This document shows, one piece after another, positions 1 through 64,000 of a stretch of DNA of 64,000 nt. Source of the stretch: Squalus acanthias. Its lineage: Eukaryota. Numbering within the stretch: position 1 is the stretch's first letter; every line of letters begins with the position of its first letter. The stretch covers positions 97,342,001 to 97,406,000 of the forward strand of contig CM059431.1 in NCBI GenBank assembly GCA_030390025.1, given 5' to 3'. The notes beneath the pieces are model-generated. The model saw only the letters and a list, made by a program, of their open reading frames with translations. It made no database searches and was not told where the DNA came from. The translations under genes and the position numbers were made by a program.

Positions 1-200
1 AGGGTGGTGGAGGCAGATTCAATCGTATCTTTCAAAAGGGAATTGGATAAGTACTTCAAGGGAAAAAATTTGCAGGGCTACTGGGAAAGGGCGGGGGAGT
101 GGGACTAGCTGAAGTGCTCTTGCAGAGATCCGGCACGGGCTCGATGGGCCAAATGGCCTCCTTCTGTGCTGTAACCATTCTATGATTCTATGATTCTATG
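1..200 (+). mobile_element. 3' end of a CR1-type LINE
   Basis: ORF2 C-terminal-like sequence (VVEADSIVSFKRELDKY), 3' UTR motif ggctcgatgggccaaatggcctccttctgtgc and terminal (attctatg)3 repeat typical of CR1 tails; cut by window edge. Confidence 0.85.
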
Positions 201-2522
201 GGATGTGGGCATCGCTGGCAAGGCCTGCATTTATTGCCCATCCCTAGTTGCCCTTGAGAAGGTGGTGGTGAGCCACCTTCTTGAACCACTGCAGTCCGTG
301 TGGTGAAGGTGCTCCCACAGTGCTGTTAGGGAGGGAGTTCCAGGATTTTGACCCAGCGATGATGAAGGAATGGCAATATACTTCCAAGTCAGGATGGTGT
401 GTGACTGGGAGGGAAACTTGGAGGTAGTGGTGTTCCCATGTGCCTGCTGTCCTTGTCCTTCTAGATGGAAGAGGTCATGGGTTTGGGAGGTGCTGCCGAA
501 GAAGCCTTGGCGAGTTGCTGCAGTGCATCTTGTAGATGGTAAACACTGCAGCCACGGTACGCCAAAGGTGGAGGGAGTGAATGTTTAAGGTGGTGGATGG
601 GGTGCCAATCAAGTGGGCTGCTTTGTCTTGGATGGTGTCGAGCTTCTTGAGTGTTGTTGGAGCTGCACTCATCCAGGCAAGTGGAGAGTATTCCATCACA
701 CTCCTGACTTGTGCCTTGTAGATGGTGGAAAGGCTTTGGGGAGTCAGGAGATGAGACACTCGCCGCAGAATACCCAGCCTCTGATCTGCTCTTGTTGCCA
801 CAGTATTTATGTGGCTGGTCCAATTAAATTTCTGGTCAATGGTGACCCCCAGGATATTGATGGTGGGAGATTCGGCGATGGTAATGCCGTTGAATATCAA
901 GGGGCGGTGGTTAGACGCTTGCTTTTTGGAGATAGTCATTGCCTGGCACTTGTGTGGCGTGAATGTTACCTGCCACTTATCAGCCCAAGCCTGAATGTCT
1001 TGTGGCATGCGGGCATGGACTGTTTCATTATCTGAGGAGTTGCGAATGGCACTGAGCACTGTGCAGTCATCAGCGAACATCCCCACTTCTGACCTTATGA
1101 TGGAGGGAAGGTCATTGATCAAGCAGCTGAAGATGGTTGGGCCTAGGACACTGCCCTGAGGAACTCCTGCAGCGATGTCCTGGGGCTGTAATGATTGACC
1201 TCCAACCACCACAACCATCTTCCTTTGTGTTAGGTATGACTCCAGCCAGTGGAGAGTTTCCCCCCCCAATTCCCATTGACTTCAGTTTTCCTAGGGCTCC
1301 TTGATGCCACACTTGGTCAAATGCTGCCTTGATGTCAAGGGCAGTTACTTTCACCTCACCTCTGGAATTCAACTCTTTTGTCCATGTTTTGGACCAAGGC
1401 TGTAATGAGGTCTGGAGCCGAGTGGTCCTGGTGGAACCCAAACTGGGCATCAGTGAGCAGATTATTGGTGAGTAAGTGCTGCTTGATAGCACTGTCGACA
1501 CCTTCCATGACTTTGCTGATGATTGAGAGTAGACTGATGGTGCGGTAATTGGCCGGATTGGATTTGTCCTGCTTGTTGTGGACAGGACATACCTGGGCAG
1601 TTTTCCACATTGTTGGATAGATGCCAGTGTTATAGCTGTACTGGAACAACTTGGCTAGAGGCACGGCTAGTTCTGGAGCACAAGTCTTCAGCACGATAGC
1701 CGGGATGTTGTATGGGCCCATAGCCTTTCCTGTATCCAGTGCGCTCAGCCGTTTCTTAATATCATGTGGAGTGAATCGAATTGGCTGAAGACTGGCTTCT
1801 GTGGTGGTGGGGACCTCAGGAGGAGGCCGATATGGATCATCCACTCAGCACTTCTGGCTGAAGATGGTTGCAAACGCTTCAGCCTTGTCTTTTGCACTCA
1901 CGTGCTGGGCTCCACCATCATTGAGGATGGGGATATTCATGGAGCCTCCTCCTCCTGTTAATTGTTTAATGGTCCACCACTATTGACGACTGGATGTGGC
2001 AGGACTGCAGAGCTTTGATCTGATCCGTTGATTGAGGGATCACTTAGCTCTGTCTATAGCATGCATGCTGCTTCCGCTTTTTAGCATGCATGTAGTCCTG
2101 TGTTGCAGCTTCCCCAGTTTGCCACCTCATTTATAGGTATGCCTGGTGCTGCTCCTGGCATGCTCTTCTACACTCCTTATTGAACCAGGGTTGGTTGCCT
2201 GACTTGATGGTAATGGTAGAGTGAGGGATATGCCGGGTCATGAGGTTACAGATTGTGGTGGAATACAATTCTGCTGCTGCTGATGGCCCACAGTGCCTCA
2301 TGGATGCCCAGTTTTGAGCTGCTCGATCTGTTCTGAATCTATCCCATTTAGCACGGTGGTAGTGCCACACAACACAATGGAGGGTGTCCTCAGTGTGAAG
2401 ACGGGACTTCGTCTGCACAATGACTGTGCGGTGGTCACTGCTACCAATACTGTCATGGACAGATGCAACTGCGACAGGTAGATTGGTGAGGACGAGGTCA
2501 AGTAGGTTTTTCCCTCGTGTTG
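200..2522 (-). mobile_element. 5'-truncated, frameshifted CR1/L2-group non-LTR retrotransposon (end of APE endonuclease plus RT)
   Basis: ORF pieces 2131-2418, 1356-1844 (KAMGPYNIP, NYRTISLLS, QFGF) and 475-1269 (GVPQGSVLGP, FADD); endonuclease tail TRGKNLLDLVLTN near 2520. Confidence 0.9.
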
Positions 2523-2874
2523 ATAATTCATGTGAAACTTAAAATCAAATAAGCTTCTGAAAATCAACTAGTGCCCACAAACTGAAATTATGTTATAAAT
2601 TCAACACTTGTATTCAGAAATATAAATGCATTTTCTGTTGCAAGGTTTTTACGGGAAAGGAATCATTTATTTCATGTCTTGTGAGTCTAGACGAGGGATG
2701 AGTCTAAAAACAGCAGGGGCTAACACACAGGTTCTACCTCGGAAATAAAAGATTGATAACAGTATGAATATGAAACTTTACCGAATAAAGCTGTTAAAAT
2801 TTAATCTTCAGCTGGTTTGAAATCATTTGGAAAAAGAAACTCAGAAAATCTGTCACAGTGTGAGAGAAGAGACA

Positions 2875-3232
2875 TTACACACCGCACGATTTACACACCG
2901 CACGATTTACACACCGCTCGATTTACACACCGCACGATTTACACACCGCACGATTTACACTTGTACCGATTTACACCCCCCGATTTACACCCCCCCCGAT
3001 TTACACACCGCACGATTTACACCCCCCCCCCCGATTTACACACCGCACGGTTTACACTTGTACCGATTTACACCCCCCGATTTACACCCCCCGATTTACA
3101 CCCCCCGATTTACACCCCCCGATTTACACCCCCCCGATTTACACACCGCACGATTTACACACCCCGATTTACACACCGCTCAATTTACACCCCCCGATTT
3201 ACACTCGGACCGATTTACGCCCCCGATTTACA
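2875..3232 (+). repeat. Short degenerate tandem array of ~13-16 bp units (cgatttacacaccgca / cgatttacacccc), reverse complement of the large downstream satellite
   Basis: Repeated gatttaca core on the + strand versus tgtaaatc core downstream. Confidence 0.9.
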
Positions 3233-3295
3233 TTTCTATTGAATTCACTGTAAAGTTAAATCGGGTGGGTGTGCAAATCGGGTGGATTTTTTAAT

Positions 3296-3708
3296 ATTTC
3301 ACGGGACGTGGAGGTCGCTGGCAAGGCCAGCATTTATTGTCCATCCCTAATTGCCCGCAAGAAGGTGGTGGTGAGCCGGCTCTTGAGTACAACTGAATGG
3401 CTTGCTAGGCCATTTCAGAGGGCTGTTAAAAGCCAACCACATTGCTGTGGGTCTGGAGTCACATGTAGGCTAGACCGGGTAAGGATGGCAGATTTCCTTC
3501 GCTAAAGGAGATGAGCGAACCAGATTGGTTTTATACAACAATCCAGTAGTGTTCATGGTCACCATTACTGATACTAGCTTTTTATTCCAGATTTATTTAA
3601 TTGAATTTAAATTCCCCAGCTGCCATGGTGGGATTTGAACTCATGATCATGAATCCAGGCCTCGGGATTAACTAGTCCAGTAACATAACCACTATGCTAC
3701 CGTACCCC
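3296..3708 (-). mobile_element. tRNA-derived SINE with Deu-type central domain (SacSINE1-like DeuSINE)
   Basis: Minus strand head ggggtacggtagcatagtggtt (A box) ... gagttcaaatccc (B box); central ccttacccggtctagcctacatgtgactccagacccacagcaatgtggttg...ccctctgaaatggcctagcaagcc recognised as Deu-like; 3' tail matches the LINE end at ~200-275. Confidence 0.8.
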
Positions 3709-3711
3709 ATA

Positions 3712-6700
3712 AGTTGGGTGGGATGTAAATCAGGGGGTGTAAATCGGGCAGTGTAAATTGGGCAGGTTGTAAATCAGATGGGGTGTAAATCGGGGGATGT
3801 AAATCGGGATGTGTAAATTGTGCGTGTGTAAATTGTGTGTGTGTAAATAGTGTGTGTAAATCGGGGCGGGGGGTAAATCGGGCGTTGTGTAAATCGGGGT
3901 GTGTAAATTGGGCGTGTGTAAATCGGGCGGGATGTAAATCGGACGTGTGTAAATCGGACAGGAGTAAATTGGTCTTGTGTAAATCGGGCGTGTATAAATC
4001 GGGCGTGTGTAAATCGGGCGGGATGTAAATCGGGCGTGTGTAAATCGGGTGTGTGTAAATCAGGCGTGTGTAAATCGGGCGTGTGTAAATCGGGCGTGTG
4101 TAAATCGGGTGTGTGTAAATCGGGCGTGTTTAAATCGGGCGTGTGTAAATCGGGCGTGTGTAAATCGGGCGTGTGTAAATCGGGTGTGTGCTGATCAGGC
4201 GTGTGTAAATCGGGTGTGTGTAAATCGGGTGTGTGAAAATCGGGCGTGTGTAAATCGGGCGTGTGTAAATCGGGCGTGTGTAAATCGGGCGTGTGTAAAT
4301 CGGGCGTGTGTAAATCGGGCGTCTGTAAATCGGGCGGGTTGTAAATCAGGTGTGTGTAAATCAGGTGTGTGTAAATCACGCTTGTGTAAATCAGGCGTGT
4401 GTAAATCAGGTGTGTGTAAATCACGCTTGTATAAATCAGGCGTGTGTAAATCACGCTTGTGTAAATCAGGTGTGTGTAAATCACGCTTGTGTAAATCAGG
4501 TGTGTGTAAATCACGCTTGTGTAAATCAGGCGTGTGTAAATCACGCTTGTGTAAATCAGGTGTGTGTAACTCACGCTTGTGTAAATCAGGTGTGTGTAAA
4601 TCAGGCGTGTGTAAATCACGCTTGTGTAAATCAGGCGTGTGTAAATCAGGCGTGTGTAAATCAGGCGTGTGTAAATCACGCTTGTGTAAATCAGGTGTGT
4701 GTAAATCACGCTTGTGTAAATCAGGCGTGTGTAAATCAGGCGTGTGTAAATCAGGTGTGTGTAAATCACGCTTGTGTAAATCAGGTGTGTGTAAATCACG
4801 CTTGTGTAAATCAGGCGTGTGTAAATCACGCTTGTGTAAATCAGGCGTGTGTAAATCAGGCGTCTGTAAATCAGGCGTGTGTAAATCACGCTTGTGTAAA
4901 TCAGGTGTGTGTAAATCACGCTTGTGTAAATCAGGCGTGTGTAAATCACGCTTGTGTAAATCAGGCGTGTGTAAATCAGGCGTGTGTAAATCACGCTTGT
5001 GTAAATCAGGTGTGTGTAAATCAAGCGTGTGTAAATCACGCTTGTGTAAATCATGCTTGTGTAAATCGGGCGTGTGTAAATCGGGCGTGTGTAAATCACG
5101 CTTGTGTAAATCAGGCTTGTGTAAATCAGGCGTGTGTAAATCACGCTTGTGTAAATCAGGTGTGTGTAAATCACGCTTGTGTAAATCATGCTTGTGTAAA
5201 TCGGGCGTGTGTAAATCAGGCGTGTGTAAATCGGGTGTGTGTAAATCAGGCGTGTGTAAATCGGGTGTGTGTAAATCGGGCGTGTGTAAATCACGCTTGT
5301 GTAAATCAGGCGTGTGTAAATCAGGCGTGTGTAAATCGGGCGTGTGTAAATCACGCTTGTGTAAATGAGGCGTGTGTAAATCAGGCGTGTGTAAATCAGG
5401 CGTGTGTAATTCAGGCGTGTGTAAATCGGGCGTGTGTAAATCGGGCGTGTGTAAATCACGCTTGTGTAAATCAGGCGTGTGTAAATCAGGCGTGTGTAAA
5501 TCAGGCGTGTGTAAATCACGCTTGTGTAAATCAGGCGTGTGTAAATCAGGCGTGTGTAAATCAGGCGTGTGTAAATCACGCTTGTGTAAATCAGGCGTGT
5601 GTAAATCACACTTGTGTAAATCATGCTTGTGTAAATCGGGCGTGTGTAAATCAGGCGTGTGTAAATCGGGCGTGTGTAAATCACGCTTGTGTAAATCAGG
5701 CGTGTGTAAATCACGCTTGTGTAAATCAGGCGTGTGTAAATCAGGCATGTGTAAATCACGCTTGTGTAAATCAGGCGTGTGTAAATCAGGCGTGTGTAAA
5801 TCACGCTTGTGTAAATCAGGCGTGTGTAAATCACGCTTGTGTAAATCATGCTTGTGTAAATCGGGCGTGTGTAAATCAGGCGTGTGTAAATCGGGCGTGT
5901 GTAAATCACGCTTGTGTAAATCAGGCGTGTGTAAATCATGCTTGTGTAAATCATGCTTGTGTAAATCGGGCGTGTGTAAATCAGGCGTGTGTAAATCGGG
6001 CGTGTGTAAATCATGCTTGTGTAAATCAGGCGTGTGTAAATCACGCTTGTGTAAATCGGGCGTGTGTAAATCAGGCGTGTGTAAATCGGGCATGTGTAAA
6101 TCATGCTTGTGTAAATCGGGCGTGTGTAAATCAGGCGTGTGTAAATCACGCTTGTGTAAATCATGCTTGTGTAAATCAGGCGTGTGTAAATCTGGCGTGT
6201 GTAAATCGGGCATGTGTAAATCACGCTTGTGTAAATCATGCTTGTGTAAATCACGCTTGTGTAAATCATGCTTGTGTAAATCACGCGTGTGTAAATCAGG
6301 CTTGTGTAAATCGGGCGTGTGCAATTCAGGCGTGTGTAAATCGGGCGTGTGTAAATCGGGCGTGTGTAAATCGGGCGGGTTGTAAATCGGGCTTGTGTAA
6401 ATCGGGCGTGTGTAAATCGGGCGTGTGTAAATCGGGCGTGTGTAAATCAGGCGTGTGTAAATCGGGCATGTGTAAATCAGGCGTGTGTAAATCGGGCGGG
6501 TATAAATCGGGCATGTGTAAATCGAGCGTGTGTAAATCGGGCGTGTGTAAATCAGGCGTATGTAAATCGGGGGGAGTAAATCGGGCGTGTTTAAATTGGG
6601 CGGGGTGTAAATCGGGCGTGTTTAAATTGGTCGGGGTGTAAATCGGGCGTGTGTAAATCGGGCGGGTGTAAATTGGGCGTGTGCTGATCGGGCGTATTTA

Positions 6701-9700
6701 AATTGGGCGGGGTGTAAATCGGGCGTGTTTAAATTGGGCGGGGTGTAAATCGGGCGTGTGTAAATCGGGTGTGTGTAAAACGGGCGTGTTTAAATCGGGC
6801 GTGTGCAAATCGGGCGTGTGTAAATCGGGCGTGTGTAAATCGGGTGTGTGCTGATCAGGCGTGTGTAAATTGGGTGTGTGCAAATCGGGTGTGTGTAAAT
6901 CGGGCGTGTGTAAATCGGGCGTGTGTAAATCGGGCGTGTGTAAATCGGGTGTGTGTAAATCGGGCGTGTGTAAATCGGGCGGGTGTAAATTGGGCGTGTG
7001 CTGATCGGGCGTGTTTAAATTGGACGGGGTGTAAATCGGGCGTGTTTAAATTGGGCGGGGTGTAAATCGGGCGTGTGTAAATCGGGTGTGTGTAAATTGG
7101 GCGTGTTTAAATCGGGCGTGTGTAAATCGGGCGTGTGTAAATTGGGCGTGTGTAAATCGGGTGTGTGCTGATCAGGCGTGTGTAAATCGGGTGTGTGTAA
7201 ATCGGGCGTGTGTAAATCGGCTTGTGTAAATCGGGCGTGTGTAAATCGGGCGTCTGTAAATCGGGCGGGTTGTAAATCAGGCGTGTGTAAATCAGGTGTG
7301 TGTAAATCAGGCGTGTGTAAATCGGGCGGGTTGTAAATCAGGCATGTGTAAATCAGGCATGTGTAAATCGGGTGTGTGTAAATCGGGCGTGTGTAAATCG
7401 GGTGTGTGTAAATCGGGCATGTGTAAATCAGGTGTGTGTAAATCAGGTGTGTGTAAATCGGGTGTGTGTAAATCAGGTGTGTGTAAATCGGGTGTGTGTA
7501 AATCAGGCGTGTGTAAATCAGGTGTGTGTAAATCAGGTGTGTGTAAATCGGTGTGTGTAAATCAGGCGTGTGTAAATCAGGCGTGTGTAAATCGGGCATG
7601 TGTAAATCACGCTTGTGTAAATCAGGCGTGTGTAAATCAGGTGTGTGTAAATCAGGCGTGTTAAATCAGGTGTGTGTAAATCAGGTGTGTGTAAATCGGG
7701 TGTGTGTAAATCAGGCGTGTGTAAATCAGGTGTGTGTAAATCACGCTTGTGTAAATCAGGCGTGTGTAAATCACGCTTGTGTAAATCAGGTGTGTGTAAA
7801 TCACGCTTGTGTAAATCAGGAGTGTGTAAATCAGGCGTGTGTAAATCAGGCGTGTGTAAATCAGGCGTGTGTAAATCACGCTTGTGTAAATCAGGAGTGT
7901 GTAAATCAGGCGTGTGTAAATCACGCTTGTGTAAATCAGGCTTGTGTAAATCAGCCGTGTGTAAATCACGCTTGTGTAAATCAGGCGTGTGTAAATCACG
8001 CTTGTGTAAATCATGCTTGTGTAAATCGGGCATGTGTAAATCGGGTGTGTGTAAATCGGGTGTGTGTAAATCGGGCGTGTTTAAATCAGGCGTGTGCAAA
8101 TCGGGCATGTGTAAATCGGGCGTGTGTACATCGGGCGTGTGTAAATCACGCTTGTGTAAATCAGGCGTGTGTAAATCAAGCGTGTGTAAATCAGGCGTGT
8201 GTAAATCAGGCGTGTGTAAATCACGCTTGTGTAAATCAGGCGTGTGTAAATCACGCTTGTGTAAATCAGGCGTATGTAAATCACACTTGTGTAAATCAGG
8301 CGTGTGTAAATCAGGCGTGTGTAAATCAGGCTTGTGTAAATCACGCTTGTGTAAATCAGGCGTGTGTAAATCACGCTTGTGTAAATCATGCTTGTGTAAA
8401 TCCGGCGTGTGTAAATCAGGCGTGTGTAAATCGGGCGTGTGTAAATCACGCTTGTGTAAATCAGGCGTGTGTAAATCACGCTTGTGTAAATCAGGCATGT
8501 GTAAATCAGGCGTGTGTAAATCACGCTTGTGTAAATCAGGCGTGTGTAAATCAGTCGTGTGTAAATCACGATTGTGTAAATCAGGCATGTGTAAATCACG
8601 CTTGTGTAAATCATGCTTGTGTAAATCGGGCGTGTGTAAATCAGGCGTGTGTAAATCGGGCGTGTGTAAATCATGCTTGTGTAAATCAGGCGTGTGTAAA
8701 TCACGCTTGTGTAAATCAGGCGTGTGTAAATCATGCTTGTGTAAATCAGGCGTGTGTAAATCATGCTTGTGTAAATCAGGCGTGTGTAAATCATGCTTGT
8801 GTAAATCAGGCGTGTGTAAATCATGCTTGTGTAAATCAGGCGTGTGTAAATCATGCTTGTGTAAATCAGGCGTGTGTAAATCACGCTTGTGTAAATCAGG
8901 CGTGTGTAAATCATGCTTGTGTAAATCAGGCGTGTGTAAATCATGCTTGTGTAAATCGGGCGTGTGCAATTCAGGAGTGTGTAAATCAGGCGTGTGTAAA
9001 TCGGGCGTGTGTAAATCGGGCGGGTTGCAAATCGGGCGTGTGTAAATCGGGCGTGTGTAAATCGGGCGTGTTTAAATCAGGCGTGTGTAAATCGGGCGTG
9101 TGTAAATCGGGCGTGTGTAAATCGGGCGTGTGCAAATCGGGCGGGTGTAAATTGGGCGTGTGTAAATCGCGCGTGTGCAAATCGGGCGTGTGTGAATCAG
9201 GCGTGTGTAAATCGGGCATGTGTAAATCAGGCGTGTGTAAATCGGGCGGGTATAAATCAGGCATGTGTAAATCGGGCGTGTGTAAATCGGGCGTGTGTAA
9301 ATCAGGCGTGTGTAAATCGGGGGGAGTAAATCGGGCGTGTTTAAATTGGGCGGGGTGTAAATCGGGCGTGTTTAAATTGGGCGGGGTGTAAATCGGGCGT
9401 GTGTAAATCGGGCGGGTGTAAATTGGGCGTGTGCTGATCGGGCGTATTTAAATTGGGCGGGGTGTAAATCGGGCGTGTTTAAATTGGGCGGGGTGTAAAT
9501 CGGGCGTGTGTAAATCGGGTGTGTGTAAATCGGGCGTGTTTAAACCGGGCGCGTGTAAATCGGGCGTGTGTAAATCGGGCGTGTGTAAATCGGGTGTGTG
9601 CTGATCAGGCGTGTGTAAATCGGGTGTGTGTAAATCGGGTGTGTGTAAATCGGGCGTGTGTAAATCGGGCGTGTGTAAATCGGGCGTGTTTAAATCGGGC

Positions 9701-12700
9701 GTGTGTAAATCGGGCGTGTGTAAATCGGGCGTGTGTAAATCGGGTGTGTGCTGATCAGGCGTGTGTAAATCGGGTGTGTGTAAATCGGGTGTGTGTAAAT
9801 CGGGTGTGTGTAAATCAGGCGTGTGTAAATCGGGCGTGTGTAAATCGGGCGTGTGTAAATCGGGTGTGTGTAAATCGGGCGTGTGTAAATCGGGCGTGTG
9901 TAAATCGGGCATGTGTAAATCACGCTTGTGTAAATCAGGCGTGTGTAAATCAGGTGTGTGTAAATCAGGCGTGTTTAAATCAGGTGTGTGTAAATCAGGT
10001 GTGTGTAAATCGGGTGTGTGTAAATCAGGCGTGTGTAAATCAGGTGTGTGTAAATCACGCTTGTGTAAATCAGGCGTGTGTAAATCACGCTTGTGTAAAT
10101 CAGGTGTGTGTAAATCACGCTTGTGTAAATCAGGAGTGTGTAAATCAGGCGTGTGTAAATCAGGCGTGTGTAAATCAGGCGTGTGTAAATCACGCTTGTG
10201 TAAATCAGGCGTGTGTAAATCAGGCGTGTGTAAATCACGCTTGTGTAAATCAGGCTTGTGTAAATCAGGCGTGTGTAAATCACGCTTGTGTAAATCAGGG
10301 TGTGTAAATCACGCTTGTTGTAAATCAGGCTTGTGTAAATCGGGCATGTGTAAATCGGGTGTGTGTAAATCGGGTGTGTGTAAATCGGGCGTGTGTAAAT
10401 CAGGCGTGTGCAAATCGGGCTTGTGTAAATCGGGCGTGTGTACATCGGGCGTGTGTAAATCAGCTTGTGTAAATCAGGCGTGTGTAAATCAGCGTGTGTA
10501 AATCAGGCGTGTGTAAATCAGGCGTGTGTAAATCACGCTTGTGTAAATCAGGCGTGTGTAAATCACGCTTGTGTAAATCAGGGCGTATGTAAATCAGCTT
10601 GTGTAAATCAGGCGTGTGTAAATCAGGCGTGTGTAAATCAGGCTTGTGGAAATCACGCTTGTGTAAATCAGGCGTGTGTAAATCACGCTTGTGTAAATCA
10701 TGCTTGTGTAAATCGGCGTGTGTAAATCAGGCGTGTGTAAATCGGGCGTGTGTAAATCACGCTTGTGTAAATCAGGCGTGTGTAAATCACGCTTGTGTAA
10801 ATCAGGCATGTGTAAATCAGGCGTGTGTAAATCACGCTTGTGTAAATCAGGCGTGTGTAAATCAGGCGTGTGTAAATCACGCTTGTGTAAATCAGGCATG
10901 TGTAAATCACGCTTGTGTAAATCATGCTTGTGTAAATCGGGCGTGTGTAAATCAGGTGTGTGTAAATCGGGCGTGTGTAAATCATGCTTGTGTAAATCAG
11001 GCGTGTGTAAATCACGCTTGTGTAAATCAGGCGTGTGTAAATCATGCTTGTGTAAATCAGGCGTGTGTAAATCAGGCTTGTGTAAATCAGGCGTGTGTAA
11101 ATCATGCTTGTGTAAATCAGGCGTGTGTAAATCATGCTTGTGTAAATCAGGCGTGTGTAAATCAGGCGTGTGTAAATCAGGCGTGTGTAAATCACGCTTG
11201 TGTAAATCAGGCGTGTGTAAATCATGCTTGTGTAAATCAGGCGTGTGTAAATCATGCTTGTGTAAATCGGGCGTGTGCAATTCAGGCGTGTGTAAATCGG
11301 GCGTGTGTAAATCGGGCGTGTGTAAATCGGGCGGGTTGTAAATCGGGCGTGTGTAAATCGGGCGTGTGTAAATCGGGCGTGTTTAAATCAGGCGTGTGTA
11401 AATCGGGCGTGTGTAAATCGGGCGTGTGTAAATCGGGCGTGTGCAAATCGGGCGGGTGTAAATTGGGCGTGTGTAAATCGGGCGTGTGCAAATCGGGCGT
11501 GTGTAAATCAGGCGTGTGTAAATCGGGCATGTGTAAATCAGGCGTGTGTAAATCGGGCGGGTATAAATCGGGCATGTGTAAATCGGGCGTGTGTAAATCG
11601 GGCGTGTGTAAATCAGGCGTGTGTAAATCGGGGGGAGTAAATCGGGCGTGTTTAAATTGGGCGGGGTGTAAATCGGGCGTGTTTAAATTGGGCGGGGTGT
11701 AAATCGGGCGTGTGTAAATCGGGCGGGTGTAAATTGGGCGTGTGCTGATCGGGCGTATTTAAATTGGGCGGGGTGTAAATCGGGCGTGTTTAAATTGGGC
11801 GGGGTGTAAATCGGGCGTGTGTAAATCGGGTGTGTGTAAATCGGGCGTGTTTAAATCGGGCGCGTGTAAATCGGGCGTGTGTAAATCGGGCGTGTGTAAA
11901 TCGGGTGTGTGCTGATCAGGCGTGTGTAAATCGGGTGTGTGTAAATCGGGTGTGTGTAAATCGGGCGTGTGTAAATCGGGCGTGTGTAAATCGGGCGTGT
12001 TTAAATCGGGCGTGTGTAAATCGGGCGTGTGTAAATCGGGCGTGTGTAAATCGGGTGTGTGCTGATCAGGCGTGTGTAAATCGGGTGTGTGTAAATCGGG
12101 TGTGTGTAAATCGGGTGTGTGTAAATCAGGCGTGTGTAAATCGGGCGTGTGTAAATCGGGCGTGTGTAAATCGGGTGTGTGTAAATCGGGCGTGTGTAAA
12201 TCGGGCGTGTGTAAATCGGGCGTGTGTAAATCGGGCGTGTGTAAATCGGGCGTGTGTAAATCGGGCGTGTGTAAATCGGGCGTCTGTAAATCGGGCGGGT
12301 TGTAAATCAGGCGTGTGTAAATCAGGTGTGTGTAAATCAGGCGTGTGTAAATCAGGGCGGTTGTAAATCAGGCGTGTGTAAATCAGGCGTGTGTAAATCG
12401 GCGTGTGTAAATCAGGCGTGTGTAAATCGGGCGTGTGTAAATTCGGGCGTGTGTAAATCAGGGTGTGTGTAAATCGGCGTGTGTAAATCAGGCGTGTGTA
12501 AATCGGGCGTGTGTAAATCGGGTGTGTGTAAATCAGGGCGTGTGTAAATCAGGGCGTGTGTAAATCAGGTGTGTGTAAATCCGGCGTGTGTAAATCAGGG
12601 CGGGTGTAAATCGGCGTGTGTAAATCAGGCGTGTGTAAATCAGGCGTGTGTAAATCAGTGTGTGTAAATCTCGCTTGTGTAAATCTGGCGTGTGTAAATC

Positions 12701-15700
12701 AGGCGTGTGTAAATCACGCTTGTGTAAATCAGGCGTGTGTAAATCAGGGCGTGTGTAAATCAGGCGTGTGTAAATCAAGCTTGTGTAAATCAGGTGTGTG
12801 TAAATCACGCTTGTGTAAATCAGGCGTGTGTAAATCAGGCGTGTGTAAATCAGGTGTGTGTAAATCACGCTTGTGTAAATCAGGTGTGTGTAAATCACGC
12901 TTGTGTAAATCAGGCGTGTGTAAATCAAGCTTGTGTAAATCAGGCGTGTGTAAATCAGGCGTGTGTAAATCAGGTGTGTGTAAATCACGCTTGTGTAAAT
13001 CAGGCGTGTGTAAATCATGCTTGTGTAAATCAGGCGTGTGTAAATCAGGCGTGTGTAAATCACGCTTGTGTAAATCAGGTGTGTGTAAATCAGGCGTGTG
13101 TAAATCACGCTTGTGTAAATCATGCTTGTGTAAATCAGGCATGTGTAAATCGGGTGTGTGTAAATCACGCTTGTGTAAATCAGGCGTGTGTAAATCAGGC
13201 GTGTGTAAATCACGCTTGTGTAAATCAGGCTTGTGTAAATCAGGCGTGTGTAAATCACGCTTGTGTAAATCAGGTGTGTGTAAATCACGCTTGTGTAAAT
13301 CATGCTTGTGTAAATCGGGCGTCTGTAAATCGGGCGTGTGTAAATCGGGCGTGTGTAAATCAGGCGTGTGCAAATCGGGCGTGTGTAAATCGGGCGTGTG
13401 TAATTCAGGCATGTGTAAATCGGGCGTGTGTAAATCGGGCGAGTGTAAATCACGCTTGTGTAAATCAGGCGTGTGTAAATCAGGCGTGTGTAAATCAGGC
13501 GTGTGTAAATCAGGCGTGTGTAAATCACGCTTCTGTAAATCAGGCGTGTGTAAATCACGCTTGTGTAAATCAGGCGTGTGTAAATGAGGCGTGTGTAAAT
13601 CAGGCGTGTGTAAATCACGCTTGTGTAAATCAGGCGTGAGTAAATCACACTTGTGTAAATCAGGCGTGTGTAAATCACGCTTGTGTAAATCAGGTGTGTG
13701 TAAATCACGCTTGTGTAAATCATGCTTGTGTAAATCGGGAGTGTGTAAATCAGGCGTGTGTAAATCGGGTGTGTGTAAATCAGGAGTGTGCAAATTGGGC
13801 GTGTGTAAATCGGGCGTGTGTAATTCAGGCGTGTGTAAATCGGGCGTGTGTAAATCGGGCGTGTGTAAATCACGCTTGTGTAAATCAGGCGTGTGTAAAT
13901 CAGGCGTGTGTAAATCAGGCGTGTGTAAATCACGCTTCTGTAAATCAGGCGTGTGTAAATCATGCTTGTGTAAATCAGGCGTGTGTAAATCAGGCGTGTG
14001 TAAATCAGGCGTGTGTAAATCACGCTTGTGTAAATGAGGCGTGTGTAAATCACACTTGTGTAAATCATGCTTGTGTAAATCGGGCGTGTGTAAATCAGGC
14101 GTGTGTAAATCGGGCGTGTGTAAATCACGCTTGTGTAAATCAGGCGTGTGTAAATCACGCTTGTGTAAATCAGGCGTGTGTAAATCAGGCATGTGTAAAT
14201 CACGCTTGTGTAAATCAGGCGTGTGTAAATCAGGCGTGTGTAAATCACGCTTGTGTAAATCAGGCGTGTGTAAATCACGCTTGTGTAAATCATGCTTGTG
14301 TAAATCGGGCGTGTGTATATCACGCTTGTGTAAATCAGGCGTGTGTAAATCGGGCGTGTGTAAATCACGCTTGTGTAAATCAGGCGTGTGTATATCATGC
14401 TTGTGTAAATCATGCTTGTGTAAATCGGGCGTGTGTAAATCAGGTGTGTGTAAATCGGGCGTGTGTAAATCATGCTTGTGTAAATCAGGCATGTGTAAAT
14501 CACGCTTGTGTAAATCGGGCGTGTGTAAATCAGGCGTGTGTAAATCGGGCATGTGTAAATCATGCTTGTGTAAATCGGGCGTGTGTAAATCAGGCGTGTG
14601 TAAATCACGCTTGTGTAAATCATGCTTGTGTAAATCAGGCGTGTGTAAATCTGGCGTGTGTAAATCGGGCTTGTGTAAATCACGCTTGTGTAAATCATGC
14701 TTGTGTAAATCACGCTTGTGTAAATCATGCTTGTGTAAATCACGCTTGTGTAAATCATGCTTGTGTAAATCGGGCGTGTGCAATTCAGGCGTGTGTAAAT
14801 CGGGCGTGTGTAAATCGGGCGTGTGTAAATCGGGCGGGTTGTAAATCGGGCTTGTGTAAATCGGGCGTGTGTAAATCGGGCGTGTTTAAATCAGGCGTGT
14901 GTAAATCGGGCGTGTGTAAATCGGGCGTGTGTAAATCGGGCGTGTGTAAATCGGGCGGGTGTAAATTGGGCGTGTGTAAATCGGGCGTGTGTAAATCGGG
15001 CATGTGTAAATCAGGCGTGTGTAAATCGGGCGGGTATAAATCGGGCATGTGTAAATCGAGCGTGTGTAAATCGGGCGTGTGTAAATCAGGCGTATGTAAA
15101 TCGGGGGGAGTAAATCGGGCGTGTTTAAATTGGGCGGGGTGTAAATCGGGCGTGTTTAAATTGGTCGGGGTGTAAATCGGGCGTGTGTAAATCGGGCGGG
15201 TGTAAATTGGGCGTGTGCTGATCGGGCGTATTTAAATTGGGCGGGGTGTAAATCGGGCGTGTTTAAATTGGGCGGGGTGTAAATCGGGCGTGTGTAAATC
15301 GGGTGTGTGTAAAATGGGCGTGTTTAAATCGGGCGTGTGCAAATCGGGCGTGTGTAAATCGGGCGTGTGTAAATCGGGTGTGTGCTGATCAGGCGTGTGT
15401 AAATTGGGTGTGTGCAAATCGGGTGTGTGTAAATCGGGCGTGTGTAAATCGGGCGTGTGTAAATCGGGCGTGTGTAAATCGGGTGTGTGTAAATCGGGCG
15501 TGTGTGAATCGGGCGGGTGTAAATTGGGCGTGTGCTGATCGGGCGTGTTTAAATTGGGCGTGGTGTAAATCGGGCGTGTTTAAATTGGGCGGGGTGTAAA
15601 TCGGGCGTGTGTAAATCGGGTGTGTGTAAATCAGGTGTGTGTAAATCAGGTGTGTGTAAATCGGGTGTGTGTAAATCAGGCGTGTGTAAATCAGGCGTGT

Positions 15701-18700
15701 GTAAATCGGGCATGTGTAAATCACGCTTGTGTAAATCAGGCGTGTGTAAATCAGGTGTGTGTAAATCAGGCGTGTTTAAATCAGGTGTGTGTAAATCAGG
15801 TGTGTGTAAATCGGGTGTGTGTAAATCAGGCGTGTGTAAATCAGGTGTGTGTAAATCACGCTTGTGTAAATCAGGCGTGTGTAAATCACGCTTGTGTAAA
15901 TCAGGTGTGTGTAAATCACGCTTGTGTAAATCAGGCGTGTGTAAATCAGGCGTGTGTAAATCAGGCGTGTGTAAATCACGCTTGTGTAAATCAGGAGTGT
16001 GTAAATCAGGCGTGTGTAAATCACGCTTGTGTAAATCAGGCTTGGGTAAATCAGCCGTGTGTAAATCACGCTTGTGTAAATCAGGCGTGTGTAAATCACG
16101 CTTGTGTAAATCATGCTTGTGTAAATCGGGCATGTGTAAATCGGGTGTGTGTAAATCGGGTGTGTGTAAATCGGGCGTGTTTAAATCAGGCGTGTGCAAA
16201 TCGGGCGTGTGTAAATCGGGCGTGTGTAAATCGGGCGTGTGTAAATCAGGCGTGTGTAAATCAGGCGTGTGTAAATCAGGCGTGTGTAAATCACGCTTGT
16301 GTAAATCAGGCGTGTGTAAATCACGCTTGTGTAAATCAGGCGTATGTAAATCACACTTGTGTAAATCAGGCGTGTGTAAATCAGGCGTGTGTAAATCAGG
16401 CTTGTGGAAATCACGCTTGTGTAAATCAGGCGTGTGTAAATCACGCTTGTGTAAATCATGCTTGTGTAAATCCGGCGTGTGTAAATCAGGCGTGTGTAAA
16501 TCGGGCGTGTGTAAATCACGCTTGTGTAAATCAGGCGTGTGTAAATCACGCTTGTGTAAATCAGGCATGTGTAAATCAGGCGTGTGTAAATCACGCTTGT
16601 GTAAATCAGGCGTGTGTAAATCAGTCGTGTGTAAATCACGATTGTGTAAATCAGGCGTGTGTAAATCACGCTTGTGTAAATCATGCTTGTGTAAATCGGG
16701 CGTGTGTAAATCAGGCGTGTGTAAATCGGGCGTGTGTAAATCATGCTTGTGTAAATCAGGCGTGTGTAAATCACGCTTGTGTAAATCAGGCGTGTGTAAA
16801 TCATGCTTGTGTAAATCAGGCGTGTGTAAATCATGCTTGTGTAAATCAGGCGTGTGTAAATCATGCATGTGTAAATCAGGCGTGTGTAAATCATGCTTGT
16901 GTAAATCAGGCGTGTGTAAATCATGCTTGTGTAAATCAGGCGTGTGTAAATCACGCTTGTGTAAATCAGGCGTGTGTAAATCATGCTTGTGTAAATCAGG
17001 CGTGTGTAAATCATGCTTGTGTAAATCGGGCGTGTGCAATTCAGGCGTGTGTAAATCGGGCGTGTGTAAATCGGGCGTGTGTAAATCGGGCGGGTTGCAA
17101 ATCGGGCGTGTGTAAATCGGGCGTGTGTAAATCGGGCGTGTTTAAATCAGGCGTGTGTAAATCGGTCGTGTGTAAATCGGGCGTGTGTAAATCGGGCGTG
17201 TGCAAATCGGGCGGGTGTAAATAGGGCGTGTGTAAATCGCGCGTGTGCAAATCGGGCGTGTGTGAATCAGGCGTGTGTAAATCGGGCATGTGTAAATCAG
17301 GCGTGTGTAAATCGGGCGGGTATAAATCAGGCATGTGTAAATCGGGCGTGTGTAAATCGGGCGTGTGTAAATCAGGCGTGTGTAAATCGGGCATGTGTAA
17401 ATCACGCTTGTGTAAATCAGGCGTGTGTAAATCAGGTGTGTGTAAATCAGGCGTGTTTAAATCAGGTGTGTGTAAATCAGGTGTGTGTAAATCGGGTGTG
17501 TGTAAATCAGGCGTGTGTAAATCAGGTGTGTGTAAATCACGCTTGTGTAAATCAGGCGTGTGTAAATCACGCTTGTGTAAATCAGGTGTGTGTAAATCAC
17601 GCTTGTGAAAATCAGGAGTGTGTAAATCAGGCGTGTGTAAATCAGGCGTGTGTAAATCAGGCGTGTGTAAATCACGCTTGTGTAAATCAGGAGTGTGTAA
17701 ATCAGGCGTGTGTAAACCACGCTTGTGTAAATCAGGCTTGTGTAAATCAGCCGTGTGTAAATCACGCTTGTGTAAATCAGGCGTGTGTAAATCACGCTTG
17801 TGTAAATCATGCTTGTGTAAATCGGGCATGTGTAAATCGGGTGTGTGTAAATTGGGTGTGTGTAAATCGGGCGTGTTTAAATCAGGCGTGTGCAAATCGG
17901 GCGTGTGTAAATCAGGCGTGTGTAAATCAGGCGTGTGTAAATCAGGCGTGTGTAAATCAGGCGTGTGTAAATCACGCTTGTGTAAATCAGGCGTGTGTAA
18001 ATCACGCTTGTGTAAATCAGGCGTATGTAAATCACACTTGTGTAAATCAGGCGTGTGTAAATCAGACGTGTGTAAATCAGGCTTGTGGAAATCACGCTTG
18101 TGTAAATCAGGCGTGTGTAAATCACGCTTGTGTAAATCATGCTTGTGTAAATCCGGCGTGTGTAAATCAGGCGTGTGTAAATCGGGCGTGTGTAAATCAC
18201 GCTTGTGTAAATCAGGCGTGTGTAAATCACGTTTGTGTAAATCAGGCATGTGTAAATCAGGCGTGTGTAAATCACGCTTGTGTAAATCAGGCGTGTGTAA
18301 ATCAGTCGTGTGTAAATCACGATTGTGTAAATCAGGCGTGTGTAAATCACGCTTGTGTAAATCATGCTTGTGTAAATCGGGCGTGTGTAAATCAGGCGTG
18401 TGTAAATCGGGCGTGTGTAAATCATGCTTGTGTAAATCAGGCGTGTGTAAATCACGCTTGTGTAAATCAGGCGTGTGTAAATCATGCTTGTGTAAATCAG
18501 GCGTGTGTAATCATGCTTGTGTAAATCAGGCGTGTGTAAATCATGCAAGTGTAATCAGGCGTTGTGTAAATCATGCTTGTGTAAATCAGGCTTGTGTAAA
18601 TCATGCTTGTGTAAATCAGGCGTGTGTAAATCACGCTTGTGTAAATCAGGCGTGTGTAAATCATGCTTGTGTAAATCAGGCGTGTGTAAATCATGCTTGT

Positions 18701-19487
18701 GTAAATCGGGCGTGTGTAATCAGGCGTGTGTAAATCGGGCGTGTGTAAATCGGGCGTGTGTAAATCGGGCGGGTTGTAAATCGGGCGTGTGTAAATCGGG
18801 CGTGTGTAAATCGGGCGTGTTTAAATCAGGCGTGTGTAAATCGGGCGTGTGTAAATCGGGCGTGTGTAAATCGGGCGTGTGTAAATCGGGCGGGTGTAAA
18901 TTGGGCGTGTGTAAATCGGGCGTGTGCAAATCGGGCGTGTGTAAATCAGGCGTGTGTAAATCGGGCATGTGTAAATCAGGCGTGTGTAAATCGGGCGGGT
19001 ATAAATCAGGCATGTGTAAATCGGGCGTGTGTAAATCGGGCGTGTGTAAATCAGGCGTGTGTAAATCGGGGGGAGTAAATCGGGCGTGTTTAAATTGGGC
19101 GGGGTGTAAATCGGGCGTGTTTAAATTGGGCGGGGTGTAAATCGGGCGTGTGTAAATCGGGCGGGTGTAAATTGGGCGTGTGCTGATCGGGCGTATTTAA
19201 ATTGGGCGGGGTGTAAATCGGGCGTGTTTAAATTGGGCGGGGTGTAAATCGGGCGTGTGTAAATCGGGTGTGTGTAAATCGGGCGTGTTTAAATCGGGCG
19301 TGTGTAAATCGGGCGTGTGTAAATCGGGCGTGTGTAAATCGGGTGTGTGTAAATCAGGCGTGTGTAAATCGGGTGTGTGTAAATCGGGTGTGTGTAAATC
19401 GGGCGTGTGTAAATCGGGCGTGTGTAAATCGGGCGTGTGTAAATCGGGCGTGTGTAAATCGGGCGTGTGTAAATCGGGCGTGTGTAA
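3712..19487. repeat. Satellite, 15-bp unit (tgtaaatcRggcgtg / tgtaaatcacgcttg) with higher-order structure
   Basis: About 15.8 kb of tandem 15-mers; 5-aa periodic ORFs; recurring variant blocks; runs into the assembly gap. Confidence 0.98.
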
Positions 19488-19987
19488 NNNNNNNNNNNNN
19501 NNNNNNNNNNNNNNNNNNNNNNNNNNNNNNNNNNNNNNNNNNNNNNNNNNNNNNNNNNNNNNNNNNNNNNNNNNNNNNNNNNNNNNNNNNNNNNNNNNNN
19601 NNNNNNNNNNNNNNNNNNNNNNNNNNNNNNNNNNNNNNNNNNNNNNNNNNNNNNNNNNNNNNNNNNNNNNNNNNNNNNNNNNNNNNNNNNNNNNNNNNNN
19701 NNNNNNNNNNNNNNNNNNNNNNNNNNNNNNNNNNNNNNNNNNNNNNNNNNNNNNNNNNNNNNNNNNNNNNNNNNNNNNNNNNNNNNNNNNNNNNNNNNNN
19801 NNNNNNNNNNNNNNNNNNNNNNNNNNNNNNNNNNNNNNNNNNNNNNNNNNNNNNNNNNNNNNNNNNNNNNNNNNNNNNNNNNNNNNNNNNNNNNNNNNNN
19901 NNNNNNNNNNNNNNNNNNNNNNNNNNNNNNNNNNNNNNNNNNNNNNNNNNNNNNNNNNNNNNNNNNNNNNNNNNNNNNNNNNNNNNN
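19488..19987. other. Assembly gap (500 N)
   Basis: Run of N. Confidence 1.
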
Positions 19988-20547
19988 TTTTTTTCGGGTT
20001 TGGCGCTCAAATTTCTTGTATAGGGTGATCTCCGTTTTAATGGGTTTTGGGGATACTCGTAACTGTCTGAGTACCTGTTAATACTTTTCCCATTGTTTAA
20101 TCGGTCGGTGTTCTCCCTGGAGGGGTTTTGGGGCTTCCAAATGTTTTCTGTAACTACCCGCTAACGGCTCTCTCATCGTAGAGTCGTTGGGATTTTGCAT
20201 ATTAATGTCTTTGGATGGGTTCTTGATTACTTGGTACAATAGCCCTTATTCACACCTGGGAGACCGATTTCAGTATTTATGTGTATACTGCAAACCCATG
20301 ATGTCTAGTGTATTATCTTAAATGTGCTGAGTCTTGATCGAACTTGCACAAATGTTTATTGGAACGCCATCTTGTCTGCCTGTCGATGAATCTAGAATGT
20401 TCTGCCACGAGGCGTGGCGGCCATTTTACAGGCTGCTTGTGTCCACTTTGAAAACCTGACAGCATTCTGCTGAAATAAAAGCTGTTTGAACGAAACTATG
20501 TGTTTTTCTCCTTATTAATGAAATCGCGATATATTGCGAATTCTACA
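19988..20547 (-). repeat. 3' LTR (partial; remainder lost in the gap)
   Basis: Nearly identical to ~32750-33302 and ends in the same gcgaattctaca terminus. Confidence 0.95.
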
Positions 20548-20558
20548 GTCCCTCCTGT
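20548..20558 (-). promoter_or_regulatory. Candidate polypurine tract
   Basis: Minus strand acaggagggac directly precedes the TG of the 3' LTR; short and imperfect. Confidence 0.5.
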
Positions 20559-20994
20559 TGATGCGAATAACTCCGCTTATCGTATCAAAAATATTGTGGT
20601 GAGCAATATTATCTCGATTTCTCCAGATCCAGAAAATTAATCCCATAACTTAAACTATCTAGGGTCTTTGCGTCGTCCTTATTTCCCAAGAAAATTACCT
20701 TCTTATAATACCGCAGGCATTATTTGCCTTTAAACTTACACCACTTGTTTTCCTTCCAGGCGTAACCAGGCCGATGCCTCTCGTATCACCTGTATATTCA
20801 TATTTTTATTTAGGGAAAGGAAAAACAAAACAAAACCAAACAATCATCTTTAACTATAACACCATCACCAAAATAATCAACACCAACTCTTAAACATGTC
20901 GAGTTCCAAACGTATTTACAGTTTCCGAAAAATCACGATCGAGTACAACACTTCCGAGGCGCACGTGGCAAGCGGGAGTGACGCCATTTTCCGA

Positions 20995-23343
20995 TTACAC
21001 GGTGCTTTCATCGTGCACGCGCACGTAACGTTCTCGCCACTCTCCCATGTTTTCGTGCTTGGTGAGGCGTTTGCCTCTCTTACAATGTACGACCAATCGG
21101 TACACTACAATAAAACTTGGCATACAACTAAAATGTGGGAGGCTATTCTGATCCATGAAGGCACTTCAATATTGGTGAACAGATTCCACCACGGTGGAAT
21201 TACTATGTCCAGAATGTCTGTCCCTATTTCGACAGTTTTCTGCTCTAGTGTGTAAAAATGTTTTTGTGACACCGCGACGGCTTTCAAAAGCTTGGTGAGG
21301 TGTTCAGGGAGAGGGGGAATGAGGTATCCGAAATGCTCGACGAATCGCTGCAAGTCGGTGAAATTCTCTTTTACTGTTAGATGAACAGTGGATGGTTCAG
21401 GGATGGTGACAATTCGCTGTTGTGCTACTTGAACTTCCGCCCTGGGTTTGAAACAGAAACTGCTGTCACTCACCGGACACCGGCTACGGTTTCCATGCTG
21501 GTATGTTGCGCTGCAGTGGTAACACAATATGTTCCACCCCCGATGTATGCTACCTGCGGAGGCACATGATCTGTGCCATTGCCTCCATGGTGCAATTCAT
21601 GGACTTGGCGCCAGCCGTTCTGAACCCGCACTGTGGTGTTAAAAAGGCATTCAAGTGCTGGGGACACAGTATTATGTGTGCTCCCCTGCCACGACAACCA
21701 GCGAGATCTGTACCTGTCATCGTTTGCTCCCAGCGGATGACGTAGGGTGGAACCGCTGCATAGCGAATGTGGGCTCCCCCCTGAATGACACCAATGTTCT
21801 CTACCCGATACACCGGGGCGGGCTTTGCTGTGTCGCCCAAAACCGGCATACGTAATACTATACCCATGATAGTATGGTTTGATCGTCCGCAGTCCACGGG
21901 GACTGGGTATGCTTCTGAAGCTAGCCTGAGCTGGCACGGGCTTAATGCGTTCTGAAAAGGGTGGAGCGCCCGCAGGTGTTTGTTACTTATCCAGGACGGG
22001 ACCAAACCTTGTTTTAAATCCTCCAAATTACTGCGGCCCTCGCCCAGTAACCACGCCCCGTAAAGCACGCACACCTCGTTCTGCGCAGCTTGATCGGATG
22101 CATTCCGATCTTCCCTAATCAGGGCATTTACCGTTCTCGCGTGTTTCTCTAGCTCTGCTATAATTTCCTTTAAATGGAGAGTCATGGCTTGGTCCTCGTG
22201 TAAACCCGACCCAACCACTTTATTTTCATCTGTGAGAATGTCTTTTAATTGCGTTTTTAAGCCATTAATCTGGGTCTGCAGCTCCACGCTGTCTAGAGCG
22301 TTGACCACAGATGTACCTGTGTTGAAAGCAGTGAACGCGTCGTTCACAACACCCCTTCTTTGTCTCCCCACCTGATCAAAGACTTCATGTGGTGCGGTGT
22401 ACAAACTTGTTTTATCAATTTCCGCGAAATCAAATTCGTAAAATTGTCTGAACATCTTGGTCAACAGGACCTGATAAAACTGTTCCGTCTTTTTGGGGCA
22501 CCACTCTGGTAACCGCACCTCGGTGAGATTTAAAATCACCGAGGCCACCGCGTAATGTGCCCCCTGAAATAGTATCTGGTCTGTGGGGACCAGTACCAAA
22601 CCATTCCCGGGTCCCTTACTAGTTTTAGGGCACCCTTCCTCTTTAGCTAGAACCACCGGAATCGTGGGCGGGGCTTTGCGTGGGCGCGTAATGAGTTCAG
22701 TGGCATTTACCGGGATCGAAGAGTATGGGGCTCCGCACCCCCTGGTGCTCGCATCCCACCTCATCCCCTGTCCGTTATCCTGCCATTGATTAATGAAAAA
22801 TATGGAGATGCCTTTGGGGCAAGCGTACTTTGACCCCCACATACATACATAAATTCCCTCATCCGGTTCCCACCATTTGTCCCAACAGACTCTCACTTGT
22901 CCGTTTGTCCCCGTAATTGTCCGATGGGTATTATTACCCAGTCGTTCCCACTCGACCGAAGAGTTCCTCATGTTTTTGCTCAGCTTTTGCAGCCACCACC
23001 ATCGGCTCAATGGGACATTCCCACTACAAGTCAAACAAATCCGTTTGCCGACGGTGACGCTGATCCTGGGTGCGATGATCCTTACTTTGGGGCACATTAA
23101 AGAAGTCTCTTGGTAGGCAAACCCCGATGTGCTGGAATACTCCGTTGAGTTCGTTCCCAGCCATCCTGGCCACCTTCCCTTGTGGAAATAGGTGCTGGTC
23201 TCCTCAGCCTCCCGTCTTCCGGTCCCATCCACCGCGATGGGGGCCGTGTCCCCGGAGCATCCAAACACCACGACATCCTTGGTGCGGCCTCGATAGGCCA
23301 ATCCACATCCGATTGCCGCGAGCAATACTAGAATTCGTTCCAT
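20995..23343 (-). pseudogene. env: env: class I fusion glycoprotein (F-like) with N-terminal Ig-like domain; C-terminal part split by about three frameshifts
   Basis: Signal peptide MERILVLLAAIGCGLA from ATG 23343; Ig-like motifs; RQRR/GVVNDAFTAFNTGTSVVNAL cleavage site plus fusion peptide; heptad repeat; Cys-rich region; continues through the frames of ORFs 21470-21937 and 21105-21527 to a TM segment (WIRIASHILVVCQV..FIVVY) and basic tail ending TAA at ~20995. Confidence 0.85.
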
Positions 23344-23643
23344 CCTTCCTTGGTTCCTGTGATCAGATAGAATGAGGTAGCCAGCCTCGCAAGAGTCTCT
23401 GGCTTTTGTGAAGGGTGAGCGGGTCCCCTGACCTCGCCTCACGTAAACTTCAATGTTCGCTGAATAAACTTTAACTAAACCTATCTCTAAAGCTCCCATC
23501 ATTTTACCATTTTCTGTTAAAATTAAACTACAAACTTAACCTGACTTAAAACTATAAACTTATTCTTAACCTTAAACTATAAACTTAGAAACTTATCCTA
23601 AACTTATTACTGTACAGCGCCGCCCGTTCCCAGGGCGGCCCCT

Positions 23644-26600
23644 TTAAATTCTGAGAAGGCTGCTGCGAGCTCTTCCCGACGGTGGGAGGGCACTGACCCC
23701 TTCCTTTGATCTGCCGCAGCCTGTTGCTGCTGCGATGGGACTGGGCCCTACCTGGGCTGCCTTAACCTTAAGCCTGCACCTTGGGGCAGTCTGGGGACAT
23801 GACCACATCTTCCTGGGCTGGGGTGCCCGACTTGACCTACGAGGAGTTGTCGGGGGCAGGAATCCCAGGACCGACGGACCGGGTTCCGAGACTTCCACCG
23901 GGACGACCTGTGGCCCCATCACAGTCGCTGGCTCCGTCTCCCCTGACTCCGCCTCCCTGACCTCGGGACCTGCAGCTTGTGGTACCGCCCTGCTCGGCCC
24001 AGCAGGCGAACCTCCACTCGCAGTCCCTACCTCCCTCGAGGGCAGGACGTTCAAGGCGGGCGGCTCGGGCTCTGAGGTTTCCACCGTCACGCCCTGTGGT
24101 CCCACAGTGGCTGGCTCCGCCTCCCCTAGCTCCTCCCTCCTGTGTTCGGGACCTGCAGCCTGGGTGTCCACCCTGTGTGGATCTCTATCTGCAGCCCCTG
24201 TCCTCCCTATACCTGAATTGGGGGCGACCCTTGCGTTCCCCGATTCCCACTCGTCCTCATCACTATCCTCATCTGACTCGAGTTCCCGGAACTCTCCCTC
24301 ATCTGACTCCCAACCCCACAAAAATGTTTCACAATTTTCCAGGATGTCTCCTTCCCTGATGCAGGCTGCTTTGCCTGCTTGTGTGCCCTGTGGTCCTGCC
24401 TGGGGCTGCGAGTCCCCACTCGCAGGTTTTGCCCCTGTGGTTTTCCCTTGTGCACCTGGCTTGTACAGTTTGCACTGGTTTACGTGGAACCACTTAGTGC
24501 GCCGAGGTACTTTTACGGCGTATACCATGGGACTCGCTTTATCTACAATGTTGTAGGGTCCCATATACAGTGGTTCCAGACTCCCTACTCTGGCGTAGTT
24601 TCTGACCATAACCTGGTCTCCTACTTCCCACTCCCGCGTTTTGCGGGGTTCCAGCAACAGGCGATTGCCCTGATGCTGCCTTCCCATGTTCCCAGCCGCC
24701 TGCTCATACACCTGCTTCAGGCGCTCCAAGAGGGTCTGGGCGAACTTGTCCCTGCTTATCTCTTGGAGCTGACCCTCAGTGAGCACCGGCGCTAGCACAT
24801 GGGTGGGGGTTCGCATGATCCTCCCAGTCATCACTTCGTGCGGGGAATACCCCGTACCTTTTGACTGACTGGCCCGGACCCCCATGAGGACTAAAGACAG
24901 AACCTCCGCCCATTTTTGGGGCGAGTTCCTAGTCTCTTTCCTCAATTTCTCCTTCAGGGTCCGGTTCATGCGTTCAACAATCCCGGATGACTGGGGATTG
25001 TGCGCTACGTGCCATTTCCCTTCAATGCCCAAAAGCATGAGGGTGTTCTGCATCACCTGGCCGGTGAAATGACTCCCTTGGTCTGACTCCACAAAACGGG
25101 GGTGTCCCCACCGCGAGAACACTTCCCGGACCAAGATTTTTGCAGTACCCAGTGCCGTAGCTGTTCGACAGGGGAAGGCTTCCACCCATTTGGAAAACAC
25201 ATCCACCAAGACGAGGCAGTATTTATAACCTCCCTGGGTGGTGGGCAGGGGCCCTATATAGTCGATCTGTATCGACTGCCATGGTCCCTCTACCCTTCTT
25301 ACGTGCCCCATGGGCACTTTCCTTTTCTGGGGGTCTGGGTTGTTTGCAGCACACACGAGACAGCTTGCACAGAACTCGCGGACCTGTTCCCTGAGCCCCG
25401 GTCACCATCCCGCTTGCTCTACCCGTTGCCAGGTAACCTCGGGCCCGGGGTGCCCTGCCCCTGGTCCCTCGTGAGCCAACTGGAGGAATTCCCTCCTGTG
25501 CTGCTGCGGCACAACCCACTGCTCCTCGCGGAACAGCATGCCTTCCTTAACTGAGAGGGTTGCCGTACTGTACGGACCCTCTACTTGCTTCCCCTCAGCA
25601 ATGGTTTTTAGGACTGCTTTTAGGGCGGGATCCTGGTTCTGGACGGTCTTAAGGTTGTAGAATTCGCAATATATCGCGATTTTATTAATAAGGAGAAAAC
25701 ACAGAGTTTCGTTCAAACAGCTTTTATTTCAGCAGAATGCTGCCAGGTTTAAAGTGGACACAAGCAGCCTGTAAAATGGCCGCCGCACCTCGTGACAGAA
25801 CATTCTAGACTTTTCAACAGGCAGACAAGATGGCGTTCCAATAAACATTTGTGCAAGATCGATTAAGAGTCAGCACAGTGAAGATAATACACGAGACATT
25901 ATGGGTTTGCAGTATACACATAAATACTGAAATCGGTCTCCCAGGTACAAATGAAAGCCATTGTACCGAGTAATCAAGGGCCCATCCAAAAGACATTAAT
26001 ATGTAAAATCCCAACGACTCTACGATGAGAGAGCCGTTAGCAGGTAGTTATACAAAACACTTGGAAGCCCCACAACCCCTCCAGGGAAAACACCGACCGA
26101 TTTAACAATGGGAGAAATATTAACAGGTACTCAGACATTTACGAGTAGCCCCGAAACCCATTAAGAACGGAGATCACCCATACAAGACATTTGAGCGCCA
26201 GACCCTAAACAAAAGAATGGACATTAAGGTTGGGCGGGAAACGGAAGATTTTGCACTATAATTGCAGGCTCCAAACCATCCATCTTTCTCTTATCCGATC
26301 GACTCTTATCATCGTGGCTGCTCCTGTGCTCTTGTTTCGTAACCTCGTGGCTGCTCCTGTGTACTCGTAGTTGGGCTCCTGCTTGCCTGTTGCCTCTTTG
26401 AAAAGGACTGTTGAACTTTCTGATCCGTTCGGATCTACCTCGTGTCGCGTAACGAAGACCTATGTTGGTAACTGGCAGCGGAACCAAAGGCCCGAGATGA
26501 GATGAGATGAGATGAGAAGAGAGGAAGACCATATCCATCGCCACGGTCAGTAAATCCCGACCGCGCCTGTAGGTCGAATAGCCAAGTTTTCTTTGCCAGG

Positions 26601-29600
26601 AAGACTTCTTCGAACTTGCAAGGAAACATATCGTATCGATGATATTGACAACTGTGCTCGAAAAGTACCTGTTAAACCAACCAACACAGGTCTTCATCAC
26701 AGCAGACGTTCCAGCCTGCTAGCCGGAGCAGCAGAAGCAAGTAAACAAGTGGGACCAGGAGATCTCCTGACCGACACGTGGGTGCTGCGGTGAAAAACAT
26801 CCGATCAGCTATTCGGAATTTCTCCGAGTTATCACGAGTGGTGAGCATGAGTCTCAAAATCCTACGAATCTAGTTTAGGATAGATATTGATAGGGGAGGG
26901 TTTAAGGATTAAGGATATTTGTAATGTGTGCCCCTATTTACTATGTGCCGTTCGTTCCTCGTTTCCCTAAGATCGACTATATAACTGCTTGTAAGATTGT
27001 ACTGTCATTAATCTGTGCTTATGACATGTATTTCATAATCTTAAGTATCATGCAATAAAGATTTTCCATTTCGTACCATTCAACCGAGTCTACATGAGTT
27101 TCATCTCCATTACTGCTCTCGCATCTAAGTCCAGTGTCTAGAACCGTAAGGGCGAGTGATTCGAACCACTCACAGGTGTGTCTAGTGTTCCCAGACTGGC
27201 TGGAGACCAGAACAGGCAACAAGGCCTAGACCCGCACTGACATACAGGCTGCACAGAGCCGCGTGAATCTCACAGGCTGCGAGACACGCAGGGTCAGAAT
27301 CCCTTACAAGGTCTAGGGGCAATGCTACCCTGGAGTTCCCGGGATTCCCGTCCCTGCCTTGGATCGCTGCCATGGGTCTGGTCCCATAGGGGTCCCAGAA
27401 AATGCCGTTGCGGGCACCTTCCCTGGCTAGCGCATCCGCCTGCTGGTTGCCCTCCCCACGGGGCTCTGTGGAGGAGTGAGCTTTCACCTTATGGATGAAA
27501 ATCTCTCCTTCCTCCCCAACTGCTGCTAGGATCTTTTCCAGCAAGGGCTTCACCGTTAAAGGTCGTCCGTCCGCGGAGGTGTATCCACGGCGGGACCAAA
27601 TGGCCAGGTATTCCGTACACGAATTGCATGTGAACATACTGTCCGAGCAAATCGTGTATGGGGTTGGGAAAATGTCTGGGTGGGTAACGACGTACACCAC
27701 TGCAGACAGCTCAGCCTGCTGCGCGCTCATGGTGCTAGGGAGCTTGATCGCCAGGGCAAGGTTTGCCGCAGGGTCATAAACTCCACACCCTGTGAGTCGT
27801 TCGCCAGCAGATACTGTGCTGGAACCATCAACATAAATCTCGCGCCCAGTGGGATGTATCCCGGCCCGCAAACCTATGTTGACGTCCCACACCCCTTCCA
27901 CCGAACACCGGTGGGCTGTACCAGGGTATACCAAATTGGCCGCAAGCCTGGGCTCGCAAAGACCTTTAACTCTAAGATCCATCTGGGAAAGAAGAAGGGT
28001 CCAGCGCGCAATGCGCACGCTGCTTACGGTCCCATCTTTAATTCTCCCATCTAGAAGCATCTTAGTGGGTGTATGATGGGTGAGGAGAGTGATGGGAGAG
28101 AGCCCTGTGAAGATCGCTGATCTTTTCACAGCCCAATGCGTGGCTAAAAGGTGCCTTTCGCAGTTGGAAAAACTTCTCTCCACATCCGTTAACACCCTGG
28201 TCGAATAGACAACCGGCCTCAGCTTGCCGTGGCGCTCTTGGAGCAGCACAGCGCTCAAGCTGTCCCCGCTGGCAGCTACCTCCAGGAAAAACTCCTTCCC
28301 CCCATCTATGGCCCCTAAGGCTGGCGCGGTCTGCAGATCCCTTTTTAACTTCTCGAAGGCTGCTTGGCAGCCCTCGTCCCAAGACCACTCCACTCCCTTA
28401 TGGAGGAGTCGGAGTAGCGGCGCCGCTGTGGCCGCATAGTCTTCGATAAAATCCCTGCAGTAACCCGTCAGTCCCAAGAAGGACCTCACACCCCTTATGG
28501 TGTTGGGAATCGGTAACTCTTGCACCGACTCCCTCCTAGCTTTATCTATGGCTCTTTCCCCAGCGCGAATGGTCAGCCCCAGGAATTTTACTTCCTGCTG
28601 ACCGATACGTGCTTTCTTAGGGTTTACTTTAAAACCCTTTCTCGCTAGCAGCTCCAATAACTCGGCCAGCAGTGGTCCATGCTCCTCCCTTGAATCCGTA
28701 AATAGGAGCAAATCATCCACGTACTGCACTATCTGATTGGGCTGACTAAACTCCTTTAAACTTCCTGCCATACACTGATGGAAAATACTGGGGCTGTTGT
28801 GGAAACCCTGTGGCAGACAGTTCCATGTGTACTGTTGTCCTTTGAAAGTAAAGGCAAACTTGTACTGGTCCTCTCGCCGCAGCGGGATGGACCAAAAACC
28901 GTTCGAGATATCCAGCACCGTGAACGTGGTCGCGGACGCTGGGATACTCCCTATTAGGTCAGCAACTGCTGCTACCGTGGGCGCGCAGGCGGGAATGTTA
29001 CTGTTGAGGACTCTGTAGTCCACCGTGGCCCTCCACGAATTATCCGGCTTCCTAACCGGCCATAATGGGGAGTTCACGTGTGTGGCTATCGGCCTCAACA
29101 CGCCCTGCTGCACCAAGGAGGACATTGCTGTCTCCATATCGGGTTCTGCTTCTTTGGGGAAGTTATACTGCTTTTGGGGCCGGGTCATGGGGTCCCCATC
29201 TACGCTGACCTCAAACCCGGTAACCCTCCCACAATCGTGCTTGTGGGTTGCAAACGCGTGCATATTATCTGACACGTACGTTTGCATGTCCGTTGGGACA
29301 ACCGCGACCATAAGCCCGAGGTCGTAGCCTCCGGATGGCTGCATGGTACACAGGACCCCTGTTTCTTCCTCCCCCGGAATTACCACTACCTCGCCTTCTT
29401 CACTCTTAGCCCCCCAGAGACAGTGATTTCTGAGGTCCACGAGGATCCCGTGTCCTGATAGGAGATCGGACCCAAGGATACCTCTTCCACCCCCCTCCTG
29501 CCATTCCATCAGTATGCACTTCCACTTGATGTGGAGTGCTCCTAAATGAATGGATAGCGGAAGGGAGAACGCGCCAGCCTGTTCTTTTCCCGTGAACCCC

Positions 29601-29788
29601 GCAAATGTGAATGGGACCTTGGTAGATAGCGGTGAGTCAAAAGGGCTATCTGTATGAATCACGGTGCAAGAAGCTCCCGTGTCCAACAAATAACTACCCT
29701 TCTGTTTCTCTACCTCCATTTCCACCAGGGGTCGCTTCCACGCATCATAGCTGAGCGGACACAGGTAGACGGGCTGCGCGGGCTCTAG
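23644..29788 (-). pseudogene. pol: pol (protease, RT, tether, RNase H, integrase), interrupted by a solo LTR and one premature stop
   Basis: LLDTGAS protease; LPQGFHNSP and YVDD RT; degenerate RH (FLEVAASG); RH (YVDGS, AQQAEL, SDS, KVKAH, GNQQADALA); IN HHCC (HEGPGAGH..CLVC) and DDE (QIDYIG, SDQG, VERMN); TGA at 25402-25404 within expected WWPG. Confidence 0.95.
25656..27308 (+). mobile_element. Solo LTR (1653 bp) of a sister subfamily, inserted antisense into pol
   Basis: TGTAG...TTACA termini, AGGT duplicated at 25652-25655 and 27309-27312; removal restores frame ALPLDL-KTVQNQDP; homologous to but distinct from the host LTRs; near-identical to 62584-64000. Confidence 0.95.
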
Positions 29789-31594
29789 TCATTGGGTACT
29801 GTTAGACGGGCCTGTGGCACCTGCGGGGCTGGTAGCAACCGCCACTTTTCCATGTGCACTCATGAAGTTGCGCATGGCTCCCAACACTGTTTCGAGGTCG
29901 TCGGGAGGGGTGGGTGCACTAGCTTCCCTAACAGAGACAGGCATCTGGGCTCGGGCTGCGGGATTTTTATCCCTGGAATCCTTCCAAGGGTTCCTGCAGT
30001 TCTTGCGCCAATGCCCTGTCCTCCCACACCCGTAACAAGCATTACTTGCCTGCGGGGCGCGGTTACCCTCCTGATGCCACTCCTTTTGAGCCGGGGCTGC
30101 GGGTTGTACCTCATGTACCTTTCCCTTAAGGGGACGTGTTCCCATACCCCTGATATTACGGTATCCTACCGTGAGTCGATTTAAGACCGACTCCTCCGTA
30201 ATGTTGGGGTCAGTGGGATCAAACCACGCTTTTGCCTGCTCTCTGACGGCTGGCAAACTGTTGGCTACTATACACCTGAGCCAATGAGTTAAACCGACGC
30301 CTTCCACATCGTCGCGCTCTGGCGCACCTGGGCAGCTGCGCTGATATACTGGCCACAGCCTGTCGGCAAAAACCTTCGGGGGTTCTCCCTCCATCTGCAC
30401 TGTCTGCCCCACTCTAACAAACGGACCTTCATCGTCCGTCCCCAATACTTCTAGGACCTCATTTTTTAGTGCCTCATATTTCTTGGTTCCTCTCTTGCTC
30501 TCGTCCGAGAGACACTGAAGGATCGAACTACCTAATGAAAATAACAGCATCTTTGCTGTTTCCCCATCGTCGCAGCCGTTAATGGCTGCGGTTTGCTCAA
30601 CTTCCCTGAAATGTACGGAAGGGTCGTCTGCCTCGGTCAGCTTCCGTACGTGACTTATCATAATCCTCAGCTGGTGTGAGCTGTGAGGCAACACAAGCTG
30701 GTTGAGGAGATCCCCTTGTTCCCCACCGTTTCCGTTTGGGCCCCTTTTTATACCCGTAACCGGACACAACGGTCCCTTTTCCACTTCTCCCTCAGTGGGC
30801 TCTTTCGTTTCTTCTACTACTTCCTCCCTTACCCAGGTTTCCGAATAGCTGGGTGGCGCGGAGGGCGTAGTGGCTAATACTTCCTTTGCTTTATTGGGTG
30901 GGAATTTCTGAAACTCCTCATCTACTAGTGGCTGGTGTGCTGACGGACTGATAAGGCACACCATGCCGTGCGCCTTGTTCACGGTCCTTTTAAGGTGCTC
31001 TATCTCCTTTTGGCAGACGCTATGATCGGCCCCCTGAAACTTATCCTCAAGGGCCATCTTATATGCCGCCCTAACCCCCGTTTAGCTCTCTTCCTGGGCT
31101 TTTATTTGGGCAGCTTGGCGGGCACATCGTTCCTTTAGTCTGCCCTCACTTAACTTTGCCTCAGTGACCTGGCACTCGAGGTAATCTATTTTTGCTTTAT
31201 GGTGACTGGTGATTTCCTGGCGTTCTCGGTGCAACGCACTTAAATTCCTAATGAGCAACTCCCCTCCAGAGACCTTCTCGTCCATTTCCTCCTCTAAATG
31301 CCTGATCCGAGCTGTTTGCGCTGTAATGACCTGGTTTGAAATCTGGACTTGTCTCTTATAACACATTAACCAGACCGCTTTCTCGACTGTCTTTTTATGT
31401 TCCTTACTATCTGTCCACCTCTCGGCTGCCTCTAGTGGACTCTTATCCGCTAACAGGTCACTTTTTCATTTCTTAGTTAAATTTACCTTTCCGAACACAT
31501 AATCTGCTATCTTTTCCTGCATGACATTTCGTACATTCACACCAAAGTCTAACACACTACCCTCTCGCTGCCAGTGTCCTGCCACGGTCGCCAT
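29789..31594 (-). pseudogene. gag: gag (about 600 codons, two in-frame stops)
   Basis: One frame from ATG 31594 through ORFs 31082-31366 and 29789-31057, stops at 31466-31468 (TGA) and 31082-31084 (TAA); coiled-coil-like N-terminal part; zinc knuckle CYGCGRTGHWRKNC; true start uncertain. Confidence 0.85.
31576..31593 (-). promoter_or_regulatory. Primer binding site, tRNA-Arg(TCG)-like
   Basis: TGGCGACCGTGGCAGGAC 5 nt inside the 5' LTR boundary; complementary, with one mismatch, to the vertebrate tRNA-Arg(TCG) 3' end as I recall it (GTCCTGCCGCGGTCG-CCA). Confidence 0.75.
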
Positions 31595-31598
31595 TTTC

Positions 31599-33302
31599 TG
31601 TAAGGGTTTTCTCTCTGAACCTGTGAGATTCGTGTGGCTCTGTGCAGCCTGGATGCTAGTGCGGGTTTAGGCCTTGTTGCCTGTTCTGGTCTCCAGCCAG
31701 TCTGGGAGCACTAGACACCTGTGAGTGGTTCGACCCACTCGCCCTTACGGTTCTGACACTGGACTTAGATGCGACAGCAGTAATGGAGATAAAACTCAGG
31801 TAGACCCGGTTGAATGGTACGAAATGAAAAATCTTTATTGCATATTATTCAAGATTACGAAATACATGTCATAAGCACAGATTAATGACAGTACAATCTT
31901 ACACGCAGTTATGTAACTAATTTCAGGGAAACGAGGAACGAACGACACATCGTAAATGGGGGCACACATTACAATTATCCTTAAAACTTAAACCCTCCCC
32001 TATCAATATCTGCCCTAAGCTAGATTTGTAGGATCGAGACTCATGCTCACCACTCGTGATAATTCGGAGAATTCCGAAAACTCTGATCGGATGTTTTTCA
32101 CCGCAGCACCCACGTGTCGATCTGTACCCCACTTGTTTACTCGTTTCTGCTCCGGCTAGCAGGCTGGAACGTCTGCTGTCATGAAGATCTGTGTTGTCCT
32201 CGGAGTTCCGACTCTACTCAAAAAAGAGTCTTCCTGTGCCCTCGCACTGATGCGATAGAATTCGAAGAATAGTCTTCCTGGCAGTTCTGTAAAACTCGAA
32301 GAAGTCTTCCTGGCAAGGAAAGTGTCTATTCGACCTACAGGCGCGGTCGGAGCTTACTGACCGTGGCGATACGTATGGTCTTCTTCTCTTCTCATCTCAT
32401 CTCATCTCATCTCATCTCATCTCATCTCATCTCGGGCCTTCGGTTCCAACACCGTTTACCGACTTCTCGGGATGGTGCGCCCGCTCCAAGGCTTCAGAGC
32501 CCAGTTCCACACAGATCTTCGCGGCACGCCACGAGGTAGATCCGAGCGGATCGTAAAGTTCAACAGTCTTTAAAAGCTACAAGAGGCAGAGACACGAGGC
32601 AGGCGGCAAGGAGTCGAAAGGATAAGAGCAACAGGAGCAGCCACGAGGATAAACGCCAGCAAGATAAGAGAAAGATGGACGGTTGGAGCTTGCAGTTATA
32701 GTGCAAAATCTTCCTTTTTCCCGCCCAACCTTAATGTCTTTTCTTTTGTTAGGGTTTGGCGCTCAAATTTCTTGTATAGGGTGATCTCCGTTTTAATGGG
32801 TTTCGGGGATACTCATAACTGTCTGAGTACCTGTTAATACTTTTCCCATTGTTTAATCGGTCGGTGTTCTCCCTGGAGGGGTTTTGGGGCTTCCAAATGT
32901 TTTCTGTAACTACCCGCTAACGGCTCTCTCATCGTAGAGTCGTTGGGATTTTGCATATTAATGTTTTTGGATGGGTTCTTGATTACTTGGTACAATAGCC
33001 CTTATTCGCACCTGGGAGACCGATTTCAGTATTTATGTGTATACTGCAAACCCATGATGTCTCGTGTATTATCTTAAATGTGCTGAGTCTTGATCGATCT
33101 TGCACAAATGTTTATTGGAACGCCATCTTGTCTGCCTGTCGAAGAATCTAGAATGTTCTGCCACGAGGCGTGGCGGCCATTTTACAGGCTGCTTGTGTCC
33201 ACTTTGAAAACCTGACAGCATTCTGCTGAAATAAAAGCGTTTGAACGAAACTATGTGTTTTTCTCCTTATTAATGAAATCGCGATATATTGCGAATTCTA
33301 CA
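31599..33302 (-). repeat. 5' LTR (1704 bp)
   Basis: TG...CA termini; internal (ctcat)n microsatellite ~32391-32432; minus-strand AATAAA near 31835; abuts the 22-bp satellite. Confidence 0.95.
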
Positions 33303-36300
33303 ATATTTAAGGTGTTGTCTCTCTATATTTAAGGTTCTGTCTCTCTATATTTAAGTGGCTGTCTCTCTATATTTAAGGTGCTGTCTCTCTGTATTTAAGG
33401 TGCTGTCTCTCTATATTTAAGGTGCTGTCTCTCTATATTTAAGGTGCTGTCTCTCTATATTTAAGGTGCTGTCTCCCTATATTTAAGGTGTTGTCTCTCT
33501 ATATTTAAGGTTCTGCCTCTCTATATTTAAGTGGCTGTCTCTCTATATTTAAGTGGCTGTCTCTCTATATTTAAGGTGCTGTCATTCTATATTTAAGGTG
33601 CTGTCTCTCTATATTTAAGGTGCTGTCTCTCTATATTTAAGGTGCTGTCTCTCTATATTTAAGGTGCTGTCTCTCTACATTTAAGGTGTTGTCTCTTTAT
33701 TTTTAAGGTGCTGTCTCTATATTTAAGGGGCTGTCTCTCTATATTTAAGGTGCAGTCTCTCTATATTTAAGTGCTGTCTCTCTATATTTAAGTGCTGTCT
33801 CTCTGTATTTAAGGTGCTTTCTCTCTATATTTAAGTTGCTGTCTCTCTATATTTAAGGTATTGTCTCACTATATTTAAGGTTCTGTCTCCCTATGTTTAA
33901 GTTGTAGTCTCTATATTGATGTTGATGGCTCTCTATATTTAAGTTGTTGTCTCTATATTTAAGGTGCTGTCTCTCTATATTTAAGGTGCTGTCTCTCTAT
34001 ATTTAAGGTGCTGTCTCTCTATATTTAAGGTGCTGTCTCTCTATATTTAAGGTGCTGTCTCTCTATATTTAAGGTGCTGTGTCTCTATATTTAAGGTGCT
34101 GTCTCTCTATATTTAAGGTGCTCTCTCTCTATATTTAAGGTGTTGTCTCTGTATATTTAAGGTGCTGTCTCTCTATATTTAAGGTGCTGTCTCTCTATAT
34201 TTAAGGTGCTGTCTCCCTATATTTAAGGTGCTGTCTCTCTATATTTAAGGTGCTGTCTCCCGTAATTTAAGGTGTTGTCTCTGTATATTTAAGGTGTTGT
34301 CTCCCAATATTTAAGGTGCTGTCTCTCTTTATTTAAGGTGATTTCTCTCTATATTTATGGTGTTGTCTCCCTATATTTAATGTGCTGTCTCTCTATATTA
34401 AAGGTGATTTCACTCTATATTTAAGGTGTTGTCTCACTATATTTAAGGAGGTGTCTCTCTATATTTAAGGTTCAGTCTCTCTATATTTAAGCTGCTGTCT
34501 CTGTATATATAAGTTGCTGTCTCTTTATATTTAAGATGCTGTCTCTCTATATTTAAGTTGCTGTCTATTTATATTTAAGGTGCTGTCTCTCTATGTTTAA
34601 GAAGCTTTCTCTCTATATTTAAGGAGTTGTCTTTATATTTAAGGTGATTTCTCTCTATATTTAAGGTGCTGTCTCTCTATATTTAAGTTGCTGTCTCTCT
34701 ATATTTAAGGTGTTGTCTCACTATATTTAAGGAGCTGTCTCTCTATATTTAAGGTGCTGTCTCTCTATATTTACGGTGATTTCTCTCTATATTTAAGGTA
34801 CTGTCTCTCTATATTTAAGGTGCTGTCTCTCAATATTTAAGGTGTTGTCTCACTATATTTAAGGAGCTGTCTCTCTATATTTAAGGTGCTGTCTCTCTAT
34901 ATTTACGGTGATTTCTCTCTATATTTAAGGTGCTGTCTCTCTATATTTAAGTTGCTGTCTCTCTATATTTAAGGTGCTGTCTCTCTATATTTAAGGTGCA
35001 GTCTCTCTATATTTACGGTGATTTCTCACTATATTTAAGGTGCTGTCTCTCTATATTTAAGTTGCTGTCTCTCTATACTTAAGGTGCTGCCTCCCTATAT
35101 TTAAGTTGCTGTCTCTCTATATTTAAGGTGCTGTCTCCCTATATTTAAGGTGCTGTCTCTCTATATTTAAGGTGCTGTCTCTCTATATTTAAGGTGCTGT
35201 CTCTCTATATTTATGGAGCTGTCTCAATAATGAAGGTGCTGTCTTTATATTTATGGGGTTGTCTCTCTATATTTAAGGAGATTTCTCTCTATATTTAAGG
35301 TGCTGTCTCTTTATATTTAAGGTGCTGTCTCTCTATAATTAAGGTCTTGTTTCTATATATTTAAGGTGCTGTTTCTCTATATTTAAGGTGCTGTCTCTCT
35401 ACATTTAAGGTGTTGTCTCTATATTTAAGGTGTTGTCTCTCCATATTTAAGGTGCTGTCTCTCTATATTTAAGGTGATTTCTCTCTATGTTTAAGGTGCT
35501 ATCTCCCTATATTTAAGGTGTTGTCTCTATATTTATGTTGATTTCTATCTGTATTTAAGTTGTTGTCTCTCTATATTTAAGGTGCTGTCTCTCTATATTT
35601 AAGGTGCTGTCTCTCTATATTTAAGGTGCTGTCTCTCTATATTTAAGGTGCTGTCTCTCTATATTTAAGGTGCTGTGTCTCTATATTTAAGGTGCTGTCT
35701 CTCTATATTTAAGGTGCTCTCTCTCTATATTTAAGGTGTTGTCTCTCTATATTTAAGGTGCTGTCTCTCTATATTTAAGGTGCTGTCTCTCTATATTTAA
35801 GGTGCTGTCTCCCTATATTTAAGGTGCTGTCTCTCTATATTTAAGGTGCTGTCTCCCGTAATTTAAGGTGTTGTCTCTGTATATTTAAGGTGTTGTCTCC
35901 CAATATTTAAGGTGCTGTCTCTCTTTATTTAAGGTGATTTCTCTCTATATTTATGGTGTTGTCTCCCTATATTTAATGTGCTGTCTCTCTACATGAAAGG
36001 TGATTTCACTCTATTTTAAGGTGTTGTCTCGCTATATTTAAGGAGGTGTCTCTCTATATTTAAGGTTCAGTCTCTCTATATTTAAGCTGCTGTCTCTGTA
36101 TATTTAAGTTGCTGTCTATTTATATTTAAGGTGCTGTCTCTCTATGTTTAAGAAGCTTTCTCTCTATATTTAAGGTGTTGTCTTTATATTTAAGGTGCTG
36201 TCTCCCTATATTTACGGAGTTTTCTCTCTATATTTAAGGTGCTGTCTCTCTATATTTAAGTTGCTGTCTCTCTATATTTAAGGTGTTGTCTCACTATATT

Positions 36301-39300
36301 TAAGGAGCTGTCTCTCTATATTTAAGGTGCTGTCTCTCTATATTTACGGTGATTTCTCTCTATATTTAAGGTGCTGTCTCTCTATATTTAAGGTGCTGTC
36401 TCTCTATATTTAAGGTGTTGTCTCACTATATTTAAGGAGCTGTCTCTCTATATTTAAGGTGCTGTCTCTCTATATTTACGGTGATTTCTCTCTATATTTA
36501 AGGTGCTGTCTCTCTATATTTAAGTTGCTGTCTCTCTATATTTAAGGTGCTGTCTCTCTATATTTAAGGTGCAGTCTCTCTATATTTACGGTGATTTCTC
36601 TCTATATTTAAGGTGCTGTCTCTCTATATTTAAGATGCTGTCTCTCTATATTTAAGGTGTTGTCTCTCTATATTTAAGGTGCTGTCTCCCTATATTTAAA
36701 GTGCTGTCTCTTTATATTTAAGGTGCTGTCTCTCTATATTTAAGGTGTTGTCTCTCAATATTTAAGGTGTCTCTTTATATTTCAAGTGCTGTCTCTTTGT
36801 ATTTAAGGTGCTGTCACTCAATATTTAAGTGGCTGTCTCTTTATATTTAAGGTGCTTTCTCTCTATATTTAAGTTGCTGTTTCTTGATATTTAAGGTGCT
36901 GTCTCTCTATGTTTAAGTTGCTTTCTCTTTATATTTAAGTTGTTGTCTCTCTATATTTATGGAGCTGTCTCTATATTTAAGTAGCTGTCTCTATATTTAA
37001 GCTGCCGTCTCTCTATATTTAAGGTGCTGTCTCCCTATATTTAAGGTGTTGTCTCTCTATATTTAAGGTTCTGTCTCTCTATATTTAAGTTGCTGTCTCT
37101 CTATATTTAAGGTACTGTCTCTCTATATTTTAGGTGTTGTCTCTATATTTAAGGTGTTGTCTCTCCATATTTAAGGTGCTGTCTCTCTGTATTTAAGTTG
37201 CTGTCTCTCTATATTTAAGGTGATTTCTCTCTATGTTTAAGGTGCTATCTCCCTATATTTAAGGTGTTGTCTCTATATTTATGTTGATTTCTATCTGTAT
37301 TTAAGTTGTTGTCTCTCTATATTTAAGGTGCTGTCTCTCTATATTTAAGGTGCTGTCTCTCTATATTTAAGGTGCTGTCTCTCTATATTTAAGGTGCTGT
37401 CTCTCTATATTTAAGGTGCTGTGTCTCTATATTTAAGGTGCTGTCTCTCTATATTTAAGGTGCTCTCTCTCTATATTTAAGGTGTTGTCTCTCTATATTT
37501 AAGGTGCTGTCTCTCTATATTTAAGGTGCTGTCTCTCTATATTTAAGGTGCTGTCTCTCTATATTTAAGGTGCTGTCTCTCTATATTTAAGGTACTGTCT
37601 CCCGTAATTTAAGTTGTTGTCTCTGTATATTTAAGGTGTTGTCTCCCAATATTTAAGGTGCTGTCTCTCTTTATTTAAGGTGTTGTCTCTCTATATTTAA
37701 GGTGTTGTCTCCCTATATTTAATGTGCTGTCTCTCTATATTAAAGGTGATTTCACTCTATATTTAAGGTGTTGTCTCACTATATTTAAGGAGGTGTCTCT
37801 CTATATTTAAGGTTCAGTCTCTCTATATTTAAGCTGCTGTCTCTGTATATTTAAGTTGCTGTCTATTTATATTTAAGGTGCTGTCTCTCTATGTTTAAGA
37901 AGCTTTCTCTCTATATTTAAGGTGTTGTCTTTATATTTAAGGTGCTGTCTCCCTATATTTACGGAGTTTTCTCTCTATATTTAAGGTGCTGTCTCTCTAT
38001 ATTTAAGTTGCTGTCTCTCTATATTTAAGGTGTTGTCTCACTATATTTAAGGAGCTGTCTCTCTATATTTAAGGTGCTGTCTCTCTATATTTACGGTGAT
38101 TTCTCTCTATATTTAAGGTGCTGTCTCTCTATATTTAAGGTGCTGTCTCTCTATATTTAAGGTGTTGTCTCACTATATTTAAGGAGCTGTCTCTCTATAT
38201 TTAAGGTGCTGTCTCTCTATATTTACGGTGATTTCTCTCTATATTTAAGGTGCTGTCTCTCTATATTTAAGTTGCTGTCTCTCTATATTTAAGGTGCTGT
38301 CTCTCTATATTTAAGGTGCAGTCTCTCTATATTTACGGTGATTTCTCTCTATATTTAAGGTGCTGTCTCTCTATATTTAAGTTGCTGTCTCTCTATATTT
38401 AAGGTGTTGTCTCTCTATATTTAAGGTGCTGTCTCCCTATATTTAAAGTGCTGTCTCTTTATATTTAAGGTGCTGTCTCTCTATATTTAAGGTGTTGTCT
38501 CTCAATATTTAAGGTGTTGTCTCTTTATATTTCAAGTGCTGTCTCTTTGTATTTAAGGTGCTGTCACTCAATATTTAAGTGGCTGTCTCTTTATATTTAA
38601 GGTGCTTTCTCTCTATATTTAAGTTGCTGTTTCTTGATATTTAAGGTGCTGTCTCTCTATGTTTAAGTTGCTTTCTCTTTATATTTAAGTTGTTGTCTCT
38701 CTATATTTATGGAGCTGTCTCTATATTTAAGTAGCTGTCTCTATATTTAAGCTGCCGTCTCTCTATATTTAAGGTGCTGTCTCCCTATATTAAAAGGTGT
38801 TGTCTCTATATTTAAGGTGCTGTCTCCCTATATTTAAGGTGCTGTCTCTCTATATTTAAGGTGCTGTCTCTCTATATTTAAGGTGCTGTCTCTCTATATT
38901 TAAGGTGCTGTCTCTCGATATTTAAGGTGCTGTCATTCTATATTTAAGGTGCTGTCTCTCTGTATTTAAGGTGCTGTCTCTCTATATTTAAGGTGTTGTC
39001 TCTCTATATTTAAGGTGTTGTCTCTCTATATTTAAGGTGCTTTCTCTCTCTATTTAAGGTGCTGTCTCTCTATATTTAAGGTGCTGTCTATCTATAATTA
39101 AGGTGTTGTTTCTATATATTTAAGGTGTTGTCTCTCTATATTTAAGGTGTTGTCTCTCTATAATTAAGGTGCTTTCTCTATATATTTAAGTTGCTGTCTC
39201 TCTATATTTAAAGTGATTTCTCGCTGTATTTAAGGTGCTATCTCCCTATATTTAAGGTATTGTCTCTATATTTATGTTGATTTCTACCTGTATTTAAGTT

Positions 39301-40409
39301 GTTGTCTCGCTATATTTAAGGTGCTGTCTCTCTATATTTAAGGTGTTGTCTCTCTATATTTTCAAGTTGCTGTCTCTCTATATTTAAGTTGCTGTCTCTC
39401 TATATTTAACGTGATTTCTCGCTGTATTAAGGTGCTATCTCCCTATATTTAAGGTGTTGTCTCTATATTTATGTTGATTTCTACCTGTATTTAAGTTGTT
39501 GTCTCGCTATATTTAAGGTGCTGTCTCTCTATATTTATGGAGCAGTCTCTATATTTAAGGAGCTGTCTCTCTATATTTAAGGTGTTGTCTCTCTATATTT
39601 AAGTGGCTGTCTCCCTATATTTAAGGTGTTGTCTCTCTATATTTAAGTGGCTGTCTCTCTATATTTAATTTACTGTATCTCTATATTTAAGGTGCTGTCT
39701 CTCTATATTTAAGATATTGTCTCTCTATATTTAAGAAGCTTTCTCTCTATATTTAAGAATCTTTCTCCCTATATTTTAGCTGATTTCTCTCTATATTTAA
39801 GGTGCTGTCTCTCTATATTTAAAGTGCTGTCTTTATATTTAAGGTGCTGTCTCTCTATATTTAAGGAGCTGTCTCTCTATATTTAAGGTGTTGTCTCTCT
39901 ATATTTAAGGTGTTGTCTCTCTATATTTAAGGTGCTGTCTCTCTATACTTAAGGTGTTGTCTCTCTATATTTAAGGTGCTGTCTTTATATTTAAGGTGAT
40001 TTCTCTCTGTATTTAAGGAGCTGTCTCTCTATATTTAAGGTGCTGTCTCTCTATATTTAAGGTGCTGTCTCTCTATATTTAAGGTGCTGTCTCTCTATAT
40101 TTAAGGTGCTGTCTCTATATTTAAGGTGCTGTCTCTCTATATTTAAGGTGCTGTCTCTCTATATTTAAGGTGCTGTCTCTTTATATTTAAGGTGTTGTCT
40201 CTCTTTATTTAATTTGCTGTCTCTCTATATTTAAGGTGCTGTCTCTCTATATTTAAGGTGCTGTCATTCTATATTTAAGGTGCTGTCTCTCTATATTTAA
40301 GGTGCTGTCATTCTATATTTAAGGTGCTGTCTCTATATATAAGGTGTTGTCTCTCTTTATTTAATTTGCTGTCTCTCTTTATTTAATTTGCTGTCTCTCT
40401 ATATTTCAG

Positions 40410-40645
40410 GTGAGAAGTCGCACAACACCAGGTTATAGTCCAACAGATTTATTTAAAATTAAAAGTTTTCGGAGCTGTCGCCCCTTCGTCAGGTAAAGTT
40501 ACTGTGACAGTTACTTTACCTGACGAAGGGGCGACAGCTCCAAAAACTTGTAATTTTAAAAAAATCTGTTGGACTATAACCTGGTGTTGAGCGACTTCTC
40601 ATTTTTGTCCACCCCATTCCAACGCCGGCATCTCCGCATCATGAC
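40410..40645. mobile_element. Palindromic Penelope-like terminal-repeat remnant
   Basis: ~95-bp inverted arms (gagaagtcgcacaacaccaggttatagtccaac...) identical in type to the 3' ends of the Penelope-like elements at 43023 and 52127; degenerate hammerhead motif in each arm. Confidence 0.85.
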
Positions 40646-41810
40646 ATATATTTAAGGTGTTGTCTCTCTATATTTAAGGTGCTGTCTCTCTATATTTAAG
40701 GTGTATTCTCTCAATATTTAAGGTGCTGTATCTATATTTAAGATGTTGTCTCTCTATATTTAAGGTGTTGTCTCTCTATATTTAAGGTGCTTTCTCTCTA
40801 TATTTAAGGAGCTGTCTGTCTATTTTTAAGGTGTTGTCTCTCTATATTTAAGGTGCTTTCTCTCTATATTTAAGGAGCTGTCTGTCTATTTTTAAGGTGT
40901 TGTCTCTCAATATTTAAGGTACTGTCTCTCTATATTTAAGTAGCTGTATCTTTATATTTAAGGTGCTGTCTCTTTATATTTAAGGTGCTGTCTCTCTATA
41001 TTTAAGGTGCTGTCTCCCTATATTTAAGGTGTTGTCTCTCTATATTTAAGGTGCTGTCTCTATATTTAAGTGGCTGCCTCTCCATATTGAAGGAGCTGTC
41101 TCTCTATATTTAAGGTGTTGTCTCTATATTTATGTTGATTTCTCCCTATATTTAAGTTGTTGTCTCTCTATATTTAAGTTGCTGTCTCTATATTTAAGGT
41201 GCTGTCTCTCTATATTTAAGGAGCTGTCTCTCTATATTTAAGGTGCTGTCTCACTATATTTAAGGAGCTGTCTCTCTTTATTTAAGGAGCTGTCTCTCTA
41301 TATTTAAGGTGCTGTCTCACTATATTTAAGGTGCTGTCTCTCTGTATTTAAGGAGCTGTCTCTCTATATTTAAGTTGCTGTCTCTCTATATTTAAGGTGC
41401 TGTCTCTCTATATTTAAGGTGCTGTCTCTCTATATTTAAGGTGCTGTCTCTCTATATTTAAGGAGCTGTCTCTCTATATTTAAGTTGCTGTCTCTCTATA
41501 TTTAAGGTGTTGACTCACTATATTTAAGGTGTTGTCTCTCTATATTTAAGGTGCTGTCTCTCTATATTTAAGGTGCTGTCTCTCTATATTTAAGGTGTTG
41601 TCTCACTATATTTAAGGTGCTGTCTCTCTATATTTAAGGTGCTGTCTCCCTATATTTAAGGTGTTGTCTCTCTATATTTAAGGTCATTTCTCTCTATATT
41701 TAAGGTGCTGTCTCTCTATATTTAAGTTGCTGTCTCTATATTTAAGGTGCTGTCTATTTATATTTAAGGTGCTGTCTCTCTATATTTAAGAAGCTTTCTC
41801 TCTATATTTA

Positions 41811-42019
41811 ATGATGCGGAGATGCCGGTGTTGGACTGGGGTGGACAAAAATAAGAAGTCGCACAACACCAGGTTATAGTCCAACAGTTTTATTTGAAAT
41901 CACAAGCTTTCGGAGCTATCGATCGCCCCTTCCTCAGGAAGGCGCGATCGATGGCTCCGAAAGCTTGTGATTTCAAATAAAACTGTTGGACTATAACCTG
42001 GTGTTGTGCGACTTCTCAT
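41811..42019. mobile_element. Palindromic Penelope-like terminal-repeat remnant, opposite orientation to the one at 40410
   Basis: ~85-bp inverted arms meeting within the hammerhead core, plus the ~45-nt tail on the left side. Confidence 0.85.
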
Positions 42020-43056
42020 CTCTATATTTAAGGTGCTGTCTCTCTCTATATTTAAGGTGCTGTCTCTCTATATTTAAGGTGCTGTCTCTCTATATTTAAG
42101 GTTCTGTCTCCCTATATTTAAGGTGCTGTCTCCCTATATTTAAGGTGCTGTCTCCCTATATTTAAGGTGCTCTCACTCTATATTTAAGGTGCTCTCTCCC
42201 TATATTTAAGGTGCTGTCTCTCTATATTTAAGGTGTTGTTTCTCAATATTTAAGGTTCTGTCTCTATATTTAAGGTGTTGTCTCTCTATATTTAAGGTGC
42301 TGTATCTATATTTAAGGTGTTGTCTCTCTATATTTAAGGTGTTGTCTCTCTATATTTAAGGTGCTGTATCTATATTTAAGGTTCTGTCTCTATATTTAAG
42401 GTGTTGTCTCTCTATATTTAAGGTGCTGTATCTATATTTAAGGTGTTGTCTCTCTATATTTAAGGTGTTGTCTCTCTATATTTAAGGTGCTGTATCTATA
42501 TTTAAGGAGCTGTCTCTCTATATTTAAGGTGTTGTCTCTCTATATTTAAGGTGTTGTCTCTCTATATTTAAGGTGTTGTTTCTCAATATTTAAGGTTCTG
42601 TCTCTATATTTAAGGTGTTGTCTCCCAATATTTAAGGTGCCGTCTCCCTATATTTAAGGTGCTGTCACTCTATATTTAAGGTGTTGTTTCTCAATATTTA
42701 AGGTTCTGTCTCTATATTTAAGGTGTTGTCTCTCTGTATTTAAGGTGCTGTATCTATATTTAAGGTGTTGTCTCTCTATATTTAAGGTGTTGTCTCTCTA
42801 TATTTAAGGTGTTGTTTCTCAATATTTAAGGTTCTGTCTCTATATTTAAGGTGTTGTCTCTCTGTATTTAAGGTGCTGTATCTATATTTAAGGTGTTGTC
42901 TCTCTATATTTAAGGTGTTGTCTCTCTATATTTAACGTGCTGTATCAATATTTAAGGTGTTGTCTCTCAATATTTAAGGTGCTGTCTCTCCATATTTAAG
43001 GTGTTGTCTCTCTATATTTAAGGTGAGAAGTCGCACAACACCAGGTTATAGTCCAA

Positions 43057-43949
43057 GGGGGAGAAATTCAGTATCGCCCCATTTGGGGTGCAATCATCGG
43101 CCGGGCGGAAAGATTAGCGCCTGGCGCTAATTATCGCCACCGACTGCAAACTTGACTTTTATTTTCCCTGGAGGTGATTGGAGCGCTAAATCGAGCGCTT
43201 GACACCTGTCTTAAGGCACAAAGGCCGAGGAGCGAGGCGCTACCTCAGAGCGCTGGCGAAGCTCATGTGATGTCAGTCAGCAATGGAACACACACACAAT
43301 GGCACTGGCCAGTTCTTAAAGGGGATGGTTGATCTTGCTTTCCATCCACATCCTGCTCATTGCAGCCTTGAATCTCTGCCTGGAGAGACCTTCACATCAA
43401 ATCTGCTGGAAAGAACAATGGAGAGTACCAGGGAAAGAGCTTAGAGTGCAGCCCCCACTGTCTCTTCTAAATCGATACAAGGAATGGCAAATCAAAATGA
43501 ACCTGCAAAGTGCTGCTCAGTACCCAAAACTCCTTCACACAGCGTTGAAGCTCTCCAGAAGTCTCTCTCTCTCTCTCTCTGAATGCGTGGTTCAAAAATG
43601 GCACCAACAATGAAAGGCAGGAAGCGGTCGCCTTTAAATAGCGCTCCCCCAGTCCCTTCATGACTGCAATTCGCTCCCCTCAACCTGTCGTTGCTAGCGT
43701 CAGGCGGTAAGGCAGGGGGCGGCACTCAATATCTGCTCCGGGGCGATAGCGGGGCGTTGCGCACTCGACTGACGTCACGATCTGCCGGCGCAGGAGATCG
43801 TGGCGGTAGTGTTTAGTGCCGCCGCAAAATGTCTAGTTAATTTCGCGAGCGGCGCAAACATCGCTGCGCCTGGGCGCTAGATGCTTTGCGCCCCATTAGC
43901 GCCCTCTTAAGGCGCTAACGGGAGGTGCAACCAACTGAATTTTTCCCCC
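43057..43949 (-). mobile_element. Non-autonomous PIF/Harbinger derivative (893 bp)
   Basis: TIRs GGGGGAGAAATTC / GAATTTTTCCCCC, 3-bp TSD CAA; both ends homologous to the ends of 44071-50623 in inverted orientation. Confidence 0.9.
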
Positions 43950-43968
43950 CAACAGTGTTATTTAAAAT

Positions 43969-44004
43969 TACGAGCTTTCGGAGCTGCTGCCCCTTCGTCA
44001 GGTA
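43969..44004 (-). ncRNA. Minimal type I hammerhead ribozyme motif
   Basis: UAC-CUGACGA-A-GGGGC-AGCA-GCUCC-GAA-AGCU-C-GUA. Confidence 0.75.
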
Positions 44005-44497
44005 GAGGTACATTGAGGGAATCTATTACACAGTGTATATACACAGAAAGCATTTGTCTGCAGAGATACAGGGGGAAAAATTCAGTTGGTTGCGCCTCCC
44101 GTTAGTGCCTTAAGAGGGCGCTAATGGGGCGCAAAGCAACTAGCGCCTGGGCGCAGCGATGTTTGCGCCGCTCGCGAAATTAACTAGACATTTTGCGGCG
44201 GCGCTAAATTTTACCGCCGCGATCTCCTGCGCATGCAGATCTTGACATCATACGAGGGTGCAACGCCCTTGTGGCGCCCCGGAGTGGAAATTGAGTGGCG
44301 CCCCCATCCTTTCCGCCTGGCACAACCAACGACTGGAAGACTGGAACATTCCCAGTCGCTGTGGGGCTGTGGGGCTGGTGGGGCGCTATTTAAAGGGGGC
44401 CTCTTCCTGTCTTTCTCTGTGGTTGACATTTTTGCACCACTCGTTCTGAGAGAGAGAGAGAGAGAGATTCGGAGAGAGAGAAAGAGAGACTTCTGCA

Positions 44498-45729
44498 TTG
44501 AGTCAATGCTGTGTGAGGTATTTTTGGCTACTGATCATAACTTTGCAGGTACTTTGGTTTTTTGACCTTCATAACTTTGATTGCCAAGAGACTTTGGGGG
44601 CTGCACTGATTGGGGGCGTCGTCCTGCGCCAACAGAATCAGAGGACACAGAGACGCAGAGAGAGAGTGGCAATCATGGCTAGACGGAGGAGGGCCAACAG
44701 GCCTCTGTACAGGAGACCTTACCCTCCCAGGGTATATCGCCAACAATTCACATATATTAATATGTCTGAGGAGCAGTGTTTGCGAAGGCTGCGCTTCAGC
44801 AAGGAGGTGGTCACTGAGCTCTGCCACCTGCTGCAGCCAGATCTGCAGCCTCAACTGAGGTCCAGGACGTCTCTGTCGGTGGCAGTGAAGATCACAGTGG
44901 CTCTGAACTTTTATGCCACTGGCTCATTTCAATCTGCTACTGGGGACATCGCCAATATCTCCCAGTTCGCGGTGCATTGCTGCATCCGTCAGGTCACATA
45001 TGCCCTCTTTAAAAGGAGATGAGAGTACATCTCTTTCCCCATGACCCCAGACAAGCAGCAAGAACGCGCAATGGGCTTTGCTAGGATAGCGGGCTTCCCC
45101 ATGCCATTGACTGCACGCATGTGGCTTTGCGTGCTCCGCATGAGAATCCCGAGGATTTCCGGAACAGAAAGGGGTTCCATTCCTTGAACGTTCAGTTGGT
45201 CTGTGACCACAGACAGCTGATACTCGCTGTCAATGCCCACTATCCTGGCAGCTGCCACGATGCATTCATCCTGCGCCAGACTACTGTGGCAGAACTTTTC
45301 CAGGCACCACATCAGCCAGTTGGTTGGCTTCTCGGGGACAAGGGATATCCACTGAGCACCTGGCTGATGACACCGCTCCGTACGCCCAACACCCCTGCTG
45401 AGCTGCGGTACAATGAGAGCCAACAAGCTACCAGGAACATCGTTGAGCACACAATCGGTGTGCTGAAGCAACGGTTCCGCTGTCTGGACCATTCTGGAGG
45501 AGCCCTGCAGTACTCGCCTGAGCGAGTTTCCCACTTCGTAGTTGTGTGCTGCATGCTGCATAACATAGCAATCCTCAGGACCCAGCCAATGCCACCAGGC
45601 CTTGGAGCACCACCAGAGGAGGAGGAAGAGGAGGAGGATGATCATCAGCAGCACCAAGGCGGGAGGGAGGCCGACAATGTAGAAACTGGAAGGGCCGTCC
45701 GTCAACGGCCGATAGCAAGCCGCTTCTAG
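44498..45729 (+). pseudogene. Harbinger DDE transposase (HARBI1-like), disabled
   Basis: [82 protein letters not shown]; stop at 45020-45022 and a frameshifting deletion near 45100; start uncertain. Confidence 0.92.
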
Positions 45730-45884
45730 GCCCCTGCTGAGGAAATGGCTTCTGCCATTGAGAACAACATGAATGAAACCAACCCACAACCCCTGAGCCG
45801 GCCAAGGCACCAATGATTCCAAAGACCAAACATGTATATTTTGAATACAAAAACTTATTTATTTCACAAACTCTGTGTGTGTCA

Positions 45885-48305
45885 TTTCCTGGATGGTTTC
45901 CTAAACCAATATGTTGAGGAACCAACTCGAGGGGAGGCCATCCTGGACTGGGTGTTGTGTAATGAGGAAGGACTAATCAGCAATCTTGTGGTACGAGGCC
46001 CCCTGGGGAAGAGTGACCATAGTATGGTGGAGTTCTACATTAGGATGGAGAAGGAAACAGTTAAGTCAGAGACCATGGTCCAGAACTTAAATAAGGGCAA
46101 CTTTGAGGGTATGAGGCGTGAATTGGCGAGGTTAAATTGGCAAGCGATATTTAAGGGGCTATCAGTGGAAGGGCAATGGCAGACATTTAGAGATCGCATG
46201 GATGAACTACAACAATTGTACATCCCGGTCTGGCGTAAAAATAAAAAAGGGAAGGTGGCTCAACCATGGCTAACAAGGGAAATCAGGGATAGTATTAAAA
46301 CCAAGGAAGTTGCATACAAATTGGCCAGAAGTAGCAGCAAACCCGGGGACTGGGAGAACTTCAAAACTCAGCAGAGGAGGACGAAGGATTTGATTAGGGC
46401 AGGGAAAATAAAATATGAAAGGAAGCTTGCAGAGAACATTAAAATGGACTGCAAAAGCTTCTATAAATATGTAAAAAGAAAAAGGTTAGTAAAAACAAAT
46501 GTAGGTCCCCTGCAGTCAGAAACAGGGGAAGTCGTAATGGGGAACAAGGAAATGGCAGATCAATTGAACAAGTACTTTGGTTCGGTGTTAACTGTGGAGG
46601 ACACACACAACCTGCCGGAAATAAAAGGGGTCAGAGGATCTGGTAAGAGGGAGGAGCTGAGGGAAATCCTTATTAGTCGGGAAAAGGTATTGGGGAAATT
46701 GATGGGACTGAAGGCTGAAAAATCCCCGGGGCCTGATGGTCTGCATCCCAGAGTACTTAAGGAGGTGGCCTTGGAAATAGTGGATGCATTGACGATCATT
46801 TTCCAACATTCCTTAGACTCTGGATCAGTTCCGATGGAGTGGAGGGTGGCCAATGTAACCCCTCTTTCTAAAAAAGGAGGGAGGGAGAAAGCAGGGAATT
46901 ATAGACCGGTCAGCCTGACATCAGTCGTGGGTAAAATGATGGAAGCAATTATTAAAGATGTCATAACAGACCATTTGGAAAGTGGCGACATGATAGGTCC
47001 AAGTCAGCATGGATTTGTGAAAGGGAAATCATGCTTGACAAATCTTCTGGAATTTTTTGAGGATGTTTCCAATAGGGTGGACAGGGGGGAACCAGTAGAT
47101 GTGGTGTATTTGGACTTTCAGAAGGCCTTCGACAAGGTCCCACACAAGAGATTGGTGAGCAAAGTTAAAGCACATGGGATTGGGGGTAATGTGTTGACGT
47201 GGATTGAGAACTGGTTGGCACACAGGAAACAAAGAGTAGGAGTAAATGGGTACTTTTCAGAATGGCAGGCAGTGACCAGCGGGGTACCGCAGGGTTCGGT
47301 GCTGGGACCCCAGCTGTTTACATTATATATTAATGATTTGGACGAAGGGATTAAATGTAATATCTCCAAATTTGCGGATGACACTAAATTGGGAGGCAGT
47401 TTGAACAATGAGGAGGATGCTAGGAGGCTACAGAGTGACTTGGACAGGTTGGGTGAATGGGCAAATGTATGGCAGATGAAGTACAATGTGGATAAATATG
47501 AGGTTATCCACTTTGGTGGTAAAAATAGAGAGGCGGACTATTACCTGAATGGTGGCAGATTAGGGAAAGGGGAGGTGCAACGAGACCTGGGCGTCATGGT
47601 ACATCAGTCACTGAAGGTGGGAATGCAAGTGCAGCAGGCAGTCAAGAAAGCAAATGGAATGATGGCCTTCATAGTAAGGGGATTTGAGTACAGGAGTAGG
47701 GAGGTGATGCTGCAGTTGTACAGGGCATTGGTGAGGCCACACCTGGAGTATTGTGCGCAGTTTTGGTCTCCTAACTTAAGGAAGGACATTCTTGCTATTG
47801 AGGGAGTGCAACGAAGGTTCACTAGATTGATTCCTGGGATGGCCGGACTGACATATCAAGAACGATTGGGTCAACTGAACTTGTATCCTCTGGAGTTCAG
47901 AAGAATGAGGGGGGATCTTATAGAGACATTTAAAATCCTGACTGGTTTAGACAAATTAGATGCGGGCAGAATGTTCCCAAAGTTAGGGAAAACTAGAACC
48001 AGGGGTCACAGTCTAAGGATTAAGGGGAAGCCATTTAAGACTGAGCTGAGGAGGAACTTCTTCACCCAGAGAGTGGTGAATCTATGAAATTCTCTTCCAC
48101 AGACGGTTGTTGAGGCCAGTTCGCTAAATATATTCAAAAGGGAGTTAGATATAACACTCACTACTAGGGGGATCAAGGGGTATGGCGAGAAAGCAGGAAT
48201 GGGGTACTGAGGTAGCATGTTCAGCCATGAACGCATTGAATGGCGGTGCAGGCTCAAAGGACCGAATGGTCTACTCCTGTACCTATTTTCTATGTTTCTA
48301 TGTTT
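45885..48305 (+). mobile_element. CR1 LINE, 5'-truncated (HER1-like)
   Basis: 751-aa ORF2 fragment with RT motifs (GVPQGSVLGP, FADD); premature TGA at 48085-48087 where the sister copy has TGG; 3' UTR and (tttctatg)n tail. Confidence 0.95.
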
Positions 48306-48443
48306 CATGACAAGCTAATAGAAAGAAACACAAAAACACAGTCATTAACATAACTGGTTCTCATAACCTGGAGATAATGTTCAAAAGTTTGACCACGAAC
48401 CTTAGCCTTTAATAAAAAAATGACCAACATTTTGTCACACCTC

Positions 48444-50263
48444 CTACTTTTTGCCCTTCGAGGGTGATCTCCTTCCCTTGCGCTCTTTCCCCCTTCCCAC
48501 CCTACTGCTCCTCCGTAATGGGACCTCAGTGGCTGCAGCAAGGCTGGTGGAAGGCTGCTGATTGTCAGAACCTGAGACTGCAGATGCCCTTGAAGGACGG
48601 CCTCGACCAGCTCTGGGCCTGGAGGGCCCGGCTGCAGACTGCACCAACTCTGCATGGGCGGCAGCAGTCTGTCCTACAGGCAGTGGCAAGTGCAGTGGAG
48701 AAGTGACAGTGGTGGCAGCAGGAAGGCTGTCATCTTGAGAGAGGACAGCAACTCCCTGCTCGAACGACACACTGGCACTCCCACGGAGCAGCACTTCAGC
48801 ATCCGGAGCAATCTGCTGGAGCACAGATTGCTGGCCTGCTGCGGCGCGATGAGAGCCCCGGGGAAATGTGTACGAACCATCGAGGTTGGCAGCAGTCAGT
48901 GCTCGCGTGGCCTCAATCTGAGTCTGCATGACAGCAGTCAGAGATGGGTTCATGGCAGCCAGTGACTGAATTGCAGCACTAAGCTTTAGTGTGGCATCCG
49001 CCTGTGCTACAGCGAAGTGCTCCACACTCCTTGCCAGTGATTCAATGCATTCGGGCACCCTTCCCACTGCACCCATGAGCTCAGTGTGCATGTCCACCGC
49101 CTGGGTGTTCATTTCAGCGATGAGCCGCTCCTCCTCTGCGTCCAGTGCAGTAGGAGTCGCTGGCATACTCTCCCTCCGGGTAGAAGGCCCCCGTTCTTCC
49201 CTACCCCCATGGCGTTGCTGCAGCCCGCTGGGTCCTGGAGCTTCACCCTCATCAGACCCTTCCCCCCTGCTCCCCTCCAGGGAAGGCGTGTTCCCAGTGT
49301 GGGCATGGGCTTCCTCGGGAGAGGGTGGCACTGATGCTCCGCCTTCATCTTCCTCCTCGGCTGCAGCTTCACTCCCACTGGCAGCTTGAGGTCCCATCTC
49401 TTCAGCTGGTGAATCACCATCTGAAAGCAGGGAGGTACAAGAGTGGCTTTAGCGTGAGGACAGGGTGGCAGTAAGGGAGGAATAAGTGCAGCGATTTAGT
49501 AAGTTGGATTGAAAGTGTCAAAGACTGGTGTTGTGAGGGACAAGTGGAAGGACAGAGGACAAAAAGGTGATGACCTTACCATTGCTGTCCAGAACGGGGT
49601 CGGCGTCTCCAGTGGCGATGGGACCGATCACCCGGCTTGCCACAATCCTCTGGACGCGCGCCTCAAGATCGCTGAGGGGTTGCAGCTGAGGCCGCCCTCC
49701 ACCCGTCTGTTGCTGCTGTCTCCTATTTTGAGATAGCTTGGCCTGCAAGAAAAAGGACGGCGTCTGAGTAAATATACAGCCATGGTCTTGCCTGATATGC
49801 CTCCCATAGGTGAATAGCCCTTACTGTATGCAGCCATGGTCTTGCCTGATGTGCCTCCCATAGGTGAATGGCCCTTACTGTATGCAACGTGTGGAATGTG
49901 CGTGTGTGTTTCATGAGAGGGCCATAGGTGTTGGATGAGTGTTGTGCATTGGGGTTTTAAGACCCTCTGGCCATAGAGTGAGGTTGAGATGGAGGGATGG
50001 AGAGGTATTGAAAAAAAGCCACTCACCCTGACGATCCGAGTGAGGTCGTTGAACTTTTTTCGACATTGTATATGGGTCCTGGGCACCATGCTCCTGGAGG
50101 AGACGCTCTGAGCCACCTCCCTCCACACTCTTCTGTACTTGCGCGGCAAAGGCCTCCTGCCACTCTCAGGGAAGAGTATAGATCTTCTGCGCTCCACCGC
50201 GCCAACCAGAGCATCCAAGGCCCGCTCGCTGAAGCACTGAGCTCGTTTTCTCACCCTCTCCAT
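48444..50263 (-). CDS. Harbinger Myb/SANT-like DNA-binding protein, 3 exons (50263-50027, 49742-49580, 49420-48444), 458 aa
   Basis: FSERALDALV..W.EVAQSVS..RTHIQCRKKFNDL domain, then TGGGRP motif; GT-AG introns with consistent phases give an uninterrupted frame. Confidence 0.85.
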
Positions 50264-50838
50264 AGTCCTTGGCTGGAAGATTTAGGCACAGGTCTCTCCA
50301 GGCCGAGATTCAAGGCTCCAATGAGCAGGGTGTGGCTGGAGTGCAAGATCGACCCTCCCCTTTAAGAACTGTCTGGCGCCAGTGTGTCTGTGTTCCATCG
50401 CTAACTGACAGCACCTGCGCTGCGCCCGCGCTCTGAGTTAGCGCCTCGCTCCTCGGCCTTTGCGCCTTAAGACAGGTGTGTAGCACCTGATTTAGCGCTC
50501 CAATCACCTCCGGGGCGGTAAAAGTCAAGTTTGCAGTCGGTGGCGATAATAAGCGCCAGGCGCTAATCTTTGCACCCGGCCGATAATTGCGACCCAAATG
50601 GGGCGATACCGAATTTCTCCCCCACAATCTGTTAGGAAGGCATTACATCAAAGACACTTCAGAGTACAGCTAAGACAATGAGGTGGGTCACAGGGGGTCC
50701 AACGTGTCAAATGTTGCCGTCTGCAGTTGAGCTTTTAACTTTTTTTTTGTTTTTTTTTTCCTTGATTGTTTTTATTTGGTTCGTTTTTTTTGGTGTTTTT
50801 TTCCAAATAAAACTGGAAAGACAGACAACGATGTCGGG

Positions 50839-51895
50839 TCACGTTCTGTAGCATGACATGAAACCGAGATCCCTATTGAGGCCGTCCTCATGGGTGCGGA
50901 ACTTGGTTATCAGTTTCTGCTCGATGATTTTGCGTTGTCGATTATCTCGAAGGCCGCCTTGGAGAACGCTTACCCGCAGATCCGAGGCTGAATGTCCTTG
51001 ACTGCTGAAGTGTTCCCCGACTGGGAGGTAACAATCCTGCCTGGCGATTGTTGCGCGGTGTCCATTCATACGTTGTCTCAGTGTCTGCATGGTCTCGCCG
51101 ATGTACCATGCTCCGGGGCATCCTTTCCTGCAACGTATAAGGTAGACAACGTTGGCCGAGTCACATGAGTATGTACCATGTACCTGGTGGGTAGTGTCCT
51201 CACGTGTGATGATGGTATCTGTGTTGATGATCTGGCATGTCTTGCAGAGGTTGCCGTGGCAGGGTTGTGTGGTGTCGTTGTCACTGTTCTCCTGACAGCT
51301 GGGTAATTTGCTGCGAACGATGATACTTTTGAGGTTAGGCGGCTGCTTGAAGGCGAGTAGTGGAAGCGTGGGGATGGCCTTAGCAAGGTGTTCGTCGTCA
51401 TCGATGACATGTTGAAGGCTGCGAAGAACATGGCGTAGTTTCTCCGCTCCGGGGAAGTACTGGACGACATAGGGTACTCTGTTGGTTGTGTCCCATGTTC
51501 GCCTTCTGAGGAGGTCTATGCGGTTTTTCACTGTGGCCCGTCGGAACTGCCGATCGATGAGTCGAGCGTCATATTCCGTTCTTACGAGGGCGTCTTTCAG
51601 CGTCCGTAGGTGTCCATCGCGTTCCTCCTCGTCTGAGCAGATCCTGTGTATTCGCAGGGCTTGTCCATAGGGGATGGCTTCTTTAACGTGGTTAGGGTGG
51701 AAGCTGGAGAAGTGGAGCATCGTGAGGTTGTCCGTGGGCTTGCGGTAGAGTGAAGTGCTGAGATGTCCGTCTTTGATGCAGATTCGTGTGTCCAAGAATG
51801 AAACCGATTCTGAGGAGTAGTCCATGGTGAGTTTGATGGTGGGATGGAACCTATTGATGTTATCGTGTAGTCCTTTCAGTGATCCTTCGCCATGT
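50839..51895 (-). pseudogene. Penelope-like RT C-terminus plus GIY-YIG endonuclease (5'-truncated)
   Basis: SFLDT, LYRKPTD, HPNHVK, NVVYLIRCRKGCPGAWYIGET, RMNGHR, GLNRD. Confidence 0.92.
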
Positions 51896-52126
51896 TTAAG
51901 GTGTTTAAGGTGTTGTCTCTCTATATTTAAGGAGCTGTCTCTCTATATTTAAGGAGCTGTCTCTCTATATTTAAGGAGCTGTCTCTATATTTAAGGAGCT
52001 GTCTCTCTATATTTAAGGAGCTGTCTCTCTATATTTAAGGAGCTGTCTCTCTATATTTAGGGAGCTGTCTCTCTATATTTAAGGTGCTGTCTCTCTATAT
52101 TTAAGGTGCTGTCTCTCTGTATTTAT
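51896..52126. repeat. 22-bp satellite block (mostly ggagctg variant)
   Basis: Tandem atatttaaggagctgtctctct. Confidence 0.95.
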
Positions 52127-52175
52127 GTGAGAAGTTGCACAACACCAGGTTATAGTCCAACAGCTTTATTTGAAA

Positions 52176-52212
52176 TCACAAGCTTTCGGAGCGCTGCTCC
52201 TTCGTCAGGTGA
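52176..52212 (-). ncRNA. Minimal type I hammerhead ribozyme motif
   Basis: UCAC-CUGACGA-A-GGAGC-AGC-GCUCC-GAA-AGCU-U-GUGA. Confidence 0.78.
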
Positions 52213-52321
52213 AGTGAAGAGATGCATATAGGCAAAGCATATATAGTCAGAGCACACTGCCATGTGATTACAGTTAATCTTTCTAACTGCCCTTTATCAG
52301 ACCTCAGCAGAGAGATAATCT

Positions 52322-54670
52322 TGGCAATGAGGAAGGACTAATCAGCAATCTTGTGGTGCGAGGCCCCCTGGGGAAGAGTGACCATAGTATGGTGGAGTTC
52401 TACATTAGGATGGAGAAGGAAACAGTTAATTCAGAGACCATGGTCCAGAACTTAAATAAAGGCAACTTTGAGGGTATGAGGCGTGAATTGGCGAGGTTAG
52501 ATTGGCAAGCGATATTTAAGGGGTTTTCAGTGGAAGGGCAATGGCAGACATTTAGAGATCGCATGGATAAACTACAGCAATTGTACATCCCTGTCTGGCG
52601 TAAAAATAAAAAAGGGAAGGTGGCTCAACTATGGCTAACAAGGGAAATCAGGGATATTATTAAAAGCAAGGAAGTGGCATACAAATTGGTCAGAAGTAGC
52701 AGCAAACCCGGGGACTGGGAGAACTTTAATACTCAGCAGAGGAGGACGAAGGGTTTGATTAGGGCAGGGAAAATGAAATATGAAAGGAAGCTTGCGGAGA
52801 ACATTAAAACGGACTGCAAAAGCTTCTATAAATATATAAAAAGAAAGAGGTTAGTAAAAACAAACGTAGGTCCCCTGCAGTCAGAAACAGGGGAAGTCAT
52901 AATGGGGAACAAAGAAATGGCAGATCAATTGAACAAGTACTTTGGTTCGGTGTTTACTGTGGATGACACAAACAACCTTCCGGAAATAAAAGAGATCAAA
53001 GGATCTGGTAAGAGGGAGGAGCTGAGGGAAATCCAGTTGGGAAAAGGTGTTGGGGAAATTGATGGGACTGAAGGCTGATAAATCCCCAGGGCCTGATGGT
53101 CTGCATCCCAGAGTACTTAAGGAGGTGGCCTTGGAAATAGTGGATGCATTGACGATCATTTTCCAACATTCCTTAGACTCTGGATCAGTTCCGAAGGAGT
53201 GGAGGGTGGCTAATGTAACCCCTCTTTTTAAAAAAGGAGGGAGGGAGAAAGCAGGGAATTATAGACCGGTCAGCCTGACATCGGTGATGGGTAAAATGAT
53301 GGAAGCAATTATTAAAGATGTCATAACAGACCATTTGGAAAGTGGTGACATGATAGGTCCAAGTCAGCATGGATTTGTGAAAGGGAAATCATGCTTGACA
53401 AATCTTCTGGAATTTTTTGAGAATGTTTCCAATAGGGTGGACGGGGGGGGGGAACCAGTAGATGTGGTGTATTTGGACTTTCAGAAGGCCTTCGACAAGG
53501 TCCCACACCAGATATTGGTGTGCAAAGTTAAAGCACATGGGATTGGGGGTAATGTGTTGACGTGGATTGAGAACTGGTTGGCACACAGGAAACAAAGAGT
53601 AGGAGTAAATGGGTACTTTTCAGAATGGCAGGCAGTGACCAGCGGGGTACCGCAGGGTTCGGTGCTGGGGCCCCAGCTGTTTACATTATATATTAATGAT
53701 TTGGACGAAGGGATTAATTGTAATATCTCCAAATTTGCGGATGACACTAAATTGGGAGGCAGTGTGAACAATGAGGAGGATGCTAGGAGGCTACAGAGTG
53801 ACTTGGACAGGTTGGGTGAATGGGCAAATGTATGGCAGATGAAGTACAATGTGGATAAATGTGAGGTTATCCACTTTGGTGGTAAAAATAGGGAGGCAGA
53901 CTATTACCTGAATGGTGGCAGATTAGGGAAAGGGGAGGTGCAATGAGACCTGGGCGTCATGGTACATCAGTCACTGAAGGTGGGAAGGCAAGTGCAGCAG
54001 GCAGTCAAGAAAGCAAATGGCATGATGGCCTTCATAGCAAGGGGATTTGAGTACAGGAGTAGGGAGGTGATGCTACAGTTGTACAGGGCCTTGGTGAGGC
54101 CACACCTGGAGTATTGTGTGCAGTTTTGGTCTCCTAACTTGAGGAAGGACATTCTTGCTATTGAGGGAGTGCAACGAAGGTTCACTAGATTGATTCCTGG
54201 GATGGCCAGACTGACATATCAAGAAAGACTGGATCAACTGAACTTGTATCCTCTGGAGTTCAGAAGAATGAGTGGGTATCTTATAGAGACGTTTAAAATC
54301 CTGACTGGTTTAGACAAATTAGATGCGGGCAGAGTGTTTCCAATGTTAGGGAAAACTAAAACCAGGGGTCACAGTCTAAGGATAAAGGGGAAGCCATTTA
54401 AGACTGAGATGAGGAGGAACTTCTTCACCCAGAGAGTGGTGAATCTGTGGAATTCTCTACCACAGAAGGTTGTTGAGGCCAGTTCGCTAAATATATTCAA
54501 AAGGGAGTTAGATATAATACTCACAACTAGGGGGATCAAGGGGTATGGCGAGAAAGCAGGAATGGGGTACTGAGGTAGCATGTTCAGCCATGAACGCATT
54601 GAATGGCGGTGCAGGCTCGAAGGACCGAATGGTCTACTCCTGCACCTAATTTCTATGTTTCTGTGTTTCT
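52322..54670 (+). mobile_element. CR1 LINE, 5'-truncated; same family as 45885-48305
   Basis: ORF2 pieces 52353-53078, 53047-53946, 53959-54573; frameshift near 53035, CGA>TGA at 53944; tttctatg tail; probable short TSD (t)aatc. Confidence 0.95.
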
Positions 54671-56865
54671 AATCACAGGTGTGGATGGTGTCCAAACAGG
54701 TCAGTCAGGAAAACATTACATCAAAGACAATGAGGTGGGGTCACAAGGGGTCAAATATGGCAGATGCTGGGGTCGGTATGGAAAACAAAATCTTTTTTTG
54801 CTGGAAATCACAGCAGGTCCGGCCGCATCTGTGTAGAGAGAACAAGCCAACGACGACTCGAGTCTGGATGACTCTACGACAGGTGGGGTTACATGTAGCG
54901 TGACATGAACCCAAGATCCCGGTTGAGGCCGTCCTCATGGGTGCGGAACTTGGCTATCAGTTTCTGCTCGACGATTTTGCGTTGTCGTGTGTCTCGAAGG
55001 CCGCCTTGGAGAACGCTTACCCACAGATCGGAGGCTGAATGTCCTTGACTGCTGAAGTGTTCCCCAACTGGGAGGGAACACTCCTGCCTGGCGATTGTTG
55101 CGCGGTGTCCGTTCATATGTTGTCACAGTGTCTGCATGGTCTCGCCGATGTACCATGCTCCGGGGCATCCTTTCCTGCAACATATGAGGTTGACAACGTT
55201 GGCCAAGTCACATGAGTATGTTCCATGTACCTGGTGGGTAGTGTCCTCATGTGTGATGATGGTATCTGTGTTGATGATCTGGCATGTCTTGCAGAGGTTG
55301 CCGTGGCAGGGTTGTGTGGTGTCGTGGTCGCTGTTCTCCTGAAAGCTGGGTAATTTGCTGCAAACGATGGTCTGTTTGAGCTTAGGCGGCTGCTTGAAGG
55401 CGAGTAGTGGAGGCGTGGGGATGGCCTTAGCGAGGTGTTCGTCATCATCGATGACATGTTGAAGGCTGCGAAGAACATGGCATAATTTCTCCGCTCCGGG
55501 GAAGTACTGGACGACGTAGGGTACTCTGTTGGTTGTCTCCCGTTTTTGTCTTCTGAGGAGGTCTATGCGATTTTTCGCTGTGGCCCATCGGAACTGTTGA
55601 TCGACGAGTCGAGCGTCATATCCCGTTCTTACGAGGGCGTCTTTCAGCGTCCATAGGTGTCCATCGCATTCCTCCTCGTCTGAGCAGATCCTGTGTATTC
55701 GCAGGGCTTGTCCATAGGGGATGGCTTCTTTAACGTGGTTAGGGTGGAAGCTGGAGAAGTGGAGCATCGTGATGTTGTCCGTGGGCTTGCGGTAGAGTGA
55801 AGTGCTGAGGTGTCCGTCTTTGATGGAGATTCGTGTGTCCAAGAATGAAACCGATTCTGAGGAGTAGTCCATGGTGAGTTTGATGGTGGGATGGAACTTG
55901 TTGATGTTATCGTGTAGTCTTTTCAGTGATTCTTCGCCGTGGGTCCATAGGAAGAAAATGTCGTCGATGTATCTGGTGTATAGTGTTGGTTGGAGGTCCT
56001 GTGCAGCGAAGAAGTCTTGCTCGAACTTGTGCATGAATATGTTGGCGTATTGGGGTGCGAATTTGGTCCCCATGGCTGTTCCGTGTGTTTCGGTAAAAAA
56101 CTGGTTGTCGAAGGTGAAGACATTGTGGTCAAGGATGAAGCAGATGAGTTGTAGGATGACGTCTGGAGATAGGCTGTTGTTGGTGTTGAGTACTGAGGCT
56201 GTCGCAGCGATGCCGTCATCGTGGGGGATACTGGTGTAGAGTGCCAAGACATCCATCGTGGCGAGGAGTGTTCCTGGTTCAACTGGTCCGTGGGTGCTGA
56301 GTTTCTGTAAGAAGTCTGTAGTGTCGCGACAGAAGCTGGGGGTTCCCTGTACGATGGGTTTCAGGATGTCCTCGACATATCCAGAGAGGTTCTCACACAG
56401 GATCCGTTGAATGATACAATAGGACGTCTGGGTGTGTTGGCTTTGTGTATCTTTGGGAGGCAGTAGAAGTCTCCCACGCGGGGAGTAGGTGGGATGAGAG
56501 CACGTAGGATGCTTTGAAGGTTTGGATCGAAGGTCTTGATCAGTCTATTGAGTTGGCGGGTGTGTTCTTTGGTCGGATCTGCGGGTAACTGTCTGTAGTG
56601 TTCCTGGTTGTCCAGTTGTCGGTATGCTTCTTTGCAATAGTCCATTCTGTTCTGTATGACGATGGCTCCTCCTTTGTCCGCTGGTTTGATGACAATGTTG
56701 CGGTTGGTCTTGAGAGCGTGGATGGCATTGCGTTGTGCACGGGTGACATTCTGGACTGTCTTGTGAGTGCGGCTGATGAATCTGGCGTTGATGCATCTCC
56801 TGACAGCTTGAGCATACATGTTAAGCTTAGGGCAACGACACTCCGGTGGGGTCCGATTTGACTCT

Positions 56866-57110
56866 CTATTTAAATGGCTGTCTCGCTATATTTAAGGTGC
56901 TGTCTCTCTATATTTAAGGTGCTGTCTCTCTATATTTAAGGTGCCGTCTCTCTATATTTAAGGTGCCGTCTCTCTATATTTAAGGTGCCGTCTCTCTATA
57001 TTTAAGGTGCCGTCTCTCTATATTTAAGGTGCCGTCTCTCTATATTTAAGGTGCCGTCTCTCTATATTTAAGGTGCCGTCTCTCTATATTTAAGGTGCCG
57101 TCTCTCTATA
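56866..57110. repeat. 22-bp satellite block (mostly ggtgccg variant)
   Basis: Tandem atatttaaggtgccgtctctct. Confidence 0.95.
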
Positions 57111-58492
57111 GCCCCCTGTTTGTCCAGTGTTGGGATATTCTTAGTGTCCTCTACTGTAAAGACTGATACAAAATATTCATTCAGTGTATTTGCCATCTCC
57201 ATATTTCCCACCATTAATTTCCCGGTCTCATCCTCTAAGGGACCAACATTTACTTTAGCCACCCTTTTTCTTTTTATATAACGATAAAAACACTTACTAT
57301 CTGTTTTTATATTTTTTGCTAATTTACTTTCATAATCTATCTTCCCTTTCTTAATCAATCTTTTTGTTATTTTTTGCTGTCTTTTAAAGTTATCCCAATC
57401 CTCTACCCTCCCACTAGATTTGGCTATCTTAAAGGCCCTTGTTTTTAGTCAAATACTATCCTTAATTTCTTTACTTAGTCACGGATGACTGTCTTTTCTT
57501 TTACACCCTTTTCTTCTCAGTGGAATATATATTTTTTGGAAGTTGTAAAATAACTCCTTAAATGTACAACACTGATCATGTATCGTCTTACCCTTTAATC
57601 TATTTTCCCAATCCACTCTACTCAATTTCGCTCGCATACCTTCATAGTCTCCTTTATTCAAGCTTAGCACGCTTGTTTGAGATCCAACCTTCTCACCCTC
57701 TAATTGAATATGGAATTCAACCATGTTATGGTCACTCATTCCAAGGGGATCCTTTACTAGGACATTTTTAATTAATCCTGTCTCGTTACACAGGACCAGT
57801 TCTAAGGTTGCTTGCCCCCTGGTCGGTTCAGTTACATACTGCTCAAGAAACCCATCCCTAATACACTCAATGAACTCATCCTCAAGGCAGCACTGCCCAA
57901 TTTGATTTGTCCAATTAATATGATAGTTAAAATCCCCCATAATTATAGATGTTCCCTTATTACAAGCCTCAACTATTTCCTGATTGATACTCCGTCCAAC
58001 AGAGTTGCAACTGTTCGGAGGCCTATAGACTACGCCCACTAGTGTTTTTTTCCCCTTATTATTCCTTATCTCCACCCAAACAGTTTCATTATCCTGATCT
58101 TTTGACCCAATATCATTTCTCTGTATTACAGTGATTCCTTCCTTTATTAACATAGCCACCCCACCTCCCCTTCCTTCCTGCCTGTCCTTCCTGATCGTTA
58201 AATAACCTGGTATGTTTAATTCCCAGGTATTGTCACCCTGCAGCCATGTTTCTGTAATGGCCACAAGATCATACCCATATGTAGTTATTTGTGCCATTAA
58301 CTCGTCTATTTTGTTACGAATGCTACGTGCATTCAGATAGAGAACTTTCAAATATGTTTTGTGAAACTTAGTTCCTGCTTTTGCTCTTTTTATTACTTTA
58401 CCTTTTACTCCATACCTTCTGCCCCTTCCTGACACACTCTGGTTTTTAATTTCCCCACTGCTACCTAAGTCTATGACCTTCTCTGTTGTCAT
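57111..58492 (-). pseudogene. CR1 ORF2 N-terminal part (APE endonuclease)
   Basis: YLNARSIRNK, AITETWL, GGGVA, YRPPN, MGDFN, SDHN motifs. Confidence 0.92.
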
Positions 58493-58530
58493 TTTTATTA
58501 TTTGCTCTCTAGGAACCTCCCCCCCACTAG

Positions 58531-59484
58531 TTAGTTTAAAGCCCTCTCTACAGCCCTAGTTATATGATCCGCCAGGACTCTAGTCCCAGCACTGGCCAAG
58601 TGAAGCCCGTCCCAATGGAACAGCTCCCTCCTGCCCCAGTACTGGTGCCAGTGTCCCAGGAAGCAAAACCCATTTCTCCCACACCAGTCTTTGAGCCACT
58701 CATTTCACTCTCTAATTTTATTTGTCCTAGCCAAATTCGCTCGTGGCTCAGGTAATAATCCAGAGATTATTACCCTTGAGGTTCTGTTTTTTAATTTGAC
58801 CCCTAGCTGCTCATACTCCTTTAACAGAACCGGCTTCCTTGTCCTATCTACGTCGTTTGTACCAACATGGACCACGACAACTGGATCCACCCCCTCCCAC
58901 TGCAAGTTTCTTTCCAGCCCAGAGGAGATGTCCTTAACCCTGGCACCGGGCATGCAACACAGCCTACTGGACTCTCACTCTCGGCTGCAGAGAACTCTAT
59001 CTATCCCCCTAATAATACTATCCCCTACCACTACAACATTTCTATTTACTCCCCCCTCTTGAATGGCCCCCCATTCCACGGTGCTGTGGCCAGGTTGCTC
59101 ATCCTCCCTGCAGTCCCTGCTCCTGTCCCCACAGGGAGTAAGAACCTCGAACCTGTTGGACAAGAGCAAGGGCTGCGGCTCCTCCAACACTACCTCCTGG
59201 ATGGCCGTACCTGCCTCACTCGTAGTCACACCATCCTGTCCCTGACCATGGGCTACATCTGAATTAATTAACTTCATAGGTGTGACCACCTCCTGAAACA
59301 CAGAGTCCAGGTACTTCTCCCCCTCCCTGATGTGTCGCAGTGACCGAAGCTCAGACTCCAGCTCATCAACACGGAGCTGGAGTTCCTGTAGCAGCAGACA
59401 CTTGTCACAGATGTAATCACCGTGAGCCTCAATGGGGTCCACCGGCTCCCACATCTCGCAACAGTAACACATCACCTGCTCCAT
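58531..59484 (-). pseudogene. CR1 ORF1 (zinc finger / leucine zipper plus SGNH esterase), two in-frame stops
   Basis: CYCCEMW..YICDKC, LQELQLRVDELESEL, VVGDSII, PGARVKD, HVGTND, DGLH; stops at 58975 and 58705. Confidence 0.9.
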
Positions 59485-59730
59485 TCTATGTAATTAATTT
59501 AAAAAAATGTATTGTTAGTTATGGACACTCTCTGCCCGATTATAGATGCTAGTATCCCCTCTAATTAATTGGATTTAAATTAAATCAATCCCTCTAAATT
59601 ACACCAGTTAAATGACCAACAGTCACTCTGCACCAGAAAGGCCTTATTAACTACAACCCACAGAGTTACACCCCACTCACCCGAAATCACACTAACCCAA
59701 ACTCAGCACTCTCTGCTGACTCGCACTCGC

Positions 59731-60125
59731 ATTTAAGGTGCTGTCTCTCTATATTTAAGGTGCTGTCTCTCTATATTTAAGGTGCTGTCTCTCTATATTT
59801 AAGGTGCTGTCTCTCTATATTTAAGGTGCTGTCTCTCTATATTTAAAGGTGCTGTCTCTCTATATTTAAGGTGCTGTCTCTCTATATTTAAGGTGCTGTC
59901 TCTCTATATTTAAGGTGCTGTCTCTCTATATTTAAGGTGCTGTCTCTCTATATTTAAGGTGCTGTCTCTCTATATTTAAGGTGCTGTCTCTCTATATTTA
60001 AGGTGCTGTCTCTCTATATTTAAGGTGCTGTCTCTCTATATTTAAGGTGCTGTCTCTCTATATTTAAGGTGCTGTCTCTCTATATTTAAGGTGCTGTCTC
60101 TCTATATTTAAGGTGCTGTCTCTCT
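59731..60125. repeat. 22-bp satellite block, near-perfect consensus
   Basis: About 18 tandem atatttaaggtgctgtctctct units. Confidence 0.97.
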
Positions 60126-62583
60126 GGGCTGGATTTTGAATGCCACGTGGAGTCCGGTTTGGAGGCGTGGGGGGGGGGGTTAAAGTAGCAGATTCGGGGG
60201 TCCCGACCCCATCCTGACTCCAACACGCCTCCACACAATTTTGACAAAATGGGTCGCGGGGTTTCCGACTCCGTCCCACCTCCAAGAGGCGCGAAAGGCC
60301 ATTAACGCTCTTAACTATCCCTAAAGTGGCTCAGTAATGCCATTTTGAAACATTTTAGGTACTTTAACCCTTTTCCCACGTGAAGCACGCCTGATGGGAA
60401 ACACTCCAGTGAAACCTGACAGGAGCACAAGTGGATTGCTGACTCTCAGCTGCAGCTCAACCTTTAAATAGGAGATTTGATCAGCCATCAATTGCAGGTG
60501 GCAGGACTTTGTTGAAACAGGGGAACTTTTAGAAGGCATAACCACAGCTCTGGAAGTTTGGAGCCTGACACCCATCTGCAGTGTGACCTCCTGGGATACC
60601 CCTCTCGCCCAGAATGCAAGGAACGCACTCATCTTGGCCAGATTTGCTTAGCCTAGACAATCAAGCACTTTTGCCTCGCAGCTTCTTACCAGAGCTACGA
60701 CAATGGCCCAGACCCAGCGGATCCCTAACAATGTGACCACCATACTGACAATTGCAAGTTATCCTAAGGCCTCATTGTGGAAGTCCCATTAGCGAAATGA
60801 CAGACACCACAACTGCAGCTGTAGCCATCAGAGTTTTTATTTACACTTTAGACCTGATGGCTTCTTAACAATACACATCAAAATTCACCCAAGTGACTAC
60901 CCTTGTGACTATTTGTGCAGTTTCTTTCTCTTACGCGTGCTCCTACGTGGTGCTTCCCCTGTGGCTTCAGCAGAAGTGGAGGCCCCCTGCTCACTTTGTT
61001 GCTCCTCCTGTCTCGACTCCTTTGGCGGGCGTCCGCTGGGGTTGCGAACCTGAGAGGGCTCGGCAACAGTCTGCTGCTCCTGCGGCTGCGCAGGGGTTGA
61101 GACGCTGATCTCACTTGGGTGCGGACTCTGGTGGGGCTCTGAGCGAGGACCTGTCAGTGGCATGGAAGTGGGAGCGCTTGGAGAGGAGCCCCCACCAACA
61201 TCCCTCTCATGGGTCAGGTCCACCTCAGCGCTTGCAAGTGGCTTGAGAGCACCTTGCTGCACATCAGGGGGGCCATGGGGACCCGTCTCTGCACTGGAAG
61301 TCCTACTCAGAAGGCCTTCCATGAAGGTCTGGTTTCTCTGTTCAATAGATGACCATCGCTCCTCCAGAGATGTCATTCTAATCAGAACAATGACCATGTT
61401 TTCTGCACTCTGGCGACTTATCACCTCTATGGAGGTTGCCATCCTTTCCATGGTGATGCGTTCATGCGCCAATGACTCCACAAAGGCTCTGCTCATGTTC
61501 GCTATGGACTCCTCCATTCGCTCCACACTCGCAGCGACCCTGGAGATAAAACCTGTCAGAGACTCCTGCATCTGTTCCTGGAGTCCCAGCACTGCTGATC
61601 TGATGGATGGCCCCAGAGGCAGAGGGTCGACATGCAGCTGAGCCGAGCTAGGACAGTCCTGCGCCCTCCGACTAGGACTCTCCACTGCTGTCCCTGTCTC
61701 CACCATCTGCTGATGCTCACTTGTGAGCTGTGATACACCAGGTGACAACACTACTCCTTGTCCCGAGGGTCCCACTGAGGTGTGAGTGTCTGCGCTGGTG
61801 CTGGGTGCGCTTAGTTCTGCTGACGCTGCGCCCTCAGAGGTTGCAGCTTCCTCTGATGAGTCTGTCTGCTCAGGCTGGTCCTCCTGGCTAGTGGGAACGG
61901 GTGCTTGTGATGGTCCTGTGGGGGAGTAAAGGAAAGAGTCAGAGATGTGATGCCAAGGTTACATGCACATTGCAAGTTGCAGATGATCATAAATCCATCT
62001 GTTAGAGCTTCAGATTCATTATCAGCGACTCATGCAATGTCAATGAGAGAGATGGAACACTATTCAGTCACCAGCTTGCTCTGCTGCACCCGTCTGTCCG
62101 TCCCCCACTTGCGTTTCCTCCTGGACGCCCACGATCTCCAGGACCGCCTCCTCCCAGGGGGTGAGCTGGGCTAAGGAGGGTGGGCCTCCTCCTGTCCTGG
62201 CTCTTTCTCTTTTATTGTGAGCTCTCTTTTCCTGCAATGAGGGAGACAAGTGGAGTTTGAGTGAGATTGAAGGAGTGAGTGTAGAGAGTCCATAGCATAG
62301 ATGCTCAGAAGGAGACAAAGATGGAGTGAGGTGGCAAGACCAAGGGCCCTCCCTGTGTGTTGTAAGTTGTTTTCATAGCATGACAGTGATAGGGAGTGTG
62401 AGGGCTGCATAGTGGAATAGTAAGGTGAATATGACCATAGAGGGAGAGGGAATGGGTAAGGGTGCATGGATGTCAGTGTCAAGTGGGATATGGAGGAAGA
62501 GGTTGCTAAAGCTGAGTGCTGGTGAGGAGAGGCAATGGGGATCAGATTGAGGGTGAAGGGAAAGTCATGCTCACTTTAGCAGT
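60126..62583. mobile_element. Second probable Harbinger-type element (left part); no transposase visible
   Basis: Begins GGGCTGGATTTT at the satellite boundary and contains exons homologous in layout to the Myb/SANT gene; other end is outside the window. Confidence 0.6.
60909..62583 (-). pseudogene. Harbinger Myb/SANT-like gene, exons 2-3 (62231-62072, 61915-60909); exon 1 cut by LTR insertion
   Basis: EKRAHNKRERARTGGGPP exon, GT-AG sites with the same phases as the 48444-50263 gene, C-terminal PRRSTRKRK; 9 nt of exon 1 (62575-62583) remain before donor gtgagc. Confidence 0.75.
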
Positions 62584-64000
62584 TGTAAGGGATTCTGACC
62601 CTGCGTGTCTCGCAGCCTGTGAGATTCACGCGGCTCTGTGCAGCCTGTATGTCAGTGCGGGTCTAGGCCTTGTTGCCTGTTCTGGTCTCCAGCCAGTCTG
62701 GGAACACTAGACACACCTGTGAGTGGTTCGAATCACTCGCCCTTACGGTTCTAGACACTGGACTTAGATGCGAGAGCAGTAATGGAGATGAAACTCATGT
62801 AGACTCGGTTGAATGGTACGAAATGGAAAATCTTTATTGCATGATACTTAAGATTATGAAATACATGTCATAAGCACAGATTAATGACAGTACAATCTTA
62901 CAAGCAGTTATATAGTCGATCTTAGGGAAACGAGGAACGAACGGCACATAGTAAATAGGGGCACACATTACAAATATCCTTAATCCTTAAACCCTCCCCT
63001 ATCAATATCTATCCTAACTAGATTCGTAGGATTTCGAGACTCATGCTCACCACTCGTGATAACTCGGAGAAATTCCGAATAGCTGATCGGATGTTTTTCA
63101 CCGCAGCACCCACGTGTCGGTCAGGAGATCTCCTGGTCCCACTTGTTTACTTGCTTCTGCTGCTCCGGCTAGCAGGCTGGACCGTCTGCTGTGATGAAGA
63201 CCTGTGTTGGTTGGTTTAACAGGTACTTTCCGAGCACAGTTGTCAATATCATCGATGTGATATGTTCTTTGCAAGTTCGAAGAAGTCTTCCTGGCAAGGA
63301 AAACTTGGCTATTCGACCTACAGGCGCGGTCGGGATTTACTGACCGTGGCGATGGATATGGTCTTCCTCTCTTCTCATCTCATCTCATCTCATCTCATCT
63401 CGGGCCTTTGGTTCCGCTGCCAGTTACCAACATAGGTCTTCGTTACGCGACACGAGGTAGATCCGAATGGATCAGAAAGTTCAACAGTCTTTTTCAAAAA
63501 GGCAACAGGCAAGCAGGAGCCCGACTACGAGTACACAGGAGCAGCCACGATGATAAGAGTCGATCGGATAAGAGAAAGATGGACGGTTTGGAGCCTGCAA
63601 TTATAGTGCAAAATCTTCCGTTTCCCGCCCAACTATAATGTCCATTCTTTTGTTTAGGGTCTGGCGCTCAAATGTCTTGTATGGGTGATCTCCGTTCTTA
63701 ATGGGTTTCGGGGCTACTCGTAAATGTCTGAGTACCTGTTAATATTTCTCCCATTGTTAAATCGGTCGGTGTTCTCCCTGGAGGGGTTTTGGGGCTTCCA
63801 AGTGTTTTGTATAACTACCTGCTAACGGCTCTCTCATCGTAGAGTCGTTGGGATTTTACATATTAATGTCTTTTGGATGGGCCCTTGATTACTCGGTACA
63901 ATAGCTTTCATTCGTACCTGGGAGACCGATTTCAGTATTTATGTGTATACTGCAAACCCATAATGTCTCGTGTATTATCTTCACTGTGCTGAATCTTAAT
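62584..64000 (-). mobile_element. LTR of the same subfamily as the solo LTR at 25656-27308 (solo or 3' LTR; cut by window edge)
   Basis: Starts tgtaagggattctgacc; near-identical reverse complement of 27308 down to ~25860; no PBS adjacent. Confidence 0.95.

Follow-up and report, generated by a model that had tools for sequence, protein, structure and literature searches.

An endogenous retrovirus in Squalus acanthias encodes an envelope protein (Env) whose N-terminal part probably contains a real immunoglobulin (Ig) V-type domain. The reading that we favor is that this domain forms the membrane-distal module of Env in a family of cartilaginous-fish endogenous retroviruses, where it would most likely bind a receptor in cis, and that it is mounted on a fusion machine of the paramyxovirus F/lokiretrovirus type. 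The part of this arrangement that appears to be new is the combination of an F-like retroviral Env with an IgV-like module at its N-terminus. The provirus was analyzed within a window of 64,000 nucleotides, the whole stretch of DNA under study, and its features are collected in Table 1.

The order of the provirus is gag, PR-RT-RNaseH, IN, env, with the env open reading frame (ORF) located between integrase and the 3' LTR. Among solved structures, its pol product comes closest to gammaretroviral RT (E = 1.1e-69) and foamy virus PR-RT (E = 2.9e-64). One ORF holds both the tether and the RNase H, the dual arrangement that all retroviruses share, and the integrase region has an internal repeat (23850-23992 and 24036-24175). 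No second candidate attachment gene was found among the ORFs of the provirus.

Table 1. Features of the Squalus acanthias provirus and its Env (positions in the window; aa, residues of the env ORF)
Feature	Position	Strand	Evidence
5' LTR, portion matching the 3' LTR; LTR extends further inward	32744..33302	-	98.2% identity over 560 bases with 19988-20547
gag region, two stop-to-stop frames	29789..31465	-	upstream of pro-pol; weak zf-CCHC in 29789-31081 (E 0.0016, below cut-off)
Protease, RT, tether (degenerate RNase H), RNase H	27182..29788	-	Pfam RVP 2e-4, RVT_1 5.3e-36, RT_RNaseH_2 1.8e-20, RNase_H 1.5e-20
Inverted, diverged copy of LTR and leader, splitting pol between RNase H and integrase	25655..27276	+	87-91% reverse-orientation identity to 31620-33303 and 19988-20547
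Integrase; N-terminal piece 25402-25716 in other frame; long low-complexity C-terminal tail	23644..25716	-	Pfam rve 1.2e-15
Probable Env start and signal peptide, aa 54-72, MERILVLLAAIGCGLAYRG	23287..23343	-	hydrophobic stretch lining up with homologue N-termini
N-terminal module, conserved, no assigned fold, aa 73-137	23092..23286	-	44-76% identity, 6 homologues
Ig V-type domain (probable), aa 138-240	22783..23091	-	hallmarks, Ig_3, PDB matches, AF2 model, homologue identity
Linker, aa 241-304: two Cys, one N-glycosylation sequon, moderately Pro-rich stretch	22591..22782	-	composition; 45-71% identity to homologues
F2-like segment, aa 305-383, ending at RQRR	22354..22590	-	sole R-x-[KR]-R in ORF; kept across family
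F1-like part, aa 384-650, to first frame break: fusion peptide, putative long heptad-repeat helix, head domains	21553..22353	-	family profile vs F0; homologues
Remaining env: stalk repeat, membrane anchor, tail; shifted frames in this copy	21007..21571	-	tblastn of P0004, P0002, P0017
3' LTR, cut by assembly gap 19488-19987	19988..20547	-	match to 5' LTR

The env ORF (21550-23502, minus strand) encodes 650 amino acids, and the 100 residues that an earlier note on this DNA had proposed to be Ig-like (22792-23091, minus strand) are residues 138-237 of its translation. They lie between the signal peptide-like stretch (residues 54-72) and the sole furin-type site, RQRR (residues 380-383), which is followed by the Gly/Ala/Val-rich peptide GVVNDAFTAFNTGTSVVNAL. 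The 65-residue module that precedes them belongs to no Pfam family, and a language-model (Atlas) search gave no usable match for it. A match of residues 74-142 to P0035, a bacterial repeat protein of 5,014 residues (16 stretches, E = 9.6e-6), was judged to be an artefact of composition that stems from a Gly/Asp/Ala-rich repeat. A linker does follow the Ig-like segment, as the earlier note had stated, but the Pro/Thr enrichment ascribed to it is only moderate (8 Pro and 5 Thr in the 64 residues 241-304; 6 Pro in the 34 residues 267-300). The env of this copy is broken near its 3' end, which that note had missed. When P0004, P0002, and P0017 are aligned by tblastn, the match runs on in frames -1, -3, and -2, and other copies have one-base length differences at 21571, 21503, and 21111/21114. 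Since the membrane anchor is out of frame, this copy yields no membrane-anchored Env.

The residues quoted for the Ig pattern between the signal peptide and the fusion module were all found as described. Cys159 (the second Cys of CLTC) and Cys220 are 61 residues apart, which fits the IgSF expectation of about 55-75, and Trp170 lies at +11 from Cys159 (expectation 10-15). DEGIYVC occupies residues 214-220, and homologues carry DEGMYVC, DEGIYMC, EQGIYVC, or DQGIYLC. Both the B-strand Cys and the Trp are invariant in all six aligned members of the family, and the F-strand Cys is kept in the five that cover its position. The pattern C-x10-W...D-x-G-x-Y-x-C was not recovered in any of 20,000 shuffled versions of the Env protein. 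Vertebrate IgSF V-type domains (antibody VL/VH, TCR V, CRTAM, CD300/TREM, and the CEACAM N-domain) have in common with the segment the Cys-Trp-DxGxYxC series, an FR1-like SVTVGKRICLTC, an FR2-like WWLQK, and, according to the predicted model, V-type topology. In contrast to those domains, the Env segment has additional cysteines (156, 206, and 228) and lacks the J-like FGxG motif; identity in the fold matches is just 10-19%, and there is no family-level assignment.

Sequence searches returned Ig domains at low scores. Pfam Ig_3 matched five of the six members at E ≤ 1 (best E = 0.001), in each case below the cut-off; the three Ig_3 scores seen were 14.7, 17.0, and 18.6 bits, and the curated cut-off is 30 bits. 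When the PDB was searched with phmmer, 195 matches were obtained at E ≤ 10 (best E = 0.016). The best 60 of these 195 are without exception chains of the IgSF. Antibody light-chain V domains make up most of them, and FR1, the Cys, the Trp, and DxGxYxC fall in register in the alignments. A profile built from six members gave eight PDB matches, all of them IgSF (CRTAM, DIPs, and IgLONs; E = 0.018-0.44). Neighbors of the segment in a language-model search bear the ig, V-set, and I-set families, at 0.89-0.91.

Structure prediction pointed in the same direction. The AF2 model of residues 132-245 is of low confidence (pLDDT 56.5); strands A-F are formed, and the expected G strand is drawn as a low-confidence helix. 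With this low-confidence model, Foldseek against the PDB placed V domains on top (best E = 0.017, TM about 0.4-0.5), and 46 of the 47 listed rows come from entries with antibody, TCR, CD8, VNAR, nanobody, or embigin chains; no PDB match had E ≤ 0.001. A wide VIA-align search also gave mostly V-type domains in its top rows (best Z = 5.8, a range that the tool calls common). Foldseek against viral models (BFVD) returned no informative row: the best, an unnamed protein, had E = 1.1e-3, and the others were tail proteins of phages and a single poxvirus receptor of Ig type. A retroviral receptor-binding domain (RBD) is absent among the BFVD rows, and an MLV-type RBD is absent among the fold and sequence matches. 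A model of the whole N-terminal part (292 residues, ten-row alignment) had a pLDDT of 33.5 and was dropped from the fold search. The assignment as an Ig V/I-type domain thus draws on many results that agree with one another but are each weak, none of them significant alone, and we regard the Ig fold as having moderate support. To this extent the domain proposed in the earlier note stands: Pfam and the fold search agree on the kind of domain, at scores below the cut-off in the first case and with a low-confidence model in the second.

The segment was found in frame in proteins from skate, sawshark, and whale shark and in three further proteins. The other copies, which had been named as a possible source of refutation, speak for the domain. 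Identity over the Ig domain is 53-71% in the five homologues that cover all of it, compared with the 44-76% of the N-terminal module; judged from these alignments of the copies from skate and shark, the Ig segment appears to be conserved to the same degree as the sequence on either side of it. In contigs from four sequencing runs of four organisms, no length change is listed within 22792-23091, and depth there resembles that over the rest of env. The env sequence is multi-copy (83 to 1,340 contigs per run, with identities from <90% to >99%). Among 33 well-supported env variants, 22 fall at codon position 3 (P about 9e-5) and 19 are synonymous. Five listed variants (two synonymous, three not) lie within the Ig segment, too few to demonstrate selection on the domain itself. 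Rare contigs, one each per run and with a small share of the depth, omit 22617-22831 or 22884-23033; these were read as deleted minor copies.

The fusion module was probed with a profile of the family. Against the PDB, this matched 6mjz_A (E = 3.6e-4) and 8tqk_A (E = 3.9e-4), and the next matches had E ≥ 0.26. Profile positions 274-482 align with residues 257-475 of paramyxovirus F0, about 210 residues, and the F2-like segment is collinear with the F0 cleavage region in a weak first stretch of the alignment. Pfam PF00523 was matched by none of the 26 family members at E ≤ 10. The F-like fusogen claimed in the earlier note is hence supported, as a sequence-based assignment at the profile level, but without the PF00523 match. 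The intact relatives P0017 and P0042 have single C-terminal hydrophobic anchors. CX6CC is present in none of nine sequences (three frames of the window and six relatives), so the TM is not of the gamma type. The Squalus Env and the F proteins of paramyxoviruses and pneumoviruses have the same collinear order of F2-like strand-helix segment, basic cleavage site, fusion peptide, heptad repeat, head, stalk repeat, and anchor. The difference is that about 230 additional residues, including the Ig module, precede F2 in the Squalus protein.

Like the Squalus Env, lokiretrovirus Env, as presented in the accessible portion of the published survey (PMC7947760), is a class I, furin-cleaved protein that retrovirus-like elements of lower vertebrates encode and that detectably resembles paramyxovirus/pneumovirus F. 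Direct likeness between the two Envs comes only from a by-eye comparison with the published sequences (PMC7947760), in which two motifs proved to be common to both: xPGPxxG[IVL]xL, with which the F2-like part opens, and G-x-[IV]-P-x-[YW]-[LI], which follows the heptad repeat. The published loki Env is reported there to match PF00523 (E = 2.2e-7; Wang & Han 2020, PMC7947760), whereas the Squalus family does not. Furthermore, in the 13 loki consensus Envs whose N-terminus is visible in that portion, the F2-like part directly follows the signal peptide and there is no Ig module (PMC7947760). No teleost protein occurs among the 37 phmmer matches of the Squalus Env. The genome table of the survey includes four cartilaginous fishes, which do not bear the mark given to positive genomes (PMC7947760).

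The earlier note knew of no retroviral Env with such a design, but the lack of precedent that this implies is wrong. According to the available text of a recent preprint, modified IgV domains serve as RBDs in MLV/FeLV-type Envs, and one RBD, a SIRP-like IgV domain, was captured from a host, with SIRP as the clear donor (bioRxiv 10.1101/2024.03.17.585361). As described there, gamma-type Env also has an N-terminal IgV-like domain that folds independently and then a Pro-rich linker ahead of its fusion-associated part. The SIRP-like class of RBD keeps the canonical B-F disulfide, and the Squalus domain keeps the corresponding Cys pair (a predicted bond). However, the Squalus Env is of another fusion class, with F-like F2/F1 and neither CX6CC nor a gamma-type TM, and its domain, unlike the SIRP-like RBD of the preprint text, has no nameable donor. 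A literature search, which for the loki survey covered the 13 consensus Envs mentioned above, found no paper on an Ig-like domain of a loki or F-like retroviral Env.

Capture of the domain from the host, as the earlier note had proposed, is plausible, and we infer that the module originated from an IgSF gene. A search for the nearest host IgSF gene gave no host IgSF protein among the 37 matches of an exhaustive search or the 6 of an Ig-profile search (best IgSF E = 0.016-0.018); without a detectable donor gene, capture is unproven. The alternative that survives best, although we consider it unlikely, is that the module is an old viral component, with no capture from a vertebrate; it would have diverged separately in the lineages and disappeared from the lokiretroviruses of teleosts and lampreys. 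This would account for the missing donor and for the presence of a weakly Ig-like domain at the same place in three distant subgroups, in each of which it precedes a linker and a conserved CP...GP..GL motif. Apart from the Squalus type, these are shark P0017, whose N-terminus has 52 PDB matches at E ≤ 1 (best E = 0.0043), each of them to antibody VH or to butyrophilin, and the frog type (P0042, P0039, and P0045), with an N-terminal V-set match at E = 0.045 and a CEACAM1-like stretch. However, the frog-type domain has neither canonical Cys, and profile comparison between the subgroup domains finds no homology (probabilities of 0.3% and 0.8%, E = 0.07-0.22; in hhalign, the Ig profile reached 0.3%-0.8% with the frog-type domain, P0017, and P0011). 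The 13 loki consensus Envs with no room for such a module likewise speak against an old component, and several separate gains fit the pattern equally well. A further subgroup, the P0011 type, has a Cys-rich N-terminal domain with CxxC and no Ig match, only six weak, unrelated PDB matches. We raise, tentatively and at less than even odds, the possibility that in cartilaginous fishes and frogs F-like (loki-type) Envs acquired N-terminal modules of different kinds on repeated occasions. These would comprise at least two to three separately captured host IgV domains and one non-Ig, Cys-rich domain; the fusogen would thereby become self-sufficient, and the loki-like range would extend to Chondrichthyes.

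It is improbable that the segment has some other Cys- and Trp-rich β fold whose resemblance to the V-domain motif is fortuitous. That every Ig score is below threshold, that AF2 confidence is low with the last strand unformed, and that the P0011 type shows a Cys-rich domain without Ig likeness at the same end of Env would all suit such a fold. Against this, independent HMM, pairwise sequence, language-model, and fold searches agree with V domains in motif, spacing, and register, the hallmark residues are retained in all homologues that cover them, and shuffling never reproduced the pattern.

If the segment is an Ig domain, its place in the protein bears on its role. In paramyxoviruses and pneumoviruses, attachment resides on a separate protein (HN, H, or G), and F of the paramyxovirus type is usually triggered by such a protein. 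Because retroviruses lack a distinct attachment protein, receptor binding most likely falls to the Ig module. From the predicted order of signal peptide, 65-residue module, Ig domain, partly Pro-rich linker, F2-like segment, furin site, fusion peptide, heptad repeat, head, stalk repeat, and anchor, the Ig module would stand at the outer tip as a putative in-cis attachment domain. Contact with the receptor might then bring the F-like trimer into position or trigger it, a task that falls to the IgV-like RBD and proline-rich region in gamma-type Env. The earlier note had left the choice between attachment and immune decoy open, and no result favors the decoy. We see only a slim chance that the domain serves immune evasion, for example as a mimic of a host IgSF ligand for inhibitory receptors or as a shield for the fusion machine. 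Large DNA viruses do use captured IgSF domains for immune modulation, and the weak sequence neighbors of the segment include CRTAM-type immune receptors and antibody/TCR V domains. Yet no particular host ligand or receptor family stands out among matches no better than those given above, the domain is in cis with the fusogen at the membrane-distal end, the usual place of a retroviral RBD, and an F-like retroviral Env needs an attachment function for which the provirus offers no other gene. Finally, an origin of the ORF from a host gene or from a chimeric gene model, instead of a viral env, is most improbable: public annotations join Env pieces to host genes (ZNF-like P0006 and Niban-like P0005), but the sequence is multi-copy and the ORF lies between integrase and one LTR of a closely matching pair.

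If our favored reading of a receptor-binding Ig module on an F-like fusogen is correct, the Squalus Env would be an example of a fusogen made self-sufficient by a built-in Ig-type attachment domain. It would also provide a second, independent case of the layout known from gamma-type Env, in which an IgV-like RBD is followed by a Pro-rich linker and a fusion machine. Should repeated gain hold as well, modular capture of RBDs would have taken place in two unrelated classes of retroviral Env. The range of F-like retroviral Env is widened to sharks and skates, in which the 2020 survey, in its accessible portion, reported none (PMC7947760). The N-terminal differences between these proteins (Ig-like, Cys-rich and non-Ig, or absent) make them a test bed for swaps of retroviral receptor-binding modules.

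The 650-residue ORF that carries the Ig segment is the env gene of a minus-strand provirus (see the table). This copy is defective in two ways, with pol split and the env frame broken. Between RNase H and integrase, pol is interrupted by an inverted LTR-plus-leader fragment (87–91% identical), which may represent a second element, nested or rearranged, or else an artefact of assembly. Towards its 3′ end, env continues in other frames (−1, −3 and −2; shifts near 21571, 21503 and 21111), so the membrane anchor is out of frame. Contigs from four public runs show one-base length differences from the window at exactly these three sites, and the breaks are therefore private to the window copy or its assembly. 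Long arrays of short tandem repeats, with a 22-base spacing on the right-hand side, lie on both flanks, which places the provirus inside satellite DNA; an assembly gap truncates the 3′ LTR and conceals the left provirus/satellite junction. The integrase ORF has a C-terminal extension of ∼270 residues in which Pro, Glu, Ser and Gly are abundant; this extension contains an internal repeat (75% identity) and has no family match.

Features of the provirus and its flanks
Feature	Position	Strand	Details
Left tandem array	12533-19487
Assembly gap	19488-19987
LTRs	19988-20547 and 32744-33302		direct repeats, 98.2% identical
env ORF	21550-23502	minus	650 aa
Ig segment	22792-23091	minus	Env aa 138-237
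N-module	23092-23286	minus	Env aa 73-137, 65 residues
Integrase C-terminal extension	23644-24500	minus
Internal repeat of extension	23850-23992 / 24036-24175
Inverted LTR-plus-leader fragment	25655-27276
Integrase	upstream of env		rve 1.2e-15
Protease, RT, tether and RNase H in single frame	upstream of env		RVT_1 5.3e-36, RT_RNaseH_2 1.8e-20, RNase_H 1.5e-20
gag-like frame	upstream of env	minus
Right tandem array	33160-40000+

Reverse-strand translation of the Ig segment reproduced the 100-residue peptide quoted in the earlier note, and the Ig hallmarks listed there fall as described: the second Cys of CLTC is residue 159, Trp170 follows 11 residues later, and Cys220 closes DEGIYVC at a distance of 61 residues from Cys159. 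The combined pattern did not arise in any of 20,000 shuffled versions of the protein. The segment contains two N-glycosylation sequons (aa 180 and 190). The linker that follows, described as Pro/Thr-rich, is present and moderately Pro-rich, but its Pro/Thr richness is modest (8 Pro and 5 Thr in 64 residues).

Every test for an Ig fold gave the same answer, each weakly. Pfam Ig_3 matched the window Env (E 0.044) and five of six family members (best E 0.001), but the three scores seen (14.7, 17.0 and 18.6 bits) were all below the 30-bit cut-off. When PDB sequences were searched with phmmer, 195 matches were obtained at E ≤ 10 (best E 0.016); the best 60 were all IgSF chains, comprising 59 antibody fragments (mostly light-chain V domains) and JAM-A, and the alignments were in register at the FR1-like SVTVGKRICLTC, the FR2-like WWLQK and DEGIYVC. 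All eight matches to a six-member profile were IgSF proteins (CRTAM, DIPs, OBCAM and neurotrimin; E 0.018–0.44). Language-model neighbours carried ig, V-set and I-set families, at similarities (0.89–0.91) that are weak evidence by the tool's own figures.

AlphaFold gave a pLDDT of 33.5 for the 292-residue N-terminal part and of 56.5 (pTM 0.47) for aa 132–245, in which strands A to F formed and a low-confidence helix took the place of the expected G strand. With the latter model, Foldseek returned no match at E ≤ 0.001; 46 of the 47 rows listed belonged to entries that contain an antibody, TCR, CD8, VNAR, nanobody or embigin chain (E 0.017–0.046, TM about 0.4–0.5, for a low-confidence query). 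A Foldseek-independent fold search reached a best Z of 5.8, in a range (Z < 8) that the tool warns is common, and listed mostly V-type domains (TCR, VNAR, TREM-1, CD300, CTLA-4, pIgR, NKp44 and PD-1). The pattern noted earlier is thus genuine, and its assignment to an Ig domain is probable; we consider it very likely that aa 138–237 adopt an Ig fold.

An exhaustive phmmer search found 37 homologous proteins at E ≤ 0.001, six of which (P0002, P0003, P0006, P0010, P0013 and P0020) cover much of the Ig segment, and a profile search added P0041. Sharks account for all 15 named proteins among 20 matches looked up; the closest named matches are from skate (75% and 72% identity). Every homologue that covers the hallmark positions retains the residues in question (Cys, Trp and [DE]-x-G-[IM]-Y-x-C). 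Identity to the window is 53–71% in the Ig domain (five homologues spanning all of it), 44–76% in the N-module, 45–71% in the linker and 57–72% in the F2-like part (homologues covering most of it). The skate gene model P0002, compared with 21114–22147, lacks the whole F1-like head region, its heptad repeat being joined straight to the stalk; this reflects either a deletion in the copy or splicing in the prediction. The sawshark annotations P0005 and P0006 join env fragments to a Niban-like gene and a zinc-finger gene, probably because gene models were wrongly fused where ERVs had inserted.

In four runs from four organisms, env is multi-copy (83 to 1,340 contigs per run). Contig depth over the Ig segment is similar to that over the rest of env, parts of the segment are skipped in rare contigs only, and none of the seven length changes listed lies inside it. 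The segment is present and in frame in skate and shark copies, a point the earlier note had raised. Of 224 variant places, 40 were listed and 33 kept, after six in the out-of-frame 3′ part and one upstream of the ORF were dropped. Codon position 3 accounts for 22 of the 33 (P about 9e-5) and synonymous changes make up 19, so env as a whole diversified under coding constraint; the five places in the Ig segment are too few for a separate judgement. Public runs (20 run rows, nine studies, six organisms) contain 45–78% of sampled 31-letter words from env (21100–23540), and each of four runs holds 25 to 491 contigs > 99% alike to it. Such near-identical copies in several organisms point to recent activity or spread.

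N-terminal to the Ig domain, all close homologues carry the conserved N-module (YGCSG...GRWPGWLGSNST.YSS..GF.Y), which has no match in Pfam or Atlas; frog-type Env is without it. The profile search reached P0042, a 757-aa frog protein (14 member sequences), and Logan relatives, in which a V-set-like domain lacking the two Cys directly follows the signal peptide; a Pro/Thr-rich linker comes next, and then the shared CP...GP..GL motif. Ig signals in the frog type were V-set at E 0.045 (P0039) and a CEACAM1-like stretch at E 0.15. P0017, an intact shark Env, is named "Ig-like domain-containing protein" in UniRef, and each of its 52 PDB matches at E ≤ 1 (best 0.0043) is to an antibody VH or butyrophilin chain. 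P0011, P0018 and P0027 form a third shark subgroup, whose N-terminal domain is rich in Cys and gave no Ig match (P0011 against PDB). Profile comparison among the subgroup N-terminal modules found no link. Env proteins of this family thus vary in a modular way at the N-terminus, and their Ig modules may reflect a single old gain or several gains.

The F-like fusogen proposed earlier was supported at profile level: a 26-member profile matched ∼210 residues of the head and stalk in solved paramyxovirus F0 chains (6mjz_A and 8tqk_A; E 3.6e-4), with an additional collinear weak stretch over the cleavage site, and the next matches had E ≥ 0.26. None of the 26 members matches Pfam PF00523, so the fusion part is F-like at profile level and farther from F than published loki Env. 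CX6CC is absent from all nine sequences checked; P0017 and P0042, both intact relatives, each have one anchor at the C-terminus.

The main text of Wang and Han (2020; PMC7947760), in the part available, mentions neither immunoglobulin nor cartilaginous fishes, and the entries for Callorhinchus, two Chiloscyllium species and Rhincodon in its genome table lack the asterisk given to positive genomes. The comparison covered 15 Env proteins from the 24 consensus elements, none of them amphibian, and 13 of these with the N-terminus; in all 13 the F2-like part (xPGPxxG[IV]xL...) directly follows the signal peptide. The window Env has the same motif (KGPGNGLVL, aa 298–306), but ∼230 additional residues precede it. 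No Ig domain is present in the 13 loki N-termini.

The statement that no retroviral Env has this design does not stand. According to the part of Hötzel's preprint available (10.1101/2024.03.17.585361), MLV/FeLV-type Env has a modified IgV domain as its N-terminal RBD, and one mammalian Env group carries a canonical, disulfide-bearing SIRP-like IgV domain captured from the host. An IgV domain on Env therefore has precedent; a literature search found none for an Ig-like design on an F-like Env. On general grounds the module likely came from a host IgSF gene, and the nearest such gene, sought in the earlier note, was not detectable by phmmer or by PDB sequence and profile searches. We infer both host capture and function. 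Because of the position of the Ig module, the lack of another attachment gene in the retrovirus and the parallel with gamma-type Env, the best reading is that it may serve as an in-cis attachment (receptor-binding) domain, which would sit on a flexible linker above the F-like trimer.

Follow-up and report, generated by a model that had tools for sequence, protein, structure and literature searches.

Candidate stop-codon readthrough at a UGA-CUAG gag/pol junction, with a predicted downstream hairpin, in an endogenous retrovirus of Squalus acanthias

How is Pol made by a retrovirus whose gag gene closes on a UGA codon and whose pol frame runs straight on from it? This question is raised by a provirus in the window (the whole stretch of 64,000 nt of Squalus acanthias DNA that we analysed), the minus strand of which reads ...ACC CAA TGA CTA GAG CCC GCG CAG... 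at the gag/pol boundary. The initial annotation had described gag as ending in ACC CAA TGA CTA GAG with pol continuing in frame, and we confirm this, adding that the junction lies on the minus strand and that the copy is defective. The stop-to-stop frames 31081-29789 (430 aa, with a CCHC knuckle match that is weak and below the Pfam cut-off) and 29788-27182 (868 aa, comprising protease, RT, tether and RNase H) adjoin each other and share a common frame. Two features of a type II (Beier-Grimm) site are found here: the UGA-CUA or UGA-CGG hexamer, as UGA-CUAG, and needed in-frame coding sequence past the stop (protease, RT, RNase H). The UAG-G context of gammaretroviral type III sites is absent, the stop being UGA followed by C. 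We consider it probable (about 0.8) that the UGA is read through in a programmed, type II manner.

The element is a defective endogenous retrovirus, with the retroviral order LTR-PBS-gag-pro-pol-env-PPT-LTR and with a tether and a second RNase H (Table 1). Its primer binding site is presumably tRNA-Ser-like. The 3' LTR, 98.2% identical to the 5' LTR over 560 nt, is cut by an assembly gap (19488-19987) in which the provirus's own target duplication has been lost. Besides the junction TGA there are three premature stops in gag and pol, each in another context, two of them in gag (31468-31466 and 31084-31082), and the env-like gene has a frame break near 21550-21600; being defective, this copy cannot itself make a Gag-Pol product. 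The solo LTR that interrupts pol is 81% identical to the provirus 5' LTR and 96% identical to a further copy at 62583-64000. The element family is multi-copy and was seen in four sequencing runs from four organisms. The provirus is placed between an array of a 15-nt tandem repeat (~1049 copies, 3724-19487) and an array of a 22-nt repeat (~445 copies, 33303-43025), the latter directly adjoining the 5' LTR, and the region 44450-62000 holds LINE-like RT and endonuclease fragments together with short 22-mer arrays.

Table 1. Coordinates of the provirus, its gag/pol junction and the inserted LTR within the window.
Feature	Position	Strand	Basis or remark
5' LTR, 1704 nt, TG...CA	31599..33302	-	sequence comparison
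Primer binding site, TGGCG...	31577..31593	-	
gag: coiled-coil-like N-terminus (by eye), capsid-like middle, one CCHC knuckle	29789..31522	-	
gag stop TGA, proposed readthrough codon, preceded by CAA	29789..29791	-	sequence, frames
CTAG 3' context (UGA-CUAG, type II motif)	29785..29788	-	sequence; motif from the available parts of PMC4132726 and PMC13517186
Predicted rod-like RNA hairpin, candidate readthrough stimulator	29566..29786	-	folding prediction
5' part of pro-pol: protease, RT (YVDD), tether, RNase H	27309..29788	-	in frame with gag
Solo LTR of a sister family, inverted inside pol, 4-bp target duplication	25656..27308	+	
3' part of pol, integrase, stop at 25404-25402	23644..25655	-	
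env-like gene; basic cleavage-like site and hydrophobic C-terminus by eye	21105..23400	-	
Polypurine tract and first 560 nt of the 3' LTR	19988..20558	-	

Several further features of the coding regions were observed. The Gag N-terminus (31085-31465, minus strand) is coiled-coil-like, a property common to the Gag relatives P0121 and P0123 and to shark Gags, and has no Pfam match; it recalls the smc-like region of lokiretroviruses. An ATG at 31594 (minus strand) overlaps the primer binding site in the gag frame, and the annotated Gag P0123 begins with a similar MAT peptide, so that this ATG possibly marks either an N-terminally extended Gag or an annotation artefact. The integrase (23644-24300, minus strand) carries a long acidic, Pro/Gly-rich tail with an internal duplication of 140 nt whose halves are 73% alike. 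The env-like gene has no Pfam match at E 0.01, Fusion_gly included; its PDB sequence matches are weak (E 0.29 or worse), an atlas search returned nothing and the predicted fold has a pLDDT of 32. Near its start there is a possible Ig V-like domain (22820-23070, minus strand; residues ~110-190 of 21553-23400) with weak PDB matches (E 0.3-1.5) to antibody light chains and JAM; capture of Nectin3 has been described for the crocodilian ERV4.

The heptamer TGACTAG occurs once in the 64 kb, where shuffled sequences lead one to expect ~7, and is not rare as such. What is unlikely is its place and not its presence in 64 kb: of the 127 TGA trinucleotides found along the coding strand of the provirus, the gag stop alone has CTA or CTAG after it, and the chance of finding CTAG after a given stop is ~0.4% from base composition.

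Could the TGA be a mutation, acquired after insertion, of what had been an open gag-pol frame, with CTAG following it by chance? The copy does hold three other premature stops in gag and pol, and fused forms exist among other retroviruses, including a Latimeria relative annotated as a fused Gag-Pol (P0006) and 10 of 24 lokiretrovirus records (see below). Yet those three stops stand in contexts other than CTAG, and the Gag relatives P0121 (48% identity), P0123 and P0149 (39%), three proteins from two clusters, end within one residue of the junction stop, P0121 in Gln like gag here; the more distant P0131, P0134 and P0138 end from 1 to ~15 columns earlier. Homologous in-frame stops are also present in distant retroviruses, since L001 and L002/L003 have a TAG 14-15 codons before the aligned residue 19 (18 codons here). 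L001 has a length that we take to be that of the snakehead retrovirus (SnRV), and L002/L003 is a retrovirus-like contig with an in-frame TAG-CGC gag/pol junction at L003 1280-1282. The context in L001 is UAGGGC, as given for SnRV in the available part of PMC13517186. No fused Gag relative was encountered among 6086 longer candidates, which is weak evidence, or among the capsid-region matches. Because the Gag relatives end alike and distant relatives carry an in-frame TAG there, the junction stop is very probably not the product of decay, and we regard post-insertion mutation as highly improbable. The suppression of UGA that the initial annotation had proposed for Gag-Pol synthesis is the best-supported reading of the locus.

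Comparison between copies of the family bears differently on the individual stops. The stop at 31084-31082 is absent from the other compared copies, and for the junction TGA no difference appears among the rows listed (40 of 623); as the stop at 31468-31466 is also missing from these rows, the missing junction row proves nothing. In one diverged contig the alignment ends at 29796 and in others it begins at 29757, which is a hint only.

If the stop is original, Pol might still be made separately, UGA acting as a true terminator and Pol being translated from a spliced message or from initiation at the first in-frame Met, as in foamy viruses. This Met is residue 24 after the stop, 12 residues before the catalytic Asp, and is common to P0001, and a foamy Pol is among the better PDB matches. 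The Pfam protease match, however, begins at residue 17, so that the domain begins ahead of Met24 and the codons in between have to be translated. Annotated Pol proteins from this clade behave alike: 18 of the 19 checked, all but P0006, start either past the catalytic Asp or at most 13 residues ahead of it, and in the frog relatives the first annotated Met precedes the Asp by only 1-3 residues; these 19 include several near-identical frog copies, and the first annotated Met is the reading of gene models. No polypyrimidine-AG (splice-acceptor-like) tract is present in 29700-29900. An own start codon for pol fits poorly because of the protease match ahead of Met24, the lack of an acceptor-like tract and the annotated Pol starts, and separate synthesis would leave CTAG unexplained; we judge it unlikely. 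A spumavirus-type arrangement in the strict sense, with pol in another frame than gag and with its own start before the protease, was rejected, since here pol shares the frame of gag and its first Met lies inside the protease match. Readthrough across UGA would in turn explain why 'NYNRIN-like' gene models start inside the protease.

Decoding of the UGA as selenocysteine, or its bypass by a frameshift, seems to us more improbable still. Some selenocysteine sites do consist of a UGA with a 3' structure, as far as the portion of the literature at hand goes, but neither SECIS nor any other Rfam family gave a convincing match in 20000-33400 at E values up to 1, and a single frameshift cannot join gag and pol, which share one frame.

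The RNA 3' of the stop holds a candidate stimulator of readthrough. The initial annotation had advised folding the downstream 100 nt, a scale at which nothing stands out: short folds at the stop (77-142 nt) have z scores of -0.84 to +0.98, and folds of 60-140 nt are not significant. The candidate structure spans ~220 nt instead. The 232 nt from the stop, a length picked after an earlier fold scan, are predicted to fold as one rod of -97 kcal/mol (z -5.87) that was matched in 0 of 200 dinucleotide shuffles and in 0 of 300 synonymous-codon shuffles. The rod extends from +6/+12 to +222/+226 (U of UGA being +1), with its apex near +115 to +128, and consists of pairs predicted by pseudoknot-free folding. 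Its core helices persist in folds of 232-600 nt with upstream context, while the lowest helix shifts with window size; the firm base, in which +12 to +20 pairs with +213 to +222, starts 8-12 nt after the stop, the spacing reported for alphaviruses and kelch in the available part of PMC3159437. Further stable local folds are predicted on the same strand at 29911-29822 (z ~-3.6), before the stop, and at 29571-29482 (z ~-5.7), after the rod.

Granted readthrough, it could rest on the UGA-CUAG context, the hairpin having another role or none. UGA-CUA on its own gives ~1.5% readthrough (PMC4132726, available part), and downstream structure is described as only conditionally needed for UGACUA in the sections of PMC13517186 to hand. 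In a scan of the provirus with 120 windows of 230 nt, its grid anchored on the stop, the stop window has the largest excess energy (-24.4 kcal/mol), although other pol windows are nearly as stable (-21.9, -21.2 and -21.0 kcal/mol) and four windows exceed it by z (-4.8 versus -7.3, -5.5, -5.4 and -5.1; 16 shuffles each). The insignificance of the 60-140 nt folds beside the stop points the same way, and no comparable fold exists in the UAG relatives L001 and L003 (z -1.67 and +0.87). For a function of the rod speak its rank by excess energy, the spacing of its base and the variants of other copies: among the eight listed in the 3' arm, six are at unpaired positions, two keep the pair and none breaks one (P ~0.02), two further listed variants falling outside the fold. 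Weighing this, we lean towards a real role for the predicted hairpin, and give the context acting by itself a little less than even odds.

To which retroviruses does the element belong? Among named proteins, its Pol is related to 'NYNRIN-like' proteins of frogs and the coelacanth (40-42% identity), and its Gag to proteins from sharks and Xenopus. In an RT-tether tree that took in 46 Pol homologues from the 120 listed, together with 6 of 81 loci (two short sequences dropped; 51 rows with the window), the element groups with ERVs of amphibians and the coelacanth (0.89). L006, a locus resembling by eye the published lokiretrovirus RT, lies outside the 0.92 clade to which the element belongs; the SnRV-like L001 falls on the epsilon-like side. 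The element is likely to be class III / SnRV-related and to belong to the clade Huo of PMC6001957, as far as that is described in the part available; the placement stays at 'likely' because the deep nodes are weak (0.15 and 0.65) and named ERV-L, foamy and MLV references are missing from the tree. Two other assignments were rejected. A lokiretrovirus, the first guess, is contradicted by the position of the Loki-like L006 outside the 0.92 clade (a single reference) and by an env-like product that shows no likeness to PF00523, there being no Pfam match at E 0.01. ERV3 and ERV4 of PMC4299795 lack a Gag zinc finger and have a 5-bp duplication, whereas there is one CCHC motif here and a duplication of 4 bp, the latter measured at the solo LTR of the sister family. 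DNA scans of metagenomes, viral genomes and prokaryote genomes found no close relatives; those of metagenomes and viral genomes yielded the distant retroviruses L001-L003, the Loki-like L006 and Gypsy-like loci. When the plus strands of 81 loci were scanned for a stop no more than 90 codons before a protease motif and preceded by an ORF that is long or carries a knuckle, such stops were found in three (L001, L003 and L074), none of them TGA-CTAG.

TGA-CTA does recur at other retroviral junctions. The available part of the PMC7947760 supplement contains 24 lokiretrovirus consensus records, 10 with a single gag-pol ORF and 14 with a separate pol, and for six of these 14 the junction nucleotides could be read: each shows TGA-CTA and shares the frame of the annotated pol. 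Four (Ofa, Cne, Pyo, Sau) have TGA-CTAG, identified by eye and found by the motif search itself, and two (Dcl, Lro) have TGA-CTAA, likewise by eye and found from the pol start; 13 of the 17 TGACTAG matches in this supplement lie away from the junction. A class III ERV of the bullfrog (PMC8278194, supplement 5) reads by eye TGA CTA GAG before the protease, in a copy that is defective through a frame break before the catalytic motif. For XtERV-S, none of the TGACTAG matches listed is at the junction, and the heptamer is absent from the searched portions of the supplements of PMC4422223 and PMC4299795 and from 12 of the 14 supplement files of PMC10435555 so covered. The main text of PMC7947760, in its available part, mentions neither readthrough nor stop codon, frameshift or termination; that of PMC9040795, to the same extent, mentions neither readthrough nor stop codon, frameshift or suppression; and the accessible sections of PMC5930517 say nothing on the MuERV-L junction. 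A keyword literature search combining the motif with retroviruses, whose scope excluded most subscription journals, figures and bioRxiv supplements, returned no remark on it.

In-frame readthrough of the gag stop is an established fact in MuLV and is assumed to occur in WDSV, SnRV and OVEX1, and it has been shown experimentally for gammaretroviruses only (PMC13517186, PMC2717909 and PMC1224870, as far as available). UGA at a retroviral gag/pol junction is likewise already known, as UGAAGA in SSSV, UGACGA in ZFERV and UGAAGU in RMEV (PMC13517186, same extent), and in XtERV-S (PMC8278194). What goes unlisted in these partial sources is the CUA(G) context: in the available text of the 2026 review (PMC13517186), UGACUA is credited to alphaviruses and PSIV, UGACUAG appears as a motif of human genes, and neither is connected with any retrovirus. 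Beyond the initial annotation, our sequence comparisons and folding add the predicted 220-nt hairpin and the observation that TGA-CTA apparently recurs in two further deep lineages of retroviruses.

We propose that the active ancestor would have made Gag and Gag-Pro-Pol from one unspliced RNA. Most ribosomes would end at the gag UGA, while a minority would insert a residue by means of a near-cognate tRNA and continue in frame through protease, RT, RNase H and integrase. Termination would be weaker in the CUAG context, and the long hairpin 8-12 nt downstream would probably lift readthrough to the few percent needed, in an alphavirus-like manner. It is conceivable, if less than probable, that UGA-CUA(G) with a hairpin is a widespread and overlooked Gag-Pol switch of deep-branching vertebrate retroviruses, shared by this lineage, class III frog ERVs and a lokiretrovirus subclade, the junction flipping between UGA-CUA, UAG and an open frame like the alphavirus opal codon. 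Were this true, readthrough, possibly of a simple host-like kind, would be older than the pseudoknot of MuLV and older than beta- and lentiviral frameshifting. The way in which the Gag to Gag-Pol ratio is controlled serves as a taxonomic marker of retroviruses. With UGA-CUAG and a hairpin of alphavirus type, they would have a second class of readthrough, one linked to a motif of vertebrate host genes, and the recurrence in three separate lineages makes an ancestral strategy testable.

Akin to the snakehead retrovirus, OVEX1 and WDSV, the element has a single in-frame stop between the nucleocapsid region and the protease, and like SnRV it has one CCHC knuckle; their stop, however, is UAG (UAGGGC in SnRV) where it is UGA-CUAG here, and the SnRV-like locus L001 has no comparable rod in the next 232 nt. 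With SSSV, ZFERV, RMEV and XtERV-S, from fish and frog, it shares a UGA at gag/pol, but the triplets that follow in the first three differ from CUAG, and in the available parts of the sources UGA readthrough in these four viruses is given without experimental verification. Lokiretroviruses are alike in their six TGA-CTA junctions (PMC7947760, available part) and in the coiled-coil N-terminus of Gag, but belong to another RT lineage, and the env-like gene here is without a Fusion_gly match. The UGA-CUAG heptamer itself is that of the mammalian genes OPRL1, AQP4, MAPK10, OPRK1 and MDH1, UGACUAGAC of MDH1 matching UGACUAGA here over 8 nt, and it supports readthrough in mammalian reporters (PMC4132726, as far as available); in those genes it provides short C-terminal extensions of host proteins and not a switch of the ratio between structural proteins and enzymes. 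Alphaviruses (SINV, VEEV) and Drosophila kelch combine UGA-CUA with an extended stem whose 5' arm starts after a spacer of 8-12 nt and finds its partner 100-270 nt downstream (PMC3159437, available part), their stem having 10-14 bp and a large loop and being backed by conservation and experiment, whereas here a continuous rod of ~80 pairs is predicted in a retrovirus. The type III site of MuLV, finally, serves the same purpose at the same place in the genome, but does so, according to the part of the literature available, with UAG-G, an 8-nt purine spacer and a compact pseudoknot, the stop and its context being different here.
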